Positions 1 through 64,000 of a stretch of 64,000 bases of DNA are shown here, piece after piece. The stretch lies in NCBI GenBank assembly GCA_964243265.1, contig CAXTFY010000001.1, forward strand, positions 15,556 to 79,555. The letters are read 5' to 3'. A program made the translations under genes and the position numbers. Source of the DNA: an uncultured Acetobacteraceae bacterium (GTDB lineage: Bacteria; Pseudomonadota; Alphaproteobacteria; Acetobacterales; Acetobacteraceae). Under the pieces are notes generated by a model. That model was not told the origin of the DNA. It was given only the letters and a program-made list of their open reading frames with translations, and searched no databases. The number at the start of each line of letters is the position of its first letter. Positions within the stretch are counted from its first letter, which is position 1.

Positions 1-508
1 TCTGCAACGCTTTCTGGCGCTTGTCGCCGGCAAGATCACTGAGTTCCTGCCCCTCACGTCCTCCGCGGGTGCCGCAAGCGCCGGCGCGCTGATTGCCACC
101 AACGCTGCCGGCACCCTCGATCCCACGTTCCTGCCCACGGGCATTGGTGCTGATACGCAGTCGATGGTGGCAAGCGAGGCCCTATCTGCGGGCGCCCTGG
201 TCAATGTCTGGAACAACTCCGGCGTCGCCAATGCGCGCAACGCCGACGGCAGCACCACGGGCAAGCAGGCTGACGGGTTCGTTCTGGCGGCGGTGGCGAG
301 TGCTGCAAGCGCGACCGTGTACCTGGGCGGCATCAACACCTCCGTCACCGGTCAGGTCCCGGGTCTCGCATTCCTCTCCGACACGGCCGTTGGGGCATTG
401 TCGGCAACTGGTGCGAGCACCGCGGGCCACACCTACCAGCAGGTCGGCGTGGTGACTGCGGCGGGCGCGCTGCAGTTCGATCCGCAGGCGCCTATCGTCA
501 GGGCGTAA
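1..508 (+). CDS. tail-fibre-like protein, C-terminal part (5' end outside window)
   Basis: Reading frame 2 is open from nt 2 to the stop at 506-508 (ORF track shows 164..508). Ala/Gly/Thr-rich with a fibre-like 'GTLDPTFLPTG' motif. The next fibre-like gene starts 4 nt later. Confidence 0.55.
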   Translation, partial: LQRFLALVAGKITEFLPLTSSAGAASAGALIATNAAGTLDPTFLPTGIGADTQSMVASEALSAGALVNVWNNSGVANARNADGSTTGKQADGFVLAAVASAASATVYLGGINTSVTGQVPGLAFLSDTAVGALSATGASTAGHTYQQVGVVTAAGALQFDPQAPIVRA

Positions 509-511
509 GCT

Positions 512-1930
512 GTGTCCAGTCGCAAGCCCCTTGTTGTCGGCCCCGCGCCGGGACCGCAGGAGCTTGCGGCTGGCGACGTTCTCCTGGTCGGCACTGCGGC
601 GGCGGGAGACAAAACCACCGGTGCCGCCAGTACCGCATGGGTGTCGTCCTACTTTGCGGCGCTCACCGGGGCGACCTACACCGGCACGATCAACGCGCCG
701 GGTGGTTTGTCATTCGGCGGCGATACCACCAACGGCAACATCAACATCGGCGGCGGCGGCGCTGCTACGCCTTACCTTACATTCAATACAAATAACATTA
801 AACTTATCAATGATATATCTGGTCAGCTTACGATAGCCGGGCTCAATGGGTCTTTCGGAAAATTCACTGGCGGCGGCGGCGGGTCGAGTTCCCTGGTGCT
901 GGTCGGCGGACTTAGTTCTGGCGTCTCACCCACCTTCCCCACCCCCGCCAATGGCGACAACTCCACCAAGGGGGCGACCACAGCGTTCATCGCGGCTGCG
1001 CTCGGCTCCTGCAGCTATCTGAACGGCACCCTGGTCAGCGGCACCGCCGGGTCACTGCCGCGCACGGACATCTTCACCATCGCCAACACCGCCGCCTGGA
1101 CCAAGGACACGCGCGCAACCCTGATACAAGGCACCTTGATCGGCGGTGGCGGCGGCGGCGGCGCGGGCGTGGTCGCGGCGGCTTCGGCCGCGGCATCCGG
1201 CGGCAGCGCGGGCGGCGCGGGCTATACCCTGGATTTCACTGCGTTGGCGTCCGACTTCCCGGCCACCATCGCCGCATCGAGCATCGTGGTCGGCCTGGCG
1301 GGCACCCCCGGCGCGGCGTCCACCTCGGCCACCGTGGGGGCCACTGGCAACCCCGGCGGCGGGAGCAACCTGCCCAGCCTGTTCTCGGCGTCCGGCGGTG
1401 GCTACGGCACCGGCGGCGTGCGTGCCGGCGCGGCGCCCGGCGGCGTCGGGGGTGGCCTCCAAGGCACCGGGGCGCTGTCCGGCGGCGGCGCGTCGGCCGC
1501 AGGCTCAGCCTATCCAGGCGGCGGCAGCGGCGGCGCCAGCGGCGTCAATGGCGCCGGGGGCGGCAACGCCCCTACGGTCCTGCTCCGCGGTGGCCAGGGT
1601 GGCTCGGCCGGCGGCGGCATCAGCGCCGCCGGAGCGGCGTTCGGCGGCGGCTATGCCAACCCCTGCTGGGGCGTGCAGGCGGCGTATGCGCTGGAGAACC
1701 AGTCATCGGCCAACCAGAACGGCCCGGCGCAGACCGCACCCTCGGTGGCGTATGGCCCTGGTGCCGGCGGCCTCGGCGGCGGCAGCGCGGCCACCGGGGT
1801 CGCGGGCGCCGGCAGCATCGGCTCGGGCTACGGTTCGGGCGGCGGCGGCGGCGGCTCCGCGGTGGCTACATACACCCCGGGGTCCGGCGGCGCGGGCACG
1901 CCTGGCCTCATCATCATCACGCAACGCTAG
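512..1930 (+). CDS. glycine-rich tail-fibre / receptor-binding-like protein
   Basis: 472-aa ORF (GTG start) with long Gly/Ala/Ser runs (GGGGGGAG, GGSGGASG), ending in 'GTPGLIIITQR'. Sits next to another fibre gene. Contains an AT-rich patch at about 765-845. Confidence 0.6.
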   Translation: MSSRKPLVVGPAPGPQELAAGDVLLVGTAAAGDKTTGAASTAWVSSYFAALTGATYTGTINAPGGLSFGGDTTNGNINIGGGGAATPYLTFNTNNIKLINDISGQLTIAGLNGSFGKFTGGGGGSSSLVLVGGLSSGVSPTFPTPANGDNSTKGATTAFIAAALGSCSYLNGTLVSGTAGSLPRTDIFTIANTAAWTKDTRATLIQGTLIGGGGGGGAGVVAAASAAASGGSAGGAGYTLDFTALASDFPATIAASSIVVGLAGTPGAASTSATVGATGNPGGGSNLPSLFSASGGGYGTGGVRAGAAPGGVGGGLQGTGALSGGGASAAGSAYPGGGSGGASGVNGAGGGNAPTVLLRGGQGGSAGGGISAAGAAFGGGYANPCWGVQAAYALENQSSANQNGPAQTAPSVAYGPGAGGLGGGSAATGVAGAGSIGSGYGSGGGGGGSAVATYTPGSGGAGTPGLIIITQR

Positions 1931-1942
1931 GCAATCGTGGTT

Positions 1943-2149
1943 CTAAGGGCCGGAATCGGTCAAGGCGACCGCAGCACGGTCGGCCCGGTGCTGCATCATC
2001 GAGCGAACCCCTTTTAAGAAGTCGATCACGTCGTCCACGTCGGTTTCGCTTTTGGCCCGGACGTTGACCAAGAGGGTTCCATCGCGCTGCATGACGAGTC
2101 GCAGGACCTCACTCGTGCTGTCGGCCGCCGGTATGGGATCAGCGGCCAT
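1943..2149 (-). CDS. hypothetical small protein
   Basis: 68-aa ORF with balanced composition. GAGGA Shine-Dalgarno about 8 nt upstream. Last gene of the leftward operon. Confidence 0.5.
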   Translation of the reverse strand: MAADPIPAADSTSEVLRLVMQRDGTLLVNVRAKSETDVDDVIDFLKGVRSMMQHRADRAAVALTDSGP

Positions 2150-2164
2150 TGGGCGTGTCCTCGA

Positions 2165-2650
2165 TCATGTCGTGTCGTCCTGGGGTTCCGGTGGGTTCTT
2201 GGGCAGGTAGAGGCCCATGACGTGCTGCAGGTAGGGCAGGGACGGTCCGGCGTATTCCGGGCCATCCTTCATCGCCAGGCGTAGCGCCTTGATGACGAGC
2301 GCCTGCGTTCGCAGCGTCTCGCGCGCCTGGTCGAGCAGGCGTTGTGTTTGGGCTAGGTAGTTGTACGCAGTGCTCGCTTGCTGTTCGGCATACTTGACCG
2401 GCTCGTACTCCGGCGTTTCCCTTAATCGCCTCCAAATGGCCTCGTAGATGCCTTCCACCTTTTCCGGCTGCACGATAACGTAAGTAGGGCTGGTCTCGCC
2501 GCGTTCCTGCCAGGGTGGGAAGGTCGCCCGGAATTGCTGGATGCCGCCGCAGCCGGCCATCGAAAACTCGCCGCAGATGGACGCGACACGCTGCACCTCC
2601 AGGATGGCCTGCTCCTCGGGTGTCCTGCGGCGGGGATCAGTCGGCGGCAT
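2165..2650 (-). CDS. hypothetical protein
   Basis: ORF 2165..2680 trimmed to the ATG at 2650 (MPPTDP...), which overlaps the upstream stop by 14 nt. Non-repetitive, balanced composition. Confidence 0.55.
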   Translation of the reverse strand: MPPTDPRRRTPEEQAILEVQRVASICGEFSMAGCGGIQQFRATFPPWQERGETSPTYVIVQPEKVEGIYEAIWRRLRETPEYEPVKYAEQQASTAYNYLAQTQRLLDQARETLRTQALVIKALRLAMKDGPEYAGPSLPYLQHVMGLYLPKNPPEPQDDTT

Positions 2651-3542
2651 CTGCGAACATCTTACCCTGGCGACCTGCAAGCCGATCGGTGCGAACCGAA
2701 CCGTTGTAGCTGGCGAAATCGGTATATTTCCAAAACCGGCCGTTGGCCCATCGCTGCACGCGCGCCAGCAGGTGCGGTGTCCATCCGTGCCGCACCCATG
2801 GCTGCTTGACGAGCGTATTGAGCTTCATCACCGGCTGCACGTATGGCTCGCCGCCCCACTCGATCACGCGGCGGATGCGGGCCATGCACTCCTCGAAGGG
2901 TTCATGCCCGATCATCACGTAGGGGGCGATGCGCCGGGACGGCACGCCGCGGCGCCGCAGCATCGCCATCACGCGGCGTACGTCGGGCGTTTCCTTTGTC
3001 TCGTCCAGGCCGAAGCGCCACGGTCCCCGGTTGATCGGCCGCCACCGCTCGAACACGTCCTCATCGAACGTCAGCGGCTCAAAGCCGCTGTTGGCGTCGA
3101 GCAGGGGGACGCCGGCGGCGCGGTAGCGGTCCACGATATGCTGCTGATACTCGGCCGGCAGGGCGGACAGGTTGTTGTCGGTGAGCACCGGCCGCGGCAC
3201 GAAATCGGGCAGGAAGGTGAAGGTGCGGCCGTCCATCGCCGGGACGATGCAGTAGAAGCAGTTGACCGGGCAGCCGCGGCTTGCCGTGGTCGCCATGGGG
3301 TTGTGGTGGACCAGCGCATCGGACACCTCGCCGCCCAGCTCGGCGACGTCGGCCAGGTGGTGTTTGCGCGTAAACAGGCCCGGGCCGCCGGCGCGCACCC
3401 GGTAGCCCTGGGCGCGGTAGTAGATTGCCTTGCTCCAAGCCTCGTCCAGCTTCCAACTGAAGGCCACGGACAGATAGGCGGTGTCGCCGTCCACCCATTC
3501 AGCCAGGCCATCGGCCCATGATCCCCGGGTGTAGGTGGTCAC
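2637..3542 (-). CDS. radical SAM superfamily protein
   Basis: CX3CX2C cluster 'GCPVNCFYC' (about nt 3249-3272). GTG start at 3542 makes a GTGA overlap with the upstream Zn-ribbon gene. About 301 aa. Confidence 0.7.
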   Translation of the reverse strand: MTTYTRGSWADGLAEWVDGDTAYLSVAFSWKLDEAWSKAIYYRAQGYRVRAGGPGLFTRKHHLADVAELGGEVSDALVHHNPMATTASRGCPVNCFYCIVPAMDGRTFTFLPDFVPRPVLTDNNLSALPAEYQQHIVDRYRAAGVPLLDANSGFEPLTFDEDVFERWRPINRGPWRFGLDETKETPDVRRVMAMLRRRGVPSRRIAPYVMIGHEPFEECMARIRRVIEWGGEPYVQPVMKLNTLVKQPWVRHGWTPHLLARVQRWANGRFWKYTDFASYNGSVRTDRLAGRQGKMFADAAD

Positions 3543-3769
3543 GGCGGCAGGACCTCGGCCGAGCTGGTGACGCCGCAGCCGCATTTGACCGAGCTGCCAT
3601 GCAGGATGGCCCGCGCCACCCCGCACCCTTGGCAAACGAAGGTCCGGCAGGCGGGCGGACCATAAAGCACGCGCTCCCGTATCGCATCGATGTCCCGGTG
3701 GATCATCTGCTGGAGCAGGCGCACGGCTTCGGCTTGCAGGTCCGCCCGGTCAGGCATGGGGAGGGTCAT
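3539..3769 (-). CDS. small zinc-ribbon protein
   Basis: 76 aa with 'CRTFVCQGCG...CGCG' Cys pairs. Translationally coupled at both ends. Confidence 0.5.
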   Translation of the reverse strand: MTLPMPDRADLQAEAVRLLQQMIHRDIDAIRERVLYGPPACRTFVCQGCGVARAILHGSSVKCGCGVTSSAEVLPP

Positions 3770-4080
3770 CCTGGGTCCTGCGTTGAGCGGAAGCGATCGC
3801 TTCCACTGGAGCCAAGGGGTCCACCGGACGATGAACCAAGGGGTTCACCGGACATGGCCGCGGCCTCGCTGGGCTTGCAGGGGGGCATCACGCGCCCCTC
3901 CTCCTCGGACAGCATCCAATCGTCCATGCTCTGCGACCAGCGGCGGCGCACGGCTTCGAGCTTCCGGAAGGCGCGGATGGTTCGCAAGGTGTAGTAGAAG
4001 GACACCGCCATCGAGGCAGCTTGCGCGGCGAGCATTCCCAGCGCGACGGCGTTCTCGAACATCATGCTTTCCCCCATCAT
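3766..4080 (-). CDS. small membrane protein with 8-aa tandem repeat
   Basis: ATG 4080 makes an ATGA overlap with the ATPase stop. One hydrophobic helix (AVALGMLAAQAASMAVSFYY). The C-terminal 'GEPLGSS/GGPLGSS' is encoded by a 24-bp tandem repeat. Confidence 0.45.
   Translation of the reverse strand: MMGESMMFENAVALGMLAAQAASMAVSFYYTLRTIRAFRKLEAVRRRWSQSMDDWMLSEEEGRVMPPCKPSEAAAMSGEPLGSSSGGPLGSSGSDRFRSTQDPG
3811..3854. repeat. 2 x approximately 24-bp tandem repeat sharing the GTCCGGTGAAC core (reverse complement)
   Basis: gCCAAGGGGTCCACCGGACg, then atga, then aCCAAGGGGTTCACCGGACa. The 11-mer GTTCACCGGAC is the reverse complement of the core at 36049 and 36073. Confidence 0.6.
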
Positions 4081-5831
4081 GCGGCGCGCTCCTGGGGCTG
4101 GGCGGGTGGATCTCCCAGCCACACCATGCCGACGTCCTCGGGGACCTGGGGCGGCCCGCGGGTGGTGCCGAGCAGCACGACGGTATCGAGCTGGTCGGCC
4201 AGGGTCAGCAGGTGCAGCCATCGCATCGCCAGCGGCCGGGCTGGCACGTCGAGCACGTCAAACTCATCGAGCACGACAAACTTCATGGCCGAGAACGTGG
4301 CGATCGCGCAGGCGAGCATCGTGTCGGCCCGCCATTGCTCGGACCGGGACAGCAGGGCGTAGGGGCGGCGGTCGGCGGTCAGGGCCATGTCGGCGCCGAT
4401 GGCCACCTGCCGCCATCCCGTCTGCGCCGCATAGTCCCGCAGCAAGGCGTTGAAGGGGCCGATGACCTTCTTCAGCACCTCGCCCGGGATGCCGTCCGGT
4501 GCCAAGGCCTCGCCGATGGCGGTCCAGCCCACCACCGCGGCGTGCTGGGCGGCGGCGGAGGCGGTGGCAGCGGCAGCTTGGGCGATGGCGGCATGGTTGT
4601 CCCTGGCCAGCGCAAGCCTCGCTGTTTTCATCTCCACCTGCTTCTGTGCGGATTGCACGGCCGCTTGCAGCGCGGCGCGGTCCTCTCCCGCCGGCGCCGG
4701 AGCCTCCGGGGCCAGCTTCGCCAGCAAGTCGGAAGCGGTGTCGGCGGCCACCCACTCAGCGAAGCACGCGGCCCGGAGATCCTTCGCCTGTTTGATCTTG
4801 GCCTCCGCCTCGGCCAGCTTCACGGCCGCCTCCGCTCTTTGCCCCGAGGTACTGGCGCCTGCCTTGGTGGTGGTCTGCACCAGGAAGCCGTGTACGAGTT
4901 GCAGGGGTTTGTTGCAGCACGGGCAGGTCAGGTGTTCCAACTCGGCTTGGGCGTCCATCTCCGCCTTGCGCTGGCGTAGCGGCTCGGCCTGCGTGTCGGT
5001 GGCGTCGAGCACCTGGTCGGCGATTCTCAACCCCTCGCGCGCCCCGGTCAGCTTGTCGGCATCGGCTTGCAGCTTCGCTAGGCGGGCTGTGGTGGCGGCA
5101 CGGCTGGCCACGAAGGCGTCAAGGGCGCCAAGCTCGCCGGAGCAGTAGCGCATCGTCGCCAGGCAAGCCTGCAACTCTGCCTCCAGTTCAAGCAGGTCGC
5201 GGGGCACGCCCGGCCCGGTGTCGGGCGGGGCAACAACAAAGCCCTCTCCTTTGACCGCGCCGTAGGTCTGGCCGGTGAGGACTTTCCAGGCCCCGCGCGC
5301 CTCGGCTGCGCCTCGCACGGCTTGCTTGGTCCAGTCTTCGAGGCTGCCGGTGGGCAGGAGTTGCGCCGTCAGGGCGGCGGGGTGCTTGCGTTCGGCCAGC
5401 ATGGCGAGGATGGCGCCCGGCCCGATGTCGGCCCGCATCAGGGCGCGTAGTAGCGTGCTGCGATCATCGGCGCCGACGGTGGCGAAGCGCCGAGTGTCGA
5501 GCAGGTAGGGCACGGCGGCGGTCACGGCCTCGTCGGGGACCGGCAGCCGGGCGCCCGCGAGGATCTTGCCGGAGGCGATGTCACGCGACACCGTGACCGC
5601 CTCGAACGTGATGCCGACGCTGCCCCGGTCGGCGCCGTCGGTGATGAGCTGCTTGCGGTCCGATTTCAGCGTCACGCGCCGCAGGTCGGCCGTCATGCCG
5701 AACGCGATGGCCTCAGCGATGCTGGACTTGCCCGAAGCGTTCGGCCCGGCGATGACGGTCATCGGTGCCAGGGCCAGGTCGAGATGGTTGTGCGTGAGCC
5801 AGTTGGTCAGCGTGAGGGCGGTGAGCTGCAT
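4077..5831 (-). CDS. Rad50/SbcC-like (SMC-type) AAA ATPase
   Basis: N-terminal Walker A 'GPNASGKSS'. Long Ala/Leu/Gln coiled-coil with a CPCC hook-like motif. C-terminal Walker B 'FVVLDEFDVLD'. Confidence 0.8.
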   Translation of the reverse strand: MQLTALTLTNWLTHNHLDLALAPMTVIAGPNASGKSSIAEAIAFGMTADLRRVTLKSDRKQLITDGADRGSVGITFEAVTVSRDIASGKILAGARLPVPDEAVTAAVPYLLDTRRFATVGADDRSTLLRALMRADIGPGAILAMLAERKHPAALTAQLLPTGSLEDWTKQAVRGAAEARGAWKVLTGQTYGAVKGEGFVVAPPDTGPGVPRDLLELEAELQACLATMRYCSGELGALDAFVASRAATTARLAKLQADADKLTGAREGLRIADQVLDATDTQAEPLRQRKAEMDAQAELEHLTCPCCNKPLQLVHGFLVQTTTKAGASTSGQRAEAAVKLAEAEAKIKQAKDLRAACFAEWVAADTASDLLAKLAPEAPAPAGEDRAALQAAVQSAQKQVEMKTARLALARDNHAAIAQAAAATASAAAQHAAVVGWTAIGEALAPDGIPGEVLKKVIGPFNALLRDYAAQTGWRQVAIGADMALTADRRPYALLSRSEQWRADTMLACAIATFSAMKFVVLDEFDVLDVPARPLAMRWLHLLTLADQLDTVVLLGTTRGPPQVPEDVGMVWLGDPPAQPQERAA

Positions 5832-5840
5832 CGCACTCTC

Positions 5841-6968
5841 CTACTCGCAATCGCCGAACCCGCCTGCCCCTTGCAAATCGCCAGGCGATTTCGCTGTCGC
5901 TGCCGGGATGGCAGGGGCCGGGGGTGCGGGTTGTGCAGTGGGTTCGGCGGCAATCGTGAACACTGTGGCCGGGGCATTGCCTCCGGTGAATGTGATCGCT
6001 GGGCCTGACGTGGGGGGGCGTCCTCCGCTCCCGCCCCCGCTTCCGGGGGGAGGGGGTTGTTGGGCGGGGTCCTGATGCCTCTCCCGCGGGGAGAGGGATG
6101 GGGGGAGTGGGGCACGCAGACTGGCCAGGGAGCGGCTGTGCTGTATGGACGTTGTGTGGTCGTCGGGTGGGGAGGGACGGGGGAACGCGAACGCCGGCAG
6201 GGATAGCGGCTCTATATGGTCACTCAGCCCGGGCCAGGTATCGGTGCGTAGGCTCTCGGCGTAGCGGGGCAGCCAGCGGGCCACGGCCTCTTGGCCTAGC
6301 GCGACGTCGCAGGGGCGCAGTTCGTAGGCGCCGACCAGGTAGGGCGGCTCTTTCTCCACGGCGACGAAAATGAAGGCGTCCGGTTGCCAGCCGTCCGCCT
6401 CCAGCAGCCCGTCACAGTACATCGGCACCTGCCAGTGATAGCGGTAGTCGAAGCAGGCGCGGGCGAAGCGGGCCGGGGTGGCGTCCTCGCACGATTTCAC
6501 ATCGAAGACGATGCGGCGGACACGGTCGATGCCATCGCTGCGCCCGCGGCAGAGCACGCCGGTCGCGCGGTCGCGCCAGGTGAACGACCGTTCAACTATT
6601 AGGTCCCGGGTGATGAGGGCGGCGCCGATCGGGTGGGCGTGCACGGCGTCGGCGATGCGCCGGGCCTCGTCCATCTCGGCTTGTTTGACCAGCTCGCGGC
6701 CGAGCGCGGCGGTCATCTCCGCCTGATAGGCCTTGTGCGTCTCGTTGAACGCCCGGAGCTGGGAGGTTTGGTATCGGTGTTCGAGCTGGTCCGGCTCCAG
6801 GATTGCGGTGTGGATCAGGCTTCCGAACGCCATGGACCGGGTTTTCTGCGCGGGTCCATGGCGGAAGCGGGCGGGGCTGTCGGCATAGCGGGACAGGCCG
6901 GACTTCGAGATGCCGGGGCTTGCGAGGTATTCGTGCAGCGGCAAGCCATCGCGGATGCCTATGTGCAT
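5841..6968 (-). CDS. PD-(D/E)XK exonuclease (RecE/DUF3799-like) with low-complexity tail
   Basis: 'GRSDGID...VFDVKS' D..D-x-K nuclease core and 'YHWQVPMY'. AGGAG 7 nt upstream of ATG 6968. Pro/Gly-rich C-terminal 90 aa. Confidence 0.65.
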   Translation of the reverse strand: MHIGIRDGLPLHEYLASPGISKSGLSRYADSPARFRHGPAQKTRSMAFGSLIHTAILEPDQLEHRYQTSQLRAFNETHKAYQAEMTAALGRELVKQAEMDEARRIADAVHAHPIGAALITRDLIVERSFTWRDRATGVLCRGRSDGIDRVRRIVFDVKSCEDATPARFARACFDYRYHWQVPMYCDGLLEADGWQPDAFIFVAVEKEPPYLVGAYELRPCDVALGQEAVARWLPRYAESLRTDTWPGLSDHIEPLSLPAFAFPRPSPPDDHTTSIQHSRSLASLRAPLPPSLSPRERHQDPAQQPPPPGSGGGSGGRPPTSGPAITFTGGNAPATVFTIAAEPTAQPAPPAPAIPAATAKSPGDLQGAGGFGDCE

Positions 6969-6990
6969 GGGCTGCTCCTGTATGCCCGGG

Positions 6991-7857
6991 TCAGGCATGG
7001 ATTGTGTTTATGACCTTTAGCAGTGTGTCGGCCCCTGCCAGGTCGAGTTCCACGATAGTCAGGCCGGTTGCGACGGTGGCGGCGCCTTCGCGTAGGTGGA
7101 CCAGTTCGCCGTACGCCTTCACGCGATGCTCGCTGTCCAGCCCTACCACCAAATCTTGCAGTTTGGTGGGCACGCTGGCCAGCACTAGCACGTCGCCGGG
7201 CCGGCCGCGGATGCAGCCCATCGGCAGCTCCAGGGCACAGGCGTCGTTGTCGTCCAGGTTGTTCGGCCGGACGGCAAAGCGGGTGGCGCGGGCTGATTCG
7301 AGTCGTTCGGTCGTGCGGTAGAGTGGGATGACCTGCGGCTGGTGGTACAACTTGCCTTCAGCGTCAACGATCCCGCCCGTCCATCCCGCAGCAGCCGCCG
7401 GGCGAGCGGCGGCCGGCGGCGGCGGCAGGTGGGCGGTGTCGCTGCTGGCGTCCGCCGGTGGTTCTTTCGCGGCCTGGAGCCTGGCGACATTGACGTTGGG
7501 CGGGGCGTCCTCGGTGTGATCCTCGAATTTGACATGCGCCCGCTGGGCCTCGGTCAACAGCTTGTACGGGTCGATTTGCAGCATTTTGGCGAGGCGCTGG
7601 GCCTGAAAGGGCAACAGGAAGTTCGGCTTGTGCCGGGTGACGTAGTTGGAGACGTAGCTCGGGCACCGGTCGATTGCTGCGGACAGGTCAATCAGCGAGA
7701 TGCGCAACTCCTTGGCGCGCACGACCACGAGTGACCTGATCGGGTCGCGCGTCCAGTCATAGCGGCCTGGCTTTGGCTGACCTGCGGTGCGCGGGACCTT
7801 GGGTGTCGTCAAAGGGGTGGCAGTTCTGACCCTCTTGACCGCAGTGCGTCGGCTCAT
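6991..7857 (-). CDS. CI-like repressor (XRE-type HTH plus degenerate LexA/S24-like C-domain)
   Basis: HTH segment 'AKELRISLIDLSAAIDRCPSYVSNYVTR'. The C-terminal domain resembles the S24 beta-barrel (PGDVLVL...) but no GDSM serine is visible. The 460-aa ORF is trimmed to ATG 7857. Confidence 0.6.
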   Translation of the reverse strand: MSRRTAVKRVRTATPLTTPKVPRTAGQPKPGRYDWTRDPIRSLVVVRAKELRISLIDLSAAIDRCPSYVSNYVTRHKPNFLLPFQAQRLAKMLQIDPYKLLTEAQRAHVKFEDHTEDAPPNVNVARLQAAKEPPADASSDTAHLPPPPAAARPAAAAGWTGGIVDAEGKLYHQPQVIPLYRTTERLESARATRFAVRPNNLDDNDACALELPMGCIRGRPGDVLVLASVPTKLQDLVVGLDSEHRVKAYGELVHLREGAATVATGLTIVELDLAGADTLLKVINTIHA

Positions 7858-7951
7858 TCCCCAAGGCCTCCAAATGCTAGGATTGGCGGGGAGTTTACCG
7901 GCACAGCCCGGCGATGGCGAGCGCGGGTTGCTCACGATTCGGGTATTGTCC

Positions 7952-7966
7952 TGTCGTGACGGCATG
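7952..7966 (+). promoter_or_regulatory. short form of the TGTCGTGAC box
   Basis: TGTCGTGAC-GGC-ATG is the 23-nt box without its central 11 nt. It lies in the immunity region, directly before ATG 7964. Confidence 0.35.
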
Positions 7967-8443
7967 GGTAATGGAGTCATTATGACGCAACGCCCCACCC
8001 GGCCGGAGTCTGAAGCCATGCGAAGCGGGCCTATCATTACGCCTTGGTTGGCCCGACCGACGCTGCTGCTGAACCAATCTAGGGGGATGCGCTGGTTCAA
8101 GCTGGGGCGACACAACCAGGGGTTAGGTTTCGAGGTTCGCGCCGCGACTAGGGATTGCCGGCCGGCGGCGCCTTTCGTGCGGGCTTTGCTGCGGGTGGTT
8201 CGCCCCTCGATCGGCACGCTGGACACTGACGGGCTGGTGGGCGGCTGCAAAGGCTTGATCGACTGCTTGTTGCCGCCGGGGGCGCCGCGGTGGGTGCCAG
8301 GCGGCCGGGGCCGGTGGGTGGTGCCGCCCCCCAACGGCTGCAGCGTCAAACCGAGAGGTTTGCCGGACATCATCCTGGATGACGGGCCGCATTACAGGGA
8401 ACGGAGGTGTCGGTATTCGACCTCGGGGACTTCTAAGGCATGA
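7964..8443 (+). CDS. possible RusA-like Holliday-junction resolvase
   Basis: Pattern 'ITPW..P..LLNQ..GMRW', then 'LDTDGLVGGCKGLIDCL', then 'ILDDGPHY', similar to the RusA D-x-D-N..K...D..L...LDD layout. ATG 7964 directly follows the short form of the TGTCGTGAC box. 7982 is an alternative start. Confidence 0.35.
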   Translation: MGNGVIMTQRPTRPESEAMRSGPIITPWLARPTLLLNQSRGMRWFKLGRHNQGLGFEVRAATRDCRPAAPFVRALLRVVRPSIGTLDTDGLVGGCKGLIDCLLPPGAPRWVPGGRGRWVVPPPNGCSVKPRGLPDIILDDGPHYRERRCRYSTSGTSKA

Positions 8444-8513
8444 AGTGTTTATGGCGCATTAAAGCGCGTTAAAAACACATGGAGGTGCGGAATCGGACAT
8501 AAAATGACTCGCT

Positions 8514-8542
8514 ATGACATGAAACGTACGTTTTCGTAACCA
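8514..8542 (+). promoter_or_regulatory. candidate rightward early promoter with operator palindrome in the spacer
   Basis: ATGACA-N17-TAACCA. The spacer holds the perfect 12-bp palindrome AAACGTACGTTT (8522-8533). About 24 nt upstream of ATG 8566, in the AT-richer switch region. Confidence 0.3.
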
Positions 8543-8565
8543 TTGCTTTTCATTGTAAGGGCACG

Positions 8566-8868
8566 ATGAGCACTCGATTGCTGAACACGGATCAAGCGGC
8601 AAGCCTGCTTCGGGTCTCCTATTGGACCCTTGTGCATTGGCGGCGGCCGGGCGGCAAAGGTCCGACGCTGCCGACGGTCCGAGTGGGCCGGAAGCTGTTT
8701 TACCACCCTGACGACGTGAACAAGATCCTGGACGAGCGGCGGCCGATCGTCGTGCGGTCGAAGCCGATCCCCACGAAACCAGCGAATCCGCGCAACCGGA
8801 GCGTGCGGCGCCCCGGCGGCGTCGGTTGTGGCGACCCCTCCTCAATACAGATGGCGCGGGCGGCGTGA
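8566..8868 (+). CDS. excisionase/MerR-type (AlpA-like) HTH protein, Cro-position gene
   Basis: 'LLNTDQAASLLRVSYWTLVHWRR...LPTVRVGRKLFYHPDDV' matches the HTH_17/Xis family pattern. Divergent from the CI-like gene. Confidence 0.6.
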   Translation: MSTRLLNTDQAASLLRVSYWTLVHWRRPGGKGPTLPTVRVGRKLFYHPDDVNKILDERRPIVVRSKPIPTKPANPRNRSVRRPGGVGCGDPSSIQMARAA

Positions 8869-9017
8869 CCTTTCGCCAAAACCCGCGCTTCCACGTCCGC
8901 TTTATCTTGCGTCCTATTGTAACGCCTGCTCGCTGCACCCCGGGTCCGATGCCTGACAGGCTCGGCGCCCGGGCGCTTTGCCCCTCTGCCGCCTGCGCGG
9001 CCGTCGGGCTGTCTGCC

Positions 9018-9071
9018 GCCCGAGTCGCGGCTTCCTACCCTCGACCTCCCATTCCGTGCCCGAGTCGCGGC
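9018..9071 (+). repeat. two 14-bp direct repeats upstream of the replication gene
   Basis: GCCCGAGTCGCGGC at 9018-9031 and 9058-9071 (40-bp spacing), in the 260-bp gap before 9130. Confidence 0.6.
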
Positions 9072-9129
9072 GGTTGTTCCCGCCCCGTTCGCGCGCGGCC
9101 TCGCCCCATCGCTTGCTAGGAGCATTCCT

Positions 9130-10326
9130 TTGACCAGACGCGCATCGACCATGGGATCAGACGGCAGACTACCTTGGTTCAAGTTCGAGCCGGCACGATG
9201 GTTGGGGGACCTGCGGGTATGCAGTTGGGGCGCCAAAGGGGTGTGGTCGGACCTACAATCGTTCATGGCGCAAAGCCGTGAGTTCGGCTTTCTGCTGGTG
9301 GGCGCGCGGGCCGCCACGAACCGGGAGATCGCCCGGATGCTGGGCGGTGATCCTCGGGCGGCGCTCCGGTTCATGGAGGAGCTGGAGGAGAAAGGCGTGC
9401 TGCGCCGAGACGACCGCGGGGCGGTGTTCAGCACCGAATTGCTGCGAATCTGCGCCATATCCCAGAGAAATGTCGCAAACGGGTTGCAGGGCGGCAACCC
9501 AATGTTGTTAGAAAACAATCCATTAGACCAAAACTCGGTTAACCCCCCGGTTAAGGCAGACTCAGACTCAGACTCAGAAAGTACAGAGAATCGGGGGGCT
9601 TCGCCCCCCTCACCCCTCGGCTGCGCCAGCGGGGCGGGAGGGGCTGCGCCAGCCGAGGAGGCCAACGACGCCAGGCAGGCAAGCGCATTCGACCCCGGCG
9701 GACCGCTCGGCCACCTGTCCCATGCCGGCGGGAACGTGGTCCCCTTGCGACCTCGCGGGCCGGAGCCAGCCCCGCGACCGGGCGACCCGGCGCTGTCCAC
9801 GGGCGAACCAGGCGGACCGCCGGAACCGGCTGGCCCGGTGGCTACGCCGGCTGCGGCGGCAAAGGCGACGGCTGACGAGGTGGCGGGGCGGGCGGCCCAG
9901 GACGCGGCATTCGACGCATGGAACCAGGTGGCCACCGCCTCCGGTTGGATGCGGCCGGCCGTGCAGTTGGGCGACGACCAAAGGGCCAAGCTGCGACGAC
10001 GGCTGATCGAGTGCGGCGGCATCGCTGGCTTCCGGAAGGTCTTGACGGCGTTGGAGGGGTCCGACCTGTGGATGGGGCGTCTCGGGCGGCGGTGGCATCC
10101 GGTGCTGGACGACCTGCTATCGCCGGCGAAATTTCGACGGGCGCGGGAGGGCGGCTATGACAGCACACCGTCGGCGTCCGCTGGCCTCGCGGTGCCGGTG
10201 GAGCGGCGGGCGCCCCAGCGGCCGGGACCGTTCGATCATATGTTCCCGGCCAGCTACATCGCCCGGCGGAGGGGGCAGGGTCCGATGATCGAGGCTGACC
10301 CGGAAGCCGAGGAAGCGGTCCGATGA
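9130..10326 (+). CDS. DUF1376-type phage replication protein with extra C-terminal domain
   Basis: N-terminus 'LPWFKFEPARWLGD' (DUF1376/YdaU signature). TTG start with AGGAG 7 nt upstream. Low-GC Asp/Ser linker. The C-terminal domain is paralogous to 60571..61122. Confidence 0.65.
   Translation: MTRRASTMGSDGRLPWFKFEPARWLGDLRVCSWGAKGVWSDLQSFMAQSREFGFLLVGARAATNREIARMLGGDPRAALRFMEELEEKGVLRRDDRGAVFSTELLRICAISQRNVANGLQGGNPMLLENNPLDQNSVNPPVKADSDSDSESTENRGASPPSPLGCASGAGGAAPAEEANDARQASAFDPGGPLGHLSHAGGNVVPLRPRGPEPAPRPGDPALSTGEPGGPPEPAGPVATPAAAAKATADEVAGRAAQDAAFDAWNQVATASGWMRPAVQLGDDQRAKLRRRLIECGGIAGFRKVLTALEGSDLWMGRLGRRWHPVLDDLLSPAKFRRAREGGYDSTPSASAGLAVPVERRAPQRPGPFDHMFPASYIARRRGQGPMIEADPEAEEAVR
9559..9576 (+). 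repeat. (GACTCA)x3 microsatellite inside the low-GC linker of the replication gene
   Basis: gactcagactcagactca, flanked by CGGTTAA x2. The local sequence is visibly AT-richer than its surroundings. Confidence 0.7.
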
Positions 10327-11108
10327 CGGCGGTGGACCTGCCGGAGGGTCTGCCGCCGCTGCCGCCGCTGCCGGAACGCATCGAGCTGCCGATCCTGCCG
10401 GCGTCGCTGCGGCACATGATCCGATTGGCGGAGAGCGAGCGGAATCCGCTGGACGGGCAGGCCGGGGAGTGCTGGCCCAACGTGAGGGGCAGGGCGCAAG
10501 CGGCTGTCCCGGTGTTGCGGGATGCCTGCCAGCCGGCGCCGTTCGGGACGATCGCGGCCTGGATGTCCTGGATCGCCATGGGGTGCGTCAAGACACCGGA
10601 CCCGTTCATGCAGGAGTTGCGGACGGTGATGGTCGCCGACCTATGCGGGGACCTGCCGGCGTTTTGCTGGACCAGGGAGACCCGGCGGGCCTTTGTCATG
10701 CGGGGACCGGAGGGCAAGTACTTCCCGGGGGACAGCGAGGTGGCCTTGTTCCTGCGGGCGGTAGCCTACCCGGTGCAGAGCCAGCTTCGCGCGTTGGAGG
10801 TGCTGCTTGCGGCCGATAGGGACGCGGAGGCAGCCAAGCAGGCGGGGGCTGGACTGTTGGAGGATGACGCGCCCCGGGGGGACGTGCTCCGCCTCGTGGG
10901 CGAGGTCAGGGCGGGCCTGCTGATGCCGGAGTGGCCTAGACAGCGGGAGCCGAGCCAGCCGTTGCCGGACGCGCCCCCGCCCCCAAGAGCCAGCTACGCC
11001 CAAGGGCAGCACCTCGCCGACATCCGGGAGAGCGCAAGGGCAGCCAACCAGGCACGGGCAGGCGGTAAGCCGCTCCCACGCCGGGATCAGGGAGGACGGG
11101 GGGAGTGA
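10323..11108 (+). CDS. hypothetical protein
   Basis: 261-aa ORF with an ATGA overlap to the upstream gene. Balanced composition. Confidence 0.5.
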   Translation: MTAVDLPEGLPPLPPLPERIELPILPASLRHMIRLAESERNPLDGQAGECWPNVRGRAQAAVPVLRDACQPAPFGTIAAWMSWIAMGCVKTPDPFMQELRTVMVADLCGDLPAFCWTRETRRAFVMRGPEGKYFPGDSEVALFLRAVAYPVQSQLRALEVLLAADRDAEAAKQAGAGLLEDDAPRGDVLRLVGEVRAGLLMPEWPRQREPSQPLPDAPPPPRASYAQGQHLADIRESARAANQARAGGKPLPRRDQGGRGE

Positions 11109-12055
11109 ACACCATGGGGGCTTTGCGCAGCCTGTTGGGCAAAAAGGCGCGTTGGCTGGGCAAACCGCGGCCGTCCTGCATGGAGGCATGGATGCGGGAC
11201 ACCATCCGGGACGTCCAGGACGCTCCGCCGGGCGATGCGGGACGGTTCGAGCCGTGGCTTCGGCGCGGGGGCATGGGCGCCAGGTTGCAGGCGGACATGA
11301 TGGAGCCGGGCATGGGCTTGGGGGAAGCGATGGTTGGGGTTTCGCCGGTTGAGGTCGATGACGCCTGGTATGCGCCGGGCTTCGCGGAGCTGGTGCGGCT
11401 GCACGGGTCGGATCGGCTGGGGCCGGCCGGCGGCTCGGACGTGCGGGAGCAGTTGGCGACCATTGGGCGTGAGCTGGACAAGCTGGACGACGAGGTGACC
11501 GCCAACACGGTGCTGGATGTGCTGACGGGGGTGGTCGGCGCCCACGCGGCGATGGCGGCCGTGCCGGGCATCGTGCGGTCGTTGGGTCCGGTGCTGCGGT
11601 TGCATCGGGCGACGGCGCTGCAGGCGTGCGTGACGGCGATCGAGGTCATGGGGTTGCGGCTGGACGCGACCGAGCAGGATCTTGCGGGCAAGCGGCAACA
11701 GCTCGGCGACGTGATCGACGCGGCGGCGGCGCGGGAGCAGGTGCTTGTCGGCGAGTTGTCGGTGCTGCGGGCGTTGGGGGCGAAGGGTCCGCTTCCCCGC
11801 GTTCCGCTGGTGGACGTGGGGCCGGGCCTGGCGGCGTTGGCCGCGCGGGTGCCGGCGCTGTTCGAGGTTGGGAAGGGGCCTGTCCCGCTTGCGGCGGCGG
11901 CGATCCTGCGGGAGCTGGTCGAGCTGCACGAGCGGCCGGTCGTGGTCGAGGGTCCATGGACGCGGCCGAAGCCGGAGCTGCCGGCCGGGTTGGTGATCCA
12001 GGAGCCTGTTGCGGAAACGAGAGGATCGCCGGCGGTTGGGGGCGTGGACCCATGA
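11105..12055 (+). CDS. hypothetical protein
   Basis: 316-aa ORF with a 4-nt overlap upstream. Leu/Val/Ala-rich, helical-looking. Confidence 0.5.
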   Translation: MNTMGALRSLLGKKARWLGKPRPSCMEAWMRDTIRDVQDAPPGDAGRFEPWLRRGGMGARLQADMMEPGMGLGEAMVGVSPVEVDDAWYAPGFAELVRLHGSDRLGPAGGSDVREQLATIGRELDKLDDEVTANTVLDVLTGVVGAHAAMAAVPGIVRSLGPVLRLHRATALQACVTAIEVMGLRLDATEQDLAGKRQQLGDVIDAAAAREQVLVGELSVLRALGAKGPLPRVPLVDVGPGLAALAARVPALFEVGKGPVPLAAAAILRELVELHERPVVVEGPWTRPKPELPAGLVIQEPVAETRGSPAVGGVDP

Positions 12056-12270
12056 TCGACATTGGCCCTCGGGAAAGCGGGCTGCGCCAGGTGTGCCCGG
12101 TGTGCAACGACCTGGGGGTTCACCTGGTCCGGGAGCGTGGCCAGATGGGGTACTTCCTGCGGCAGACAGCGTGCACCTGCCCGGCTGGCGCCGCGGTGCA
12201 GCGGCTTCTGCCGGACCCTGCCGCGGTCCCGTATCCTCCGGGGGGCATTGTGTCCTCCGGCGCCAAGTAG
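12052..12270 (+). CDS. small Cys-containing protein
   Basis: ATG 12052 makes an ATGA overlap. 'CPVCN...CTCP' motif. 72 aa. Confidence 0.45.
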   Translation: MIDIGPRESGLRQVCPVCNDLGVHLVRERGQMGYFLRQTACTCPAGAAVQRLLPDPAAVPYPPGGIVSSGAK

Positions 12271-12281
12271 AGGATTCCCCT

Positions 12282-12668
12282 ATGTTCGAGGCACCAATGC
12301 TGGACCGCAAGGCCAATGACGCGGGGATGGACAAGGACCGGCCCAGCTCGCACCTGGGGCTTGACCGGGCTGCCATGATGGCCGATGCGCCGCGGGACAT
12401 CCTGCAGCCCCCGCCACCGCCGCCGAAGCTGGCGGGCTTGCTGCAACGGCTGAACGCGGCCGGCCTGTCCATCTCGAACGCGACGCGGGCGATCGAGCGC
12501 AGCTTGGGCACGATGGAAGGGCCGGACCCGATGGAATCGGCGACACTTGGGGACAGGCCGCCGCAGGAGCATGACGCGCTTTCTGCGCTGCACGAGGCGG
12601 CGGCGAAGTTCGAGAACAACGGCCTGGTGCTAAGCCGGCTGGCGGAACGCTTAGGCCAGATCGTCTAG
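12282..12668 (+). CDS. hypothetical protein
   Basis: ATG 12282 preceded by GAGGA. 128 aa. Last gene before the terminator. Confidence 0.5.
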   Translation: MFEAPMLDRKANDAGMDKDRPSSHLGLDRAAMMADAPRDILQPPPPPPKLAGLLQRLNAAGLSISNATRAIERSLGTMEGPDPMESATLGDRPPQEHDALSALHEAAAKFENNGLVLSRLAERLGQIV

Positions 12669-12844
12669 CGGCTGCTGCGCACCCGACTTCACACGCCACG
12701 TCACACCGCACGGGCTGGTGATGCCGCAACATCTGCGTTGCGTTCCGCTTCCGGCACGGTTTAGGCTTGCGCCAGCTTCTTATGGAGTAGGGCCTTTGTT
12801 ATGACCTTGTCCGGCTAGACGGCTACCAGGCACCGGGGTTTTCA

Positions 12845-12880
12845 GGGCCGGCCCAACCAGGGGCCGGCCCTTTTGTTTGT
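12845..12880 (+). terminator. rho-independent terminator
   Basis: GGGCCGGCCC-AACCAG-GGGCCGGCCC (10-bp GC stem, 6-nt loop) followed by TTTTGTTTGT. Confidence 0.65.
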
Positions 12881-12914
12881 CCGGTCCCCGGTCGAGTTCG
12901 CACCCTGCGGCGGC

Positions 12915-12936
12915 AGTCGTGACGGAACCCTAGTGG
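12915..12936 (+). promoter_or_regulatory. variant copy of the TGTCGTGAC box
   Basis: aGTCGTGACGgaACCCTaGtGG matches 17 of 22 positions of the box. It lies just after the terminator and 19 nt before ATG 12956. Confidence 0.4.
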
Positions 12937-12955
12937 CTCACCTAGCCCGGTTCCC

Positions 12956-13477
12956 ATGCGAATTTGCACGCCCATCGCCAAACCCCACTCTGAGGGCCTA
13001 GCCGACCCCCGCGCGCCCCGCTGCTGCCAGCGGTGCGGCGGGATCGAGCCATCCGTGCGCTTCACCCGGCTGGCCCGGACCATCTGCACGACCTGCCAGG
13101 CGATCATCAAGGCCGGCCGGGCGGCGCTTCGCACGCTGGCGCCGGCGCCAGTCCGCCGGGTCCGGGCGGAGGCGGGGCGGCATCCGCAACACCTGGCGTG
13201 GATACGCTCGCTGCCGTGCGCCGTTCGGTCGCCGCGGTGCGGTACGCTGATCCACGCCCATCACGTCCGCCTCGGCACTGGCGGCGGCATGGGCTTGAAG
13301 CCGTCCGATCGGCACACCGTCCCGCTTTGCCCTGCCCATCACCTGGAGCTGCACAACGGCGGCGCCCTGACGTTCGAGGCGCGGCATCGGGTCGTGCTGC
13401 TGACCTTTGCCGAGCTGCTGGCCAGCCGGTCCCCCTACCTGCAACCGAAAGATCCAGTTCATGCCAACGACTCCTGA
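12956..13477 (+). CDS. HNH/DUF968-like zinc-binding nuclease-family protein
   Basis: 'CQRCGG...CTTC' pair plus 'AHHVRLG...PSDRHTVPLCPAHHLELHNGG' (H-N-H-like). Confidence 0.5.
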   Translation: MRICTPIAKPHSEGLADPRAPRCCQRCGGIEPSVRFTRLARTICTTCQAIIKAGRAALRTLAPAPVRRVRAEAGRHPQHLAWIRSLPCAVRSPRCGTLIHAHHVRLGTGGGMGLKPSDRHTVPLCPAHHLELHNGGALTFEARHRVVLLTFAELLASRSPYLQPKDPVHANDS

Positions 13478-13826
13478 TCCTGTTGGCCCGCCGGCCCTGC
13501 TGGGTGCTTTGTCTGTCAGCGAAGGGATTCGTCACGTAGAGCCGCGGGCCGTTCTGGGTTCCTTGGCCGTGATCGAAGGCACACGCCGGGCGGCCTGCGC
13601 GACGGTCGAGCATCAGTTGTACTCCCGCGCGGTCGCCGTTTCTGTCGCTGCAAACATGGTGCGTCAAGCAACGGCGGCCGACCTCGCGGACGGGACGCTT
13701 CTGCGGCGCATCGAGGCGATGATGCCGCCTGCTGGCTGGGAGTGGGCGGTCTGGGCCTACGCCGATGGCGACATGACGGCCATTCCCAACCTTCTTGCCA
13801 AGAAAGCACATCCTGATGCGCCCTGA
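13461..13826 (+). CDS. hypothetical protein
   Basis: ORF 13407..13826 trimmed to ATG 13461. 121 aa. Confidence 0.45.
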   Translation: MPTTPDPVGPPALLGALSVSEGIRHVEPRAVLGSLAVIEGTRRAACATVEHQLYSRAVAVSVAANMVRQATAADLADGTLLRRIEAMMPPAGWEWAVWAYADGDMTAIPNLLAKKAHPDAP

Positions 13827-14751
13827 CCTCCTGCACGTCTTCATCCCGCGCGCGAACCCCCTGCAATGGGAGGTGCCGCAAGCCCTGCATGACGCGACGG
13901 TGTCGAGCTTGCTTGACCAGGGATTGACGGTGCACGTCATCGAGTGCGCCTACGGCGAGCGGCCGTTCCTCTGCGAGCGGCCCCACGTCCATCACGTCGG
14001 CGTTCGTGCGCGGACGATGATATGGAACAAGGAGTGCTTGATTAACCTGGGCGTCATGCGTGCGCCGGATGCGCAGTACATCGCCTGGGTTGATGGCGAC
14101 CTGGTGTTCCGCAACGACGGCTGGGCGGCGAACGCCGTGGACGCGCTGCAGCTCTATGACGTGATCCAGCCCTGGGGCACGGCGTTCGACATGGGGCCGG
14201 AGGACGAGTTGCTGACCGCCCATACCTCGTTTGCGAAGGTACTGCACGATGGCGGGCCGGTCGCACCGGGCGGGGAAAAGTGGTGGAAGGGGCAGGGCGG
14301 GCCGTACGTGTATCCGCACTCGGGCTATGCCTGGGCGATGACGCGCCGGGCCTGGGACGGCCTGGGCGGGCTTCTGGACATTGGCGGCATGGGGTCGGGT
14401 GACTTCCACATGGCGCAAGCCCTGGTTGGCGAAGCCGATTGCACGATGCCGGCTGGCACGACCGAGACGTACCGCCGCCACGTCAAGCGTTGGGAGGAGC
14501 GGGCGAAGCGGACGGTGGACGGCAACGTGGGCTACCTGCGCGATACAATAGAGCACGCCTTCCACGGGGCGAAGCCGAAGCGCAATTACATCGGCCGCTG
14601 GGATATGTTCGTCGCTCACCAGTTCTGTCCCGACGAGGACCTGGTGCGCAACGCGCACGGTGTTTACGAGCTGGCGCCCGGCAAGCCGGCGCTGCGCCGT
14701 GACTTCGACCGCTACCTGCGGGCGCGGTGCGAGGACGCCAACTCGCTGTGA
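13816..14751 (+). CDS. GT-A fold glycosyltransferase (family-2-like)
   Basis: DXD motif 'IAWVDGD' (about 14086-14100). 'HSGYAWAMTRRAW' and 'GSGDFHMA' are typical of nucleotide-diphospho-sugar transferases. Confidence 0.6.
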   Translation: MRPDLLHVFIPRANPLQWEVPQALHDATVSSLLDQGLTVHVIECAYGERPFLCERPHVHHVGVRARTMIWNKECLINLGVMRAPDAQYIAWVDGDLVFRNDGWAANAVDALQLYDVIQPWGTAFDMGPEDELLTAHTSFAKVLHDGGPVAPGGEKWWKGQGGPYVYPHSGYAWAMTRRAWDGLGGLLDIGGMGSGDFHMAQALVGEADCTMPAGTTETYRRHVKRWEERAKRTVDGNVGYLRDTIEHAFHGAKPKRNYIGRWDMFVAHQFCPDEDLVRNAHGVYELAPGKPALRRDFDRYLRARCEDANSL

Positions 14752-15041
14752 GCAAGCGCATTCGACGGGTGCGGGACGCCAACGGGGTGCTGCAGGTGCC
14801 GGCGCCGCCGGTGTGCAGCCCTCCGCCTCCGCCCGTGAGGATAGTCCAAGTGCCGCACTACCGCTGGGATGCACCTTTGGTTGTGCAGCGGCCCGCGAAG
14901 CACGCGGCGATTGCATTGCGGCTGCAGATGGAGTCTGACAGGCGGCAGGCTGCTCTTTCGGCGTTTCACGCGCTCGATCGCGTGCGTGCGCTGCGAGCGA
15001 AGCGGCTGATCCGGCAGGGTGGCAAGTACAGCCCTGCCTAG
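14748..15041 (+). CDS. hypothetical protein
   Basis: GTG 14748 makes a GTGA overlap with the glycosyltransferase stop. 97 aa. Confidence 0.4.
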   Translation: MSKRIRRVRDANGVLQVPAPPVCSPPPPPVRIVQVPHYRWDAPLVVQRPAKHAAIALRLQMESDRRQAALSAFHALDRVRALRAKRLIRQGGKYSPA

Positions 15042-15529
15042 TGCAAGGGCCAACTATGTCGATGAGCAGCACCGAGGCGACGACTCAGCAACCCATCCAG
15101 ACTGCCGGCGCGGCGCAGTCCGCGTCGGCGACGACCTCCGGCCCCGCCAAGCGCGGCCGTAAGCCCAAGGCGGCGATTGCGGTGCAAGAGGTCAAGCAGG
15201 TCAAGGCCCCGCGGGCTGCGCGCGTGCCGCGGATTGCGGCGCAGATCCCGGCCCCCAGCGTCGGGCACCAGGCGACGGCGGGGGCTGCGGATGCGCCGAC
15301 GGCCAGCGTGGGGGCGGACGGTCCGTGGTCCGGGCACGGGATCATCACCAATATCGAGCAGCAGTTCATGCGGGCGAAGGACATTGCCAAGGTGTTGAAG
15401 GCGAACAACGCCAAGCTGGTGTCCGGGCTGGCGGCGGAGGCGACGCCGGAGGAGATGGCGGGCTACTTCCTCGATAAGTACTTAACCGGTTTGGAGACCA
15501 GCATCGGCGTTCTTCAGCTCGCGGAATGA
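15041..15529 (+). CDS. hypothetical protein with AT-hook-like segment
   Basis: 162-aa ORF. 'KRGRKPK' motif. Start uncertain (GTG 15041, ATG 15056 or ATG 15062). Confidence 0.45.
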   Translation: MQGPTMSMSSTEATTQQPIQTAGAAQSASATTSGPAKRGRKPKAAIAVQEVKQVKAPRAARVPRIAAQIPAPSVGHQATAGAADAPTASVGADGPWSGHGIITNIEQQFMRAKDIAKVLKANNAKLVSGLAAEATPEEMAGYFLDKYLTGLETSIGVLQLAE

Positions 15530-15601
15530 GGGCCGGAGCAGCGGCGCGCGTCGCGTGCTGCTGCCTGGTCATGCCGGCTGCACCAACGGGAGGCTGACAG
15601 C

Positions 15602-16012
15602 ATGGAAACGCCACCTTTCGCCATAACCGGGTTCGGTGCGGCATCCGGGGACCTGCTGGGGCTGCCGACGCCGCCGGGGCCGCTGATCCTGCCGGCGGCT
15701 GTCCCCCTGGAGCCGCGCCCGCCGACGGAGGGCGATCAGGTCGCGGCGGTGACGGCCGCGCACAACGCCATCTACGACAATCACAGTCCGTTGCGGGTGG
15801 CGCAGGTGCTCCGGCTGGTCAACAATGTGCCCCAGATGAACCAAGCCGACATGCTTGCCACCGGCGCGATGCTGCTTGCCAACGTGCTGCTGCACACCGA
15901 ACCTACTGCACGCATGAACGTCATATCCGGCCTGGTGTCCGTTGCCGGCGGCCTGTTGCGTGGCATGTCCCAAGACGCGCCGGGCGACCTGGTTCCGCCG
16001 CCTGGCGCTTGA
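15602..16012 (+). CDS. hypothetical protein
   Basis: 136-aa ORF with balanced composition. Confidence 0.45.
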   Translation: METPPFAITGFGAASGDLLGLPTPPGPLILPAAVPLEPRPPTEGDQVAAVTAAHNAIYDNHSPLRVAQVLRLVNNVPQMNQADMLATGAMLLANVLLHTEPTARMNVISGLVSVAGGLLRGMSQDAPGDLVPPPGA

Positions 16013-16341
16013 TCGCGCTGGCGCCCTGTTCGGCCGAATGTGCGGTTGGGCCGGATGGCGTCATAGACGTGGACCTGGTCCGCACGTCGTCGGCGGCGGC
16101 GCAACACGCCGCGCGGGCGATCAAGGGGCATCCCTGGCCGGTGCTGGTCAGGATGGGATGGCGCATCGTGCCGGTGCAGGTTGTGGCTCGCCTGGCTGGC
16201 GACGCCGTGCAAAGCCCGAAGCCGCGCGTGCGTCGGAAGGCGCCGGGGCTGCCGGTGGCTGTCGCGTTGCCCCCACCGCCCCCGCGGCCGGCGGGTGGTG
16301 TGGTCCGCATGGTAAAGATGGGGCAGCGTGAGCCGCCCTGA
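16009..16341 (+). CDS. hypothetical protein
   Basis: 110-aa ORF. TTG start in a TTGA overlap. Confidence 0.35.
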   Translation: MIALAPCSAECAVGPDGVIDVDLVRTSSAAAQHAARAIKGHPWPVLVRMGWRIVPVQVVARLAGDAVQSPKPRVRRKAPGLPVAVALPPPPPRPAGGVVRMVKMGQREPP

Positions 16342-16353
16342 CGTGCTGGGCTA

Positions 16354-16923
16354 GTGCCGTTCCGCGGCCTGCTGCCGGGCCACTATGCGACGATCCTAGC
16401 TGACCCACCGTGGCAGTTCGTCACGCGATCGGACAAAGGGCACGGCAAGGCGCCGCAAAAGCACTACGCCTGCATGACGCTGGAGGCCATCCAGGCGCTT
16501 CCGGTGGCGACCCTGGCGGCGCCGGATTGCGCGCTGTTCATGTGGACCACGTCGCCGTTCCTGCCGGCGTCGCTGGCCACCCTGGCGGCCTGGGGCTTCA
16601 CGTACAAGGCGACCGGCACATGGGGCAAGCGCACCCATACCGGGGAGGCCTGGCAGTTCTCCACCGGCTACATCATGCGCTCGGCCGCCGAGTTCTGGCT
16701 GATCGGCACGCGCGGCCGTCCGGTTCGGCGATCGGCCAGCGTGCGCAACCTGCTCGTGGCGCCGGTGCGGGAGCATAGCCGCAAGCCGGACGCCTTCCGG
16801 ACCGATGTGGTCGAGGCGCTGTATGACGGGCCGTATCTTGAGTTGTTCGCGCGGGAGGCGGCGCCCGGGTGGACGTCATGGGGGGACCAGACCCGGCGGT
16901 TCGAGCCGGCGCCGCGGGGCTGA
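16354..16923 (+). CDS. MT-A70 family N6-adenine DNA methyltransferase
   Basis: Catalytic 'DPPW' (16402-16413), 'LFMWTT' and 'HSRKPD' motifs in MT-A70 order. Confidence 0.85.
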   Translation: MPFRGLLPGHYATILADPPWQFVTRSDKGHGKAPQKHYACMTLEAIQALPVATLAAPDCALFMWTTSPFLPASLATLAAWGFTYKATGTWGKRTHTGEAWQFSTGYIMRSAAEFWLIGTRGRPVRRSASVRNLLVAPVREHSRKPDAFRTDVVEALYDGPYLELFAREAAPGWTSWGDQTRRFEPAPRG

Positions 16924-16936
16924 CGCGGCGCTGGCC

Positions 16937-16958
16937 TGTCGTGACGCCACCCTGGCGG
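16937..16958 (+). promoter_or_regulatory. TGTCGTGAC box copy upstream of the endolysin gene
   Basis: TGTCGTGACGCCACCCTGGCGG, identical to the portal copy over 22 nt. ATG 16966 lies 7 nt further downstream. Confidence 0.5.
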
Positions 16959-16965
16959 GGAACCG

Positions 16966-17796
16966 ATGAGGTCCCCCATGCTCCCTTTTGCCGGCGCTGC
17001 CGTGCTGCTGACCCCCGCTGATGTCGCTGCCGCTGCCAAGCGTCTAGCCTGCCCTGTCGCAGGCGTCACGGCGGTCCGGATCGTGGAGACCGGCAACAGC
17101 GGGGGCTTCCTGGCCGATCGGTCCGGCCGGGCGCGCATCCTGTGCGAGGCCAAGTTGTTCGGCGACGACACCGAGCACGAGTACGACGCCTCGCATCCCC
17201 TGATCTCCTGCCGGGTGAACAACTGGAAGCTGTACCAGGGGGGTGCAGCCGAGTATGACCGCCTGGCGGCGATGGTCGCGCTGGACCGGACGGCGGCCCT
17301 CCGCAGCACGTCCTGGGGCATGTTTCAGATCCTTGGGCGCAATGCGGCCTCGGTCGGCTACATGGGCGTGCTGGGGCACGCGGCGAACGTCGAGGCGTTC
17401 GTAGCCGCGATGGCGGCCAGCGAGGGGGCGCAGCTCGCCGCCTTCGTCGCGTTCGTGGAGGTCAACGGCCTGGCGAACGCCCTACGCACCGGGGATTGGG
17501 CGGCTTTCGCGCGCGGCTACAATGGGCCGGATTATGCGGTCAACCACTACGACACGCGGCTTGCGTCGGCGTTCGAGCTGGCGTCAGGGGTGCGGCCCCT
17601 GGTGCTGCGCATCGGCTGCACCGGCCCGGGCGTGGTGGCGCTGCAGGCTGCGCTGACGGCTGATGGCGAGGCGGTCGGGTGTGATGGTGACTTTGGCCGG
17701 GTGACGGAGCTGGCGCTCAAGCGGTGCGAGTCCAAGCGCGGGCTTGACGTGGACGGGATCGCCGGACCTGCCGTGTTGAAGGCGCTGGGGCTGTGA
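16966..17796 (+). CDS. endolysin: N-acetylmuramidase-like (DUF3380-type) plus PG_binding_1 domain
   Basis: 'STSWGMFQILG', 'ARGYNGPDYAVNHYD', and a C-terminal 'GPGVVALQAALT...DGDFGRVTELALKRCESKRGLDVDGIAGP' peptidoglycan-binding repeat. Confidence 0.8.
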   Translation: MRSPMLPFAGAAVLLTPADVAAAAKRLACPVAGVTAVRIVETGNSGGFLADRSGRARILCEAKLFGDDTEHEYDASHPLISCRVNNWKLYQGGAAEYDRLAAMVALDRTAALRSTSWGMFQILGRNAASVGYMGVLGHAANVEAFVAAMAASEGAQLAAFVAFVEVNGLANALRTGDWAAFARGYNGPDYAVNHYDTRLASAFELASGVRPLVLRIGCTGPGVVALQAALTADGEAVGCDGDFGRVTELALKRCESKRGLDVDGIAGPAVLKALGL

Positions 17797-18227
17797 CCGG
17801 TCCATCGGGCCTGCGGGTGTATCGCAGCCACAAGGAGGTGCAAGCCGGGGAGATTATCGGGGTGGACGCCGTGGCGCTCACGCTGACCGTCGCCGGCGCG
17901 GACGGCACGCCGCAGCGGTGGAAGGGCCGGCCGCAGCTCTTTGCCGAACGGGTGCCGGAGGTTGGCGACTGGTTCATGCTGTACTCCGACGGCTACTGGA
18001 GCGTGTCGCCGCGCGTGGCGTTCCTTCAGGGCTACCGGGAGGTTCCGGTTCCGGTGTTCGAGGTTCTGCCGCCAGGCGCGGCGCTGATCGACGTTGTTCT
18101 GTCGGCCGCGGAGCTGGAGGAGTTCCGCAAGCACTGGTTCCGGATGATGGCGGAAAGCCGCGACACGATCGTTGCCCCTGTTGTGGGGCAGTTCGAGATC
18201 CCGTGGACCCCGGGCGTGGCTAGGTGA
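17793..18227 (+). CDS. hypothetical protein (lysis cassette)
   Basis: GTGA overlap with the endolysin gene. 144 aa. Confidence 0.5.
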   Translation: MTGPSGLRVYRSHKEVQAGEIIGVDAVALTLTVAGADGTPQRWKGRPQLFAERVPEVGDWFMLYSDGYWSVSPRVAFLQGYREVPVPVFEVLPPGAALIDVVLSAAELEEFRKHWFRMMAESRDTIVAPVVGQFEIPWTPGVAR

Positions 18228-18595
18228 CGACGCCGATGCGCCGCCGCGGGGAAGCGAATTACGTGGCCGATGGCGAGTCCGACGGTTGGGCGGCCGGCAC
18301 GGATGCGGACCCGGTTGGCACGCGCTCGCCTGGCGAGGAGTCCATCTCGCGCGGCCACGAGGCGGTGATGCGCCGGGTGGCGCGTGAGCAGGTCGTCCGT
18401 GGCTGGGAGGAGGTCGGGGTAAATTTCGGCGAGTTCAAGGAGCGGCAGGAGCACGCGAAGCTGTTGGAGTGGATCAGGTCGCGCAAGGCGAACGTGGACG
18501 CGGGCTGGAGCAAGGCCATGACGACGGCCGTGGGTGCAGTCATCTCGGCGGCCGTCGCTGGCCTGATCGCGTATCTCACGGGGGGCCACCGATGA
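18224..18595 (+). CDS. membrane-anchored protein (C-terminal TM; holin/spanin candidate)
   Basis: GTGA overlap. C-terminal hydrophobic 'AVGAVISAAVAGLIAYL'. Confidence 0.45.
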   Translation: MTTPMRRRGEANYVADGESDGWAAGTDADPVGTRSPGEESISRGHEAVMRRVAREQVVRGWEEVGVNFGEFKERQEHAKLLEWIRSRKANVDAGWSKAMTTAVGAVISAAVAGLIAYLTGGHR

Positions 18596-19131
18596 ACGTC
18601 TTGCACTCGATCCGGCCGTTTTGGCTGGCGTTCGTGCTCTGGTGCGGCTTCGGCGCCCTGACCGGGCTTGGCGGCGTCTATGTCCTCTCGTTGCGTGCGC
18701 CGGTTTTGCTGGTCGCCCTGCGGGAGGTTGACGGCCTCGCGGTGCGTGGCGGCTCGCTGGATATGCTGTTCACCCTGCGGCGCACCCGGGAGTGTGACGC
18801 CCATGTGGACCGCTGGATGTGGCAGCCGACCGGGACAACCGACCGCTTCGGCCGGGAGATCCGGCGCTACGTGAGCCTGCCGCCGGCCGCCAACCCGCCG
18901 ACCGAGAACGGCATGGAGACGACCTACGTGTTGTCTATCCCGCTGCCGAGCAACGTGATCCCCGGGGATTGGTTCTACCGGTCCCGCACCTATGACGGGT
19001 GCGGCTGGCTGCCAGCGATGCAGCGGCCGAGCCGTCCCAGCCCGGATGAGCCGGTGCACATCGGCGATGCGCCGCTGGCGACCGCGGTGCCGGCGCCCGA
19101 GCTACTGCTTCCTTCAACCGACCATCCATGA
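18592..19131 (+). CDS. membrane protein (N-terminal TM; spanin-like candidate)
   Basis: ATGA overlap. N-terminal 'FWLAFVLWCGFGALTGLGGVYVL'. Confidence 0.45.
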   Translation: MNVLHSIRPFWLAFVLWCGFGALTGLGGVYVLSLRAPVLLVALREVDGLAVRGGSLDMLFTLRRTRECDAHVDRWMWQPTGTTDRFGREIRRYVSLPPAANPPTENGMETTYVLSIPLPSNVIPGDWFYRSRTYDGCGWLPAMQRPSRPSPDEPVHIGDAPLATAVPAPELLLPSTDHP

Positions 19132-19550
19132 GGCACGCCATGTCCATCACTCTGGCTGATATGAAGGTTGGATACGCGCTGCTGTCCGATCGCTACCCGG
19201 CGTTGCTGGCGTGGCTGCGGCAGACCAGCACGATCGCCGGCCTGATGGGCTTGGCGGGCGTGGTGGCGTCGCTGATGACCGGGCAGGCGGACATTGCCAC
19301 GTCCATCCCGATCATCACGGCATCGCTGGTGGGCCTGCTGCTGCCGGGGCATCCGGAGGCGGCGGCGAGCGTGCGCCAGGCGGCGGTTGATGCCGTGCAG
19401 CTCGCCCATGTCGAAACCCGTGGCGCGGCGTTGCGCGCGATGCCGGCGGACCTGGTCGAGGTCGCCAATGGGCTGGGCCTCGATCCTGCAGCCGTTGCGG
19501 CCGGGCGCGCGTCCGTTGGGCTGGTGGCGAAGGGAACAACCCCGGGCTGA
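19128..19550 (+). CDS. two-TM membrane protein (holin-like)
   Basis: ATGA overlap. Two hydrophobic segments (IAGLMGLAGVVASLM and IPIITASLVGLLLP). Confidence 0.45.
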   Translation: MRHAMSITLADMKVGYALLSDRYPALLAWLRQTSTIAGLMGLAGVVASLMTGQADIATSIPIITASLVGLLLPGHPEAAASVRQAAVDAVQLAHVETRGAALRAMPADLVEVANGLGLDPAAVAAGRASVGLVAKGTTPG

Positions 19551-19728
19551 CAAATACAAACGCTAGTCCAGCACACTAATTGTCACCAACAGAGACAAAC
19601 ACCGACGAACAATTACCAACTCGTTTGACTTGCATCCTGTTGTAATGCCTCACGGTTTCGTGTGGCTTGTAGGTCGCAAGTAGCCCATGTGGACAGGACA
19701 GTAAAACCCACCTGGCGGAGACCTCCCA

Positions 19729-20223
19729 TTGGCCGAATTGGTGATGATGGACTGCCCGACGCTTGCGCTTCGGTTGTCCACGGCTGGGTGTGGTCGGATG
19801 TTCACCGCGGCGCAAACCCGCGATGTGACGGCCTGGGATAGGAAGGCGGCGGCCTGCAAGTTCTGCCCGATCGGCGCCCGCAACGCCGGCGCCGTGGTGG
19901 AGCCGATGGCCAAGAGCCGCAGCGAGATGCGGCTGATCTGCCCGCGTTGCACGCGGCAATCGACCCGGCTGATTATGGGTCTGCACTGCATCTCTTGCTA
20001 CAACCGCGCGCGGGAGGCGCGGCTTGGCATCAACGCGAAAGGGACGCGGCCGGCGCTCTCTGACACGCTGCACACGGTCACGGTGGCGGTGCGCGAAGGC
20101 CTGGTTGCGGCGGTGCGGCAGTCGGGCACGGTCGCCGGCCGTCCGGAAGCGATCCTTGCCATGGCGAAGCGGGCGACGAGTACCATGGCGTTTTCCCTGG
20201 CGCCGCTGGGCTTCGCCTCGTGA
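19729..20223 (+). CDS. Cys-rich zinc-finger protein
   Basis: 164-aa ORF with several CxxC pairs (CKFCP, CPRC, CISC). GGAG 8 nt upstream of TTG 19729. Start uncertain (ATG 19744 is an alternative). Confidence 0.45.
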   Translation: MAELVMMDCPTLALRLSTAGCGRMFTAAQTRDVTAWDRKAAACKFCPIGARNAGAVVEPMAKSRSEMRLICPRCTRQSTRLIMGLHCISCYNRAREARLGINAKGTRPALSDTLHTVTVAVREGLVAAVRQSGTVAGRPEAILAMAKRATSTMAFSLAPLGFAS

Positions 20224-20534
20224 GCCTCACATGCGCGACGGCGTCGATCGCATTGGCGGCGGCGTCATCGGGGACGGCGTTCTACATCATCGACCACGCC
20301 TGCCGGCATTGCGGCGGCCGGGTGCTGCGGGCGGTGCAGGACGGCGACCAGTACCGGTGCGCCTCCTGCAAGGCGGTCACGATGGGCGGCCCGGCCGGGA
20401 TCTGCGGCTGTGGGCTGCTGCCGGGCAATCGCGCGGGGATGCGCCGGTTCCACTGCGGACCGAACCCGGATGAGGGTCCGAAGTCTCCAAGCGAGATCGC
20501 GCTTTTGTTCGGCGACCTGCCGGTGGCGGCATGA
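20220..20534 (+). CDS. zinc-ribbon protein
   Basis: GTGA overlap. 'CRHCGG...CASC' motif. Confidence 0.45.
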   Translation: MSLTCATASIALAAASSGTAFYIIDHACRHCGGRVLRAVQDGDQYRCASCKAVTMGGPAGICGCGLLPGNRAGMRRFHCGPNPDEGPKSPSEIALLFGDLPVAA

Positions 20535-20695
20535 TGGCGCTCCTCGCCCGGGCGGCGCTGGAGCTGCAAGGGGGCGTGCTGCTGGCGTGCGTTCGGCACG
20601 GCCTGGCGTGCGGCCTGGTGCGTGATGAGCTGGCGGGCCTGGTGTGCCGGGTGGCGCAAGAGGCGGGGCGCATTCTGGATGCGGTGGCGCCATGA
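20531..20695 (+). CDS. small hypothetical protein (54 aa, below ORF-track cutoff)
   Basis: ATGA overlaps at both ends link 20220..20534 to 20692..21042. Read by hand from the sequence. Confidence 0.3.
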   Translation: MMALLARAALELQGGVLLACVRHGLACGLVRDELAGLVCRVAQEAGRILDAVAP

Positions 20696-21042
20696 GCGGC
20701 ACCCGGCCAACGGGCTTGCGGCCCGGCGTGACAATCATGTGCGACCGCCGGCAGGTGTTCGGGGCTGATGGCAGGCTGATCCGGCTGTCGGCGGCAATGT
20801 ATGAGCTGCTGCTGGTGCTGGCGGAGGCGGACGGCCGCACCGTGTCGCGCGCCGACATTACCGACCGGTTGCAGCGCAACATGCAGCCACCCGCGGAGCG
20901 GCACATAGATCGGGTCGTGCACGAGCTGCGCCGGCGCTTGCCGCCGGACCTGATGGGACGGAGGTTGATCCAGACGGTCCATTCGGAGGGCTACTTCGTC
21001 CGGCCGGGCGTGGTGCAGCTCTACGGGCAGTCCTCATGCTGA
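20692..21042 (+). CDS. receiver-less OmpR/PhoB-type winged-helix DNA-binding protein
   Basis: 'RLSAAMYELLLVLAEADGRTVSRADI...HIDRVVHELRRRL...IQTVHSEGYFV' follows the Trans_reg_C pattern end to end. Confidence 0.65.
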   Translation: MSGTRPTGLRPGVTIMCDRRQVFGADGRLIRLSAAMYELLLVLAEADGRTVSRADITDRLQRNMQPPAERHIDRVVHELRRRLPPDLMGRRLIQTVHSEGYFVRPGVVQLYGQSSC

Positions 21043-21350
21043 TCTGCGGCCCCATCGTCATCCACCCGGAGCGGCGGCAGGTCTTCACGCTGCATGGCAA
21101 GCCGATCCCGCTAAGCGGCGCCTTGCTGAATGCGCTGCTGCACCTGGCGGCGGCTGACGGCCAGGTTGTGAGCCGGCTGGAGTTGTCGGCCGCGGCGCTG
21201 GTCGGCGGCATGGAGGCCGGCGAACGCACCCTCGACACCTTGATCTGCGGCTTGCGGCGCCGCCTGCCGCTGACCGACGAGGGGCAACGGGTCGTGCTGA
21301 CGATCCGCAACGTCGGCTATTGGATGAAGGCGCCGGTGCGGCTGCCATGA
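21036..21350 (+). CDS. second receiver-less OmpR/PhoB-type winged-helix protein
   Basis: 'PLSGALLNALLHLAAADGQVVSRLEL...LDTLICGLRRRL...LTIRNVGYWM' has the same Trans_reg_C layout. 7-nt overlap with the first. Confidence 0.6.
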   Translation: MLICGPIVIHPERRQVFTLHGKPIPLSGALLNALLHLAAADGQVVSRLELSAAALVGGMEAGERTLDTLICGLRRRLPLTDEGQRVVLTIRNVGYWMKAPVRLP

Positions 21351-21679
21351 TCGCGCTTCTCGGATCGAGCGTCTGCACGGTTATCTTGCTTTGCACCATT
21401 GCTGGCATCCTGGTGGTCCGGTGGCTGTTGCTGCTCGGCTGGCTCCATCTGTCCGCAAAGCGGAGAGACACCGGCAAATTGGTTGTTTTCGGCCAGAACC
21501 AGTCGAAGGCCTTGCTGCTTGCCGCAACGATCCTGCTGCTCCTCGTCACCGGGCTGGTCAGCGGGCTTGCGGGGATCGAGGTTGGCTGGTTCGGCGGCCA
21601 GGTGAACGCTGGTATCTCCGGGACACCGTTGTTTCGGGTGCACCTCGGGGAACCATCGGCGTGCGGGGTCGCGCGATGA
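21347..21679 (+). CDS. small multi-TM membrane protein
   Basis: ATGA overlap. Hydrophobic segments (LLGSSVCTVILLCTIAGILVV, ALLLAATILLLLVTGLV). Confidence 0.45.
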   Translation: MIALLGSSVCTVILLCTIAGILVVRWLLLLGWLHLSAKRRDTGKLVVFGQNQSKALLLAATILLLLVTGLVSGLAGIEVGWFGGQVNAGISGTPLFRVHLGEPSACGVAR

Positions 21680-22777
21680 CGGTGCAGCTCCTCGAAGGCG
21701 ATTGCATGGAGGTGCTGCGGCGCCTGCCGGCGGATAGCCTGCACGCCTGCGTCACCGACCCGCCGTATGGGCTGGAGTTCATGGGCAAGGAATGGGACGC
21801 GCCCTGGCAAGCATCCTCGATGTCGCCGCTGTTCGGCAAGCGCAAGACCGCGATGCCGGGCTTTGGCGCCAACCGCAACGCCTCCTGCCGGACCTGCAAG
21901 GGGCGGCTACGCGGGGCGACCGCGTGCGGCTGTGAGGCGCCGGTTTGGGATGAGGACCCGCGGGCTACCCACAACCGGCAGATGCAGGGGTTCCAGGCCT
22001 GGTGCCAGGAGTGGGCGGAGGAGGTTTATCGCGTCTTGAAGCCGGGCGCGCACCTGCTGGCGTTCGGGGGAACGCGGACATTTCACCGGATGGTGTCCGG
22101 GATCGAGGATGCCGGCTTCGAGATCCGGGACTGCATCCGCAGTGAGCAGGAAGCGGAGGCGTGGCCGGGCTGGGTGTATGGCTCGGGGATGCCGAAGTCG
22201 CGCGACCTGGCCAAGGCGATCGACTCCGAGGGCGGGACGCCGGGCAGCTATGGTGATCCGAAGTCAGCGGCGCACGCCGGCTGGATTGCGCGCGGCCGAA
22301 TGCGCGGCCCGGCGGATGCCGACAACGAGGAAGGCTGGCAACGGCCATGGATGGCGGACGCCGACCAGGTCGGCAATGCCGCGCGCCGGGCCATGCGGGG
22401 CTGCTGCGCCATCTTCGGGGCCAACCTCGCGCGGGATCAACGGCAGCGTCGCGCACGGGGTCCGCAGGGGCCTAGCTCAGGGGCGGGCGCCAGCGTTCCA
22501 CGCCGACACCGGCAGTCCCGCCCGGTTCTTCTACAGCGGCAAGGCGACCAAGGGCGACCGGGCGGGCAGCAAGCACCCCACGGTCAAGCCGGTGCCGTTG
22601 CTGCGCTACCTGGTGCGCCTGGTGACACCGCCGGGCGGTCATGTGCTGGACCCGTTCGCCGGGTCGGGCACGCTGGGAGCGGCGGCCCTGCTGGAGGGCT
22701 TCGACGCCACGCTGATCGAACGCGACCCTACCTATGCGGCGGACATCCGGGCGCGGTTCCTGCCGGTGGCGGCATGA
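21676..22777 (+). pseudogene. N4/N6 DNA methyltransferase split by a +1 frameshift
   Basis: The frame from ATG 21676 carries 'DPPYG' (about 21757), 'AFGGTRTF' and 'YGSGMPKS'. The C-terminal motifs 'ARFFY', 'HPTVKPV' and 'DPFAGSGT' are in the next frame and end at 22777. The shift lies somewhere in 22250-22500 (best guess about 22435-22445). Confidence 0.65.
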
Positions 22778-23004
22778 CGACCCACCCGGCCCGCCGGCGG
22801 CTGCAGGTCAACGCCCTGCATAGCGTGCTGCTGGTGGTGTTGGCCGTCATGGTGGTGTGGACGCTGATCCGCGGCACCTCCGTCAAGGTGAGCTTCGGGC
22901 CGCCGAAGGCGCCGGCGCCGGCGCTGTATTGCGCGAAGGACCCATGGCTTGCGGGGCCGGAGTTCATCCCCTGCCGCGACCGGCGAGACGCGCCGTGGAC
23001 ATGA
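22774..23004 (+). CDS. small membrane protein
   Basis: ATGA overlap. 'VLLVVLAVMVVWTLI' TM segment. 76 aa. Confidence 0.4.
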   Translation: MTTHPARRRLQVNALHSVLLVVLAVMVVWTLIRGTSVKVSFGPPKAPAPALYCAKDPWLAGPEFIPCRDRRDAPWT

Positions 23005-23558
23005 GCCTTCACGCGGCGCCGGAGTATGGCGATCCCGTCGGTCCCGAAGACTCCTTTTACCCGGCCGCCGAAGGCGAGCTGGAGCCGGGCGCGATCGCGG
23101 CCCGCCTGGTCGCCGACGTCGAGGATTTCGCCGAGGTCCGGATGGGTGAGCCATCCATCGTGTTCCTCATGCGCGCGAATGAGAAGCTGAAGGCCGGCCG
23201 GCGCGTCCTCGGGATGATGGCCACGGTTCGGTTTCAGGGCGAGCTGGGGCCGATCGCGGAATGGATGCTTGCCAAGCTGTGCGGGGGCCTGCCCGATTAC
23301 ATCATGGTCCTGGACGCTGCCTGGTGGGTCCAGGCGGCGCCGATGCAGCGCGAGGCGCTGGTGTTCCACGAGCTATGCCATGCCGAGCACGCGCGCGGCC
23401 GGGATGGCGAGCTGAAGTTCACCGAGGCCGGGCTTCCGGTGTGGGGCATCGTCGGGCACGACCTTGAGGAGTTCCATCGGGTCGCGGCGCGGTATGGAGC
23501 CTGGTCGCCCGACATCGTGAGCTTCATCGCGGCGTTGCAAGCCGGCAACGCGATCTAG
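23001..23558 (+). CDS. putative phage metallopeptidase (HExxH)
   Basis: 'ALVFHELCHAE' zinc motif. Sits just upstream of the terminase genes, as in the 'putative phage metallopeptidase' family. Confidence 0.55.
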   Translation: MSLHAAPEYGDPVGPEDSFYPAAEGELEPGAIAARLVADVEDFAEVRMGEPSIVFLMRANEKLKAGRRVLGMMATVRFQGELGPIAEWMLAKLCGGLPDYIMVLDAAWWVQAAPMQREALVFHELCHAEHARGRDGELKFTEAGLPVWGIVGHDLEEFHRVAARYGAWSPDIVSFIAALQAGNAI

Positions 23559-23561
23559 CGC

Positions 23562-24266
23562 GTGGCCGGCCCTCCCAACCCGGTCCGCGCCCAGGCGATG
23601 ATCTACATAGCGGCCGAGGTGGAGCGCGTGGGCGCCGCCAAGGTGGACACGGCCGCCATCGTGCGGCGCTTCGTGGCGTTGGGCGCCAGCAAGAGCCGCA
23701 TCCATACGTGGATCGGCGAGGCCAAGGCGGAGGCCACGGATGAGCGGCGGTCGGTCCGCGCGGCGGCGGTGAAGCGTGTCGCGGCGGCGCAAGCTGCGCA
23801 ATCGGCGTCGATGCTGGAAGCCGAGATGGTCGCGGCCGAGGTGGCGATGGTGGCCAAGGGGCTGCAGGTGGAGATCCCGCCGGCGGCCGTGGTTGCGGGC
23901 GACGCGGCGAAGGCCGAGTTGGGGCTTCCGGCGCTGGCCGAGGCGCTGGCTCTTGCGGTGGTGCCCGGCGGCGCCCGGACCGTGCTGGCCGGCCTGCAGA
24001 AGGTCAACGACGCGATGCTGGGGGTGCTCGCCTACTCCCATACGCCGGACGGCAAGGTTCGCAACGCCAAGCTGGTGATCGCCTCGGCCGACGCGCTGCG
24101 GCGGTGCCTGACGGACAGTGCGAAGCTGTATGCGTCGGTCAACAACATGCTGCTGGTCGAGCGGTTTATGATGGAGGTGACGGCCGTTCTGCACCGGGCG
24201 GACCCGGCGATGGCGATGCAGGTGGTGGAGGGCATCCGGGCCGTTCAAGCCCGCTGGGCGGCCTGA
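23562..24266 (+). CDS. putative terminase small subunit
   Basis: Call by position only (immediately upstream of TerL, overlapping by 1 nt). Helical, Ala-rich. Start uncertain (GTG 23562 or ATG 23598). Confidence 0.4.
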   Translation: MAGPPNPVRAQAMIYIAAEVERVGAAKVDTAAIVRRFVALGASKSRIHTWIGEAKAEATDERRSVRAAAVKRVAAAQAAQSASMLEAEMVAAEVAMVAKGLQVEIPPAAVVAGDAAKAELGLPALAEALALAVVPGGARTVLAGLQKVNDAMLGVLAYSHTPDGKVRNAKLVIASADALRRCLTDSAKLYASVNNMLLVERFMMEVTAVLHRADPAMAMQVVEGIRAVQARWAA

Positions 24267-26323
24267 TGCTGGACACGTCGATGGAAGCCGCCATTGCGGC
24301 GGTGTGCGACGTGGCGTTGCTGCGCTTCGTCGCGCAAGCCGGGTTTGACCGGCGCGGTTCGATCCCCGACGCGATGACGTTCCGCGAATGGTGCGACATG
24401 CTCGGGGCGGCCGGCCTGCGGGTGGACGGCCATCCGTTCGAGCTGCGCAACCGCCGCGCGATGCACTTCATCTACGACCTGATCCCCACCACGATCGCCC
24501 AAGCCTACGGGCGGACCGTGGTTATGATGAAGTGCGCGCAGGTCGGCTTTACCGTTCTAGAGATGCTGGCGACCATCTACATGGCGCTCAAGTTCGAGCC
24601 GTGCACGATCGGGATGTATCTGCCCGACGCCAAGCTGGCCGGGATGAAATCCACCCTCCGCTACATGCCGATTTTGCGGCTGGTGCCGGACGCCTATTCA
24701 CGCATGACGGAAGACGATCCGGCGACCGGGCGGCGGCGCCAGGGCGAGGGAAACGTGCTCACGCGCCAGCTCGCATCGAGCATCGTTTTGTTCCTGTGGA
24801 CCAGCGGCAAGGCCATGACGGAATCAATGCCCATGGATGTCCTGTCGTACGACGAGGTCCAGGGTATGACGATCGAATCCATGGAAAAGACGCGGGAGCG
24901 TCTATCCGCCTCACGCATCCGCTTTACGCTGATGGGCAGCACCGCCAACTGGCCGGATGCGGATATTCACTTCTGGTTTAAGCGCGGCACGCAGCACCAG
25001 TTCCACACGAATTGCCGGGCTTGCGGCGGCACGCAGATCATGGATGAGCATTTCCCGCCGGCGAAGGATCAGCCGTCTTGCATCGGCTTTGACGCGACCC
25101 GGAATGACTGGCGATACCAGTGCGTCGCGGCGGACTGCCGGGCGTGGATTGATGATGCGCAGGACGGCGAGTGGATTGCCGCGAACCCAGGAGCGGTGAA
25201 CGACGAGGGCAGGGGCATCGAGTCCGTGCACTTCCCGCAATTCCTTTCGCCGACGATCACGCCGCGGGAGATGTTGGAGTCCTACAACAACGCGACCGAC
25301 CTTAAAAACTGGTTCAACCGCAAGGCCGGCAAGCCTTTCACCGATCCGACGCAAGTACCCGTCACCTTGGAGCACCTGCGGGCGTGCGCGGCCGAGGGCA
25401 TCAAGGCGGGCTTGGTGTGGCGCAAGGCAGGGACAAACACGGTGATGGGGATTGACAACATGGGAGGCTTCTCATGTGCGATCATCCTTGACCGGATGCC
25501 GAACGGCGGCATGGCCCTTGTCCATTGCGAGCAGGTGCACGCGCTGGACCCTTGGGCGCGGCTGGATGAGCTGATGCGGGACTACAAGGTGTCCGTGTGC
25601 GTGGTCGAGCAGCTTCCCAACTACGACTCTGCCAAGGCGTTCGCGGCGCGCTGGCGCGGCCGGGTGTTCCTGGTCGCCAGCTATGCCAAAATCGAGGACA
25701 ACATGCTCCGGTGGGGCGACGCGACGCAGAGCAAGGCCGATCGCAAAACTGCGATAGAGCACCGCGACCGGTTCACCGTGACGCTAGACCAGTACAAGAT
25801 GATGAGCTTCGCGTTCGGGCGGCTCACGTCGCGCGAGCTGCTGACGCCTGATCCCAACCTGCTCACCCAAGAGATCCTGGTGAAGGGCTTGCGGAAAACG
25901 GTGCCGCTGCTGTCCGCGGTGCTGTGGGACCATTTTTGCCGCACGGCGCTTGTCACCGAAAAGGACCCGGAAGAACACAAGGTCAAGCGGTTCGTCCACA
26001 AGATCGGCATCGACCCCCATTTTAGCTTCGCCCTGATGATGGCGTGCGCGGCCTGGTGCCGGTCGTACGGGACGGCGACGTTCATCATGCCGGACACGGC
26101 GCCGGCGTCGTCGCTGCCCAACGAGCGCGCGGCGCAGGCGGCGGCGCAGGCGATGCCCGGGCTGCCCGACAAGGTGCTGGGCTACATGCAGGACCTCCCG
26201 CCGTCGGTATGCGGGCGGTGCACGTCATTCGCGGCCGGGGTGTGCACGGAACGCGGCTTCAACGTCGGTGCGAAAGACCCGTCGTGCCTGATCTACACGC
26301 CGAAAGGACCGAACGATGGATGA
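24266..26323 (+). CDS. terL: terminase large subunit, lambda GpA-like
   Basis: 'VVMMKCAQVGFT' Walker A-like and 'VLSYDEVQ' Walker B, then a Cys4 segment and a C-terminal nuclease-size region. The ORF is trimmed to ATG 24266 (TGATG junction). Confidence 0.8.
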   Translation: MLDTSMEAAIAAVCDVALLRFVAQAGFDRRGSIPDAMTFREWCDMLGAAGLRVDGHPFELRNRRAMHFIYDLIPTTIAQAYGRTVVMMKCAQVGFTVLEMLATIYMALKFEPCTIGMYLPDAKLAGMKSTLRYMPILRLVPDAYSRMTEDDPATGRRRQGEGNVLTRQLASSIVLFLWTSGKAMTESMPMDVLSYDEVQGMTIESMEKTRERLSASRIRFTLMGSTANWPDADIHFWFKRGTQHQFHTNCRACGGTQIMDEHFPPAKDQPSCIGFDATRNDWRYQCVAADCRAWIDDAQDGEWIAANPGAVNDEGRGIESVHFPQFLSPTITPREMLESYNNATDLKNWFNRKAGKPFTDPTQVPVTLEHLRACAAEGIKAGLVWRKAGTNTVMGIDNMGGFSCAIILDRMPNGGMALVHCEQVHALDPWARLDELMRDYKVSVCVVEQLPNYDSAKAFAARWRGRVFLVASYAKIEDNMLRWGDATQSKADRKTAIEHRDRFTVTLDQYKMMSFAFGRLTSRELLTPDPNLLTQEILVKGLRKTVPLLSAVLWDHFCRTALVTEKDPEEHKVKRFVHKIGIDPHFSFALMMACAAWCRSYGTATFIMPDTAPASSLPNERAAQAAAQAMPGLPDKVLGYMQDLPPSVCGRCTSFAAGVCTERGFNVGAKDPSCLIYTPKGPNDG

Positions 26324-26831
26324 CCTGGAATATGTGCGGGGTTCGCGCGTCGTCATGCGGCTGGAGGACACGCGGTTCGGCAAGCTCCGGCCGCAATATC
26401 TGCTGCCGATCACAGACAGGCAGGGCAACCATTGGGCGTGTCTGTGCGACTGCGGGCGGCTCGTGCCGGTCCGGGTCAAAGACCTGCGCTCCGGCAATAC
26501 CACAAGCTGCGGGTGCCGGATCAACCGGCCGGAGGTGACGCGCGATGAGGTGTCACGCCGGCAACGCCTGCTGCTGGGGATGATGGCAGATCGCGGCGGC
26601 TCCGTTCAACAACCGGACATCGGCGAGATGCTGGGCGTTGGGCAGGGCGGGATTTTCCGCAATGTTCGCGCCTTGGTCAAACGTGGTTTGGTGGTGGTGC
26701 GCGCTCCGCGTGGTCCCGGCGCGGGGTGTGGCGTTCCCAACCTGGTGGCGCTGCTCCCCGCCGGCTTCGCCTACGTCCGCCAGCTTCGGCGTGCGGCTTC
26801 AGTTGATGCTCGTGCTGCCCTGGTGGCCTAG
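26316..26831 (+). CDS. DNA-binding protein (Cys4 zinc-ribbon plus winged HTH)
   Basis: 'WACLCDCG...SCGC' followed by a MarR-like 'IGEMLGVGQGGIFRNVRALVKRGLV' segment. Confidence 0.45.
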   Translation: MDDLEYVRGSRVVMRLEDTRFGKLRPQYLLPITDRQGNHWACLCDCGRLVPVRVKDLRSGNTTSCGCRINRPEVTRDEVSRRQRLLLGMMADRGGSVQQPDIGEMLGVGQGGIFRNVRALVKRGLVVVRAPRGPGAGCGVPNLVALLPAGFAYVRQLRRAASVDARAALVA

Positions 26832-27059
26832 CATCGCCACCAGCGCCTTCGCCAAGGCGCGCTGCGCGTCGTCGGGCGGGTGGGTTCGGCCGCCGTCGCT
26901 GTCCGTCCTGCCGTTGCGCCAGCCGTGCCAGTAGGCCCGGCTCCGGTTGTCGCCTGGCTCCCCGTCGCCATCGAGGCCGGCGCGGTAGCCGTCTTTCATT
27001 TCGACCGGGTCGAGTTGGTAGAGGTCGGCCAGCTCCGACACCGGTTTGTGCCCGGTCAC
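26799..27059 (-). CDS. small protein with RMF-like motif
   Basis: GTG 27059 (GTGA overlap). 'DGYRAGLDG...AYWHGWRNG' resembles ribosome-modulation-factor-type motifs. Confidence 0.35.
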   Translation of the reverse strand: MTGHKPVSELADLYQLDPVEMKDGYRAGLDGDGEPGDNRSRAYWHGWRNGRTDSDGGRTHPPDDAQRALAKALVAMLGHQGSTSIN

Positions 27060-27529
27060 TGCGGCCGGCTCGGACCCGGGTGGGCAGACATCGCCTGCAG
27101 GACGTTGATGACCATGTAGCCGGCGGGCATCTTCTCTGGCTTGATGATGCAGTTCGATATGGCGCCCACGAAGCCCAGCGCCTCGGCGATCATCCACACG
27201 GCTTCCGGGTTCGGAACGCCTGTGCCGGCGGCGATGCTGACGCTGAGATGGCGGAATAGGCCGTCGCGCTGCACCTCGACGCTGTAGGTCGCAAAGAAGT
27301 TCACGGGCAGGTGGACTGTTTGCCGCGTCATGGCCTCCTTGTGCTTGCGCTTGCCTTCCGGCGTCTTGATCGCAACCATCAGCGTTTTCATGTCCACTGG
27401 ATGCAGCGCGGCCATGTCACGCAAGGCGCGCAGTGCGTCGCGTTCGGGTGCGCGTATCATCAGGGAAGTTGATGGGAGTTGTAGGAGCTGCACGGCGCCG
27501 TCGGCGAGGGGTGGTGTGTCATCAGCCAT
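27056..27529 (-). CDS. hypothetical protein
   Basis: 157-aa ORF with balanced composition, in antisense island 1. Confidence 0.5.
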   Translation of the reverse strand: MADDTPPLADGAVQLLQLPSTSLMIRAPERDALRALRDMAALHPVDMKTLMVAIKTPEGKRKHKEAMTRQTVHLPVNFFATYSVEVQRDGLFRHLSVSIAAGTGVPNPEAVWMIAEALGFVGAISNCIIKPEKMPAGYMVINVLQAMSAHPGPSRPQ

Positions 27530-27815
27530 CGGACACCCTCCGGAAGGTCACGAGTTTCAGGGCGAGGGAAGCGCCGCACCGTCTGCGGAACGTGTCTGCC
27601 TCTTGGAGGGCAATCCCGCCCAACGCCGCTGCGGCGGCTTGGCTGAACGCCATCAGGGGGACGTGGCGTATGACGCCTTTGCCGACCTCCATATCGGCGG
27701 ACATGACGCCCTCGCCGCCGTTTGGGTGCGTGCCGATCCACATATAAAGGGCGGTGAAGGTGTCGCCGGGCTGGGGGATATTGCCGCCGTCGGCACGCTG
27801 TTGCGTGTCAGTCAC
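27522..27815 (-). CDS. hypothetical protein
   Basis: GTG 27815 (GTGA overlap). 97 aa, starts 'VTDTQQRADGG'. Confidence 0.4.
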   Translation of the reverse strand: MTDTQQRADGGNIPQPGDTFTALYMWIGTHPNGGEGVMSADMEVGKGVIRHVPLMAFSQAAAAALGGIALQEADTFRRRCGASLALKLVTFRRVSDG

Positions 27816-28318
27816 CAGCGCACATAGGTCGATCCGGACGCGACCTCCGTGCCGTGCTCGTCGTAGAGACCCGGTCCCTCGGCCACCCGGCGGCCGGTGG
27901 CCGGGTTGCGGAACCACCCGGCGGGTTCGCCTGCATACCCGGTGCTGCCCCAAGCCGTCAGGGCGTCGCGGGCTTGGTCGAACCGGTGATAGCACCAGCG
28001 GCCGTCCATGCTTTCTTTGTCGCCGACGGCTCCGGTCACGACGGCGACGCTGTGGCCGAATAGCTTGACGGCTCCCCAACGGCCGCCACCGATCAGGCGG
28101 ACATCGAAAAAGCATTCGCTCGCCAGCCAGACAAGGAAGCTGGCTGTCTCCAGCTTCGGGTCGCCCATGAAGGCTCGGCAGTGCCCGCAGTAGGCATTCA
28201 GCACGTCGTCGGGATGGTAGCTGGTGCGCCCACACCGGGGGCAGGTGAAGCACGGCCGGGTGGCGTCGAACCGAGAGGTTCGCCGGGCCTCGACCTGCTG
28301 GAGCTGTTCGGGTGTCAT
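27812..28318 (-). CDS. zinc-ribbon protein
   Basis: 'CFTCPRCG...CGHC' motif. GGGAGA Shine-Dalgarno upstream of ATG 28318 (28336 is an alternative). First gene of antisense island 1. Confidence 0.5.
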   Translation of the reverse strand: MTPEQLQQVEARRTSRFDATRPCFTCPRCGRTSYHPDDVLNAYCGHCRAFMGDPKLETASFLVWLASECFFDVRLIGGGRWGAVKLFGHSVAVVTGAVGDKESMDGRWCYHRFDQARDALTAWGSTGYAGEPAGWFRNPATGRRVAEGPGLYDEHGTEVASGSTYVRW

Positions 28319-28448
28319 GCTGTTCTCCCGCGTCATCAGGCGAGACGGTGCCTGGAATGCTTGGGAATCTAGACTAACCCGGGTCGCCAGGGATAGCGCG
28401 ATCGGGCGCGGCAGGTGGGTGCGATGTCCGTTGAACCTCTCGGTTCGA

Positions 28449-28471
28449 TGTCGTGACGCCACCCTGGCGGC
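28449..28471 (+). promoter_or_regulatory. TGTCGTGAC box ending at the portal ATG
   Basis: TGTCGTGACGCCACCCTGGCGGC occupies positions -23 to -1 relative to ATG 28472. No Shine-Dalgarno is visible. Confidence 0.55.
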
Positions 28472-30280
28472 ATGACCGACAAGCCCTTTTCCGTCGCATT
28501 CGACCCCGCGGCCCCGGTAGGCGAGCGTTTTGACGCCGGCTCCGAGATGCAGGCGACCTATGCGCCCACCGCCTCCGAGCTGATCCCGCGCGGCGACCTG
28601 ATGCCCATTATCGACATGATCCGCGGGGACATGGCCGAGACGGCGCTCGTAAAGGCGTCCGGGTCGATCGCGGGCTACCCTGGCGAGCACGGCCCCAAGA
28701 AGATCGACGGCCGCGGCATGACCTCGGTGTACCTCGACAATCTGCAGATTTACCTGTCGGGCAATACCTATGAAAAGCCCGCCCCGCTGGGGTTTGAAGG
28801 CCTCCGGCAGATGGTGGACCAGACCCCCATCCTGTCGGCAATCGTGATGACCCGCATCCGGCAAGTGTCGCGGTTCTGCCAGCCGTCCGAGGATGGCGGC
28901 CCGGGCTACGAGATCCGCCACGTCGATCGCAAGCACGAGCTGACGCCGGAGGAGGAAGTGAGCACGCGCCTGCTGTCTCGCTTCGTGGCCAACTGCGGCT
29001 GGGAGTTCAACCCGCGGCGCCGCAAGGCCATGAAGCGCGAGTCGTTCACCCGGTTCATGTCCAAGCACCTGCGCGATTCCTTGACTATGGACGCGGCGCC
29101 GGTCGAGACCGAGATGAAGCGCGACCGCTCGCTGGGCATCGACGGGTTCTACGCTGTCGATGGGTCCACCATTCGCCTGTGCACCGATGAGGGATATGAC
29201 GGCGACGACTCCATTTACGCCCTGCAGATGATCCAAGGTCGCATTTGCACGGCCTATACCCAGGATCAGCTTATCTATGAGGTGCGCAATCCACGGTCGG
29301 ATGTTCGCCTAGCTGGATATGGGTTGGGCGAACCGGAGCTTTTGATCCGGGTAGTGACTGGCATCTTGAATGCCATGTCGTACAACATTGCCGGCTTCGA
29401 TAACAACGCCATTCCGAAGGGCCTGTTGCACCTCTCCGGCGACTATGACCAAGCCGACCTGGCAGCGTTCAAGCGGTATTGGAACGCACAAGTAAAAGGC
29501 ATCAACAACGCCTGGTCGTTGCCGGTGATGATCTCGAAGGACCAGGAGAGCAAGGCGAATTTCGAGAGCTTCGGCGTCGAGCATAATGAGATGCACTTCG
29601 CCAAGTGGATGACGTTCCTATGTAGCATTTGCTGCGCCATCTATGGAATGTCGCCCGACGAAATAAATTTCGAGAGTTTCGCCGCGCAGAAATCGAGCCT
29701 GTCCGGCTCGGACACCGAGGAGAAGCTGACCAACGCCAAGGATAGCGGGCTGCACCCGGACATGGCGCACCTCGAAGCCGAGATGTCGGACTTCATTATC
29801 AGCGAGTTCGATGACAAATTCTGCTTCCGATGGGTCGGCACCACGCCGGAGGACGCAGACCGGGTGTGGGAAGGTAAGAAGCTCACATACACCGTCGATG
29901 AGCTTAGGGCGGAGCAGGGCTTGCAGCCGCATCCGGATGCCAAGGTGGGCGCGCTGCCGCTCAACCCCACCCTGATCGGGCCGGCGATGCAACTTAACCA
30001 GCCGCCGAAGCCGGGCGGCGACTTCGGCGGGCAGGCGCAAGAGCCAGGGCAGGACTTCGGCAACGCCGACGACGGCGACGATCCGGCCGGCGATGACCAG
30101 GCCGGGGGCGAGGCGAACGGCACCGGCGACCCGTCCCAGGCGGGGCCTGACGGCGTGCCGACCGGTCCGGCCCCTGCTGGTCCACCGGCCGCAGCCGGGG
30201 CGCCTGGCGGCGACTACGGCGGTCCTGGCAAGGGGGATTTCGGCAAAGCCATGGGCCTGACCATCTACGCGGTTGGCTAG
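28472..30280 (+). CDS. portal protein
   Basis: 602 aa, in the position after the terminase. Core region 'AIPKGLLHLSGDYDQADLAAFKRYWN...' with an acidic Gly/Pro/Asp-rich C-tail typical of portals. Confidence 0.75.
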   Translation: MTDKPFSVAFDPAAPVGERFDAGSEMQATYAPTASELIPRGDLMPIIDMIRGDMAETALVKASGSIAGYPGEHGPKKIDGRGMTSVYLDNLQIYLSGNTYEKPAPLGFEGLRQMVDQTPILSAIVMTRIRQVSRFCQPSEDGGPGYEIRHVDRKHELTPEEEVSTRLLSRFVANCGWEFNPRRRKAMKRESFTRFMSKHLRDSLTMDAAPVETEMKRDRSLGIDGFYAVDGSTIRLCTDEGYDGDDSIYALQMIQGRICTAYTQDQLIYEVRNPRSDVRLAGYGLGEPELLIRVVTGILNAMSYNIAGFDNNAIPKGLLHLSGDYDQADLAAFKRYWNAQVKGINNAWSLPVMISKDQESKANFESFGVEHNEMHFAKWMTFLCSICCAIYGMSPDEINFESFAAQKSSLSGSDTEEKLTNAKDSGLHPDMAHLEAEMSDFIISEFDDKFCFRWVGTTPEDADRVWEGKKLTYTVDELRAEQGLQPHPDAKVGALPLNPTLIGPAMQLNQPPKPGGDFGGQAQEPGQDFGNADDGDDPAGDDQAGGEANGTGDPSQAGPDGVPTGPAPAGPPAAAGAPGGDYGGPGKGDFGKAMGLTIYAVG

Positions 30281-33200
30281 GGTGGGCAAGCCCGCAGCAC
30301 CGGTGCCGGGGATCGAGCGCGGCGACCATGTGTACGTCCAGCACCCCAAGCGCGGCGCGATGGCGGTGAAGGTGTTGGCGACCGGCAAGGACGGGTTCAC
30401 CGGGGAGGACGGGGCGAAGCGGCGGCACAAGCTCAACTTCGACTCGTACGTCGGCCACAAGACGCGGATGCTGCACACGTACAACCTGGTGGACCAGGGC
30501 GCCGACGGCGCGCTGCTGCAAGACGGCCGCGGGCAGCGGCGCTACCTGGCCGGCGTGCTGCCGGCAGCCGTCCAGGACGACGGCAAGGAAGCTGACCCGC
30601 ATCCGGACGCGCCGGCGCCGGGCCGCCAGGATGATCCGCTGAAAGGTGGCCTGTCGTTGTTGAAGGCGTCCGCCCTGCAGCTACAGGCGGGGACGGACAA
30701 GGCCGGGCACGCCATCCACCGGTGGCACGGCCGCCCGGTGTTCCCGCAGCCGCAGCGGATGATGGACCCCGCCGCGCCTGACTATGCGCCGGGCGGCCGA
30801 TACCTCTCCATGCCCACGCGGGAGGACATCACGGGCCGCACGGTGGGCCGGGCGCGGATCTCGGTCGGCGACGACGGCAAGCCCAGCTTCGGCGTGTCCG
30901 ATGACCAGGTCGAGCCGGCCGCGCCGGCGCACGGCAAGGTCGTCCGCACCAACCTGTTCAAGCGCGCGGCGGGCTGGAGCTGGACGCACCGCGACGACGG
31001 CGTTCCGGACGTGAGCACCATCGTCAGCGTCGAGCACGGCGGCCAGCACCACTACACCCTAGCAGCCGATTTCCACGACGGCGTGACCCTGGCGCGCTAC
31101 CCCAAGGCCCCGAGCGAGCCGCGGCTTCGGCCGACCACGCACGGGCACATCACGATGCCCGGGCATGAGGTCGGCCGCATCTCTGTCCGCGGCCGGGAGC
31201 ACCCGGTCCATTCGACCATCGCGGTCCACCGCGGCGGCGGCGCCTCGCTTGCAAAGTCATTTCACCTCGCCGGCCTGGTGCCGGTCCAGGTCGAGGAGCT
31301 ATCCGACATGCCCGGCCCTATGATCCTGTTCACGAAGGCCATGGGCACGCCCGTTGCCAATCGGCCGGGCTTGGCCTTGAAGCGCGTGACCGACAAGGGG
31401 GGGCACCAGACCCAGCGGTGGAGCAAGACGGGCGTTGACATGCCGGCCGGCAAGAAGCCGGCCGCCGGCGAACCGGACGCGCCACCTCCGGCCCCGATGA
31501 AGCACGGCGACGTCGTGAGCTTCCGCCATGGCGAGGTGCAGGGGCAGGGCAAGATCGTCGGCAGCGGGCAGGACGGCGTGACGGTGCGCGACGGGGAGCG
31601 TGAGCACCAGGTCCGGCACGAGCACCTTGAAGGCAAGGCGCCGGACGCGCCGGCGAAGGTGCTGCAGCGGCCGGACTACGCCCCGCGCGCGACGGGGGAG
31701 GACGATAAGAAGTACCTCAAGCGGACCGCCAGCTCGATCCCGGACCCGGAGCACCTGCCGGAGGAGCACGACCGGTATTTCAACCAGGTCGAGGGCGGCA
31801 AGACGGTCCCGATGGACCAGCTTGTGAGCACCAAGTCCGATGCGGAGAACGAACAGGGCGGCAACAACTCGCCGAAATTCATGGGCGCGGCGTACCATGG
31901 CGTTGTGGCCAAGCGTGACCCCATCACGGTCAAGCAGCGGCCGGACGGCAAATACGATGTCATGGACGGCAACGGCACGTACACCGGGGCCAAGAAGCAC
32001 GGTTGGAAGAACCTGCCAGTTCGCGTCGAGGGCGGCGGCGGGGATGATGCCGGCGGAGCTGGCGCGGCGCCGCCCAACCCTCCGCCACTGTTCCCGGCGG
32101 CCGAGGTTGCTGACCTGCCGGAGCTGGGGGAGCAGAAGTTCAACACGCAGGACGCGCTGTACAAGGCGAGTGCTGAGTCGCTGGAGCACCTGAAAACCTG
32201 GCTGAACCGCGGCAAGGGCGTCTGCTCGAAGATGGGTTTCGAGACGATGACGTGCTCGCCCGAGGATGCGGACCTCACCAAGCCCGGCGGGATGTTGTTC
32301 GTTGCGCCATTGAAGGGTGCCAAGCGCGCGAAGGAGAAGGTGGACTCCGCCTATGACGGCGACTGGTCGAAGCTGCGCGACGTGGTGCGCTGCTCCATCG
32401 CCGTGGACAGCATGGACGACATCACCGACGCCCTGACGCAGTTGAAGGCGTCCGGGATGCTGCTGGCGCAGCAGCCGAAGGACAGGTTCCACCGGCCGCT
32501 GCCGGTGGGCTACAGGGACGTGCAGCTCATCGTCCGCTTCCCGAACGGGTCGTTGGGCGAGGTGCAACTCCACCTCAAATCCATGCTGATCGCCAAGGAT
32601 GAGGGCCACAAGCACTACGAAACCATGCGGACGCTTGAAACCAGGCCGCCGGGCGAATGGAACACGGAGGAAACCACCTCGTATGACGGCGCGGTGGAAG
32701 CATCCAAGGCAATCTACGGCCAGGCGTGGGCGAAGTCGGCCGGCAAGCCCGCGGACAAGGGCACGCCGATGGCCAAGGCATTGAAGGTGTCGCCCGGCAT
32801 GGCGGCGGCGTGGGAGCACTATGACCTGGACGGCGCTAAGTACCGCCGACCGGGGCCGCGCGGTGCGATCACCGACGTTCTGAACGGCGATAAATGGGCG
32901 CCGTTCACCGGCGACGACGCGACCGAGCCGCACGTCTTCGGCGACCCCATTGATGACCCGCTGGCAGGCGGCGGCGGCGAGCCTGATGGCAGCGGGGGCG
33001 AGCCGGACACCGGCGGCGGGGGTGAGCCGATGGCCAAGGCGTTGAACCAAGCGGCTCACCGGGCCATGCCGATCCTGTTCTTGAAGGCGACGATCCCCGG
33101 TGGTGCACGCGGGGACCTGTTCGCGCAAAGCGTTCAGGTTGCCGGGCATTCCACCGCGGCCGGAACCTATGTGGCGCCCTACCAGGCCCAGCGCATGAAG

Positions 33201-34187
33201 GCGCCGGACGCGCCGCGGCCGATGCCGAAGGACGACGGCGCGTGGCACACCGCGATGCAGGCGAAAATGAAGGGGCTGGGCGACCACGCGCTGCACTACA
33301 CCGCCAACGACGCACGCCTGGCGGCGGAGGCGGCCGAGACTTTTAGCGGCGCCGGCGCCGGCCGGCATCGAGACGAGGCGAGCTACGCGCGGGCGGAAAT
33401 CGTCGCGCGCCGGCGGGGTGAAAGCACGGCTCCGCCGTCGTTCGCGGCGTTGGAGCAGGCGGCGGGCGGGCGTGCCATGGCGGCCCGCGCGTGGGCCAAG
33501 CTACGCCACAACCCCATGCCGTCCGCGCCGCAAGGGCTAGGGGCCTGGGGCCACGCCACGGGCCAGGTCTTCACGGATGCGGAGCACGACGCCAACGTGC
33601 GCCAGTGGGACCAGCAGGAAGGGGCTACCAGCCTGGCGGCGGCAGCCCAGCCCGCCATGGACATGCGCCCGGTGCCCGTCGCACCAGCGGCGCCGGAGCT
33701 GGTGCACGCCTCCTATGGCCTGCCGGAGGCCTCCACCTTCCACGAGGGCAAAGGGCCGCTAGGGCGGGGCCGCTGGCGGGCGGACGTGCCGGGGCATGGC
33801 TTCGCACCGTTCGGCGCGAACCGGGCGGAGGCGGCCCGTGCGGCGCTAACGTTCGTGTCCAATTCGACCCACAACAAGGACGCGGCCACGGCCCGGCATC
33901 ACCTGGACAAGGACATTGCCATCCGGGTGCGGGCGGGCCTGGATCTGGATGACGCCGACCTGCGGCATCTCGGCTTCCGGCCGGGCAAGGCGTCCGAGTT
34001 TTCCTACCTGTCGCCCGTCATGCAACGCCTGTTCGGCGTCCCGGCGCGACACGTCCGGGAGGCGATGGGCGATGCACTGCGCCGGACCCATTCCGAGATG
34101 GGGGCACCCAAGGATGTGGCCTCGCCGACGAAGGCGCTAAAGCGGGTCGCCGAGTACCTGGCCCGGGTCGAGAAGCTGCGCGGCTGA
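30273..34187 (+). CDS. 1304-aa polyvalent virion-type protein (ParB-like plus RelA/SpoT-like NTase plus three ILFLKA-type modules)
   Basis: ParB/Srx-like 'PITVKQRPDGKYDVMDGNGTYTGAKKHGWKNLPVRV' (about 31800-32030). RelA_SpoT-like 'LRDVVRCSIAV...GYRDVQLIVRFPNGSLGEVQLH...HKHYE' (about 32180-32640). Modules at aa 127, 350 and 932. Start is TTG 30273 or GTG 30282. Confidence 0.7.
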   Translation: MARVGKPAAPVPGIERGDHVYVQHPKRGAMAVKVLATGKDGFTGEDGAKRRHKLNFDSYVGHKTRMLHTYNLVDQGADGALLQDGRGQRRYLAGVLPAAVQDDGKEADPHPDAPAPGRQDDPLKGGLSLLKASALQLQAGTDKAGHAIHRWHGRPVFPQPQRMMDPAAPDYAPGGRYLSMPTREDITGRTVGRARISVGDDGKPSFGVSDDQVEPAAPAHGKVVRTNLFKRAAGWSWTHRDDGVPDVSTIVSVEHGGQHHYTLAADFHDGVTLARYPKAPSEPRLRPTTHGHITMPGHEVGRISVRGREHPVHSTIAVHRGGGASLAKSFHLAGLVPVQVEELSDMPGPMILFTKAMGTPVANRPGLALKRVTDKGGHQTQRWSKTGVDMPAGKKPAAGEPDAPPPAPMKHGDVVSFRHGEVQGQGKIVGSGQDGVTVRDGEREHQVRHEHLEGKAPDAPAKVLQRPDYAPRATGEDDKKYLKRTASSIPDPEHLPEEHDRYFNQVEGGKTVPMDQLVSTKSDAENEQGGNNSPKFMGAAYHGVVAKRDPITVKQRPDGKYDVMDGNGTYTGAKKHGWKNLPVRVEGGGGDDAGGAGAAPPNPPPLFPAAEVADLPELGEQKFNTQDALYKASAESLEHLKTWLNRGKGVCSKMGFETMTCSPEDADLTKPGGMLFVAPLKGAKRAKEKVDSAYDGDWSKLRDVVRCSIAVDSMDDITDALTQLKASGMLLAQQPKDRFHRPLPVGYRDVQLIVRFPNGSLGEVQLHLKSMLIAKDEGHKHYETMRTLETRPPGEWNTEETTSYDGAVEASKAIYGQAWAKSAGKPADKGTPMAKALKVSPGMAAAWEHYDLDGAKYRRPGPRGAITDVLNGDKWAPFTGDDATEPHVFGDPIDDPLAGGGGEPDGSGGEPDTGGGGEPMAKALNQAAHRAMPILFLKATIPGGARGDLFAQSVQVAGHSTAAGTYVAPYQAQRMKAPDAPRPMPKDDGAWHTAMQAKMKGLGDHALHYTANDARLAAEAAETFSGAGAGRHRDEASYARAEIVARRRGESTAPPSFAALEQAAGGRAMAARAWAKLRHNPMPSAPQGLGAWGHATGQVFTDAEHDANVRQWDQQEGATSLAAAAQPAMDMRPVPVAPAAPELVHASYGLPEASTFHEGKGPLGRGRWRADVPGHGFAPFGANRAEAARAALTFVSNSTHNKDAATARHHLDKDIAIRVRAGLDLDDADLRHLGFRPGKASEFSYLSPVMQRLFGVPARHVREAMGDALRRTHSEMGAPKDVASPTKALKRVAEYLARVEKLRG

Positions 34188-34191
34188 TGCC

Positions 34192-35199
34192 GTGATCCTG
34201 CTCAAGGCCCTGATCCCGGCGCACGATCGCCACCTCCCCGACGGCCGGCCGGTGCCTGTCCGGGCCTACACCCGGCGGTCGGCGCCGGCCGCGGCGCACG
34301 CGACCCCGCCCGTGGTGTCGTATTCGAGCGGCGCCAGCTCGCGCGCGCACCTCGAAGGCTACATCCACGCCGGGTCGCCCGTGGGGGTCAGCCTGACCGA
34401 GTTCGCCGACGGCTCGCCGACCTGGGACATGGTGGTAAACTACGCCCGGGCAGGCGGCGCCGTGTTCGTGGACAGCGGGGCCTTTCCCGCCTTCACGAAG
34501 GGGCAGGCGGTCGATTGGGACCGCCACGCCGACCTGGTCGCCAAGCTGTGCGACGACGCGGCCGGCGGCCGGCTGCATGTGATGATGCCCGACGTGATCG
34601 GCGACCAGGATGCCTCGATGCGCCTGCTGCAACAGCGGCGCGGCCAGGTCCTCGATGTCATCGCCGGCGACCATGATGCCCTGGTCGCCATCCAACGCGG
34701 CCAGCTATCGCCGCGGGACTGCTGGCGCAAGGCCGCCTCCATCCTCGGCACCCGCGACTTCACGGCCGCGGTGCCATCCAACAAGGCCGCCTTCACGCCG
34801 GCGGATGTCGCCGACCTGATGCGCGGCCCGGACCGGCCGGACCGGGTGCATTTCCTGGGGGTGGCGGGCAACCTGCGCAAGCTGGCGGCGCTGGCGGCGA
34901 TCGTGCACCAGGCGCACCCCGGTTGCGTGGTGACGTCGGACGCCAACCGCATCAGGGCAAAGGTGGGGGAAGGGCGGCCGATGACGGCCGCGCGGAATGC
35001 CATGATGACGCTGATGCGCGACATGCACGTTCTGCTCGATGACCCCGAACACAAGCGGATGTGGCTGGAGCAGCACGAGCGGGCCGCCGGGCCAGCCGCA
35101 ACCGGCATGGCCGTCATCCTAACGGAGGCGGCGGACCGCCGGCAGCCGGACCTGCTGACCGGCACGCCGCTGCGCAAGGCGCTGCGGCGGCCTGGCTAG
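34192..35199 (+). CDS. TGT/DpdA-like (tRNA-guanine-transglycosylase fold) protein with ILLKA-type N-terminus
   Basis: 'AVFVDSGAF' (compare TGT 'TDSGGFQ') and, about 130 aa later, 'RVHFLGVAGN' (compare TGT 'RYLMGVGKP'). GTG start. N-terminus 'VILLKALIPAHDRHLPDGRPVPVRAYTRR'. Confidence 0.45.
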   Translation: MILLKALIPAHDRHLPDGRPVPVRAYTRRSAPAAAHATPPVVSYSSGASSRAHLEGYIHAGSPVGVSLTEFADGSPTWDMVVNYARAGGAVFVDSGAFPAFTKGQAVDWDRHADLVAKLCDDAAGGRLHVMMPDVIGDQDASMRLLQQRRGQVLDVIAGDHDALVAIQRGQLSPRDCWRKAASILGTRDFTAAVPSNKAAFTPADVADLMRGPDRPDRVHFLGVAGNLRKLAALAAIVHQAHPGCVVTSDANRIRAKVGEGRPMTAARNAMMTLMRDMHVLLDDPEHKRMWLEQHERAAGPAATGMAVILTEAADRRQPDLLTGTPLRKALRRPG

Positions 35200-35417
35200 G
35201 CGAATAGGCGCTCGCGCACCAGGCGCGCTACCACAGCCTCCCGGGACGGGTCGCCATACTGCTTGGCGAGCACGTCAAGGCCCTCCAGGACGACCTTTTG
35301 GAGGTGGACGGACCCCACCGGGCCTACGGTTTCGCGGTGCCTGCGCTGACGTTCTGCGACCGTCAGCGCGTTGTCCAAGCGGGGCCGCCCGCGGGGTCGA
35401 TTCGGGGTGGTGCTCAT
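35196..35417 (-). CDS. small DNA-binding regulator-like protein
   Basis: 'RGRPRLDNALTVAERQRRHRE' basic N-terminus, typical of small plasmid/phage regulators. 73 aa. Confidence 0.45.
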   Translation of the reverse strand: MSTTPNRPRGRPRLDNALTVAERQRRHRETVGPVGSVHLQKVVLEGLDVLAKQYGDPSREAVVARLVRERLFA

Positions 35418-35842
35418 GTTGCTTGCTCTACTGCCGGCCGCGTGGCCTTGGCGAGGACCTGCGCGGCATTCTCCAACATCTCGTCCACCTGTTCCGCATT
35501 TTTCTGCACAAAGACGGCCATTGCAGCGGCGTGGCTTCGCTTGGCGGCCTGGGTATCGCCAACGCCGAGTTTGATGCTTACCTGATCCTCCCGCACCGTG
35601 GTCAGCAGCGTGTGAAGCTGATCCAGCACCGCAAAGAGGTCCGGGGCGGCGGCGATCAGGCGCGCATTGGCCTTAGCTTCCTCGGCAGCGTTCTTTGCAT
35701 TTGGGGCAGAGCCGTCCCAGGCCGGAACGAAGGCTGCTGGGTAGCCGGCGCTGTCAACGATGCAAAGCACGTTGCCCGCTACAGTGAGGTTCCTGGAGGC
35801 TTCTGCCCGCCACGGTCTCGGTCCGTGTGCCGCGGCAATCAT
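35414..35842 (-). CDS. Ead/Ea22-like protein
   Basis: 'ANARLIAAAPDLFAVLDQL' signature. ATGA overlaps at both ends. Confidence 0.5.
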   Translation of the reverse strand: MIAAAHGPRPWRAEASRNLTVAGNVLCIVDSAGYPAAFVPAWDGSAPNAKNAAEEAKANARLIAAAPDLFAVLDQLHTLLTTVREDQVSIKLGVGDTQAAKRSHAAAMAVFVQKNAEQVDEMLENAAQVLAKATRPAVEQAT

Positions 35843-36288
35843 GCCGCCACTTCCCCGTTTCGGCGGGTGCGTAGCCGGGCGCGGATCATGGCGCACATCA
35901 AAACGTTCTGCTGCGACGTGGCATTCGGCAGGTCCCGGATATGGCCTAGCAGCAGGTGAAGCTGGGCGCGGGTCTCGCCGCGCAAGGCCCGACGGAACAT
36001 CGACTTGAACGAGGCGTTGGCGTCGAGCATCGCAACGACGGCTTCGATGTCCGGTGAACGTTTGCGTTCAACGTCCGGTGAACGTCTGCGTTCAACGCCG
36101 GCAGGCTGGACGCCCTCCATGACGACCTCGGCCAGCAGGTCGGCGCTAAACGCGATGTGCGCCATCTCTCCGCGCATTGCAGTGGTGCGGCACACCCGGC
36201 GGGCATCCGCCGCGTCGCCGATGAAGGCGGCATCCTGCATCACGATGCGGGCCGCGGCTTCGATGACTTGGTTGACGTTTTGGCGCAT
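35839..36288 (-). CDS. hypothetical protein containing a 24-bp tandem duplication
   Basis: 149-aa ORF. 'VERRRSPD/VERKRSPD' is encoded by the repeat at 36049-36096. Confidence 0.45.
   Translation of the reverse strand: MRQNVNQVIEAAARIVMQDAAFIGDAADARRVCRTTAMRGEMAHIAFSADLLAEVVMEGVQPAGVERRRSPDVERKRSPDIEAVVAMLDANASFKSMFRRALRGETRAQLHLLLGHIRDLPNATSQQNVLMCAMIRARLRTRRNGEVAA
36049..36096. repeat. 2 x 24-bp tandem repeat, each unit with an internal palindrome
   Basis: GTCCGGTGAACGT(T/C)TGCGTTCAAC twice, with one mismatch. Each unit contains TGAACG-N4-CGTTCA. Confidence 0.75.
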
Positions 36289-36302
36289 GTTCGGCGCTCC
36301 TG

Positions 36303-36327
36303 TTGGGGGCCGCAGCCCCCGGTTGCG
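36303..36327 (-). repeat. intercistronic hairpin repeat, copy A
   Basis: TTGGGGGCCGCAGCCCCCGGTTGCG, identical to 36655-36679. On the mRNA strand it forms GGGGGC-UGCG-GCCCCC just upstream of GGAG and ATG 36288. Confidence 0.7.
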
Positions 36328-36333
36328 TGAGGG

Positions 36334-36639
36334 CTAGGCGGCGTCGTCGGCTTGCAAGGCATCGGCCGTGCAACTGAAACCGTCCTCGTTGACCAGCTCG
36401 CCAGAGTCCAGGGTCAGCGTCTTGGTGCTGGCGTCCCAATCGCCCCATGCACTGTCGCCGCCCCAGCAGACGGCGCCGCGGTTCTCGTACGGCCAAACCG
36501 TCATCTGTCCACGCTGGCCGCCGCTGTATGTGATGCCCCAGGTTTCGCAACCGACCTTCAACTCGACGCGCTGATCCAGCGCCGAGCAGTCCTCGCGGGC
36601 TTCATCCAGGTTTTCACGGGTAACGATGATCTTGTTCAT
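36334..36639 (-). CDS. hypothetical protein
   Basis: ORF trimmed to ATG 36639 (MNKIIVTREN...), preceded by the repeated hairpin-plus-GGAG element. Confidence 0.5.
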   Translation of the reverse strand: MNKIIVTRENLDEAREDCSALDQRVELKVGCETWGITYSGGQRGQMTVWPYENRGAVCWGGDSAWGDWDASTKTLTLDSGELVNEDGFSCTADALQADDAA

Positions 36640-36654
36640 GCGATTGGCTCCGGT

Positions 36655-36679
36655 TTGGGGGCCGCAGCCCCCGGTTGCG
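36655..36679 (-). repeat. intercistronic hairpin repeat, copy B
   Basis: The same 25-mer as 36303-36327, upstream of GGAG and ATG 36639. Confidence 0.7.
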
Positions 36680-36685
36680 AGAATG

Positions 36686-36922
36686 TCAGGGGGTGGAGGC
36701 GGTGGCCGAGTTGTTCTTGAGCATCCGCCGCGCCAGGGCAGGTTCAACCTTCGTGACAGGCACAATCTCGCCGGCGAATTTCGCCGGGATGCCGTGCGGC
36801 TTGGCGGTGAAGCTGATCCCGCCGTAGGTGCGGTATGCGTGCGTGTAGCCATAGTCGGCGGCAGAGCCGCGGATAACGGTCTGACCGTTCACAAACTCAG
36901 CCTTAAAGTAGGTTTTCGCCAT
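36686..36922 (-). CDS. hypothetical protein
   Basis: 78-aa ORF. First gene of antisense island 2. Confidence 0.5.
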   Translation of the reverse strand: MAKTYFKAEFVNGQTVIRGSAADYGYTHAYRTYGGISFTAKPHGIPAKFAGEIVPVTKVEPALARRMLKNNSATASTP

Positions 36923-36970
36923 GCTAGGATGCCTTGCTGCCGGGGCACCATCGCCGCCGGCGTATTACTT

Positions 36971-36984
36971 GTGACAGGTCACGA
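36971..36984. promoter_or_regulatory. palindromic operator candidate in a divergent promoter region
   Basis: GTGAC-AG-GTCAC(GA) in the AT-richer 90-bp gap between 36922(-) and 37013(+). The right arm read in reverse is TCGTGAC, the core of the 23-nt box. Confidence 0.35.
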
Positions 36985-37012
36985 ATAATACCGCAACAGG
37001 TATCGAACCAAC

Positions 37013-38224
37013 ATGGCCGTGCTGCTGATCGACGTGGGCGACGTGCCGGCGTGCCACTGCGACGATGCGCTGGAAGGCATGTACAAGGCGCTGGCGGAAT
37101 CGCCGGATGGCGACGACCGGAGCATTTGGGCGCCGCACCCCAACCCCTTCCTGACGGAACACGTCGAGGACGTGACCCAGCGGTTCCAAGCCATCCTGGA
37201 GCGCATCCAGGACATCATCGCCCGGCTGCTGACCGGGGAGCCGATCGGCACCCTGGCGAAAGCCGACGTGCCCTGGATGCGGTGGGAGCCGGAGCAGTTC
37301 GAGACGGTCCGCCTGATGCTGGAAGCCAAGGCCCCGGCGCTTTACACGCTGGACGATTGGATGCTGGTCGCCGACTACCTGATCCAGCGATACCTGCCCG
37401 ACGCCGTGATCCAGAACGAAAGCGAGTACCTGACGGTGCGCGCCTCGATCCTGGGGAAGATCCAGGCTGGCGCCGGCATGACACCGCCCACGCCGGACAT
37501 GATGCAAGTTTGGTCCACGCTGACGCCCACGCTGTTCGCCACCGTTCCGGCCCGCGTATTGAGCACGTTGGAGCTGGAGATCATGCACGTTGCCAAGACA
37601 AGGGCGGCGCTGCACATCGGGTCGGTGACGGAGAGCATCCGCGCCCGGATGAAGGAAATCATCGTCCAGCACGTCCAGGCGCAGATCCTCGGGCAAAAGG
37701 AAGGGCAGGCGACCGCGCTCCGTTCGGCGCTATTCGACCAGTTCGGCAAGCTGAACCGCGACTTTCGCCGGATTGCCGTCACCGAGGCGGGGGAGGCTTG
37801 CAACACCGGCTACATCTCGGCCCTGCAGCCCGGCACCCGGGTCCGGCGGGTGGAGGCGTACCGCGGGGCCTGCCCGTTCTGCCAGTCGATCAACGGCCAG
37901 GTTTACACCGTCATCTCGCCCGACGATCGCCGCACATTGGACGTGAGCGGGCCAGATCATTACGTTTGGGTGGGCAAAAGCAATGTAGGCCGCTCCGCCT
38001 CGCCGAACCGTCGCGTGGGCAACGAGTTGGTCGCGCGCTTGCCGTTCGAGTGCTGGTGGTGCGCCGCCGGCGTCATCCACGCGCATTGCCGCGGCTGCTG
38101 GGTGACGCTGACGGAGGCTGCCGCGAACGTGGCGCCCGCGTTCGCCGCCTGGATGGGCGGGCTGCTCGCCCAGCACCGCGCGGCCCTGGCGGTCAACGAC
38201 CCGGTGCCGGACCTGCCGGACTAG
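37013..38224 (+). CDS. MuF-like / SPP1 gp7-like head morphogenesis protein
   Basis: 'FRRIAVTEAGEACNTGYISAL...GACPFCQSINGQVYTV' is the Phage_Mu_F signature. Confidence 0.75.
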   Translation: MAVLLIDVGDVPACHCDDALEGMYKALAESPDGDDRSIWAPHPNPFLTEHVEDVTQRFQAILERIQDIIARLLTGEPIGTLAKADVPWMRWEPEQFETVRLMLEAKAPALYTLDDWMLVADYLIQRYLPDAVIQNESEYLTVRASILGKIQAGAGMTPPTPDMMQVWSTLTPTLFATVPARVLSTLELEIMHVAKTRAALHIGSVTESIRARMKEIIVQHVQAQILGQKEGQATALRSALFDQFGKLNRDFRRIAVTEAGEACNTGYISALQPGTRVRRVEAYRGACPFCQSINGQVYTVISPDDRRTLDVSGPDHYVWVGKSNVGRSASPNRRVGNELVARLPFECWWCAAGVIHAHCRGCWVTLTEAAANVAPAFAAWMGGLLAQHRAALAVNDPVPDLPD

Positions 38225-38227
38225 GGG

Positions 38228-38250
38228 TGTCGTGACACGATGCTGGCGGC
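38228..38250 (+). promoter_or_regulatory. TGTCGTGAC box ending at ATG 38251
   Basis: TGTCGTGACACGATGCTGGCGGC at -23 to -1. The middle part differs here and forms TCGTG-A-CACGA. Confidence 0.5.
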
Positions 38251-38790
38251 ATGGCGATCGTCACCTTCCAAAACCACCCGGCGTCCCTCCAGCGCCCGTC
38301 CGAGGGGCAGTTGCAGGCGGGCAACTATGCCAAGGCACACCGCAGCTTTCAGGGGTTGCCGGTCACGATCGAAAACCGGCGCGGCTCGGTCCGCTCCGGC
38401 CGGGACCGCGGCGGGCACGAGTGGGCCGTCTCGATGCAACACGACTATGGCTACGTCCGGGGCACGTTGGGCGTGGATGGCGACCATTTCGACGTGTATC
38501 TCGGGCCGGACGACGAGGCGCCGACGGCCTACATCGTCACCACCATGGCGCCGCCGGACTTCCGCCAGACGGACGAGCAAAAGGCCATGCTCGGCTTCCA
38601 GTCCGAGGAGCAGGCGCGTGCGGCCTACCTGGCGCACTATGACAATCCTGCCTTCCTTGGCTCCGTCCGCGCAATGCCGATGGCGGAGTTCAAGGCCCAG
38701 CTCGCCACCACGCGCGAGCATCCGCGGATGCTGAAGGCCGCTGCCGCCGGGCTAGTGCTGTTCCGGACTGCACATCCTCCGGTTGAATGA
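38251..38790 (+). CDS. inorganic-pyrophosphatase-fold-like protein
   Basis: 'VTIENRRGSVRSG...HDYGYVRGTLGVDGDHFDVYLG' parallels the PPase 'IEIP.G...NYGYI..T...DGDP.DV' pattern. The C-terminus 'GLVLFRTAHPP' looks like a truncated ILFLKA module. Confidence 0.45.
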   Translation: MAIVTFQNHPASLQRPSEGQLQAGNYAKAHRSFQGLPVTIENRRGSVRSGRDRGGHEWAVSMQHDYGYVRGTLGVDGDHFDVYLGPDDEAPTAYIVTTMAPPDFRQTDEQKAMLGFQSEEQARAAYLAHYDNPAFLGSVRAMPMAEFKAQLATTREHPRMLKAAAAGLVLFRTAHPPVE

Positions 38791-38848
38791 CCCGGCCACA
38801 CCGCGCAGAGAGTGCTACCTAGACGGGTAGAACCTGCACGGTGGCCCC

Positions 38849-39337
38849 ATGTCCGACGAGACTTTCCCGGCAAGCCCGGTCTATGGCGCGCTGGTGTACA
38901 ACACGAACATCAAGCTATTCGGTGTCGATGACACCCTGACCCCACCGCGGCCGGGTTGGCTGCTGTCCGGCCAGCTCGGTGGCGGCGGGGGCACCACGGC
39001 GCTGGTCTTCGTCTTCATCGGCGCCCCGGCCGCGGGCGGCACGATCAGCCTCCCGATGCCGTTCGCGGTGACGATCCCTGCCAACCTCGCGGGCACCTTG
39101 ACGTTCTCCACCCCGCCGGCAGCCGCGGCGGCCTTCACGCTTCAGGCGACGGTCAGCAAGGCGGTCATCGACCTCGGCACCATAACCGTCGAGCCGGGAA
39201 GCGCCACGAACTTTGTGCTGAGCACCCAGGACGCGGCGACGATCCCGGCGGGCGCGGTGGTGCGGATGATCGCGCCGGCCACCGCCGATGCCACGCTGGC
39301 CGATTGCAGTTTCACCGTCTTGGCAGCGAGGGCATAG
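38849..39337 (+). CDS. virion structural / fibre-associated protein
   Basis: 162 aa, Ala/Thr/Gly-rich and beta-looking. Directly upstream of the discoidin-repeat protein. Confidence 0.45.
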   Translation: MSDETFPASPVYGALVYNTNIKLFGVDDTLTPPRPGWLLSGQLGGGGGTTALVFVFIGAPAAGGTISLPMPFAVTIPANLAGTLTFSTPPAAAAAFTLQATVSKAVIDLGTITVEPGSATNFVLSTQDAATIPAGAVVRMIAPATADATLADCSFTVLAARA

Positions 39338-39340
39338 GCG

Positions 39341-41962
39341 ATGGCAGCGCATCGCTATTACCGGCTGGTTTTCGGGACGACCCCGGATGGCGGGGCCACC
39401 GCCATCCAGACGATTACTATGGGCGGAGCAGATGGCGTCAACCTCGCCACGGCAGCCGCGAATGTTATTGCCGACCCAAAAAGCCGTAGCTCCTACCCGG
39501 CAGTAGCGGCGATTGCCGGCGGGGCTGGCGAGTGGGTGGCCGACAGTGCTCCCGGCTCAACCTGGGCCTACGATTTCGGCGCTGGCAACACGGTTGACAT
39601 ACAGACCATCGGCCTGACCGTGCCGGGCTACGTCGGGGGCTTCCCCACCTCTGTTCAGGTGCAGTCCTCGGACACCAATAACGGGACCGACTGGACAAGC
39701 ACCTGGTCGGAAACGATCCCGGCCAGCCCCGTAACCGGGCAAGTCTTCAACTATCACGATCCGGCGCTTGATACCGTGTTTCCAGCCGGGGAATACAGGT
39801 ATTGGCAGTTGTTGTTTCCGTCCTCATCTGTCACTCCCACCATAGCTGTCCAATATGTCACCCTGGCCGGCACAGACAATATCAACCGCGCCACAAGCCC
39901 TGCCATGGTCAGCGGCGACAACAAAACACGCAGCGGTTATCCGGCGATCAATGCCATTGTCGGTCAGGCCGGTGAGTGGGTTTCAGACGGCGCTCCCAAT
40001 GCTTATCTAGCCTTTGATTTCGGCCCTGGTAATGCCTTCAACATACAGAATGTAGAATTAACCGTTCCTGATTATGTTGCAGGGTTTCCAACATCGCTCA
40101 ATGCCCAGGCTTCAAGCAGTGGCAATGGCACAGATTGGACAACCATCTGGTCCGCCGCCCAGAGCGCCGCTGTTACATCGGGTCAGGTGATAACCTACTC
40201 AAGTTCAGGATCAGCCACTCCCACACCGCCCGTCACGCCCACTCCACCGGCCACACCAACCGACCAGGGCCGCACCACGGCCGTCCACCGTTACTGGCAG
40301 GTTTACGTGCGCCAAACCGCCTCGGCCGGCGCGATGGGCGCGCACGCCATCGCGCTGTACACCGCCGATGGGGTGAACCAGGCCACGCTTGCCGCGAACG
40401 CTTCGTCATCGACGCTCGACGGCGGCACCCCGCCGGGCAACGCGATCATCGGGGCGCCGCAGGACCCTAACAGCGACTCGGACAACTGGGCGTTCGGCGG
40501 GTCGGTGCCGGGCTGGTGGGGCTATGACCTTGGCGCGGGCAATGCCGCGCTGATCACCACGGTCGGGATGCGGGCGCGCAATGACGCCTACTTTGACCAG
40601 TTGCCCACCGAATGGGACCTCCGCTGGTCCGATGACGGCACCGATTACAACACGCAATGGTCGGCCACGCTGGCCGCGCCGGTCCAGGAGCAGCAGCTTT
40701 ACACCGTCCACGACCCGGAGGTGGTGGTGCCCGCGGCGCTGGCGGTGCAAGCGGCAACGACCGTGCTGGCGTTTGACGGGTTTGAGAGCTACTCGGGCGT
40801 CGCGGACATGTTCGCCCCGACGCGCGGGTTCCTCACCTGGTCGGGTGCGCCGGATACCCAATCGGGGTTCACGCCTGGCGGCCCGTTGCAAGGGGTCTGC
40901 CTGTCGCTGGCCGACGACCCGATCACGGCTACGTTGGCTGAGACGGTGGCGTGCGGCGTCCTTGGGTTCCGCGTGGGCGCAACGGCCGCCGCCGCGGGTC
41001 CGATGACCGTGCGGCTGCTCGACGCCTATGGCGTCACCTTCTTCACCGCCTCTTTCACCATCGGCGCTGGCGTCACCACCATCACCAACAGCGACAGCTC
41101 CCAGCCGTTGCCCGGCCCTGCCGCCGGGCATACCGCCGCGGGCCTCTATTTCGAGGTGGGCTGGTCCTGGACACCAACTTGGGACACCGTGTTCGCCGGG
41201 GTGTTCGGGGTCAGCGGGGCATCGTGGTCGGAGTTCCAGGGATGCCTGGGCACCTCGCAATCACTGGCCTCGGTGGTGTTCACGGGCGCCACCCAGGACG
41301 GCCAGTCGTTTGAGATCGACGACATCTACCTGATCGCCAACGTCGCCCCGGTCAACTACACCGGGGGCAACATCGACACCGGGTATGATACGACGCTAGG
41401 CGATGTCCAGGTCGTGCCGCACCCGCTGACCCCCGACTCGCTGTCGCCGCTGGTCCGCATCAGCTCCCCCACGCCCTACCCTGAACTGGCGATGGGCACC
41501 CCGCCCGTCTCCGCTGACCACCTCTATTTGGCCAGCCGCATACAGGCAACCTACAACCAGACCGGGACCGGCGCTGCGGTGGTGCAGTCGTTGCTCGATG
41601 CCCCGGGCCAGCAGGCGCAACAGGCGTCAGGCGCGCAGCAAGTGCTGCCCGCCGCCGGAACCGCGGTCACGGTGGTCGATGTGCTGCGCGCCGCCGATGC
41701 CGCGCCGCTGACCGCCCAAAGCGGCGGCACCCTGGCCGGTGGCAACCCTGGCGGCGTCACGGACGCGACAATCGCCGCGGGGGCGGTGCGCGGCGAGGTG
41801 GCGCTCTACGCCATCGGGCCGGACGTTCAGGGGCTCACCCAATCGGTCAACGTGACCAACCCCGCCGTGTCGTCGCTGGTGCGCTCCACGCCCGTCACCG
41901 TGACGCCGACGCCGACGCCCACGCCGTCCACCGCCCGCGGATACGCCTTCATCATGGCCTAG
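39341..41962 (+). CDS. 873-aa protein with three tandem discoidin (F5/8 type C, galactose-binding-like) domains
   Basis: Three repeats of about 145 aa start 'HRYYRL', 'YRYWQL' and 'HRYWQV'. Each ends '...SSD..NGTDWT..WS' or 'WSDDGTDYNTQWS'. PT-rich linkers. Probable receptor-binding or decoration protein. Confidence 0.7.
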   Translation: MAAHRYYRLVFGTTPDGGATAIQTITMGGADGVNLATAAANVIADPKSRSSYPAVAAIAGGAGEWVADSAPGSTWAYDFGAGNTVDIQTIGLTVPGYVGGFPTSVQVQSSDTNNGTDWTSTWSETIPASPVTGQVFNYHDPALDTVFPAGEYRYWQLLFPSSSVTPTIAVQYVTLAGTDNINRATSPAMVSGDNKTRSGYPAINAIVGQAGEWVSDGAPNAYLAFDFGPGNAFNIQNVELTVPDYVAGFPTSLNAQASSSGNGTDWTTIWSAAQSAAVTSGQVITYSSSGSATPTPPVTPTPPATPTDQGRTTAVHRYWQVYVRQTASAGAMGAHAIALYTADGVNQATLAANASSSTLDGGTPPGNAIIGAPQDPNSDSDNWAFGGSVPGWWGYDLGAGNAALITTVGMRARNDAYFDQLPTEWDLRWSDDGTDYNTQWSATLAAPVQEQQLYTVHDPEVVVPAALAVQAATTVLAFDGFESYSGVADMFAPTRGFLTWSGAPDTQSGFTPGGPLQGVCLSLADDPITATLAETVACGVLGFRVGATAAAAGPMTVRLLDAYGVTFFTASFTIGAGVTTITNSDSSQPLPGPAAGHTAAGLYFEVGWSWTPTWDTVFAGVFGVSGASWSEFQGCLGTSQSLASVVFTGATQDGQSFEIDDIYLIANVAPVNYTGGNIDTGYDTTLGDVQVVPHPLTPDSLSPLVRISSPTPYPELAMGTPPVSADHLYLASRIQATYNQTGTGAAVVQSLLDAPGQQAQQASGAQQVLPAAGTAVTVVDVLRAADAAPLTAQSGGTLAGGNPGGVTDATIAAGAVRGEVALYAIGPDVQGLTQSVNVTNPAVSSLVRSTPVTVTPTPTPTPSTARGYAFIMA

Positions 41963-41974
41963 ACGCGCCTGGGG

Positions 41975-41997
41975 TGTCGTGACGCCAGGCTGGGCGC
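41975..41997 (+). promoter_or_regulatory. TGTCGTGAC box ending at ATG 41998
   Basis: TGTCGTGACGCCAGGCTGGGCGC at -23 to -1. Confidence 0.5.
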
Positions 41998-43290
41998 ATG
42001 TCCCAGCATGGCACCCCGATCCTGTTCCTAAAGGCGATCATCCGCGGCGGCGCGGCCGGCGACCTGTTCGGCACGACCGTCGAGGTGGCCGGGCACACGC
42101 GGGACGGCAAGTATGTCGCGCCCTACAGCGCGACCCGGCAAAAGGCCGCTCCGAAGCCTCCAGCCCCTAAGCCGCCGGCGAAAGCCGAGTGGGAAGGCCG
42201 GCCCGTCGCATACGGCCACCTGGCGACCATCGAACACGAGGGGGTCAGCTACAAGGCAAGCCTGCACAAGCGACCCACGGGCCATCGCTGGCACCTCTCC
42301 ACCGCGGGGGAGAAAAGCGGACCCATCGGGCACAACATGTACCACTCGGGCACTCGCACGCTCGGCAGCGCCGTCGATTACCTCCGGGGCCTCATCAAGC
42401 ACGGGGAGCTGACCGTGCATCCCGACGGGCCGCCCGGGGCGACGCCGGCGGCGGTAGCAGCGCCGGCGAAGGCCAAGGCTGCGCCAGATCCGGCGGACCT
42501 GGCCGAATTGCGGCCCCAGCCGGCGCACCTGGTCGAGATGCGGGCCAAGTTGGCGACGCTGAAGAAGCAACGATACCCGGGCGCGTCAGGCGAGTTCCTG
42601 ACCAAGCTGTATGGCGCCCGCCTGGCGGCTGATCCCTCACGCTGGAAGGTCGGAATGGGCGTGCGCTACCCGGTCGCCGGTGGTGGCAAGGGTGCGCAGT
42701 GGAACCGCGGTTTTCGCATCGTCGATGTGTCGCCGGACGACAAGATGGCGCTGCTGCGGATGGTGCGCGACACCGGCCTCACCACGTCGGGCGGCAACGA
42801 CGACCGGATAGATGACGTCTGGGTTTACATGGGGGAGTTGGTGCGGGAGCGGTCGGGGGACTCCCCTGCACCCGCTCCCGCGTCGAACCCAGCGGTTCGC
42901 CGGACACCGTCGCACGTCGCTGATGAGGGGCTTGCAATCGCCCCGGAGATCCCGTCACAGGTCATCGACTACGTCAAGCGCGCCCTGGCCTCACTGGCGG
43001 ACGTGCGCGCGACCATGGACAGGCATCGCTCGGAATCCGACGTCCGCACCGGGCACCAGGGCGAGGCCGGGCTTTACTACCACCACGGGGACGAAGCCCA
43101 GCGCCACATCGCCGCCGCCCATGCCAGCCTGGCGAAGGTGCGGAACATGGCCGAGGCCAAGGGCATCGACTTCGATGCCGTGCTCGCCAGCCTCGGCGGT
43201 GTGACCGACACGACCCCCCTGCAGCCGCCGGCCGGCTGGGTTGACGCCGAGAACCATTACCAGCGGCGGGACCTGCCCAGCTCAAATTGA
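41998..43290 (+). CDS. ILFLKA-module protein with cargo of unknown function
   Basis: N-terminus 'PILFLKAIIRGGAAGDLFGTTVEVAGHTRDGKYVAPYSATRQK', then a Pro/Lys linker, then about 370 aa with no motif I recognise. Confidence 0.6.
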   Translation: MSQHGTPILFLKAIIRGGAAGDLFGTTVEVAGHTRDGKYVAPYSATRQKAAPKPPAPKPPAKAEWEGRPVAYGHLATIEHEGVSYKASLHKRPTGHRWHLSTAGEKSGPIGHNMYHSGTRTLGSAVDYLRGLIKHGELTVHPDGPPGATPAAVAAPAKAKAAPDPADLAELRPQPAHLVEMRAKLATLKKQRYPGASGEFLTKLYGARLAADPSRWKVGMGVRYPVAGGGKGAQWNRGFRIVDVSPDDKMALLRMVRDTGLTTSGGNDDRIDDVWVYMGELVRERSGDSPAPAPASNPAVRRTPSHVADEGLAIAPEIPSQVIDYVKRALASLADVRATMDRHRSESDVRTGHQGEAGLYYHHGDEAQRHIAAAHASLAKVRNMAEAKGIDFDAVLASLGGVTDTTPLQPPAGWVDAENHYQRRDLPSSN

Positions 43291-44216
43291 GCGTCCTGTT
43301 CTTCAAAGCGATCATCCGCGGCGGCGCCCATGCCGACTTGTTCGCAACCCCCGTCACCGTCGCCGGGCACACGACGGCCGCGGGCACCTACGTCGCCCCA
43401 TACACCTCGATCAGGCACAAGGCGCCGGCCCCCCTGGTCGCCGACCTGCCGGACCTGCATCCGGAGCCGGAGCCGGAGGCGGAACCCTGCATCTTCTGCG
43501 GCGAGCCGGAGCGCGTGTCCGTGCACGAGGCATGGGGCCATGACTTCATGCTGGACTGCTGCTGCGAGGCCCGGCGTGACTTCGCGGTGCAAGAGATGGC
43601 CGAAGATCCGGACTATGCGCGCCAGCTCCTGGAGGCAAGCGGCGTCGGCCCGCTGCGCCGGGTGGCATTCACCGATGAGGGGTTCGGCCAGGTGCTCCTG
43701 GACTTCGAGCCACGCATTGCGCCGATCAGCCGCGCCGACGCCAACGCCTTCATCGGCCGATGGCACCGGCACAACCCGCCGCTGCCGGCGGACCTGTTCC
43801 GCGCGGGCGTCTGGAATGGGTCAACCCTGCTCGGCGTCGTCATGGCCGGTGCCCCGACGGCCCGGGCCTATATGCCGCAGTTCGCCGCGCGGGAGCTGTG
43901 CGAGGTGCGCCGGCTGTGCATCCGCACCGACCTGCCGCGTGAGCTGACCTGGCGGGCAGCCTCGGCGCTGTACGGCTATGCGGCGGAGCAGGCGGCAGCC
44001 CGCGGGTATCGCAAGATCATCACCTACACCCTCGCCTCGGAAGCGGGGATGAGCCTGCGCTACGCGCGCTGGAAGCCGGAAGCCACAATCCGCGGCAAGA
44101 CCTGGAATACGCCGAGCCGGCCGCGCCAGGACCGCGGCCCGGTCGAGGCCAAGGTCCGTTGGTTCAAGAAGCTCTCGCCGGCGCCGGTGACGCTGATGCT
44201 GCGCACGGCGGCCTGA
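43287..44216 (+). CDS. ILFLKA-module protein with GNAT-like (XF1762-family-like) domain
   Basis: TTG start in a TTGA overlap. 'VLFFKAIIRGGAHADLF..VTVAGHTTAAGTYVAPY'. Cys cluster 'CIFCG...DCCCE'. 'RWHRHNPP...LLGVVMAGAPTAR...EVRRLC...GYRKIITYTL..EAGMSLRYARW...KVRW'. Confidence 0.55.
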   Translation: MSVLFFKAIIRGGAHADLFATPVTVAGHTTAAGTYVAPYTSIRHKAPAPLVADLPDLHPEPEPEAEPCIFCGEPERVSVHEAWGHDFMLDCCCEARRDFAVQEMAEDPDYARQLLEASGVGPLRRVAFTDEGFGQVLLDFEPRIAPISRADANAFIGRWHRHNPPLPADLFRAGVWNGSTLLGVVMAGAPTARAYMPQFAARELCEVRRLCIRTDLPRELTWRAASALYGYAAEQAAARGYRKIITYTLASEAGMSLRYARWKPEATIRGKTWNTPSRPRQDRGPVEAKVRWFKKLSPAPVTLMLRTAA

Positions 44217-44231
44217 TCGAAGCCCTCCGGC

Positions 44232-44254
44232 TGTCGTGATGCCAGGCTGGGGCC
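44232..44254 (+). promoter_or_regulatory. TGTCGTGAT box ending at ATG 44255
   Basis: TGTCGTGATGCCAGGCTGGGGCC at -23 to -1. Confidence 0.5.
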
Positions 44255-47200
44255 ATGCTCCAGCACCCGCCCGTCGTCCTGTTTCTCAAGGCCACCATCC
44301 CGGGCGGTGCAGGCGACCTGTTCGCGCTGCCGGTCCAGGTTGCGGGCTACACGACACCTGACGGCACCTATGTTGCCCCGCACACGGCCATCCGGCACAA
44401 GCGGACCACCCTCCCGGCCGCCGCGCCAAAGGCCGCAGCGGTGGACCTGTTCGCCCATGCCGATGCGGCTGCTGCCCCCCCCAAGCCTGCGGGCAAAGCC
44501 AAGCCCAAGGCTGACACGGGGCCGGACCTTTTCAGCGCCATCTTGCACCCACCGGCGCCTGCCAAGCCTGCCAGCGAAGTTGCGGCCGCAACCGCAAAGC
44601 CGCCCGCGGTAGTAGAGTCCACACCCGCCTCCGGTCCGGCAGGGCTACGCACGGCAGCCGTTGGCGACGTGCTGGAAATCGACCTGCCTTACAAGAGCCG
44701 GTCGGTGCGCGCCCGGGTGCGGGTGGTCGAGCCGACATACCGGGATCACCGGGGCAGCGTCGTCCTGCTTGAGAAGCCGCCCCGCACGACGCTGGAGGTC
44801 GGCCGGACGCACCACGTCGATCAAGCCGTGGTCAATGCTGGGACGCTGCTTTCCGTCACCCCCGCCCTCACGGCTGCCGAGCTGGCGCAAGTTGCGTCGG
44901 CGGTCGCGCCAGCCCCCGCCCCGGCGCAAGCTGCGCCGGTCGGCGCACCTGCGGAGCTGGCAACCTTCGGGGTCGAGGCCGGGATCTCCGAGCCTGCCCG
45001 TCGCGCCCTGAATGCCGCCGCTGTCGCGGTGCTGACCAGCAAGCCCGATGCGGACATGACGGACGGCGACCGCGCGGTGCTGGCGCGCTACAGCGGCACC
45101 GGGGGATGCGGTGCCAGTCGCAACGAGTTCTACACCACGCCGGCGATCGCCCGGGCGATGTGGAGTCTGTTGGACCGCGCCGGGTTCCACGGCGGCGAGG
45201 TCTTGGAGCCGAGCTGCGGCACCGGCGTCTTCTTGCACACCGCGCCCCCTGGCGCGCATGTCGTCGGCGTCGAGATGGACCCGATCGGCGCCCGGATCTC
45301 CGGTATCCTGCACCGCCCGGCCGGGCATGAGGTCAATGCCGGAACGCTGGAAGCCTTCGCGCAAGGCGATGGGCGCCTGTTTGATGCGGTGATCGGCAAC
45401 CCGCCCTTCGGCATCCGCGGCGGCTCGGCCGGCGACGACAAAAAGAGCATTGCCAGCGCCGAGGACTATTTCCTCGATACCGCGCTGGACAAGCTCCGGA
45501 GTGGCGGCCTTCTAGCCATGATCGTGCCAACTGGCGTCATGGACGGCAAGGCCGGGCGCGGCTTCCGCGAGGCCCTGCTGTGCAAGGGGGAGTTCCTTGG
45601 TGGGTCGCGTTTGCCAAACACCGCATTCGAGGCGTCGCATACCGCTGTGACGTCCGACGTGCTGCTGTTCCGCCGGCGTCCGCAAGAGGTCGCCGGCGCG
45701 CTGTCAACCGTGGATCAGGACGTGCTGCAGCAGCTCGGCGTATGGGATGAGGAGTTCTTGTCCGGGTCCTATTTCGTCGCCGGCCGCGGCGCCGCCAACA
45801 TCCACGGCAACTTGGAACCCGGGTGGCGCGAAAAAGCCAACATGGGCCACGACATCACGGTGTCTGGTTCGATGGTGGGTGTGCCCGACGCCGTGCGTGA
45901 CATGCCGATCGAGGCGCCGGCGCCGTCTCCGGACATGGCAACCGTGCTCGCAGCCCTCGGCGACGACGATACGGCCAAGCGTCGGGCGGTCTCGGCCGCG
46001 CTGCGCCCTCCCTATCAAGTGGCCAAGCTCGGCGACGTGCAAACCGTGGACGGCATCCGGTACGTCCTGCAAGGCGAGCCGCCGCGGTGGCACCGCGCCG
46101 ACGAGGACCTGCCGCCGGCGGTCGCCGACGCGCTCGGCATCGCCGAGGTGCTGGAGGACCTGCACGAGGGCCGCGCGGCTGACCCGGCGATGGCCCGCGC
46201 GGGCCTGATCGAGGATCTTGACGCCTACGTGGGCAAGCACGGCACGCCAGGCCGCAGCAAAGCCCTGCGCGCCTGGCTCGCCAAGCCCTCTATGCCCAAC
46301 CTGGACGGGGTCGGCGGCAACGAGCACGGCGAGCGCGTCAACAGTGCCTACCGTCGCGTTGCGCGGCTGCTGGGCGCCGTCGGCGACGATGGCGGCTACT
46401 CCGACCTCGTGACCGGCGTGACCCGCCAGGCGGACGCGGCAAGCCTGGATACGATGGCCACCCGCCTGTCCCTCGAACGCGGCGGCTTCACCGCCGAACA
46501 GCTCGCCGCGGTCACGGGGGGGACAGCCGACCAGGTGCTAGACCACCTGTTCGCGTCCCCGGCCTACGCGGTCGAGCCGGACGGCCGCACTTGGAGCACG
46601 TTGGACTCCTACGTGTCCGGCGCCCTGTGGCCGAAGTTCGATGCCGCCACCGAAGCGGCGGCGACGCCCGGCGCCGACCCGGCGCTGGTGGCGAAGTGGG
46701 CCAGCCAAGCCGCGGTGCTGGACGCGGCGATCGCGCCGGCCTCGCTGGAGGACGTGGAGATCGCGCTCAACAGCGGCTTCATCCAGCCGGCGGTCATCAA
46801 TGCCTGGTTCCAAGCCCAGGAGGAGGCGCGTCGCGCCAAGCAGGGCAGGTATGGCCCGCAGTTCAACGTGGCCGAGCTGGAATACAAGGACGCGCTGTGG
46901 TCGGCCAAGGACGGCCGCGGCGTCAACGTCGGCGACACCCGGCTGATCCTCACCTTCCTCAACCGGACCGGCGTGCGCAAGGTGGACCGCGCAAAGCTGG
47001 TGCGGCTGAATGCGGAGTTTGCCGATTGGGTGCGCGGCTCGGACCTGCGGCAGTCCGTCGAGGACGGGTATAACCGCACCCACAAGGGTTTCATTGCGCC
47101 GGTGTTCTCCGACAAGCCCATTGACATACCCGGTCTAAACCCGCCATTCTCGGTTAATAATTACCACTGGTCGGGCCTTCGCTGGGCAATGCAGGCGGGC

Positions 47201-50200
47201 AGCGGCATTGTTGCCGATGATGTCGGGTTGGGCAAAACGCCTCGTGGCCTGATGCTTTCTAAACTTATGCAATCGACCGGTCAGGCGAAAAAGCCGGTTA
47301 TTGTCGTTCCGAAGTCGGTACTGGCGAATTGGGTCAAGGAAGCCGAGCAATGGTTCCCTGGCGCGAAAATCCTGGTCATCGGCGAAACCTACAAGACGGA
47401 CAAGGCCGGCAACGTTACCTCGAAGTCTGACGATGCCGAGACGCGGCAGGAGAAGTTCCACAACCTCCAACAAAACAGCCATGACTTCGTTTTCATCTCG
47501 CAACCCGCGTGGAACGAGCTGGACGTTAGCCCGGACCTCAAGGCGGGCTACCAGAGCGACGATTTCTGGACCCAACGTGGCGAAGCCATGGCCAACGCCA
47601 AGGCCTCCAAGATCGAGCGCGCCCGCGCGGCCGATGAACAGCGCGTTGCGGTCAAGGAGTTCGAGAGCCGGGAAGGCACGGTTTACTTTGACGAGTTGGG
47701 CATAGACGCGCTCATCATGGACGAGGGCCACGCCTATAAAAACCTGTATTCTGCCCGTGCTCGGTTCGGCGAAAAGCCGAAGTTCCTGGGCGGCTCCGGC
47801 GAAAGCAACCGGGCACAAGATACCTACTACAAGACCCGGGCATTGCGGTCCAAAAACGGCGGCAAGGGCGTTTTCATGCTGACGGCCACGCCCACGAAAA
47901 ACTCGCCGTTGGAAATTTACTCGATGCTGGCGCAGATCGCGCCGGAGGCCTTCGAGAAAATGGGCATCCGCAACTCGGAAGCCTTCCTAGACCGGTTCTG
48001 CGAGTTCTCGATGGACATGGTGCCGACCATTGATGGCGGCGTGGACGAGGAGCTAGTGACCAGCGGCTTCAAGAATTTGGACGAGCTGCGGGAGGTGATG
48101 AAGCGATACATCGACCGGCGGACCGCGGCTGACGTGGGCCTGGTGATCCCCAAGGGGCTGCCGGTCGATCACTACGTCGATATGTCCCCGGCGCAAGAGG
48201 AAGCCTACCAGGAGTTGCGGGCGCAGTACGCGGCCGTCGCCGACGGCACCGCCGACGCCACCGGCGAAAGCCATATCTTCTCGATCATGAATCGCATGGG
48301 CAAGGCGTCGCTGGACCTGTCCCTGCTTGACCCGTCCTACCATGGCGAGCGTGCGCCGAAGGTCGATGCCTGCGTTGATGCGGCGATCGAGCACGCCGGC
48401 GACGGCGGCCAGATCATCTTCTGCGACGCCAACGACATGCACGAGCGGATTGCCGCCTCCCTGGTCGCCCGCGGCGTGCCGCGCAACCGCATCGGCATCA
48501 TCAACGCGACGGCCGCCGAAGGGTCGGCCGCACGGCAGAAAATCTGCGACCAGTTCAACTCGGGCAAATTGGGCTACGTGATCGGCAACACGGCGACGAT
48601 GGGCGAGGGCGTGAACCTGCAAAAGGGCACCTCGGACATCCATCACCTCGATCTGCCATGGGAGCCGGCGTCCATGCACCAGCGCAACGGCCGCGGGGTC
48701 CGGCAGGGCAACAAGAAGGGCAGCGTGCGCCTGCATACCTACCTCGCCAAGGGCAGCTTCGACGGCTACCGCCTCGCCACGATGATGGCGAAAAAGGACT
48801 GGCAGGACTTGCTGTGGAACGGTGGCGACAAGGTCGAGAACCTGTCCCGCTCCGGCGCAAACTCCCGCTCGGAAGTGCTGATTATGATGTCCGCCAACCC
48901 GGACGAAGCCCGCAAGGCGTATGATGCGAACAAGTCAGCCGCGGTGGAGCGCCGGCGTGCCGAGGATCGCGGCCAGGCGATCGCGGCATTCGACCGCTTC
49001 GATAAGATGGGCCGCGCGCTGGCGAAGCTGCGCGCGGAGCAGGACCCCTTGAAGGTGCAGGCGGGCGCGATCGCGCGCCTGGAAAAGAAGCGGCAGGTGC
49101 TTCATGGCGCGCTGCGCGACCTGCCGGCCTTCACGCATAAGGATCTGCTGGACCATCCGCACCCGGCCGTCATCGAGCCGGTGACAAACCATGCGTGGAC
49201 GCGCGGGCGCGGCCTCGTGCTGCACGGCGGCAGCGAGGGGCCGGCCAACTGGAGCGAGGACGAGTCGCGCTGGGTGGTCACGGGCGTCGATGCCGACGCC
49301 GGCACGGTGTCGGTGCGGGGCTACGGCGGCAACTCGCACTCCGACCGGCCCACCCTGGACTTCGATCTAAAGGACATGAAGGCGGGCGTGACCCCATTCG
49401 ACTACAGCGAGAAGGCCGAAAAGGCGGAGGTCGCCGACGCCGACACGGCGTACCGCACCATGGTCGGACAGCGGACGGCCGCCAAGATGGCCAACCCCAA
49501 CGGGCTGGGGCTGGTCGAGATGCGCGACCTGCCGCCCGACGTGCTGGCCAACCAGGCGGACCTGGTGCGTAGCCACATGCGCCTGCAGATCGAGCGTTAC
49601 CGGGACGGGCACAGCCAAGTCTATGGCCTGACCAACCACGAAGGCCGGCCGGTGGCGGCGCAGAGTTTCGAGGTGCGCAAGCTGCTCGGCGACCACGACC
49701 TGATCCTGCCGACGCCGGACGGCCGCGCCAAGGCAGTCGAGGGCTATGTCGATGCCGCCATGCGGCGCGGCGTCGTCACGCCGACCCAAACCGGCACGCG
49801 GATGCGCAGCTACAACGGCGCCAGCATGAGCACGGCCATCAAGCCAACCTATGAAGGGTTCGAGCACAGCACCAGCACCAGCGGCAATCCCTGGGAACAC
49901 GTCATCAAGGACGTGTTCGGGGAAGACGCGACCGCCGCGCAAGCCGCCGTGCGGGAGGAGGTCAAGCGGCGCATCGACTCTGCGCCGACCTTCCGGGATG
50001 CCGTGATCGCTGCGACAAAAGGGGTGGAGGTGCCGGCCTATGGCTGGGGCACCACCAGCAAGGGCAACCCGTGGCCGGCCGACGTCGTGCGCAGCCTAGC
50101 GGCCCGGGCGGCGAAGGATAAGGTGCTGGATTGGGACATGCACAAGGCGGCCAAGCCGTCGCAAAGCAGCTACAAGCCGGACCTGCATCCGGAGCTGTTG

Positions 50201-50329
50201 AAGCACGGCGGGGTCAACTACGCTGCGGATATGTCGCAATACGGCAATAGCCGCTCGCACCGGGTCCGTGACTTCCTGGAAGCCATCTCACATCCGGCGG
50301 ACAAAGCCGCCCTGAAAGCGGCCCCCTGA
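44255..50329 (+). CDS. 2024-aa DarB-like polyvalent protein: ILFLKA module plus N6-adenine methyltransferase plus SNF2-type helicase
   Basis: Methylase motif I 'LEPSCGTGVFL' and motif IV 'GNPPFG' (about 45200-45412). SNF2 motifs 'DDVGLGKT' (about 47215), 'MDEGHAYKN' (about 47720), 'LTATPTKNSPLE', and helicase-C 'GEGVNLQ...HHLDLPWEPASMHQRNGRGVRQGN'. Confidence 0.85.
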   Translation: MLQHPPVVLFLKATIPGGAGDLFALPVQVAGYTTPDGTYVAPHTAIRHKRTTLPAAAPKAAAVDLFAHADAAAAPPKPAGKAKPKADTGPDLFSAILHPPAPAKPASEVAAATAKPPAVVESTPASGPAGLRTAAVGDVLEIDLPYKSRSVRARVRVVEPTYRDHRGSVVLLEKPPRTTLEVGRTHHVDQAVVNAGTLLSVTPALTAAELAQVASAVAPAPAPAQAAPVGAPAELATFGVEAGISEPARRALNAAAVAVLTSKPDADMTDGDRAVLARYSGTGGCGASRNEFYTTPAIARAMWSLLDRAGFHGGEVLEPSCGTGVFLHTAPPGAHVVGVEMDPIGARISGILHRPAGHEVNAGTLEAFAQGDGRLFDAVIGNPPFGIRGGSAGDDKKSIASAEDYFLDTALDKLRSGGLLAMIVPTGVMDGKAGRGFREALLCKGEFLGGSRLPNTAFEASHTAVTSDVLLFRRRPQEVAGALSTVDQDVLQQLGVWDEEFLSGSYFVAGRGAANIHGNLEPGWREKANMGHDITVSGSMVGVPDAVRDMPIEAPAPSPDMATVLAALGDDDTAKRRAVSAALRPPYQVAKLGDVQTVDGIRYVLQGEPPRWHRADEDLPPAVADALGIAEVLEDLHEGRAADPAMARAGLIEDLDAYVGKHGTPGRSKALRAWLAKPSMPNLDGVGGNEHGERVNSAYRRVARLLGAVGDDGGYSDLVTGVTRQADAASLDTMATRLSLERGGFTAEQLAAVTGGTADQVLDHLFASPAYAVEPDGRTWSTLDSYVSGALWPKFDAATEAAATPGADPALVAKWASQAAVLDAAIAPASLEDVEIALNSGFIQPAVINAWFQAQEEARRAKQGRYGPQFNVAELEYKDALWSAKDGRGVNVGDTRLILTFLNRTGVRKVDRAKLVRLNAEFADWVRGSDLRQSVEDGYNRTHKGFIAPVFSDKPIDIPGLNPPFSVNNYHWSGLRWAMQAGSGIVADDVGLGKTPRGLMLSKLMQSTGQAKKPVIVVPKSVLANWVKEAEQWFPGAKILVIGETYKTDKAGNVTSKSDDAETRQEKFHNLQQNSHDFVFISQPAWNELDVSPDLKAGYQSDDFWTQRGEAMANAKASKIERARAADEQRVAVKEFESREGTVYFDELGIDALIMDEGHAYKNLYSARARFGEKPKFLGGSGESNRAQDTYYKTRALRSKNGGKGVFMLTATPTKNSPLEIYSMLAQIAPEAFEKMGIRNSEAFLDRFCEFSMDMVPTIDGGVDEELVTSGFKNLDELREVMKRYIDRRTAADVGLVIPKGLPVDHYVDMSPAQEEAYQELRAQYAAVADGTADATGESHIFSIMNRMGKASLDLSLLDPSYHGERAPKVDACVDAAIEHAGDGGQIIFCDANDMHERIAASLVARGVPRNRIGIINATAAEGSAARQKICDQFNSGKLGYVIGNTATMGEGVNLQKGTSDIHHLDLPWEPASMHQRNGRGVRQGNKKGSVRLHTYLAKGSFDGYRLATMMAKKDWQDLLWNGGDKVENLSRSGANSRSEVLIMMSANPDEARKAYDANKSAAVERRRAEDRGQAIAAFDRFDKMGRALAKLRAEQDPLKVQAGAIARLEKKRQVLHGALRDLPAFTHKDLLDHPHPAVIEPVTNHAWTRGRGLVLHGGSEGPANWSEDESRWVVTGVDADAGTVSVRGYGGNSHSDRPTLDFDLKDMKAGVTPFDYSEKAEKAEVADADTAYRTMVGQRTAAKMANPNGLGLVEMRDLPPDVLANQADLVRSHMRLQIERYRDGHSQVYGLTNHEGRPVAAQSFEVRKLLGDHDLILPTPDGRAKAVEGYVDAAMRRGVVTPTQTGTRMRSYNGASMSTAIKPTYEGFEHSTSTSGNPWEHVIKDVFGEDATAAQAAVREEVKRRIDSAPTFRDAVIAATKGVEVPAYGWGTTSKGNPWPADVVRSLAARAAKDKVLDWDMHKAAKPSQSSYKPDLHPELLKHGGVNYAADMSQYGNSRSHRVRDFLEAISHPADKAALKAAP

Positions 50330-50658
50330 TGCCAGCGATCGACATGGCCAAGACGCTGAACACCGTGCTGCACCAGCTCCAGGGCGACCCCATCCGCTAC
50401 CGGCTGTTCGGCATCTACTGGTGGCCGGTCAAGCTCCTGCTCAAGCGCGCCGGCTACGGCCGTCACCAGCTTTACCTGCTTGGCGACTACCAGGACGCGG
50501 GCACGGCTGACCTGGTGCCGCGCATGAACCTGCAAGACACGATGACGGCTGCGTTGGAGGAGTTCCGCCGCAACGCCATCTTCCCGCACGCCGGCGGCAT
50601 GGTCGAAAGCCCGGACGGCGAAATGGTCCGCCTGTTCGATCAGGATGCCGGCATGTAG
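50329..50658 (+). CDS. hypothetical protein
   Basis: TGATG junction with the 2024-aa gene. 109 aa. Confidence 0.5.
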   Translation: MPAIDMAKTLNTVLHQLQGDPIRYRLFGIYWWPVKLLLKRAGYGRHQLYLLGDYQDAGTADLVPRMNLQDTMTAALEEFRRNAIFPHAGGMVESPDGEMVRLFDQDAGM

Positions 50659-50705
50659 CGAGGAATTGCCGACGTTTGGCTAAAGGCCGAGCACGGTGCT
50701 CCTGT

Positions 50706-50728
50706 TGTCGTGACGCCACCCTGGCGCC
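50706..50728 (+). promoter_or_regulatory. TGTCGTGAC box ending at ATG 50729
   Basis: TGTCGTGACGCCACCCTGGCGCC at -23 to -1. Confidence 0.5.
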
Positions 50729-53700
50729 ATGCCCTTCTCGTCGCGCATCCTGTTCCTGGCGTCCACGGCGCCGCTCGGCAAGGCGCTGGCGGCCGGCGAA
50801 CGCTGGATAACCGTCCGTCCCAACGGCCCCGGCACCCAGGGCCACCCCCTGCTGATCAAGCCGGCCGGCGATGGGTCGATGAAAGTCATCGGCGGCGCCG
50901 GCGGCAGCTTGAACCATCTGCGGCTGACCGGAGTAAAATCCGAGGACGCCTACAAAGAGGAAGCCCGGCAGCGCAGCAAGAGCCACAAGGAAGCCCGCAA
51001 GCGACAGGTCGAGGGCGACAAGGCACTTGGCCTGCATGGGACCAAGACGGTTGCACGGGAGGCGGTGAAGGAACAGCTCCGCAATCACGAGCGCGCGTTC
51101 GTGAAAACGGTCGGGGAGGCGTTGGGCTGGAAGCCGGAGGCGATGCGCTTCCCGTCGGAGGCATTCGCCAACGCGACGCCGGAGGCACAGGACCAGGCGG
51201 CCAAAGAGCACGGCCGCAAGCTGTTCGAGCACGCGCGGGCGGCCGTCGATCACCAGCGGCAACGCCTGGTGCAAGATGCCGAGCTGCGGGCCGAGGCTGG
51301 GCTAGGCGAGGTGCCACTAACGGCCGCGGCGCCGGAGGACCTGACGGTACAGGATCTCTCGCCGGTGGACGACGCGACAAAGGGCCTGGGGTTCGCGCCG
51401 GAGTATGACAAGCGCGCCGAAGCGGCGGGCCTGACGCCGGAGGAGCGCCAGGAGGAAGCGGCGACCTTCAAGCCGGCGCCAGTCAAGCCGCCGGCCGAGG
51501 GCGAACCGACGCCGGAGGAGCGCCGCAGGGCCAAGGGCGAGGCGATCACCAAGGAGCTGGAGGCCATCCGCGAGCCTGGCCCGAAGGTGGACCGGCACGC
51601 CGTCGTGGATGCAAAGAAGGCGGTCGAGCTGCTGCGCGCCGAAAAGGCGCTGAAAGCCGCCCGGAAGTCAGCCGCGGGGCACAACAAGGCGATCGACGCC
51701 GCGAAGGAGCAGGTGGAGCCGGCCGCCTATCCCGTGGAGGTTGGCGGTGCGGCGCCGGACAGCGCGATCACGGCCGAGCTGGAAGGCGACCTACGCACCC
51801 TGAAGACGCGCGCTTTCCTTGATGAGGTCGGCAAGGTGTCGGGCGGGGAAGCATTGGGCCGGCACATCGGGGTCGGGGCCTACAACAGCATCAACGCCCT
51901 GGCGCTCGCCGCCGGCGGCGCGGCCCTGATGGACCGGTCCGCGGTGGACGTGCTGGGCATCGCCGGCAGCGCGCAAGTGCTGGCCCGGCGCCTGGCATCC
52001 GACCTGACGCCGGAGGAGCTGCAGCACACCCAGGAAGCGATGGCCAGCTTCCATCTGGACCACTACATGCCGGCGTCGGACAAGGCGCTACGGGAGGCCC
52101 GTAGCTGGCACGAAATGGCGCAGGAGATCGAGCTAGGCGAAGCCGCCTCCGGCGCTGACCTGGCCGTGGCCCAGGAATTGAACGCCAAACGGCGGGAGTT
52201 CACCGCCGCGGCCGAGCGCACGTTGGGCACGGCGCTCGGCGAGATGGAAGCGAACGCCGCGCTGGTGCTGGCGCTGAAGCAGCCGAAAAAGGAACAGGTG
52301 CAGGTCAGTCTGGGCAAGGTCAGCATCGAGTCCGCGATCACCAGGTTGCGCGCCCTGGGGTTGGAGCGGGGTGAATACTCCCTCGAAAAGGTCGGGGTTA
52401 GCACCATGCTGGTGGTCGGCGGTGCCGGCATGGATCGCCTGGCGCAGCCGATCGCGCGGGAGGACCTGGCGCGGGTGCGTGACAGCCTGGACATCATCGA
52501 GGGGCGCCGGGACGAAGCCGACTGGCTGCCGGACGGCGTCGCCCGGCGGCCGGAGGGGGCCATGAACGTGGTGCCGGGCACCGCCGCGCGCCTGGCGCAG
52601 CCCTACCAGGCCGGGTCCGGCCCGGATGGCACCCGGCGGGCGGTGGAGGACTACATCGGCGGGCGCGCGGCCGACGGGGACAGCCCGGCGGAGATCGTGG
52701 CCTCGCTGCTGTCCGAGGAGACGCTGAAGGCCAGCGGCGACCGCCGCGGCTTCATGGCGGCCGTGGACAGCCTGGCGCCGCTGTATGACGGGGAGGGCAA
52801 GATCGTCCGAGCCGAGGCGCACACGGCCACCTTCGAGCGGCTCGCGGACGCATTCACGCAGCGGCGGTATGGCGGCAAGCTCGCCCCGATCCACAAGCAA
52901 GTGTTTCCCGTGGATCAAACGGCGGTCAACAGCCTCCATGCCGCCCTGGCCAAGCACCCCGAGGGGGTCGCCGCCTTCAAGCCGATCGCCGACCTGACGC
53001 CGCAGGACCAGGGCAGCCTGCGGGCCGCCTTCGGCGAGGAGTTCGGCCGCTCGGACCCGGCAGCCGAGGCGATGCGGGCGGAGCTGGACAAGCTGGCGGC
53101 CAGCGAACCCGCCCGGGAGGTGTCGGATATGTTCGGAACGGGACCAAACCCGTTGCACACCGACTGGCGCGCGAACCGGGACGGGCTGGCCGAAAAGCTG
53201 AATGCGGCCTCGATGACGTGGGGCAAGTACTGCGAGGTCTTGGGCAGCCCGGCGAACGCCTACCGGGCGATGCAGGACGTGGTGCGCAGCAAGGTGCTGC
53301 GGGAGTTCGCCGACGGCCAGAACCGCGCCAGCCCGGACGCCGCCCTGAAGGTGGGCCGGACAGTCATCGCGCACGACCTGAACCACCTCGATGCGCTGGA
53401 CCCGGTCGCGCGGGAAAAGCGCCTGGCGGCGCACCGGGCGCTGGCGGACAGTCTGCGCAACCGGGTGGCGGGGCAGTACTCCGCCGGGTCGGTGTCGGAC
53501 AAGTTGGACGCCGAACGTGCTCACGAGGAAGCGTTCGGGCAAAGTCAGATGGGGCTGTTCGGCGCCAGCTCGCCGCCGGACGCGGCCGATGATGCGGCGC
53601 CGGAGCCTGCCAAGCCGCCGGCACTCGGCGAACGCTATACCATCGGCCACCAGGCGGAGCGCCAGGTCGCCGGCATGATGCCGATTGTCGGGAGCAACTT

Positions 53701-55345
53701 CCGGCCGGGCACGAAGCCGCCGGCGATGTGGGCGCCCTCGATGTCGGGCAAATACGTCGCCAGACAGCGCGCGGTGAAGCTGATCGCCCAAAACCGCAAG
53801 GTGGAGTTGGGCATGGGCGTCGGATCGGGCAAGACGGCGATCGCGTTGTCCGCCTTCACGCACCTGCACGCGGCCGGCAAAGCCAAGCGCGCGCTGTTCG
53901 CCGTGCCCTCGATCGTCCAGGGCCAGTTCCACGGGGAGGCTTTGACCCTCTTGGAGGCTGGCAAGTTCAAATGGCACTGCGACCCGGGCGCCAGCCGGGC
54001 GGACCGGATCGCGGCGTACAAGGACCCGGACACCCATTTCAGCGTGGTCACGCATCAGGCCCTACGGGATGACCTGCTGCACCTGGCGGCGAAGCAGGAC
54101 GGCAGCACCTCGGATGCCGTGGTCGCCAAGCTCGGCGCCATGAAGCCGGCCGAACGCCAGGCCTTCATGCGCGGCGTGATGGACGCGGAAGGCATGTCGC
54201 ACGATTTCCTCGGCGTCGATGAAGGGCACTCGCTGCTCAACCGCGCGGGCAAAGAGGATTCGCGCATGGCAACGGTGCTCGATGCCGTCGGGCACGGCAT
54301 GTCCACCCACGTTTCGATGACCGCCGACCCCGTGAAAAACGACGCGACGGAGGCGTTTGACGTGCTCGCCAAGATGGACCCGGTCCGCTACTCCGACCGG
54401 GCGGCCTTCGTGCGGCGGTACGGCGTGGACACCGCGGCCAGCAAGGAAGGACTGCGGCGCGAAATGGCGCGGCACTTCTACACCGGGTCGATCGACCCTG
54501 GCGTGAAGGCCGAGAAGACCGAGGTCAAGGTTGACCTGCACCCAGCCCAGCACGCCCAGCTCCGGACGATCGACGCCGCCGCCAGCAAGGCGCGGCTCGC
54601 GCGCATGAAGGGCGAGGTGGACCTGCCGGCCCTGAAAACGCTGTCCCCGGGATCGTTCGCGGGGGTCGAGGAAGCCAAGCACGCCGAGGTCGCAAAGAAC
54701 CTCAACCGCAGCATCGGCATCCTCGCTAACACCGCGGTTCACCATGCGATCAGCGGTTCGTCCAAGACGGATGCCTTGGCGAAGATCGCCGGCGCACGCA
54801 AGGGCCGGCCGGGGGTGGTGTTCTGTCACCACCTCGATCGAGTGCGGGAGATCGAGGCGCGGCTGAAGGCGGACGGGCACCGGGTCGTCACCCTCACGGG
54901 CGGGGACAGCAGCAAAGAAAAGGACCGCAAGAAAGCCGAATTTCAGGGCGGCCAGCACGACGTCATGGTCATGTCGGACGCCGGCGCCGTCGGCGCCAAC
55001 CTGCAGCGGGGCAAGTGGCTGGCGCAATACGACACGCCCATGACCGCCATGGTCCACGCCCAGCGCAACGGGCGCATACACAGAATGGGGCAGACCGAGG
55101 ACGTGGAGCTGCTGGACCTGGTCGCCGACCACCAGGCGGAGCGGCGGGCGCGCAAGCGGCTGGCGGAGAAGTACGAGCTACGTGGGATTATGACGTCCTC
55201 CCTCGATGGGTTGGACGATACCGGGGTTGCGGGCTACCTCAACCGAGCGCGGACCGGCCAGCAGGAAGCGGCGTTGCCGCTGCACCCGGCCGCCCCGGGG
55301 GAGCTGCCGCCGATCGTGGAGGACGAACAGCGGTCAATGTTCTAG
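50729..55345 (+). CDS. 1538-aa SF2 (DEAD/SNF2-like) helicase-containing polyvalent protein
   Basis: N-terminus 'RILFLAS...GERWITVRPNG..GHPLLIKP'. Long charged coiled region. Helicase motifs 'GVGSGKT' (about 53823), 'VDEGHSLLN' (about 54218) and helicase-C 'GAVGANLQ...QRNGRIHRMGQ'. Confidence 0.8.
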   Translation: MPFSSRILFLASTAPLGKALAAGERWITVRPNGPGTQGHPLLIKPAGDGSMKVIGGAGGSLNHLRLTGVKSEDAYKEEARQRSKSHKEARKRQVEGDKALGLHGTKTVAREAVKEQLRNHERAFVKTVGEALGWKPEAMRFPSEAFANATPEAQDQAAKEHGRKLFEHARAAVDHQRQRLVQDAELRAEAGLGEVPLTAAAPEDLTVQDLSPVDDATKGLGFAPEYDKRAEAAGLTPEERQEEAATFKPAPVKPPAEGEPTPEERRRAKGEAITKELEAIREPGPKVDRHAVVDAKKAVELLRAEKALKAARKSAAGHNKAIDAAKEQVEPAAYPVEVGGAAPDSAITAELEGDLRTLKTRAFLDEVGKVSGGEALGRHIGVGAYNSINALALAAGGAALMDRSAVDVLGIAGSAQVLARRLASDLTPEELQHTQEAMASFHLDHYMPASDKALREARSWHEMAQEIELGEAASGADLAVAQELNAKRREFTAAAERTLGTALGEMEANAALVLALKQPKKEQVQVSLGKVSIESAITRLRALGLERGEYSLEKVGVSTMLVVGGAGMDRLAQPIAREDLARVRDSLDIIEGRRDEADWLPDGVARRPEGAMNVVPGTAARLAQPYQAGSGPDGTRRAVEDYIGGRAADGDSPAEIVASLLSEETLKASGDRRGFMAAVDSLAPLYDGEGKIVRAEAHTATFERLADAFTQRRYGGKLAPIHKQVFPVDQTAVNSLHAALAKHPEGVAAFKPIADLTPQDQGSLRAAFGEEFGRSDPAAEAMRAELDKLAASEPAREVSDMFGTGPNPLHTDWRANRDGLAEKLNAASMTWGKYCEVLGSPANAYRAMQDVVRSKVLREFADGQNRASPDAALKVGRTVIAHDLNHLDALDPVAREKRLAAHRALADSLRNRVAGQYSAGSVSDKLDAERAHEEAFGQSQMGLFGASSPPDAADDAAPEPAKPPALGERYTIGHQAERQVAGMMPIVGSNFRPGTKPPAMWAPSMSGKYVARQRAVKLIAQNRKVELGMGVGSGKTAIALSAFTHLHAAGKAKRALFAVPSIVQGQFHGEALTLLEAGKFKWHCDPGASRADRIAAYKDPDTHFSVVTHQALRDDLLHLAAKQDGSTSDAVVAKLGAMKPAERQAFMRGVMDAEGMSHDFLGVDEGHSLLNRAGKEDSRMATVLDAVGHGMSTHVSMTADPVKNDATEAFDVLAKMDPVRYSDRAAFVRRYGVDTAASKEGLRREMARHFYTGSIDPGVKAEKTEVKVDLHPAQHAQLRTIDAAASKARLARMKGEVDLPALKTLSPGSFAGVEEAKHAEVAKNLNRSIGILANTAVHHAISGSSKTDALAKIAGARKGRPGVVFCHHLDRVREIEARLKADGHRVVTLTGGDSSKEKDRKKAEFQGGQHDVMVMSDAGAVGANLQRGKWLAQYDTPMTAMVHAQRNGRIHRMGQTEDVELLDLVADHQAERRARKRLAEKYELRGIMTSSLDGLDDTGVAGYLNRARTGQQEAALPLHPAAPGELPPIVEDEQRSMF

Positions 55346-55785
55346 CCGTCGTCGGCTTCGTTCGCCCGCGGCGGCCCCTTCCATTTCACCTGGCCATCGG
55401 TGTCCCGGAACCAAAGGTCAGGCCGGCGTTTCAATCGCTCCATGTCGATGTAACGCTGCTTGTCGTCTGGATCATCGAGCAGCACGCCAAGCACGGTGCC
55501 CTTGGGCGGCAGGTCGCATGGCTCCAGATTGTCAGGCGAGACGCCGAACACGCTTTTGTCGAACGGCACGAGGTTAAACTCGCCAGTGACGCCGACGGTC
55601 AAGGTCACGCGCCCATCGTCGCCCTCGCTGAACGATGCGACTGTCACGCGCTCGCCGTTCGGCCGCATCCGGTAGAGGCTCCAGGGATCGAACCGTTCGG
55701 CGACGGCGCGGATGTTGGGCGGGCGCTGGGCCAGCCACTCCTGGAAAGCGGCCAGCTCCGCCGGGGTGGGTTCCTTGTACCTCAC
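55342..55785 (-). CDS. hypothetical protein
   Basis: 147-aa ORF with a strong GGAGGAGG Shine-Dalgarno. Its stop overlaps the convergent 1538-aa gene by 4 nt. Confidence 0.55.
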   Translation of the reverse strand: MRYKEPTPAELAAFQEWLAQRPPNIRAVAERFDPWSLYRMRPNGERVTVASFSEGDDGRVTLTVGVTGEFNLVPFDKSVFGVSPDNLEPCDLPPKGTVLGVLLDDPDDKQRYIDMERLKRRPDLWFRDTDGQVKWKGPPRANEADDG

Positions 55786-55866
55786 TACCTCCTCCGTTTC
55801 TGATTGGCATAGGTCGTCAGCAGCTCCCTTGCGGTCGCGGCCACGCCGGCGTCGAGTGCATCCATC

Positions 55867-56214
55867 TCACGGCGCGGCATCCCCGGCGGGCGGCTCGGCG
55901 TTCGGGGGGGGAGGGGCGCCGCGCGCCTCGGCGCGGGCTATGCTTTCGATCATGTCCGCTGCGACGCGGCTACAACCGGCATCGTAGGCCGCCTTCAGGG
56001 TGCCGCGTATGACGCCGAACAGCACGGGAAACTGAGTGCACTGGCTATCGGGGGCGCCTGGGATGACACCGAAGGCCTTTTCCGCAAGCTCACTCACGAA
56101 AGCCTCCATTTTGCGGTGGGAGGCCTGTTCAAGGGCGCGCATACAAGCGCGTTCGTCAGTGGTTGTCGAGGCATACAGGTCGCGGATCAACCGCTTTTCT
56201 ACGTCGTTTGTCAT
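55867..56214 (-). CDS. hypothetical protein
   Basis: 115-aa ORF with balanced composition. Confidence 0.45.
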   Translation of the reverse strand: MTNDVEKRLIRDLYASTTTDERACMRALEQASHRKMEAFVSELAEKAFGVIPGAPDSQCTQFPVLFGVIRGTLKAAYDAGCSRVAADMIESIARAEARGAPPPPNAEPPAGDAAP

Positions 56215-56512
56215 GCTGCTTCCTTTGGGGAACCGGAGGGTTGGGACTGGCTCGGTCCCGGATGATAAGCCGCTGCGCCGTCTGCATCAGCCAAGCCTTT
56301 TTGGGCGCATCCTGCCGCAACTGCGCCAACGCCGGCTCGGACGCGCGCACGAGGTTCAAGGCCCCGTCGAATTGCAGGATCTCGCCGCATCCCGTGCACA
56401 GCGCGAAATCGTCGGCCGCAGCGGGGTGGTGGGCGTCGCTGACGCGGTCGCCGCCTGGCGTCCGGTGGCCGCAGGCGGGGCAGCCGCGGCCGTGCGTCAC
56501 GAAGGGCATCAT
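56156..56512 (-). CDS. zinc-ribbon protein
   Basis: 'CPACGH...CTGCG' motif. The 3' end overlaps the next gene by 59 nt, so the end is uncertain. Confidence 0.35.
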   Translation of the reverse strand: MMPFVTHGRGCPACGHRTPGGDRVSDAHHPAAADDFALCTGCGEILQFDGALNLVRASEPALAQLRQDAPKKAWLMQTAQRLIIRDRASPNPPVPQRKQHDKRRRKAVDPRPVCLDNH

Positions 56513-56841
56513 GCGGCGCCGCTGGGGGCACGGACCGGTTGCGGCGCGGGCTGGCGCACCGGGTAGGCGTAGAGGCCGCCAATCGCTGCCAGATGCATCA
56601 TGAACAACAGCTTGTCCTTGCGCGGGGTGTCCGCGGCGAGTGCGGTCAGCGAGGGGGCGGTAACGCCGCCGGGCAGGACATCGGCCAGCGTGCTCTTGAT
56701 GCGGCCGGCCAGCTCGTCCAGGTCAGCGTGCGGCATGACGGCATGGGGCAGGCGTGCCGCCATCGCCTCCAGGGTGCTCGGGAACAGGGTAATCTCGAAG
56801 CCATAGAGCCAGAACGCCGGCGGGTGCGCGCCGGCCGTCAT
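56509..56841 (-). CDS. hypothetical protein
   Basis: ATG 56841 in an ATGA overlap with the J-domain gene. 110 aa. Confidence 0.4.
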   Translation of the reverse strand: MTAGAHPPAFWLYGFEITLFPSTLEAMAARLPHAVMPHADLDELAGRIKSTLADVLPGGVTAPSLTALAADTPRKDKLLFMMHLAAIGGLYAYPVRQPAPQPVRAPSGAA

Positions 56842-57515
56842 CGGAAGTAGCCCCGGGCGGCCTGAATCGCGCAGTTCAGTTCGGCCGCGCGCTCCTGGGT
56901 GCCGCCGCGGTCGGGGTGGGCTGCCATCATCAGGCGCTTGTATGCCGCCTCGGCCGCGATCAGGTCGCGCGGGTGGTCGAGGCTTGCGGCCCACCAGAGA
57001 CGGTCGCCCACGTCAGCCGGGGAGGGCAGGGCCAGGAACCCGGCGAACGCCTGTTCGAGGGTGCCGACGCCCCAGCGTTCTTGACCGCGCAGGGCTTCGA
57101 TGTGCGATGCGATGGCGGCGATGTTGCCGGCGACGGTGTCCCAGCGGTCGCAAGACAACACGACCGGCCGGCCGCGCAACCGGAAGTAGCAGGCAACGCC
57201 AGTGTCCCGCGGTTCGCGTGTGTTCGCGCGCGGCGTGCCGTCGATCCGGAGTTCGAGGTTGGTGGACAGTATCGGTTGCTCGCCGCTGACGCGCTCCAGC
57301 TCGGTCGCCAGCCGTGCCCGGGCAGCCCCAAGGGTGATGGCCTGGCTGCGGCCGATGTGGGTTTCGGACATCGTGCGGAACCGCGCGGGCTTGATGCTCG
57401 TCTCCGGCGTCCGGGGCCGGCCAGGCGGCCAGGACAGCGGGTAGGCGGACACGGCTGGGGGGTCTTGCGGGGCGCCGGGCTGGGTCGAGCCGATGGGCTT
57501 GCTGGTGGCGCTCAT
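56838..57515 (-). CDS. J-domain (DnaJ-like) protein
   Basis: C-terminal 'EAAYKRLMMAAHPDRGGTQERAAELNCA' with the HPD tripeptide. N-terminal 'YPLSWPPGRPRT' domain. ORF trimmed to ATG 57515 (ATGA overlap). Confidence 0.7.
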   Translation of the reverse strand: MSATSKPIGSTQPGAPQDPPAVSAYPLSWPPGRPRTPETSIKPARFRTMSETHIGRSQAITLGAARARLATELERVSGEQPILSTNLELRIDGTPRANTREPRDTGVACYFRLRGRPVVLSCDRWDTVAGNIAAIASHIEALRGQERWGVGTLEQAFAGFLALPSPADVGDRLWWAASLDHPRDLIAAEAAYKRLMMAAHPDRGGTQERAAELNCAIQAARGYFR

Positions 57516-57763
57516 CCCTGGGCGTAGGCCGGGGACGGCACGCGGCGCCCGACACGCGGGGCCGGTGGAGGGGGGCCAACGGTTTCGACTGCCAATGCGA
57601 CCTGCTTCACGTAGGCTACCACGCCCGGAGCCGGCGCGCGGCGGCCGTCGCACCAGTCCCGGACTGCCCCGGTGGTCACGCCGAGCCGCCTGGCCATCTC
57701 GGCATTATCCCATCCGGTCCGGTCGGCCAGGCGGGCAAACTCGGTGCTGCCGTCACGCTTCAT
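57512..57763 (-). CDS. Cro/XRE-like HTH protein
   Basis: 'GWDNAEMARRLGVTTGAVRDWCDGRRAP' HTH. 83 aa. Confidence 0.5.
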   Translation of the reverse strand: MKRDGSTEFARLADRTGWDNAEMARRLGVTTGAVRDWCDGRRAPAPGVVAYVKQVALAVETVGPPPPAPRVGRRVPSPAYAQG

Positions 57764-57809
57764 AGCCGGCCGCTCGCGCACATCCAGGCGGGCGTCTCAT
57801 TCGTCAAGG

Positions 57810-58325
57810 TCACGCGCTGCACTCCCTCATCGTCCACGCAAGGCATCGTTCCAGGTCGCCTAGCGCCATGGTGATGTCCCTGTCGATATGGGCGATGGAC
57901 GGCAGCATCCACACCGCCAGCCACGGCAGTTCGGCCGGCGGCTGCGGGTCAGGCTCGCGCCAAAGGCCGATGCGGGCCAGCGATGCCTCGTAGGCACGGT
58001 AAAGATACGCCGCGCGCCGCCAAGCCATCGCCGCGCTTTCCGCACGCCAGCAAGCGACGCACCACACGGCCGGCAGGCTGACCACTTCGGGTTGCGGGAA
58101 CAGGCCGAAGTAGGCAACCCCGGGCAGCGTCTCGCCGAGAGCGCCGTCCAGTGTGTAGCTCCGTAGATACCAGCCGGAAAGGCCTGGCACCGGGCCGAAC
58201 CCCGCGCGGGCCAGCGGCATCAGCAGGCGGACGATCGAGCGGTCCACGTCGCTGCGCGGGGTACGCGCCAGGTGGCCGGTGTTGAGGGTAAGATGGTTCA
58301 GGTGGGTCGTTCGTGGGTCAGTCAT
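57810..58325 (-). CDS. hypothetical protein
   Basis: ORF trimmed to ATG 58325 (MTDPRTTH...). 171 aa. Confidence 0.45.
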   Translation of the reverse strand: MTDPRTTHLNHLTLNTGHLARTPRSDVDRSIVRLLMPLARAGFGPVPGLSGWYLRSYTLDGALGETLPGVAYFGLFPQPEVVSLPAVWCVACWRAESAAMAWRRAAYLYRAYEASLARIGLWREPDPQPPAELPWLAVWMLPSIAHIDRDITMALGDLERCLAWTMRECSA

Positions 58326-58545
58326 GGCGAGCAACATCCTCTGCGATGTGAGCCAAGACATGCGGGCGGATGGCTACTTCGCAGACCTGTGCGGCTACAG
58401 TCCAAACCGCCTCGTCGTTCGCGCTCTGGCCCGTGAAGTCCTGATGCTTGAGGGCGTAGCGGCACGCCTGCTCCGCTCGCTCGATGACAAGGCCGACAAG
58501 GCGTTCCTGTTCGGGCGTCAGCGAGGTCGTTCTAGGCTCAGGCAT
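58318..58545 (-). CDS. hypothetical small protein
   Basis: ATG 58545 (MPEPRTTS...). 8-nt overlaps at both ends. Confidence 0.4.
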   Translation of the reverse strand: MPEPRTTSLTPEQERLVGLVIERAEQACRYALKHQDFTGQSANDEAVWTVAAQVCEVAIRPHVLAHIAEDVARHD

Positions 58546-58783
58546 TCGACGCTCCGCAGGTGCAGCGGCCGGTCGGCAGGCGCATCTGATGGAAGTGGTT
58601 GGCCGGGCATTTGGGTGCGTGATGCAGGTCGTCGAGAGTGAACAAGCCAGCCTCCACCGCAGCACGACGAAGCTGCTCACCCGTCACTGGCCGGTCAAAT
58701 ATGACAGGTCCGCACAACTGGTTGATCGCCAACGCGGCCAGTTGGCGCAGGATAGCCTCGGTCGTTTGGGGGTCACTTGCCAT
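58538..58783 (-). CDS. hypothetical small protein
   Basis: ATG 58783 (MASDPQTTE...). 81 aa. Confidence 0.4.
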   Translation of the reverse strand: MASDPQTTEAILRQLAALAINQLCGPVIFDRPVTGEQLRRAAVEAGLFTLDDLHHAPKCPANHFHQMRLPTGRCTCGASNA

Positions 58784-58928
58784 CCCGCACCTCCACAATC
58801 TCGCATCGGGCTGGTTCGTCATGCAGCCGTTCACAGGGCTGCACATCGCCCCTGCTGAGCCACGTCGCGCCGCACCCCAAACACGCCCAAATGACAGGAG
58901 GCGGGGTAGTTTGGGGGCGGTCTGTCAC
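58773..58928 (-). CDS. hypothetical small Cys protein (51 aa)
   Basis: GTG 58928 in a GTGA overlap (VTDRPQTTP...). 'CLGCG...C...C' motif. Confidence 0.3.
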   Translation of the reverse strand: MTDRPQTTPPPVIWACLGCGATWLSRGDVQPCERLHDEPARCEIVEVRDGK

Positions 58929-59098
58929 GGCGTGTGCCTCTCGCGGTGCGGGTAGCGCGGCATCGACTTCACCACCTTGGCTGCTGTGAGAAGCACGGTG
59001 GCCTCGTCCAACTGCTGCCCCATAATGGCACCGCAATCGCGCACGAACTCAATCGCTCTGGCCATCTTGGCGTCGGTAGTTTGGCGTTGGTCGGTCAC
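58925..59098 (-). CDS. hypothetical small protein (57 aa, below ORF-track cutoff)
   Basis: Hand-translated. GTG 59098 in a GTGA overlap (VTDQRQTTD...). Ends in a GTGA overlap with the next gene. Confidence 0.3.
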   Translation of the reverse strand: MTDQRQTTDAKMARAIEFVRDCGAIMGQQLDEATVLLTAAKVVKSMPRYPHRERHTP

Positions 59099-59343
59099 AG
59101 TGCGAGCCTCCTCGCCATCTCACGAAGACCCTCAACTCCGTCAGGGTAGTCCTCTGCTGAAAACTGGACCGTGTGCGCCTTGGAGAAGTCGCCAGACCAT
59201 TGGTTAGACACGTTGACCGCGCAGACGATGCCGTTCTCCATTGTGGCAATCGCCATGCCGGCGGGAATTGCCGTGTTGACGCGGCATCGGACCATATTTT
59301 CGGTCGGATAGGGACTACTCATCTCTATAGTGGATTGGCTCAT
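59095..59343 (-). CDS. hypothetical protein
   Basis: 82-aa ORF with balanced composition. Confidence 0.45.
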   Translation of the reverse strand: MSQSTIEMSSPYPTENMVRCRVNTAIPAGMAIATMENGIVCAVNVSNQWSGDFSKAHTVQFSAEDYPDGVEGLREMARRLAL

Positions 59344-59636
59344 ACGTCGTGTTCCAGCAGGAGCGGTGCTCCGGGGGATGGCAAGGTGTCGTCCCCAAAC
59401 TCGGCCATGTCTCTAACGCACTCGCCGAACGCTGCCACCAGCTCCAGGTCGGCCGGGTCGCCGGCGCGTTGCGTGGCGTAGGCCCAGCGCACGCGCACGG
59501 CGGCGCACATCACATCCACGTCCTCCATCAGGACGGCGGCGGCATACACCGTGTCTGCCTCGTCGGCCTGGGATTGCTGGACCGGGGGCGGCGGCAGGAG
59601 GATGGGGAGCTGGCGAGCAACGGGGGTGTCGGACAT
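59340..59636 (-). CDS. hypothetical protein
   Basis: ORF trimmed to ATG 59636 (MSDTPVARQ...). 98 aa. Confidence 0.45.
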   Translation of the reverse strand: MSDTPVARQLPILLPPPPVQQSQADEADTVYAAAVLMEDVDVMCAAVRVRWAYATQRAGDPADLELVAAFGECVRDMAEFGDDTLPSPGAPLLLEHDV

Positions 59637-59751
59637 GCGAAGCTGATCCTTCGGTTCGGCGGGGCTATCCCCCGCCTCGCCCCCGGAATGCCACGTCTGG
59701 CGCGGCATTACAAGCCGCGTCGGCGTCCCCGTGCGGCGGACGCCTTCCCGC

Positions 59752-60120
59752 TCACGACGGGCCAGCGGTCCGGCGGATCGGGTAGCGGGCGCCCTCCGGC
59801 ACGGGCACCTCGCCCTCGCCGTCCTGCCATCCGTGGGCGATCTTGTCGCCGAACCTGACTGCGACCAGCTTGGCGGTGCTCTGCTTGCGGGTGTGGGGAT
59901 CGACCACGGCATACCAGGCGCCCACCATCAGGGCCTCCGGCTGCAGGTCCACCCGGAACACCGGCACCACATCGGAGTCCGGCGCCAGCTCGTCCAGCAG
60001 CGTCCAGTTCATGCCAAGGCCTATGGTGGTGGCGACCGCAACGGCGCGGACGCCGTCATACAGGCGCACCACAACCCAGTACTCGCCGTCCTGCGGCTCC
60101 TCGATCGGCGTGTCCGTCAT
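59752..60120 (-). CDS. hypothetical protein
   Basis: ATG 60120 in an ATGA overlap (MTDTPIEEPQ...). 122 aa. Confidence 0.45.
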   Translation of the reverse strand: MTDTPIEEPQDGEYWVVVRLYDGVRAVAVATTIGLGMNWTLLDELAPDSDVVPVFRVDLQPEALMVGAWYAVVDPHTRKQSTAKLVAVRFGDKIAHGWQDGEGEVPVPEGARYPIRRTAGPS

Positions 60121-60581
60121 GCTGCGGCGGTCCCCATGGCGTGTGCGAGCACCGGTAGCACGGCCCGGAACGGCTCGGCGTTGAAGCCGACCATCTCCTC
60201 TGTCATCACCGCGAACAGCACGCGCAGCGCGTCCTGGTTCTGCTGGCCGATTGCGGCCCTGGCGACCTCCATCAGGGGGCGGTCCCATCCGTAGCTGACG
60301 TCGCCGACGATGCGGGACGCCTCCGGGGAGATGCCGAGGCTGCGTAGTTCCCGCAACTGGCGGCCGGGGTGGCGCATGAAGTCATGCAACAGGGTTGCCT
60401 CCACCTGGGGGCGGGTGGCGTCGGGAAACTCTCGGATCAGGCGGCGGGCGCAGCGGTCGAGGAAGCACCATTGCGGTTCCTGGATGGTGCTGTCGTTGTT
60501 CCGAACCTCGCGCGTTTGGTTGACGTGCAGCCGCATGGCGGTGCCCAGCGTCGCGGCATACCAGGGCTGGTCAAGCTGCAT
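60117..60581 (-). CDS. hypothetical protein
   Basis: 154-aa ORF with balanced composition. Confidence 0.5.
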   Translation of the reverse strand: MQLDQPWYAATLGTAMRLHVNQTREVRNNDSTIQEPQWCFLDRCARRLIREFPDATRPQVEATLLHDFMRHPGRQLRELRSLGISPEASRIVGDVSYGWDRPLMEVARAAIGQQNQDALRVLFAVMTEEMVGFNAEPFRAVLPVLAHAMGTAAA

Positions 60582-61122
60582 CGTCGGGTCCTCCTGTGCG
60601 CCGCAGGCTTTCGAGGCCGGCGAAGGGGCCGGTCGCGTGGGTTGTCCACGGCTTTGACCGGTACTCGCCCCGCTTCAGGGCGCCGAATTTGTCGGGGTCG
60701 AGCAGGTCGGCGATGGTGGGGCGCCACCGGTCGCCGGCCCGGCCCATCCAGAGGTCGGACTTGCGCACTTCAAGCATAATCCGCATCCAGCCGAGGCTGC
60801 CGCCCACCGAGCCGATGCGCTGCCGCAGCAGGGCGCGTTGCTCGTCGGTCATTTCTGCCAGGGTTGCGGGGTGCAGCCAACCGTGGGTGCTGGCGATGTG
60901 GTTCCACTCGGCAACGGCGAAATCCTCGACGCTGGGCGGGTGTGGGGACGGCGCCTTGGCGCGGTCGGCCGCGTCCTGCAGCAGCAGGTAGAGGCCATCG
61001 CCGATCGTTTCGACGGCTCGGGCCAGGCCCGGCGGGGTGGCATCGAGCGTCGGCAGGTCGAGCAGGGTGCTCCGGAGCCGCTGCCTCATGTGGTCGATTT
61101 CGTCAAACGTGGCGGCAGGCAT
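60571..61122 (-). CDS. protein sharing the C-terminal domain of the DUF1376 replication protein
   Basis: 'AEWNHIASTHGWLHPATLAEMTDEQRALLRQRI...SDLWMGRAGDRWRPTIADLLDPDKF' aligns with 9130..10326 residues about 255-375. GGAGAA Shine-Dalgarno before ATG 61122. Confidence 0.55.
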   Translation of the reverse strand: MPAATFDEIDHMRQRLRSTLLDLPTLDATPPGLARAVETIGDGLYLLLQDAADRAKAPSPHPPSVEDFAVAEWNHIASTHGWLHPATLAEMTDEQRALLRQRIGSVGGSLGWMRIMLEVRKSDLWMGRAGDRWRPTIADLLDPDKFGALKRGEYRSKPWTTHATGPFAGLESLRRTGGPDDAA

Positions 61123-61188
61123 GGGGGTTCTCCGGTCGGGGCGACCCCACGCATACGCCTGGCGCGTAGGTAGCGCAACGCAATCCGC

Positions 61189-61218
61189 TTGATGATCCAT
61201 GCGCGCGGCGCGTATAAG
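61189..61218 (+). promoter_or_regulatory. sigma70-like promoter that would give a leaderless transcript of the HTH gene
   Basis: TTGATG-N18-TATAAG. The -10 element ends 5 nt before ATG 61224, and no Shine-Dalgarno is present. Confidence 0.4.
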
Positions 61219-61223
61219 GCGAC

Positions 61224-61553
61224 ATGCCACAAGCCAACGCCTCCCTTCCCGCGCGCCGCATCCGCCGCGCTGCCAAGATCCCCGGAAGCCTGTCGGCGGT
61301 GCAGCTACGGGCCAGGCTGGAGCGGGCCGGCCTGACCCAGGTGGATTTCAGCGCGATCATCGGGGTGTCGATCAGTGCGGTGTCGCGCTGGACCAGCCTG
61401 GAATCGCGCTCTCGCGGGATGCCGCCGCGGTATGCGACGGCGGTTCTGACCGCCTATGAGCTGCTGTCGGAGGATGCGCGGATGGAGATGCGCCACCGTC
61501 TGAACCGGCTGATGCCCAAGGACACCGTTCCCAGCCGGCCCCGGCGCACTTAG
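61224..61553 (+). CDS. XRE/CI-Cro-type HTH regulator
   Basis: 'LRARLERAGLTQVDFSAIIGVSISAVSRW' HTH. Divergent from 60571..61122. Confidence 0.65.
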   Translation: MPQANASLPARRIRRAAKIPGSLSAVQLRARLERAGLTQVDFSAIIGVSISAVSRWTSLESRSRGMPPRYATAVLTAYELLSEDARMEMRHRLNRLMPKDTVPSRPRRT

Positions 61554-61733
61554 GATGCCAGTCGGCCCGGCGGACCGATTTCCGCGGCCGGGCGACCCCC
61601 CCCATAGGTTTCGCCCACGGAATGCTTGGGCGGCAACGGCCGATTTCCGGAGCAGGTTCAATCGCCTGGCAACCGTTCCGGGTACTCACTTGCCATATTT
61701 GGTATTCTGCGAGTCCAAGGATCATTTTCCGCA

Positions 61734-62159
61734 ATGATCCGTACGTATAACATCGGCCCTGGCCTGCCACCGCCCGGCCCGGACTTGCCGCCGCGGGTGC
61801 GACTGCTGGGCACCGCCGATTTCCGCCTGCCCGACGATGCCGTGCGCTGCGACGCTGCCTCGATGTTCGGCAACCCCTTCCTGGTGTGCGGCTCGGTGTC
61901 GCACATCACCGTTGAATGGTGGGTCGAGAACCCGGAAACCTTCCGGCAGTACCACCGTGACCCCCACGACGCGCGGGCGGCGGCGATCAAGCTGCACCGG
62001 GTCTGGATCATGCGCCCGGAACAGCACGAGCTGCGCGCCCTGGTGCGCGACGTGTTCCGCGCCAGGCGGCCGGCCTGCTGGTGCCGCCTCGATGCGCCCT
62101 GCCACGGGGATACCCTTGCCCAGCTTGCCGACGTCCCCGCTCGCCAACTCAACCTGTAG
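61734..62159 (+). CDS. DUF4326-like protein
   Basis: 'FGNPF' ... 'ACWCRLDAPCHGDTL' signature. ORF trimmed to ATG 61734. Confidence 0.6.
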   Translation: MIRTYNIGPGLPPPGPDLPPRVRLLGTADFRLPDDAVRCDAASMFGNPFLVCGSVSHITVEWWVENPETFRQYHRDPHDARAAAIKLHRVWIMRPEQHELRALVRDVFRARRPACWCRLDAPCHGDTLAQLADVPARQLNL

Positions 62160-62167
62160 GAGTGCCC

Positions 62168-62392
62168 ATGCCAATCACCTCTCAACACCTGATCCTGGTC
62201 CGCTCGGACTCTGGCGACGGGGCTTGGAGCCTGCACGCGCCCGATGCGACGGATGCCGAGATCGCCGATGGGACCGCGCCCGCCCTGGCCTCCGGCGAAG
62301 GCCGGTGGGACGAGGACGCGGGCGCATGGGCACCCCCTCCCCTGGTCGATGTCGCCGCGGCGATGGCCATAGTTGCCGCCGACCATGCCTGA
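62168..62392 (+). CDS. hypothetical small protein
   Basis: AGGAG Shine-Dalgarno before ATG 62168. 74 aa. Confidence 0.4.
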   Translation: MPITSQHLILVRSDSGDGAWSLHAPDATDAEIADGTAPALASGEGRWDEDAGAWAPPPLVDVAAAMAIVAADHA

Positions 62393-62984
62393 CCTCCGCG
62401 CGCTGGCCGAGGCGGCGACCCCTGGCCCTTGGCATGTCGATCGAGCCGGTTGCTACGTGTGGGGGCCGCGGGAGGAGATGGTAGCCGACCATGGGGCCGA
62501 CGCCGTCGATGGGGCAGTCGTCCGCATAAGAGGTGTGGGGGGACGCCTGCCCATCGCCGCCAACATGGCATTCATCGCGGCAGCCAACCCGACGGCCATC
62601 CTTGCACTGCTGAACGAGATTGCCGACCTTCGCGCCGCACTCGCTGCCGCCGCGCTGCCGCCGAAGTCTGACCAGGCCGCATCCAAGCCGCCGGCCATGC
62701 CCCGGTGCAGCAAGTGCCATGCGCAAGGCGCTATCGGCTTCTGCACGGACCCAGCTTGCCCGGGCGAGTTGCCCACGCTCGCCGGAGACGTTCTGCCCGA
62801 CTACGTGATCCACGGGGCGCGGACATGGCCTGCCCTGGCTCCGTATCTGTCGCCGCGCATCCATCCCTACAGCGGGTATGAGGCCCTTTGCGTGGTCGAA
62901 CCCGGCCCCGGCGGGCGCGTCCGCATCTACCCGAACCGTGAGGCTGCGATGCAATACCTGAAGGAGTGCGGGTATGACACCTGA
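62385..62984 (+). CDS. Ead/Ea22-like protein
   Basis: 'LRALAEAATPGPW' N-terminus and 'AFIAAANPTAILALLNEIADLR'. Cys-rich middle. Confidence 0.6.
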   Translation: MPDLRALAEAATPGPWHVDRAGCYVWGPREEMVADHGADAVDGAVVRIRGVGGRLPIAANMAFIAAANPTAILALLNEIADLRAALAAAALPPKSDQAASKPPAMPRCSKCHAQGAIGFCTDPACPGELPTLAGDVLPDYVIHGARTWPALAPYLSPRIHPYSGYEALCVVEPGPGGRVRIYPNREAAMQYLKECGYDT

Positions 62985-62990
62985 CCAGCT

Positions 62991-63045
62991 CGCACCGTCG
63001 CACCACCGCACCACCGCACCATCGCACCGCCGCACCAGCGCACCA
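62991..63045. repeat. seven tandem CGCACC(A) repeats with 8-bp period (candidate par centromere/operator)
   Basis: Copies at 62991, 62999, 63007, 63015, 63023, 63031 and 63039. They end 6 nt before the probable parA ATG at 63052. Confidence 0.7.
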
Positions 63046-63051
63046 GATGGG

Positions 63052-63675
63052 ATGCGGGTGCTGGTGGTGGCCTCCCGCAAGGGCGGCGCCGGCAAGACCA
63101 CGATGGCCACCCACATCGCGGTCGAGGCCGAGCGCGCGGGCTACGGGCACGTCGGCGTGGTGGACACCGACACCATGCAGGGCCTTGCCGCCTGGTGGGA
63201 CGAACGCCAGGCCCCCTCGCCCAGCCTGGCCTATCCGGTCCCGGACCTGCCGGCAGCCCTGGCGTCCCTGCGCAAGCTCGGCTGCCGGCTCGCCATTGTA
63301 GATACCCCGCCGCAAGGGACGGCTGCCGTGTCGGCCGCGATCGCGCTGGCTGACCTCGTGCTGGTGCCGGTGCAGCCCTCGCCGGATGACCTGCGGGCGG
63401 TCGGCGTCACCGTCGAGCTGATCGACCAGAGCCGCAAGCCGATCGTCTTTGTCCTGAACCGGACCAAGCCGCGGGTGCGGCTGACCGGGGAGGCGGCGAT
63501 CAACCTTAGCCAGCATGGCACGGTGGCGCCGATACAAGTACACGACCGGGCCGCCTACGCCGGCGCGAAAACCGACGGCCGCACGGCGCCGGAGCTGGAG
63601 CCGGACGGGCCGGCCGCGCGTGAGATGGCGGAGCTGTGGACCTACCTCGCCGCCCGGATGGGTATGCTGCCGTGA
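63052..63675 (+). CDS. parA: ParA-family partition ATPase
   Basis: 'MRVLVVASRKGGAGKTT' deviant Walker A, 'IVDTPP' and 'VLVPVQPS'. The upstream in-frame extension to 62974 is encoded by the octamer repeats and was rejected. Confidence 0.85.
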   Translation: MRVLVVASRKGGAGKTTMATHIAVEAERAGYGHVGVVDTDTMQGLAAWWDERQAPSPSLAYPVPDLPAALASLRKLGCRLAIVDTPPQGTAAVSAAIALADLVLVPVQPSPDDLRAVGVTVELIDQSRKPIVFVLNRTKPRVRLTGEAAINLSQHGTVAPIQVHDRAAYAGAKTDGRTAPELEPDGPAAREMAELWTYLAARMGMLP

Positions 63676-63914
63676 CCGCCCCGCGCGCCAGCCTGGCGGG
63701 CGTGGCAGTCAAGGGCAAGGGCGCCCGTCCGGAGAGGGTGCCCGGTGCCGCGGCCGACCTGCAGCCGCCGCTGCGGGAGAGCATGGTATCCATGAACGTC
63801 CGGTTTCCGCCCGACATGCACCGGCGGCTCAAGGTGCTGGCGTTCACCTCCGGCCGGCCGATCAGCGAACACTTCCTCGAAGCGGTTGCCGCCTACCTGC
63901 GAGGGCTTGAATGA
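63672..63914 (+). CDS. ribbon-helix-helix (ParG/CopG-like) partition partner
   Basis: GTGA overlap with parA. C-terminal 'MNVRFPPDMHRRLKVLAFTSGRPISEHFLEAVAAYL' is an RHH pattern. Confidence 0.55.
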   Translation: MTAPRASLAGVAVKGKGARPERVPGAAADLQPPLRESMVSMNVRFPPDMHRRLKVLAFTSGRPISEHFLEAVAAYLRGLE

Positions 63915-64000
63915 CCCAACCACGCCCACCGATCACCGAGGCCAAGTTCCTGCGCGCCACCGGCTGCACACCGCGTCAGGACGACCTGGAGCGCGCCAAC
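63911..64000 (+). CDS. hypothetical protein, N-terminal fragment (runs off window)
   Basis: ATGA overlap. Starts 'MTQPRPPITEAKFLRATGCTPRQDDLERAN'. Confidence 0.35.
   Translation, partial: MTQPRPPITEAKFLRATGCTPRQDDLERAN

Follow-up and report, generated by a model that had tools for sequence, protein, structure and literature searches.

A Tas1-like RelA/SpoT synthetase domain in a multi-module phage protein encoded directly after the portal

What does a very long protein do when its gene begins where a phage portal gene ends? The question is raised by a 64-kb stretch of DNA from an uncultured Acetobacteraceae bacterium (the whole stretch analysed, hereafter the window). An initial annotation, made from the letters of the sequence, had described a 1304-aa protein next to the portal carrying a ParB/Srx-like and a RelA/SpoT-like motif. 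Both motifs are present in the expected reading frame, the coordinates of which, together with those of the portal, are as follows.

28472..30280, + strand: portal gene (PHROG portal, E = 1.8e-34), directly upstream of the 1304-aa ORF
30273..34187, + strand: multi-module (polyvalent-type) ORF of 1304 aa (from the ORF listing), carrying both domains

The ParB-like string 'PITVKQRPDGKYDVMDGNGTYTGAKKHGWKNLPVRV' is found at residues 550-585 and the RelA_SpoT string 'GAKRAKEKV...LRDVVRCSIAV...GYRDVQLIVRFPNGSLGEVQLHLKSML...GHKHYE' at residues 682-783; the interval 31800-32650, to which the pair had been assigned, therefore falls within two domains (ParB-like, nt 31740-32063; RelA/SpoT, or RSH, nt 32145-32762). 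The spacing had been misjudged: ~95 aa, and not ~60 aa, separate the ParB-like motif from the first RSH motif that follows it. The likelier start of the ORF is a GVG-type GTG at 30282, 2 nt past the portal stop, with a TTG at 30273 as the alternative. GC3 is 0.88 along the whole length, and an independent 1185-aa homologue, P0105, is colinear with the ORF (58% identity over 704 aa) and retains its fused architecture. The portal itself is 54% identical to the portals of phages PHB04, Dolphis and ST4.

Within the ORF the following segments can be distinguished.

30294..30572, + strand: conserved N-terminal domain, residues ~8-100 (tblastn matches in ~30 related loci, right after the portal)
30675..31238, + strand: window-specific insertion, residues ~135-322, missing from relatives
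31323..31442, + strand: internal leader-like element (MILFTKAMG...RPGLALKRVTDKGGHQTQRW), kept in PHB04 and P0105
31524..31667, + strand: second small repeat, putatively beta-rich, residues ~418-465 (family-conserved segment, alignment consensus)
31740..32063, + strand: ParB/Srx-fold module, residues 490-597 (AF2, Foldseek, profile against PDB)
32145..32762, + strand: Tas1-like RSH synthetase domain, a predicted 3'-pyrophosphokinase, residues ~625-830 (Pfam, phmmer, profile, AF2, Foldseek, motifs)
32769..32972, + strand: fused copy of a ~70-aa RSH-partner protein, residues 833-900 (alignment with separate partner ORFs)
33066..33218, + strand: internal cargo-leader copy (MPILFLKATIPGGARGDLFAQSVQVAGHSTAAGTYVAPYQAQRMKAP; leader HMM E = 7e-17), kept in P0105
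33219..34184, + strand: C-terminal module, residues ~983-1304

The N-terminal domain is common to all portal-adjacent family members and matches nothing in Pfam or PHROG. A MuF identity for this domain was ruled out, there being no MuF match; neither MuF nor PAAR was found in the window protein (Pfam, E up to 10) or in 57 family members. The insertion at residues ~135-322 has no tblastn match in any related locus and is missing from P0105. For the second small repeat, the query segment SH3b_345_480 has tblastn matches in related loci. The C-terminal module has no homologue in Pfam, PADLOC or large databases, although weak tblastn relatives occur as separate ORFs in four loci (L003, L024, L027 and L033), and no zincin-like processing peptidase was seen in the ORF. 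The ORF is polyvalent in that it joins ParB/Srx-like, RSH, small-partner and leader-headed C-terminal modules.

Profiles, structural models and motifs concur in supporting the RelA/SpoT assignment. On the window sequence alone the Pfam models for both RelA_SpoT and ParB_N stay below threshold, whereas profiles built from the families reach significance. For RelA_SpoT (PF04607) the match to the 1304-aa protein spans profile positions 8-104 of 113 with E = 1e-3 / 1.4e-4 (19.9-22.5 bits; gathering score 27), and 41 of 57 family members are matched at E<0.01 (best 8.1e-8), several with precomputed PF04607. When the window protein was compared to the PDB with phmmer the match was to Tas1 (E = 5.5e-8); with a family profile of 57 homologues, ~35-55% identical overall, Tas1 was found at E = 2.2e-14 and the next match at 0.011. 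The AF2 model of the domain (pLDDT 92.9) answers the structural comparison that the initial annotation had proposed: Foldseek places Tas1 first among PDB entries (E = 7.4e-8, TM 0.69), followed by RelQ, RelP, SaEAS, Rel and CapRel, and the top 43 PDB matches are all RSH synthetases, RelA included, with the SYNTH (pol-beta-like nucleotidyltransferase) fold. Fold matches in BFVD are large phage proteins annotated as DdrB-like, RelA/SpoT or ART-PolyVal, and the domain occurs also in relatives of 1100-4000 aa. On this profile and model evidence residues ~625-830 are a RelA/SpoT-superfamily domain, with Tas1 the closest solved relative.

The residues expected of an active synthetase are in place. 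The RSH motifs comprise K681, R685, K689, D703, R706, Y747, D749, E763, Q765, H767, K775, H779 and Y782, and so include the donor-triphosphate Lys/Arg/Lys, the Mg-binding Asp, the acceptor-stacking G-loop Tyr and the Glu-x-Gln motif. Nine of them (K681, K689, D703, R706, Y747, D749, E763, K775 and Y782) are invariant in the 57 sequences, and R685, Q765 and H779 nearly so. The initial annotation had named two outcomes that would count against it, profile searches without RelA_SpoT or ParB matches and catalytic residues that fail to align. Both domain calls withstand this check, and the Asp, Arg, Tyr and Glu-x-Gln, which do not vary in the family, line up with their counterparts in Tas1, RelA and small alarmone synthetases.

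Tas1 (Apk1), a T6SS toxin of Pseudomonas aeruginosa (PDB 6OX6), is the closest solved structure both by profile and by fold. It shares with the window domain syn1 (x-x-K-x3-R-x3-K), syn2 (D-x-x-R), the G-Y acceptor loop, E-x-Q and a C-terminal GHK-x-YE helix, yet identity is only ~22%, and whereas Tas1 is delivered through PAAR/Rhs and the T6SS, the window domain belongs to a phage head-island without PAAR/Rhs. The syn3 motif also differs, being G-x-N in Tas1 and D-x-(N/Q) here. The toxSAS-type reading put forward in the initial annotation fits these data, because the closest solved relative is a (p)ppApp-synthetase toxin.

For the ParB-like segment the earlier call holds at the level of the ParB/Srx fold and fails at the level of the motif. 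The AF2 model (pLDDT above 90) is matched by Foldseek to Noc (E = 4.3e-4 over 96 columns), and the family profile finds SbnI (6.1e-5) and Noc (1.4e-3) in the PDB, values that are modestly significant, and ParB at 0.2. The strand-helix pattern '...PI.V....g.y.v.DG......a....Gw..lP..V' is that of the superfamily. On the window sequence, however, Pfam ParB_N reaches only E = 0.02-0.09 (13.3-15.2 bits against a gathering score of 26.3), and stand-alone copies of the module have no Pfam match. Where ParB and Noc have the arginine motif GERRxRA, and SbnI/Srx-type proteins DGxHR, the module reads DGNGT (N in 165 and T in 168 of 175 copies, Arg in none); its other invariant basic residues, K535 and R548, sit elsewhere than the ParB/Srx arginine. 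The invariant positions are E497, F503, K535, M537, G543, R548, V553, D565, G566 and W578. ParB proteins differ further in having an HTH, a dimerisation domain and a ParA-coupled context, all of which the window module lacks. A ddrB-ParB identity was rejected: that Pfam model is below threshold and matches a different segment of P0109, and the DdrB-ParB family of polyvalent proteins is not the same as this module.

Module and RSH domain occur together in 104 of 142 representatives. Of these 104, 92 have the module upstream, at a median distance of ~50 aa; judged from these sequences, it is evolutionarily tied to the Tas1-like RSH clade. Its probable role is to bind a nucleotide or nucleic acid and to regulate the RSH enzyme; it is unlikely to be a ParB CTPase or nuclease of the canonical kind.

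Immediately after the RSH domain, residues 833-900 correspond, in frame, to a ~70-aa protein that in 36 of 50 related loci is encoded no more than 600 nt from where the RSH domain ends. Most loci encode it as an ORF of its own; in four it is fused, as it is in 13 further database proteins. In the window the copy is flanked by two PMAKAL repeats and Gly-rich linkers, and AF2 models it as a beta-rich fold (pLDDT ~90) following a disordered linker. No similarity was found to Tis1, the partner of Tas1, nor to any PDB or Pfam entry. Given its tight genomic linkage to RSH, the small partner is a candidate cognate inhibitor (immunity protein) of the synthetase. An HD_4, Mesh1-like alarmone hydrolase then follows in 16 of the 50 loci, cultured phage PHB04 included; tblastn and Pfam detected no HD-domain hydrolase in the window. 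The hydrolase of the relatives bears the leader shared by other proteins of the island.

Could the RSH and ParB-like segments be inactive relics, retained for structure or scaffolding in a minor head protein? The sub-threshold Pfam scores on the window sequence and the missing canonical arginine of the ParB-like module would be in keeping with decay, but all residues for the donor site, Mg binding and acceptor stacking, and the catalytic Glu-x-Gln, stay unchanged over 57 sequences of only ~35-55% identity, hydrolase and partner genes are dedicated and linked to RSH, and the ParB-like module has a strongly conserved signature of its own in 175 copies. We consider this explanation extremely improbable.

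The order synthetase, partner, hydrolase recalls Apk2, the MuF-fused (p)ppApp synthetase toxins of temperate phages, which are accompanied by IapK/Tis1-like and Aph1 immunity proteins (PMC10083569, PMC12226406, PMC5576092). In both cases a Tas1-like RSH encoded in the head module is followed by a small protein gene and then by an HD hydrolase gene (in 16 of the 50 loci related to the window), so that the order in the relatives parallels Apk2-IapK/Tis1-Aph1, and the syn2 'R-x-T/S' and syn4 'x-H' of Apk2 are as in the window RSH family. The differences are several. Apk2 has MuF, which is not detectable in the window protein; its RSH domain is C-terminal and not internal; it lacks the ParB/Srx-like module; its hydrolase is Aph1, where that of the window's relatives is Mesh1-like; and in the window the partner is fused in frame and the hydrolase missing. 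Hydrolase presence is variable even among Apk2 clusters.

Which product the putative enzyme would make is harder to decide. By the signatures set out in PMC12226406, syn2 (DxxR-x-S/T) and syn4 (L/Y-H) are of the Apk/Tas1 and not the long-RSH type, while syn3 (D-V-Q in the window protein, D-x-N/M/L in the family) is neither the Apk 'GxN' nor the RSH 'SxH'; such signatures are correlative only, exchange of the motifs in Apk2 having left specificity unaltered (PMC12226406). One alternative to an ATP-draining (p)ppApp toxin is that the RSH domain is an injected (p)ppGpp synthetase, remodelling host transcription and translation through a stringent-like state, as Iyer et al. 2017 proposed for the RelA/SpoT domains of polyvalent proteins (PMC5512222). 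Specificity varies among Tas1-like enzymes, some being specific for (p)ppApp, some dual, and some yielding (p)ppGpp alone (PMC12691689); the departure of syn3 from 'GxN' points the same way, as does the hydrolase of the relatives, which matches Mesh1 and the Rel/SpoT hydrolase domains best (E = 5e-36 to 1e-16) and has just a weak match (6e-4) to Aph1, the (p)ppApp-specific enzyme. Hydrolase type, however, does not discriminate the product, because many SAHs hydrolyse both alarmones. Moreover, the (p)ppApp synthetase Tas1 leads all other solved relatives by 12 orders of magnitude, syn2 and syn4 are Apk-type, and the order toxin, small protein, hydrolase is that of (p)ppApp toxin systems. On balance we regard a (p)ppGpp synthetase as unlikely.

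A second alternative, raised in the initial annotation, is that the domain pyrophosphorylates the tRNA 3'-CCA, as do FaRel2, CapRel and PhRel2, and halts host translation without acting on nucleotide metabolism. CapRel is among the fold matches (E = 1.2e-4) and resembles the window protein in holding an RSH toxin domain and a C-terminally fused, candidate inhibitory module in one polypeptide, an arrangement reminiscent of fused toxin-antitoxin CapRel (PMC11782079); SAH enzymes, too, can neutralise the products of tRNA-targeting toxSAS. But CapRel serves in host defence, carries a pZFD antitoxin domain and acts on tRNA, whereas the window protein is phage-encoded and carries an unrelated beta-rich module that has no PDB match. 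No pZFD or YXXY-type antitoxin was detected, PADLOC returned no CapRel-type match for the window protein, and sequence-profile similarity to CapRel is lacking: the profile of 57 homologues matched neither CapRel nor FaRel2 in the PDB at E up to 1, against 2e-14 for Tas1. A tRNA target is accordingly very unlikely in our estimation.

Whether the protein travels with the phage genome is a question of its surroundings. Downstream of the ORF lies an island of genes:

34192..35199, + strand: leader-bearing 335-aa protein (leader HMM E = 9e-7; homologues in loci L004, L005, L019 and L039)
37013..38224, + strand: conserved post-portal head-island protein (homologue of Dolphis gp6 and PHB04 ATI15648)
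38251..38790, + strand: stand-alone polyvalent-type inorganic pyrophosphatase, InPase (Pfam PF18823, E = 1.2e-42)
41998..43290, + strand: leader-bearing 430-aa protein (leader HMM E = 3e-18)
43287..44216, + strand: leader-bearing Mom-like protein (Pfam Mom 2.6e-6, PHROG 3.8e-24)
44255..50329, + strand: leader-bearing DarB-like methylase and SNF2 helicase, 2024 aa (Pfam; leader E = 6e-19)
50329..50658, + strand: Ulx-like anti-restriction protein (PHROG 2.1e-10; homologous to PHB04 ATI15644)
50729..55345, + strand: 1538-aa SF2 helicase-containing protein, end of the cargo island (Pfam; 52% identical to the PHB04 helicase)

The 335-aa protein has no Pfam, PDB or PADLOC match. The product of 37013..38224 is not the major capsid protein; capsid, protease and tail genes were not found within the 64-kb window. 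A ParA-like partition ATPase is encoded in the window, and relatives of the family include prophages in bacterial chromosomes (Methylomagnum and an Azospirillum MAG).

The neighbourhood, with the portal upstream and InPase, Mom-like, DarB-like methylase-helicase and Ulx-like proteins downstream, resembles the Dar system of phage P1, a set of capsid-internal anti-restriction proteins (DarB, Ulx and others). The 2024-aa protein is similar to DarB of P1 and P7, and the likeness extends to the Ulx-like protein. There are two differences: the leader of the window proteins is unrelated to the N-terminal targeting sequence of P1 DarB, and P1 is without RSH cargo. An HMM of the leader shared by the window proteins returns 61 copies, nearly all of them N-terminal in island proteins, and one more within the 1304-aa ORF. 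The 1304-aa protein also resembles the polyvalent proteins, which are multi-domain, are encoded in the neighbourhood of virion genes and draw on a RelA/SpoT, ParB-type, InPase and DarB-like methylase-helicase repertoire (PMC5512222); RelA/SpoT, InPase and ParB-type domains were classed by Iyer et al. 2017 as phage-type polyvalent-protein domains predicted to be injected (PMC5512222). The RelA/SpoT acquisitions reported there are from spirochaete and epsilonproteobacterial prophages and not from the high-GC PHB04-like group considered here.

That the protein is associated with virions and acts in newly infected cells, as the initial annotation had suggested, is what we infer from gene position, the shared leader and the literature. 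It could instead be that the protein is not ejected and acts in the lysogen or producing cell (as a toxin-immunity or exclusion system) or in inter-bacterial competition after lysis, a role debated also for the MuF toxins, whose own delivery is unproven (PMC10083569). The chromosomal prophages among the relatives and the ParA-like ATPase are compatible with this, and a toxin paired with an immunity-like protein is typical of competition or addiction modules. Against it, the RSH gene adjoins the portal in ~30 related loci (tblastn), an invariant post-portal position amid DarB-, Ulx- and InPase-type proteins; the N-terminal leader is common to island proteins, the hydrolase included, and recurs inside the ORF; and the cluster is present in PHB04, a cultured phage that looks lytic and whose RSH protein is ATI15652. 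We hold a non-ejected role to be unlikely.

The domain identities, motif conservation, synteny and fusions are observations, whereas the enzyme product, the inhibitor role, packaging and ejection, proteolytic processing and the benefit to the phage are inferred. Reasoning from sequence, the protein would most likely function as a capsid-delivered 3'-pyrophosphokinase toxin. The explanation that we favor for the data jointly, with fair but far from full confidence, is a cargo protein built by module fusion, with a 3'-pyrophosphokinase of the Tas1/Apk branch, a ParB-like regulator and a candidate inhibitor, packed in the capsid. The 1304-aa ORF would be an in-frame fusion of modules whose counterparts in related phages are separate, neighboring genes. 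Its RSH-superfamily domain (residues ~625-830, motifs intact) would transfer the beta-gamma pyrophosphate of ATP to the 3'-OH of a purine nucleotide, the likeliest acceptors being ATP, ADP or AMP to give (p)ppApp, with (p)ppGpp still possible. Synthesis at toxin-like rates would drain ATP and block purine synthesis and growth. The ParB/Srx-like module directly upstream would probably regulate the enzyme, and the small beta-rich module directly downstream, joined by Gly-rich linkers, may act as inhibitor; in many relatives a Mesh1-like small alarmone hydrolase, absent from the window, comes next. The whole protein, or cleaved fragments of it, would probably be packed in the capsid, given the P1-Dar-like post-portal island and the shared leader that recurs inside the ORF, and be ejected with the DNA and active early in the infected cell. 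An ATP-draining enzyme at the start of infection would hurt the phage too unless restrained.

There is a different way to read the same modules together, which we judge quite unlikely: the DGNGT module and RSH would form an obligate two-domain machine with a substrate or trigger other than ATP or GTP. The ParB-like module might, for instance, recognise a particular nucleotide, an immune signalling molecule or the end of the ejected DNA, and either present it to the pyrophosphokinase or gate that enzyme. Once injected, the enzyme would add a 3'-pyrophosphate to a host defence signal, or become active only upon ejection, and the fused small module would be a built-in safety catch released by a protease.

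Phage polyvalent proteins with RelA/SpoT domains, and (p)ppApp synthetase toxins fused to MuF, have been published before (PMC5512222, PMC10083569, PMC12226406): the protein would be a phage weapon of known type, in a distinct version. The Tas1-like MuF-Apk2 toxins of phages are biochemically characterised, with virion packing, injection and benefit to the phage still questions (PMC10083569). The family described here is another, independent lineage built on the same three parts, synthetase, small partner and hydrolase, and because it adjoins the portal in a Dar-like island and is present in the cultured Bordetella phage PHB04, packaging and injection are directly testable. We found no description in the literature of a ParB/Srx-fold module that accompanies RSH through hundreds of giant phage proteins, nor of a shared leader that marks the proteins of the island, the hydrolase included. 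If the fused small module is an inhibitor, the 1304-aa protein would be a phage counterpart of fused toxin-antitoxin RSH enzymes; and should the reading as an obligate two-domain machine prove true, it would reveal anti-defence chemistry of a new kind and give the ParB/Srx fold a new role.

The initial annotation had placed ParB-like and RelA/SpoT-like domains in the 1304-aa protein encoded beside the portal gene. Both sets of quoted strings are found there, the ParB-like string at residues 550–585 and the RelA/SpoT-like strings at residues 682–783, and positions 31800–32650 fall within the two domains. The window has a GC-content of ~68%, and the two genes are arranged as follows.

28472..30280: portal protein gene (PHROG portal, E 1.8e-34)
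30273..34187, + strand: 1304-aa ORF, starting a few bases from the stop of the portal ORF

The likely start of the 1304-aa ORF is a GTG at 30282, 2 nt past the portal TAG. The protein belongs to no PHROG family and has no significant match in NCBIfam, and PADLOC returned no match for any of its modules. Its N-terminal part contains a His/Gly/Arg-rich insertion of ~190 aa (30675–31238, residues 135–322), the counterpart of which is absent from every relative, including the colinear P0105, an independent homologue of 1185 aa.

On the window sequence alone the RelA/SpoT-homologue (RSH) domain gives a sub-threshold match to Pfam RelA_SpoT (E 1e-3 to 1.4e-4, 19.9–22.5 bits against a gathering score of 27), covering profile positions 8–104 of 113. 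Among all PDB chains the best phmmer match of residues 480–830 is Tas1 (E 5.5e-8), a type VI (p)ppApp-synthetase toxin of Pseudomonas aeruginosa. A database search recovered 104 homologous clusters, several with a precomputed PF04607 assignment; they include a protein of the cultured Bordetella phage PHB04 with the UniRef name 'RelA/SpoT domain-containing'. PF04607 is matched individually by 41 of 57 homologues, and a profile of the 57 matches Tas1 at E 2.2e-14, followed by SaEAS at 0.011 and RelA at 0.2. An AlphaFold2 model based on the family alignment is confident (mean pLDDT 92.9) and its best fold match in the PDB is again Tas1 (E 7.4e-8, TM 0.69 on target), ahead of RelQ, RelP, SaEAS, Rel, RelA and CapRel. 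The following motif residues align with those of Tas1, RelA and SAS enzymes, and vary little or not at all within the family.

K681, R685, K689: donor-triphosphate motif
D703: Mg-binding Asp
R706: Tas1-type Arg
Y747: acceptor-stacking Tyr
E763, Q765: Glu-x-Gln
H779, Y782: C-terminal GHKxYE

Profiles, fold and aligned motif residues agree, and the original RelA/SpoT call is right: the RSH domain is real and intact. Given the alignment of its motif residues with known synthetases, and their near invariance within the family, the enzyme should be active.

The ParB-like module (residues 490–597) required a more qualified reading. ParB_N matches the window sequence weakly (Pfam, E 0.02–0.09); a profile of 19 module copies matches SbnI, a ParB/Srx-fold kinase, at 6.1e-5, Noc at 1.4e-3 and ParB at 0.2, and Noc is also matched by fold (E 4.3e-4, two-domain model). 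However, the position of the arginine in ParB 'GERRxRA' and SbnI 'DGVHR' reads DGNGT in the module; of 175 copies, 165 have the N and 168 the T of this conserved signature. The assignment to ParB therefore stands at the level of the fold, whereas identity with canonical ParB is ruled out by the missing Arg motif; the domain is a fold-level relative of ParB with a signature of its own. Pfam has no model for it, and it is distinct from ddrB-ParB, which matches another segment of the same database protein (P0109). An exhaustive search found the module in 569 representative clusters (197 at E<=1e-10); many of the proteins that bear it are 1000–5157 aa long, and some of ~110–190 aa are stand-alone.

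Module and RSH occur together in 104 of 142 new representatives; in 92 of the 104 the module is upstream, at a median distance of ~50 aa. Of the other 38, most stop directly after the module and are therefore truncated or split. Conversely, only nine of 55 loci with portal-adjacent RSH proteins contain the module. From this co-occurrence, and from the many portal-adjacent RSH proteins that lack it, the module looks like an accessory to the pyrophosphokinase and not the reverse. We found no description of ParB-like–RSH coupling in the literature searched.

Relatives of the protein are encoded by fifty IMG/VR loci. In PHB04-like phages (~90–115 kb) the genes are arranged as follows.

1: portal
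2: [N-terminal domain – beta-rich repeat – (ParB-like) – RSH]
3: ~70-aa protein
4: HD_4 small alarmone hydrolase
5: (metallophosphatase)
6: conserved ~390-aa protein
7: InPase
8: DarB-like methylase-helicase
9: Ulx-like protein
10: large helicase
11: protease and major capsid protein

In most loci the ~70-aa protein has an ORF of its own; it aligns to residues 833–900 of the window protein. In-frame fusions are seen in the window, in the loci L003, L010 and L053, and in another 13 database proteins. The small protein lies <=600 nt from the RSH end in 36 of the 50 loci with enough flanking sequence (on the opposite strand in five of the 36), and the hydrolase follows in 16 of the 50. The small protein family comprises 257 clusters, all unannotated, and includes tandem duplications of 131 aa (P0247, P0248). 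A profile search gave zero PDB matches, so that no likeness to Tis1 was detected, and no Pfam similarity was found. In the AlphaFold2 model the fused copy is a beta-rich fold of high confidence that follows a disordered linker.

P0105 has the same run of modules as the window ORF, from the ParB-like module and RSH to the small module, the internal leader and the C-terminal module. This shared order rules out an assembly or frameshift artefact and shows that the fusion is genuine: the 1304-aa ORF is a fusion of neighbouring genes. The C-terminal module (residues 934–1304) has no homologue at E<=1e-3 among 5.8 billion proteins and no Pfam match. A direct repeat of ~20 nt (CCGATGGCCAAGGC[A/G]TTGAA, encoding PMAKAL) at 32766–32786 and 33026–33046 flanks the fused small module; in relatives the separate small gene begins with 'MAK...', and x-K-A-like motifs also occur at the portal C-terminus and ~25 residues into a 403-aa protein. 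These repeats and motifs suggest fusion scars or protease sites. Elsewhere in the RSH family P0101 and P0084 are fusions to NUDIX or HAD_SAK_1, further nucleotide-processing partners.

The hydrolase of the relatives is an HD_4 protein (E 3e-21), closest to Mesh1 (E 5e-36) and only weakly similar to Aph1. In PHB04 the RSH protein is ATI15652, the small protein ATI15651 and the hydrolase ATI15650. No hydrolase was found in the window: a search with the PHB04 enzyme matched only the shared N-terminal leader on the DarB-like gene, and Pfam detected no HD domain in 28 concatenated small ORFs around the 1304-aa ORF. A 'Serglycin' match among the latter is an artefact of the Gly-Ser linkers used in the concatenation.

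Homology does not settle the product of the enzyme. The syn2 (D-V-V-R-C-S) and syn4 (E-V-Q-L-H) variants are of the type reported for Apk1 and Apk2, which are adenosine 3'-pyrophosphokinases. Syn3 reads D-V-Q (D-x-N/M/L in the family), neither the Apk 'GxN' nor the RSH 'SxH'. Apk1 and Apk2 carry 'RYT' and 'YH' where long RSHs have 'AVR' and 'IR' (Paulet et al. 2025, PMC12226406), but motif swaps left Apk2 specificity unchanged (PMC12226406) and some Tas1-like enzymes are dual or (p)ppGpp-specific (PMC12691689). Within these limits (p)ppApp is moderately favored as the product.

Several proteins of the window begin with a leader of ~45 aa, '..ILFLKA.I.GGA.GDLF...V.VAGHT...G.YVAPY...R.K', also written as hydrophobic-LF-x-K-A/S ... 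LF..PV.V.GH.R.DGT.V.PH. Copies are located as follows.

33066–33218: leader copy
34192–34280: leader copy
41998–42150: leader copy
43287–43430: leader copy
44255–44410: leader copy

The 430-aa, Mom-like and DarB-like proteins carry a clear form of the leader, and a downstream 335-aa protein, which has no Pfam, PDB or PADLOC match, carries a degenerate one. The leader is repeated within the 1304-aa ORF at residues 932–982, with a variant at residues 351–390, and recurs at 10652–10735 of the related locus L001 and in other loci. A leader HMM found 61 copies in the loci, nearly all N-terminal on DarB-like, hydrolase and InPase-type proteins, and a few inside polyproteins. The leader may be a capsid-targeting or processing signal. 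The N-terminal 30 residues that package P1 DarB (PMC9024508) are a precedent in principle, but are unrelated to it in sequence. RelA/SpoT, InPase and ParB-type domains have been described as specific to phage-type polyvalent proteins, which are predicted to be injected (Iyer et al. 2017), and the BFVD fold matches are phage-type polyvalent proteins; relatives of the ORF are also present as prophages. We infer a cargo role for the 1304-aa protein.

The neighboring genes provide some context. A stand-alone polyvalent-type inorganic pyrophosphatase is encoded at 38251–38790 (Pfam InPase, E 1.2e-42); relatives have it joined to the RSH polyprotein (L010) or to DarB-like or LPD3 proteins. Where a phage lacks the small alarmone hydrolase, the pyrophosphatase could have nucleotide pyrophosphates as substrates. 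The 403-aa ORF (37013–38224) encodes a conserved post-portal protein of the phage group (Dolphis gp6, PHB04 ATI15648, ~40% identity) with no family assignment; comparison with Dolphis and PHB04 rules it out as the major capsid protein. A P1-Dar-like island (43287–55345), syntenic with PHB04, encodes Mom-like, 2024-aa DarB-like N6-methylase + SNF2 helicase, Ulx-like and 1538-aa SF2 helicase proteins. The big helicase of PHB04 is followed by genes for the capsid protease, major capsid protein and tail, whereas the window has a minus-strand block of small ORFs at this place (55342–61230); no homologue of the major capsid protein, protease or sheath was found anywhere in the 64 kb. A ParA/MinD-type ATPase gene followed by a small overlapping ORF (62974–63914) could be a partition module, a hint that the prophage is plasmid-like. 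Between them, the regions 20644–21350, 16354–17796 and 21391–23558 encode a pair of neighboring small OmpR-type winged-helix (Trans_reg_C) proteins; an MT-A70 methyltransferase and, beside it, an N-acetylmuramidase that carries a PG-binding domain; and an N6_N4 DNA methylase whose gene overlaps that of a phage metallopeptidase. An early-type block on the minus strand (2637–8373) encodes an SMC/AAA_23-type ATPase, a PD-(D/E)XK (DUF3799) nuclease, a protein with a CxxxCxxC-like motif (no Pfam match) and a 460-aa protein (no match).

The synthetase – small protein – hydrolase order of the relatives parallels Apk2-IapK/Tis1-Aph1 (PMC10083569, PMC12226406), although the window differs from the Apk2-type three-gene set in that no hydrolase was found. 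Pfam detected neither a MuF nor a PAAR domain in the 1304-aa protein or in 57 family members, which rules out membership of Apk1 or Apk2. In its workings the protein most resembles a Tas1/Apk-type toxin placed within a polyvalent cargo protein. The earlier proposal, that a virion-associated alarmone-synthetase-like domain acts in the newly infected cell, was reasonable but is not new, having already been anticipated in print. The ParB/Srx-like–RSH cassette, the small partner, which is fused in this protein, and the leader common to several proteins are the new details of the analysis. For the enzyme product, the inhibition, the packaging and the benefit to the phage, cultured PHB04 offers a suitable experimental system.

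Follow-up and report, generated by a model that had tools for sequence, protein, structure and literature searches.

A putative DpdA-type DNA transglycosylase encoded beside a phage portal gene is one member of a large unannotated protein family

Two short motifs in the product of g34, a gene on the + strand at 34192..35199 of the window (the whole 64-kb stretch of DNA that was analysed), had suggested an enzyme of the TGT/DpdA kind. Does the protein belong to that superfamily, which base and which nucleic acid would it use, and would it act in the cell that makes the phage or in the cell that receives it? The reading frame itself, taken from the ORF list, is genuine: it runs from a GTG start to a TAG stop and encodes a DpdA-like protein of 335 aa, and its GC content of 0.90 at codon position 3, compared with 0.51-0.53 at position 2, is a clear coding signature in a window of 68% GC. 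The start codon lies 4 nt past the stop of g33, the upstream gene for a protein of 1304 aa. The g34 product matched the protein P0001 at 100% and had a further 10 homologs.

Close-homolog conservation, the structure model and hhalign together delimit a short form of a shared N-terminal module at aa 1-30 (34192..34281), consisting of ILLKAL and a beta-hairpin (...GRPVPVRAYTRR). The predicted catalytic domain, a (beta/alpha)8 barrel at aa 38-272 (34303..35007), was placed by the family profile, the AF2 models and hhalign to DpdA1, and profile positions ~35-270 are the portion common to all family matches. A helical extension follows at aa 263-317 (34978..35157; DSSP helices 263-281 and 285-317), ending in RRQPDLL. 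Only the close, leader-bearing relatives have this extension, where the consensus of the closest group (A1) reads RRQxDLFG; most of the wider family lacks it.

Searches with g34 as a single sequence returned zero matches at E<=10 in Pfam and NCBIfam and only noise among PDB sequences. Profile searches of the PDB sequences, built from 11 or 105 sequences, also gave only noise, although Salmonella DpdA was among the targets; therefore no solved relative is detectable by sequence. The Pfam TGT family (PF01702) matched none of 105 family members, a DpdA1 HMM does not detect the family, and tblastn of 50,697 GenBank phage records with P0001, P0019 and the members from the L029 and L087 loci (described below) found no match. 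Profile-profile comparison gave a different outcome. A family profile of 158 domains aligned to an alignment of phage 9g DpdA1 with an hhalign probability of 94.3% (E 9.8e-8), and the 9g protein (AHN84519, labelled 'queuosine tRNA-ribosyltransferase') was the closest profile match tested. With 9g DpdA as a tblastn query, g34 was the sole ORF matched in the window (E 6e-4). It also matches phrog_887, 'queuine tRNA-ribosyltransferase' (E 2e-4), as do 28 of 105 family members (best E 2.3e-8). When the family was aligned to one single E. coli Tgt sequence the probability was 2.9%, which is not significant, and an alignment of TGTs would be the fairer test. The match to the TGT superfamily that had been anticipated from two motifs is thus found at the profile level, and on these sequence comparisons g34 very probably belongs to the TGT/DpdA superfamily.

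Membership in DpdA4, represented by DUF6610 (PF20314), was considered and rejected: none of 105 family members, the target included, matched the DUF6610 model at E<=0.01. The only likeness is a sub-threshold match of the L029 protein (E 7.5e-5, 22.9 bits vs a cut-off of 27), and DpdA4 has been described as specific to archaeal viruses (PMC10516641). By its profiles, the g34 family is a putative, unnamed DpdA-type subfamily outside bDpdA, DpdA1 and DpdA4, the three named groups compared with it in this way.

Structure prediction agrees on the fold. Two AF2 models of g34, a first with pLDDT 79 and a second from a deep MSA with pLDDT 89.7, both have eight alternating strands and helices over aa 42-257, a (beta/alpha)8 TIM barrel. 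In the deep-MSA model the N-terminal hairpin (strands E11-14 and E20-23) forms a block with pLDDT 87. Every Foldseek match to the PDB, from either model, was a TIM barrel. The first model placed Z. mobilis TGT on top (E 2e-5, TM 0.41); the second, more confident model matched class II aldolases, DHDPS and sugar isomerases (E 1e-5 to 1e-3), with TGT absent from the top 50. Because the TGT match disappears with the better model, likeness to PDB folds counts here only as 'TIM barrel'. Searched against viral models, the first model matched a polyvalent member of the family and then phage 'queuine tRNA-ribosyltransferases'.

These aldolase-like neighbours, with no TGT among them, and the lack of any Pfam or PDB sequence match are what one would see if g34 were a generic TIM barrel without base exchange, such as a sugar- or aldolase-type enzyme or a piece of structural cargo, whose TGT-like motifs were convergent. 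We regard this as barely credible, since the profile-profile and HMM links are specific to DpdA, five motifs agree in order and spacing, the viral structural neighbours are DpdAs, and two members of the family are physically clustered with preQ0 genes.

The motifs carry much of this argument. FVDSGAF (aa 92-98; 34465..34485), aligned to FLDSGAF of phage 9g DpdA, contains the predicted general acid/base Asp94 and the predicted base-stacking Phe98. MPDVIGDQ (34585..34608), with the predicted base-recognition residue Asp134, is aligned to LDGIGD; IQRGQ (34690..34704), with Gln168-x-Gly170, to FHAGE; and TSDANR (34933..34950), with the predicted nucleophile Asp250, to SCDSSSW. Between the last two lie VPSNKAAF (34771..34794), a loop with the invariant Pro195, and RVHFLGVAGN (aa 218-227; 34843..34872), with His220, Leu222 and Gly223, of which VHFLG is aligned to VHGFG. 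All are on the + strand, and all were assigned from conservation and alignment, except the Pro195 loop, which was assigned from conservation with no GG aligned. The extended hhalign alignment pairs DSGAF, PD/LD-x-IGD, Q/H-x-G, VH-x-x-G and the Asp of TSD/SCD in the same order, so that Asp94, Asp134 and Asp250 fall on the corresponding Asp residues of 9g DpdA. We take VHGFG to hold the 'conserved histidine at position 196' of the 9g protein, a position that was not counted (PMC6884629).

Across 158 family representatives, D94, G96, D134, P195, H220 and G223 are 100% conserved, and F92, S95, A97, F98 (96%), P133 (99%), Q139, Q168 (98%), G170 (99%), L222 and D250 (99%) are conserved at 94-99%. 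The candidate catalytic residues, including the three Asp, the stacking Phe and Leu and the DpdA His, all fall at 96-100%. Because these residues are conserved across the representatives, FVDSGAF and RVHFLGVAGN are not chance strings. Both readings from the first-pass annotation hold in position and alignment: the former corresponds to the DSGxF general acid/base motif and the latter to the strand that bears YLMGVG or VHGFG in known enzymes. The Asp at issue there, D94, is kept in every representative and pairs with its counterpart in 9g DpdA; the predicted nucleophile lies beyond RVHFLGVAGN, in TSDANR. In the model with pLDDT 89.7 the predicted catalytic residues lie on successive beta-strands of the barrel, at the C-terminal end or immediately beyond it. 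Asp250 presumably corresponds to Asp280 of Z. mobilis TGT, and we take a Gln at the Q168 position to be common to TGT and g34.

Comparison with characterised enzymes sharpens this picture. The crystal structure of Salmonella Montevideo DpdA is a TIM barrel, as g34 is predicted to be, and active-site roles have been assigned to its Asp95, Phe99, Asp130, His181, Leu236 and Asp256 (PMC10164549). Its Asp95/Phe99, Asp130, His181-Gly182, Leu236 and Asp256 correspond to D94/F98, D134, Q168-G170, L222 and D250 of g34, with nearly the same numbering. A structural Zn site and DpdA-specific insertions set the Salmonella bDpdA apart from g34; it depends on the ParB-like ATPase DpdB and forms the modification arm of a chromosomal restriction-modification system (PMC10164549). 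The tRNA-acting Tgt enzymes of Z. mobilis and E. coli (PF01702) share the DSGxF motif with g34 and differ from it in having an N-terminal beta-lid, a Zn subdomain and a GG loop (G229/G230). Phage 9g DpdA1 and g34, both phage-encoded and both lacking a CxCxxC Zn motif by inspection, have F-[VL]-DSGAF, [PL]-D-x-IGD, [QH]-x-G, VH-x-[FL]-G and [ST]-x-D in common, although no similarity reaches BLAST level and the GG loop is replaced by the Pro loop.

This loop bears on which base would be bound. In Salmonella DpdA, G206/G207 are among the active-site residues conserved between DpdA and TGT (PMC10164549). No Gly-Gly base-binding loop is aligned in the g34 family by hhalign to DpdA1; the position instead has the invariant P195 within a P-x-K-K-x-A consensus. 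Nor does the family have a conserved Cys column that could mark a structural Zn2+ site, and the three Cys of g34 (120, 177 and 245) are not conserved. Because the Gly-Gly loop is exchanged for a Pro-x-x-K loop and no Zn site is present, the pocket and the substrate may differ from those of known enzymes. A DNA transglycosylase with another base specificity, for CDG, ADG, preQ1 or a non-deazapurine base, would fit the replacement of the loop with which TGT and DpdA read O6 and the 7-substituent, the fusion of one family member to a nucleoside 2-deoxyribosyltransferase domain, and the fact that DpdA subfamilies differ in substrate (PMC10516641). We judge it quite improbable: Asp134 and Gln168, the predicted readers of the guanine edge, are conserved, and the L029 member, with the same Pro loop as g34, stands behind a complete FolE-QueD-QueE-QueC set, which makes preQ0.

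The genes for that base were sought directly. A Pfam scan, tblastn and phmmer with the phage 9g proteins, and phmmer with the E. coli proteins all found no FolE, QueD, QueE or QueC in the 64-kb window, in agreement with the first-pass annotation. The suggestion made there, that such an absence points to an unusual role, does not follow from the absence alone, because dpdA-only phages are known and host preQ0 suffices: in E. coli, phage 9g DpdA by itself places preQ0 that the host has made in DNA (PMC6884629). Elsewhere in the family, the link to 7-deazaguanines is physical. On L029, a viral contig, one family member (family HMM score 190 bits, 14 of 14 signature residues kept, 27% identity to g34) directly follows QueD, QueC, FolE and QueE, and at a second locus, L087, another member, with His at the position of Gln168, abuts QueE and QueC. 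Single-sequence phmmer found no second DpdA or TGT at either locus. Among 95 loci whose flanks were searched (1.6 Mb), these were the only family loci with 7-deazaguanine genes nearby; a further locus, L096, proved to encode a true DpdA1. The 9g dpdA gene lies in a FolE-QueD-GatQueC-QueE cluster by replication genes, whereas g34 has no such cluster and instead has an addressing module and a site between portal and minor head genes.

The portal protein gene (28472..30280, +; Pfam Phage_portal), whose product matches the portal of Yersinia phage fHe-Yen8-01 (phmmer E 1e-169), is the upstream boundary of the block. It is followed by g33 (30273..34187, +), which encodes the 1304-aa polyvalent-type protein, identified from its ORF and from module searches that found internal module copies; one region of this protein also shows weak likeness to RelA/SpoT (RelA_SpoT E 9.5e-4, short of the Pfam cut-off). 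Downstream of g34 lies g39 (37013..38224, +), which encodes a minor head protein recognised by tblastn to ~90-kb phages. Its homolog is immediately 3' of the portal gene in the related ~90-kb phages and, in Yersinia phage fHe-Yen8-01, carries the annotation 'particle associated protein'. Relatives keep the order terminase, portal, polyvalent protein, DpdA-like protein and a protein of ~400 aa. MAGs of Acetobacteraceae and Rhodospirillales gave the closest genome matches. Two genes at the window ends had no relatives in IMG/VR pattern scans, and the last 60 bases of the window had no exact match in JGI metagenome contigs.

The N-terminal module links g34 to other genes of the same block. Its short form is the long form minus a 15-aa insert, and hhalign joins the two with a probability of 96% (E 3.5e-9), so that the shared module proposed by the first-pass annotation is real. 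The long form occurs within g33 (aa 927-985, 33051..33227, +; hmmsearch E 1e-34) and at the N-termini of the products of g43, g44 and g45, all on the + strand. The g43 protein (41998..43290; 430 aa) joins the module, found by module searches, to a domain without known function and has no Pfam match; the g44 protein (43287..44216; 309 aa) joins it to a Mom-like DNA-modification domain (Pfam Mom E 2.6e-6); and the g45 protein (44255..50329; 2024 aa) joins it, by domain search, to N6-MTase/Eco57I and SNF2 helicase domains, a content that makes it DarB-like by domain composition. Two window proteins match phrog_10089, 'DarB-like antirestriction'. Calling the module a 'virion-type' leader was thus right as to a shared leader; 'virion-type' is a reading of gene position and of the other module-bearing proteins. 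The hairpin was also considered as a counterpart of the N-terminal beta-lid of TGT, an equivalence we rejected since Mom-like and MTase-helicase proteins, which are unrelated, begin with the same module.

The first-pass annotation missed that g34 is one copy of a big unannotated family common in polyvalent proteins and plasmids. At E<=1e-30 the family comprises 581 clusters, counted among clusters made at 50% identity. Its members are often large: 45 of 160 representatives have at least 550 aa, with a maximum of 7054 aa, and of the 79 copies on viral contigs, 40 are part of ORFs that exceed 1000 aa. Polyvalent members include ART-PolyVal, InPase, ddrB-ParB, Mom and MTase co-domains. Plasmid copies, labelled 'hypothetical protein' in Pseudomonas, Shewanella, Vibrio and Cupriavidus, occur near antirestriction, KleE and DUF4942 genes, in regions that we take to be leading-region-like, which would fit action on entry. 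No LPD or other Pfam family covers the g34-type domain, and our literature search found nothing on a TGT/DpdA domain in polyvalent proteins. The main text of Iyer et al. 2017 contains none of the terms 'TGT', 'queuine', 'archaeosine', 'glycosylase' or 'barrel' (PMC5512222). 'Transglycosylase' appears in that main text for peptidoglycan enzymes only. Deployment inside giant multidomain phage proteins matches that of polyvalent, P1 DarB-type cargo (PMC5512222), from which g34 differs in being a separate gene, next to a polyvalent protein gene and by the portal, and not part of a polyprotein.

Taken at the level of chemistry, the g34 protein would probably insert a 7-deazaguanine into DNA, by analogy with DpdA. 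DNA is the proposed substrate because the domain is fused to N6 and C5 DNA methylases and to Mom, ddrB-ParB and PAPS-reductase-like domains. If the protein works as TGT and DpdA do, Asp250 would attack a target deoxyguanosine of double-stranded DNA at C1', Asp94 would protonate the leaving guanine, and a free 7-deazaguanine would take its place. Since synthesis genes are missing from the window, the most likely base would be preQ0 supplied by the host queuosine pathway. Restriction would then be blunted at the modified sites. The ~30-aa N-terminal module (LFLKA and a beta-hairpin) would serve as a separate addressing element that sends all module-bearing anti-restriction enzymes to one place, most likely the capsid interior, for co-injection with the DNA. 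Phage polyvalent proteins are themselves thought to be capsid cargo (PMC5512222). The delivery idea arises because the module is common to anti-restriction proteins, g34 lies between the portal gene and the gene for a homolog of a particle-associated protein, and the gene order is conserved. We lean towards the combined reading, in which the g34 protein is a DNA guanine transglycosylase of the DpdA type, takes its preQ0 from the host and shares its destination, probably the capsid, with the other anti-restriction cargo; activity on DNA, preQ0 as substrate and packaging are each what we infer for g34. Virion delivery by itself we propose tentatively. A base-exchange enzyme active only after injection may be too slow to protect the incoming DNA.

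The time and place of action could be otherwise. All characterised DpdA modifications are post-replicative marks placed before packaging (PMC10516641), and the same enzyme and chemistry might be confined to the producer cell, where it would mark progeny DNA late, like Mom and the known DpdAs; the module would then assemble modification enzymes into a complex, or dock them at the portal or terminase, with no packaging role. The presence of the module on Mom-like and MTase proteins and the place of g34 in the + strand block that extends from terminase and portal would suit such late marking. We nevertheless think it unlikely, given that the same domain is found alongside ART and ddrB-ParB domains in giant polyvalent proteins, which are thought to be injected cargo, and that plasmid copies lie near antirestriction, KleE and DUF4942 genes, where a leading-region-like reading would fit action on entry.

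A capsid-borne base-exchange enzyme that travels with the Mom-like and DarB-like cargo under one LFLKA/beta-hairpin signal could also act at or just after DNA entry, writing 7-deazaguanine from the preQ0 of the new host or rewriting or erasing guanine marks on host DNA or tRNA. We consider this reading doubtful.

The reaction of TGT is a reversible base exchange, which leaves room for an offensive effector: a delivered barrel that acts on host tRNA or DNA and exchanges or excises guanine or 7-deazaguanine, erases or mimics a host Dpd self-mark, or makes abasic sites. Such an effector would be in keeping with host-targeting domains found alongside the family, namely ART-PolyVal and the weak RelA/SpoT-like region, and with the absence of genes for a 7-deazaguanine base from most family loci. 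It is improbable in our view, for g34 lacks the Zn subdomain and the tRNA-binding C-terminal domain of TGTs, the fused enzyme domains are mostly for DNA modification and not toxins, and two members lie beside preQ0 synthesis genes, for which a pure glycosylase would have no use.

DpdA has been proposed as a signature protein for viral 7-deazaguanine DNA modification, with five subfamilies recognised (PMC10516641). The g34 family would add a further large clade, invisible to Pfam and NCBIfam and deployed unlike the known DpdAs: as a module of polyvalent proteins, as a leader-bearing gene near the portal, and as a plasmid gene near antirestriction-type genes. This suggests that the known DpdA groups understate how widely DNA camouflage of this kind occurs, and such camouflage may be virion-delivered. 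If the family is active, current surveys would miss much of the 7-deazaguanine or related DNA modification among mobile elements, and in most cases that modification would rely on the host queuosine pathway. In the common N-terminal module there is also a candidate, open to direct testing, for an addressing signal that brings a set of DNA-modifying enzymes together, possibly in the virion. Should the reading as capsid cargo that acts at entry be true, transglycosylation would be a general 'first-minutes' counter-defence, carried by hundreds of polyvalent proteins and plasmid genes.

The first-pass annotation placed a transglycosylase-like gene with two TGT-family motifs at 34192-35199. This placement held: the + strand there carries an intact 335-aa ORF (g34) with a GTG start and with FVDSGAF (aa 92-98) and RVHFLGVAGN (aa 218-227) in that order. 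The ORF is clearly coding, because GC content is 0.90 at third codon positions versus 0.51-0.53 at position 2. Its start codon lies 4 nt past the TGA of the gene for g33, a 1304-aa polyvalent-type protein (30273-34187). We noted that this 4-nt gap has no obvious ribosome-binding site, and that the g34 frame is open already from 34141 and so overlaps, in a different frame, the last part of g33 (34141-34191); the arrangement is compatible with translational coupling and, conceivably, with a frameshift fusion.

Searched as a single sequence, g34 matched nothing in Pfam or NCBIfam at E<=10, and its only match was phrog_887, 'queuine tRNA-ribosyltransferase' (E 2e-4, aa 86-144). Just 10 relatives came from a word-indexed protein search, and from these we built a profile for an exhaustive HMMER search; this identified 1128 cluster representatives at E<=1e-3, 581 of them at E<=1e-30, sharing a part that spans profile positions ~35-270. 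Scanned singly, 28 of 105 family members matched phrog_887 (best 2.3e-8) and 48 matched phrog_15826, a group of unknown function. Neither g34 nor the family profiles matched PDB sequences. Across 158 representatives, S46, G47, G65, F92, D94, S95, G96, A97, F98, P133, D134, Q139, Q168, G170, P195, A200, H220, L222, G223 and D250 are conserved at 94-100%.

Comparing the 158-domain family profile with an alignment of relatives of phage 9g DpdA (DpdA1) gave a match (Prob 94.3%, E 9.8e-8) in which the putative catalytic Asp is kept. Five motifs pair up in the same order when the alignment is extended: FVDSGAF with FLDSGAF of the phage 9g enzyme, PDVIGDQ with LDGIGDP, IQRG with FHAG, VHFLG with VHGFG, and TSDANR with SCDSSSW. 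Within VHGFG, the histidine is apparently the 'conserved histidine at position 196' described for DpdA (PMC6884629). When 9g DpdA was run against the window by tblastn, g34 was the sole ORF matched (E 6e-4). The conserved set also fits the active-site roles described for the bacterial Salmonella DpdA, in which Asp95 is the acid/base, Phe99 and Leu236 stack on the base, Asp130 and His181 read the base edge, and Asp256 is the nucleophile (PMC10164549). The DpdA1 profile match, the phrog_887 matches and the conserved residues together bear out the proposed TGT/DpdA-superfamily membership.

Structure prediction was consistent with this fold class. AlphaFold2 models of g34 predict a (beta/alpha)8 barrel, with the family-conserved residues modelled at the C-terminal end of one strand after another, or immediately beyond it. 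The first model, from 11 sequences, had pLDDT 79; the second, from 105 sequences, had pLDDT 89.7 and pTM 0.82. In Foldseek searches of the PDB the ranking flipped between them: Z. mobilis TGT ranked first for the first model (E 2e-5, TM 0.41), while the second retrieved only generic TIM barrels, led by aldolases, with TGT absent from the top 50. Among viral models, the best match of the first model was a polyvalent family member (37% identity, TM 0.77), with phage 'queuine tRNA-ribosyltransferases' prominent below it. As Foldseek ranking depends on the model, and low-TM TIM-barrel matches are unfit as a basis for family assignment, we base the TGT/DpdA assignment on profile matches, conserved residues and gene context instead of the order of PDB folds.

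Several features set the family apart from known groups. None of the three Cys of g34 is conserved, leaving no Zn site, and an invariant Pro195 loop stands where TGT and DpdA have their Gly-Gly base-contact loop. Pfam TGT and DUF6610 (DpdA4) matched 0 of 105 members, tblastn of four members found no match in 50,697 GenBank phage records, and the DpdA1 HMM did not detect the family. We therefore consider it a separate clade, for which DpdA1 is the closest relative among those tested.

Of 95 loci searched for 7-deazaguanine genes (1.6 Mb of flanks), nearly all of which hold a family member, two link the family to preQ0 chemistry. In viral contig L029, PolA, QueD (PTPS, 6e-22), QueC (3e-58), FolE (2e-63) and QueE (radical SAM) precede the family member, with an Eco57I-type methyltransferase further on; this run (L029 5803-12513) would make a compact test case for experiments with the clade. 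In L087, the member adjoins convergent QueE and QueC genes and, like DpdA, carries His in place of Q168. All signature residues are retained in both members, at 27% (L029) and 22% (L087) identity to g34 (family median 30%). Locus L096 is the exception among the loci searched; it carries a true DpdA1. Apart from these three, no searched locus held preQ0-synthesis genes, nor did the 64-kb window, as had been remarked of FolE, QueD, QueE and QueC from the sequence. Most members would thus depend on the host pool, which is feasible because 9g DpdA on its own incorporates preQ0 into DNA in E. coli, and because some phages have dpdA only (PMC6884629). Use of a different base by the g34 enzyme is a main rival to such use of host preQ0.

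The predicted N-terminal module shared with other proteins was also confirmed. It runs from hydrophobic-LFLKA through a 15-aa insert (IxGGAxGDLFAxxV), which is optional, to V-x-G-[HY]-x-[RK]-x(2-4)-G-x-x-V-x-[AP]-[HY]-x(1-3)-R; the hairpin part can also be written VxG[HY]..G..VxP[HY]..R, and the whole measures 30-55 aa. The first ~30 aa of g34 are the short form. The long form lies within g33 (aa 927-985) and at the N-termini of g43 (41998-43290, function unknown), Mom-like g44 (43287-44216) and g45 (44255-50329, N6-MTase plus SNF2); the two forms aligned to each other at 96% (E 3.5e-9). In related phages the module occurs on up to seven or more proteins each (at least seven ORFs in L013), and it heads or punctuates proteins in L001-L007, L012, L013, L018, L024, L026 and L076. 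No Pfam or PHROG name for it was found. Internal g33 copies at 31320-31340 (aa ~350, GPM-ILFTKA) and 33060-33075 (aa ~932, RAM-PILFLKA) each directly follow a Met, as if once-separate leader-tagged genes had later fused; relatives P0012 and P0015 carry the DpdA-like domain itself as a fused part of a polyvalent-type protein. The C-terminus of close relatives (34978-35157 in g34) closes with a conserved RRQxDLF(G) motif, resembling GDLF(A) of the long-form insert. We infer that the module serves as a shared address tag for anti-restriction cargo, most likely for capsid packaging. A main rival reading is that the g34 enzyme acts only in the producer cell.

The window is phage: it has genes for a GpA-type terminase, a portal and an endolysin, and alongside them numerous genes for DNA modification and anti-restriction (MT-A70, Mom, N6-MTase/Eco57I, SNF2, DarB-like matches, InPase). 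The portal gene (28472-30280) is followed by g33, g34, ~1.7 kb of small minus-strand genes and a 403-aa protein whose homolog comes immediately after the portal in ~90-kb phages and bears the annotation 'particle associated protein' in Yersinia phage fHe-Yen8-01. The order terminase, portal, polyvalent, DpdA-like, ~400 aa recurs in related metagenomic contigs and one prophage; in L006 and L007 other genes follow the polyvalent-DpdA-like pair. The minus-strand genes (35196-36922; 73, 160, 149 and 78 aa), which interrupt the + strand head block between g34 and the minor head gene, look like an inserted moron because the ~400-aa gene follows directly in L001-L004. Comparison with fHe-Yen8-01 revealed no gene for a major capsid protein, protease or tail after the portal and minor head genes; large cargo-type genes occupy 38-55 kb instead. 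A stand-alone polyvalent-protein inorganic pyrophosphatase (InPase, 38251-38790, E 1e-42) has counterparts near the family gene in L001-L003 and L006, and 3 of 42 large relatives have InPase fused to their DpdA-like domain. Separately, g33 aa 685-781 weakly resemble a RelA/SpoT-like nucleotide pyrophosphokinase (E 9.5e-4, under the Pfam cut-off).

Family architectures are often large: 45 of 160 representatives reach at least 550 aa (longest 7054 aa), 27 of 160 have N-terminal extensions >80 aa, and 40 of 79 IMG/VR contig copies lie in ORFs >1000 aa. Fused domains include InPase, ddrB-ParB, ART-PolyVal, C5 and N6 DNA methylases, PAPS-reductase-like, Mom and AAA_34. Matches to the ScoMcrA_N-like domain at the N-terminus of member P0011 came from 26 proteins; the pairing of ScoMcrA_N (PF26345, a type IV restriction enzyme head domain) with the barrel recurs in P0011 and 25 other representatives, and the genes around P0011 itself (L005 10001-11242) include an integrase, Mom, a C5 methylase and a weak PAPS-reductase-like gene. 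One member of the 105-sequence alignment matches nucleoside 2-deoxyribosyltransferase (Pfam E 3e-9; phrog_355) and so may be a fusion of two base-exchange folds. On 52 plasmids, mostly from Pseudomonas, the family gene is labelled 'hypothetical protein'; DUF4942 genes lie close by in both plasmids inspected, joined in one of them by KleE and antirestriction genes. Among genomes, the closest matches came from MAGs of Acetobacteraceae (65%) and Rhodospirillales (49%).

Our best reading is that g34 encodes an enzyme predicted, by analogy, to perform DpdA-type guanine/7-deazaguanine exchange on DNA, which would draw its base from host preQ0 and would share its address with the other anti-restriction enzymes that the phage encodes. 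A further main rival is that it acts on nucleic acid of the host. Within the searchable literature library we found no paper on a TGT/DpdA domain in polyvalent proteins, and the main text of the polyvalent-protein paper (PMC5512222) does not mention one. The chemistry is probably already familiar, unlike the clade itself, its scale and its deployment.
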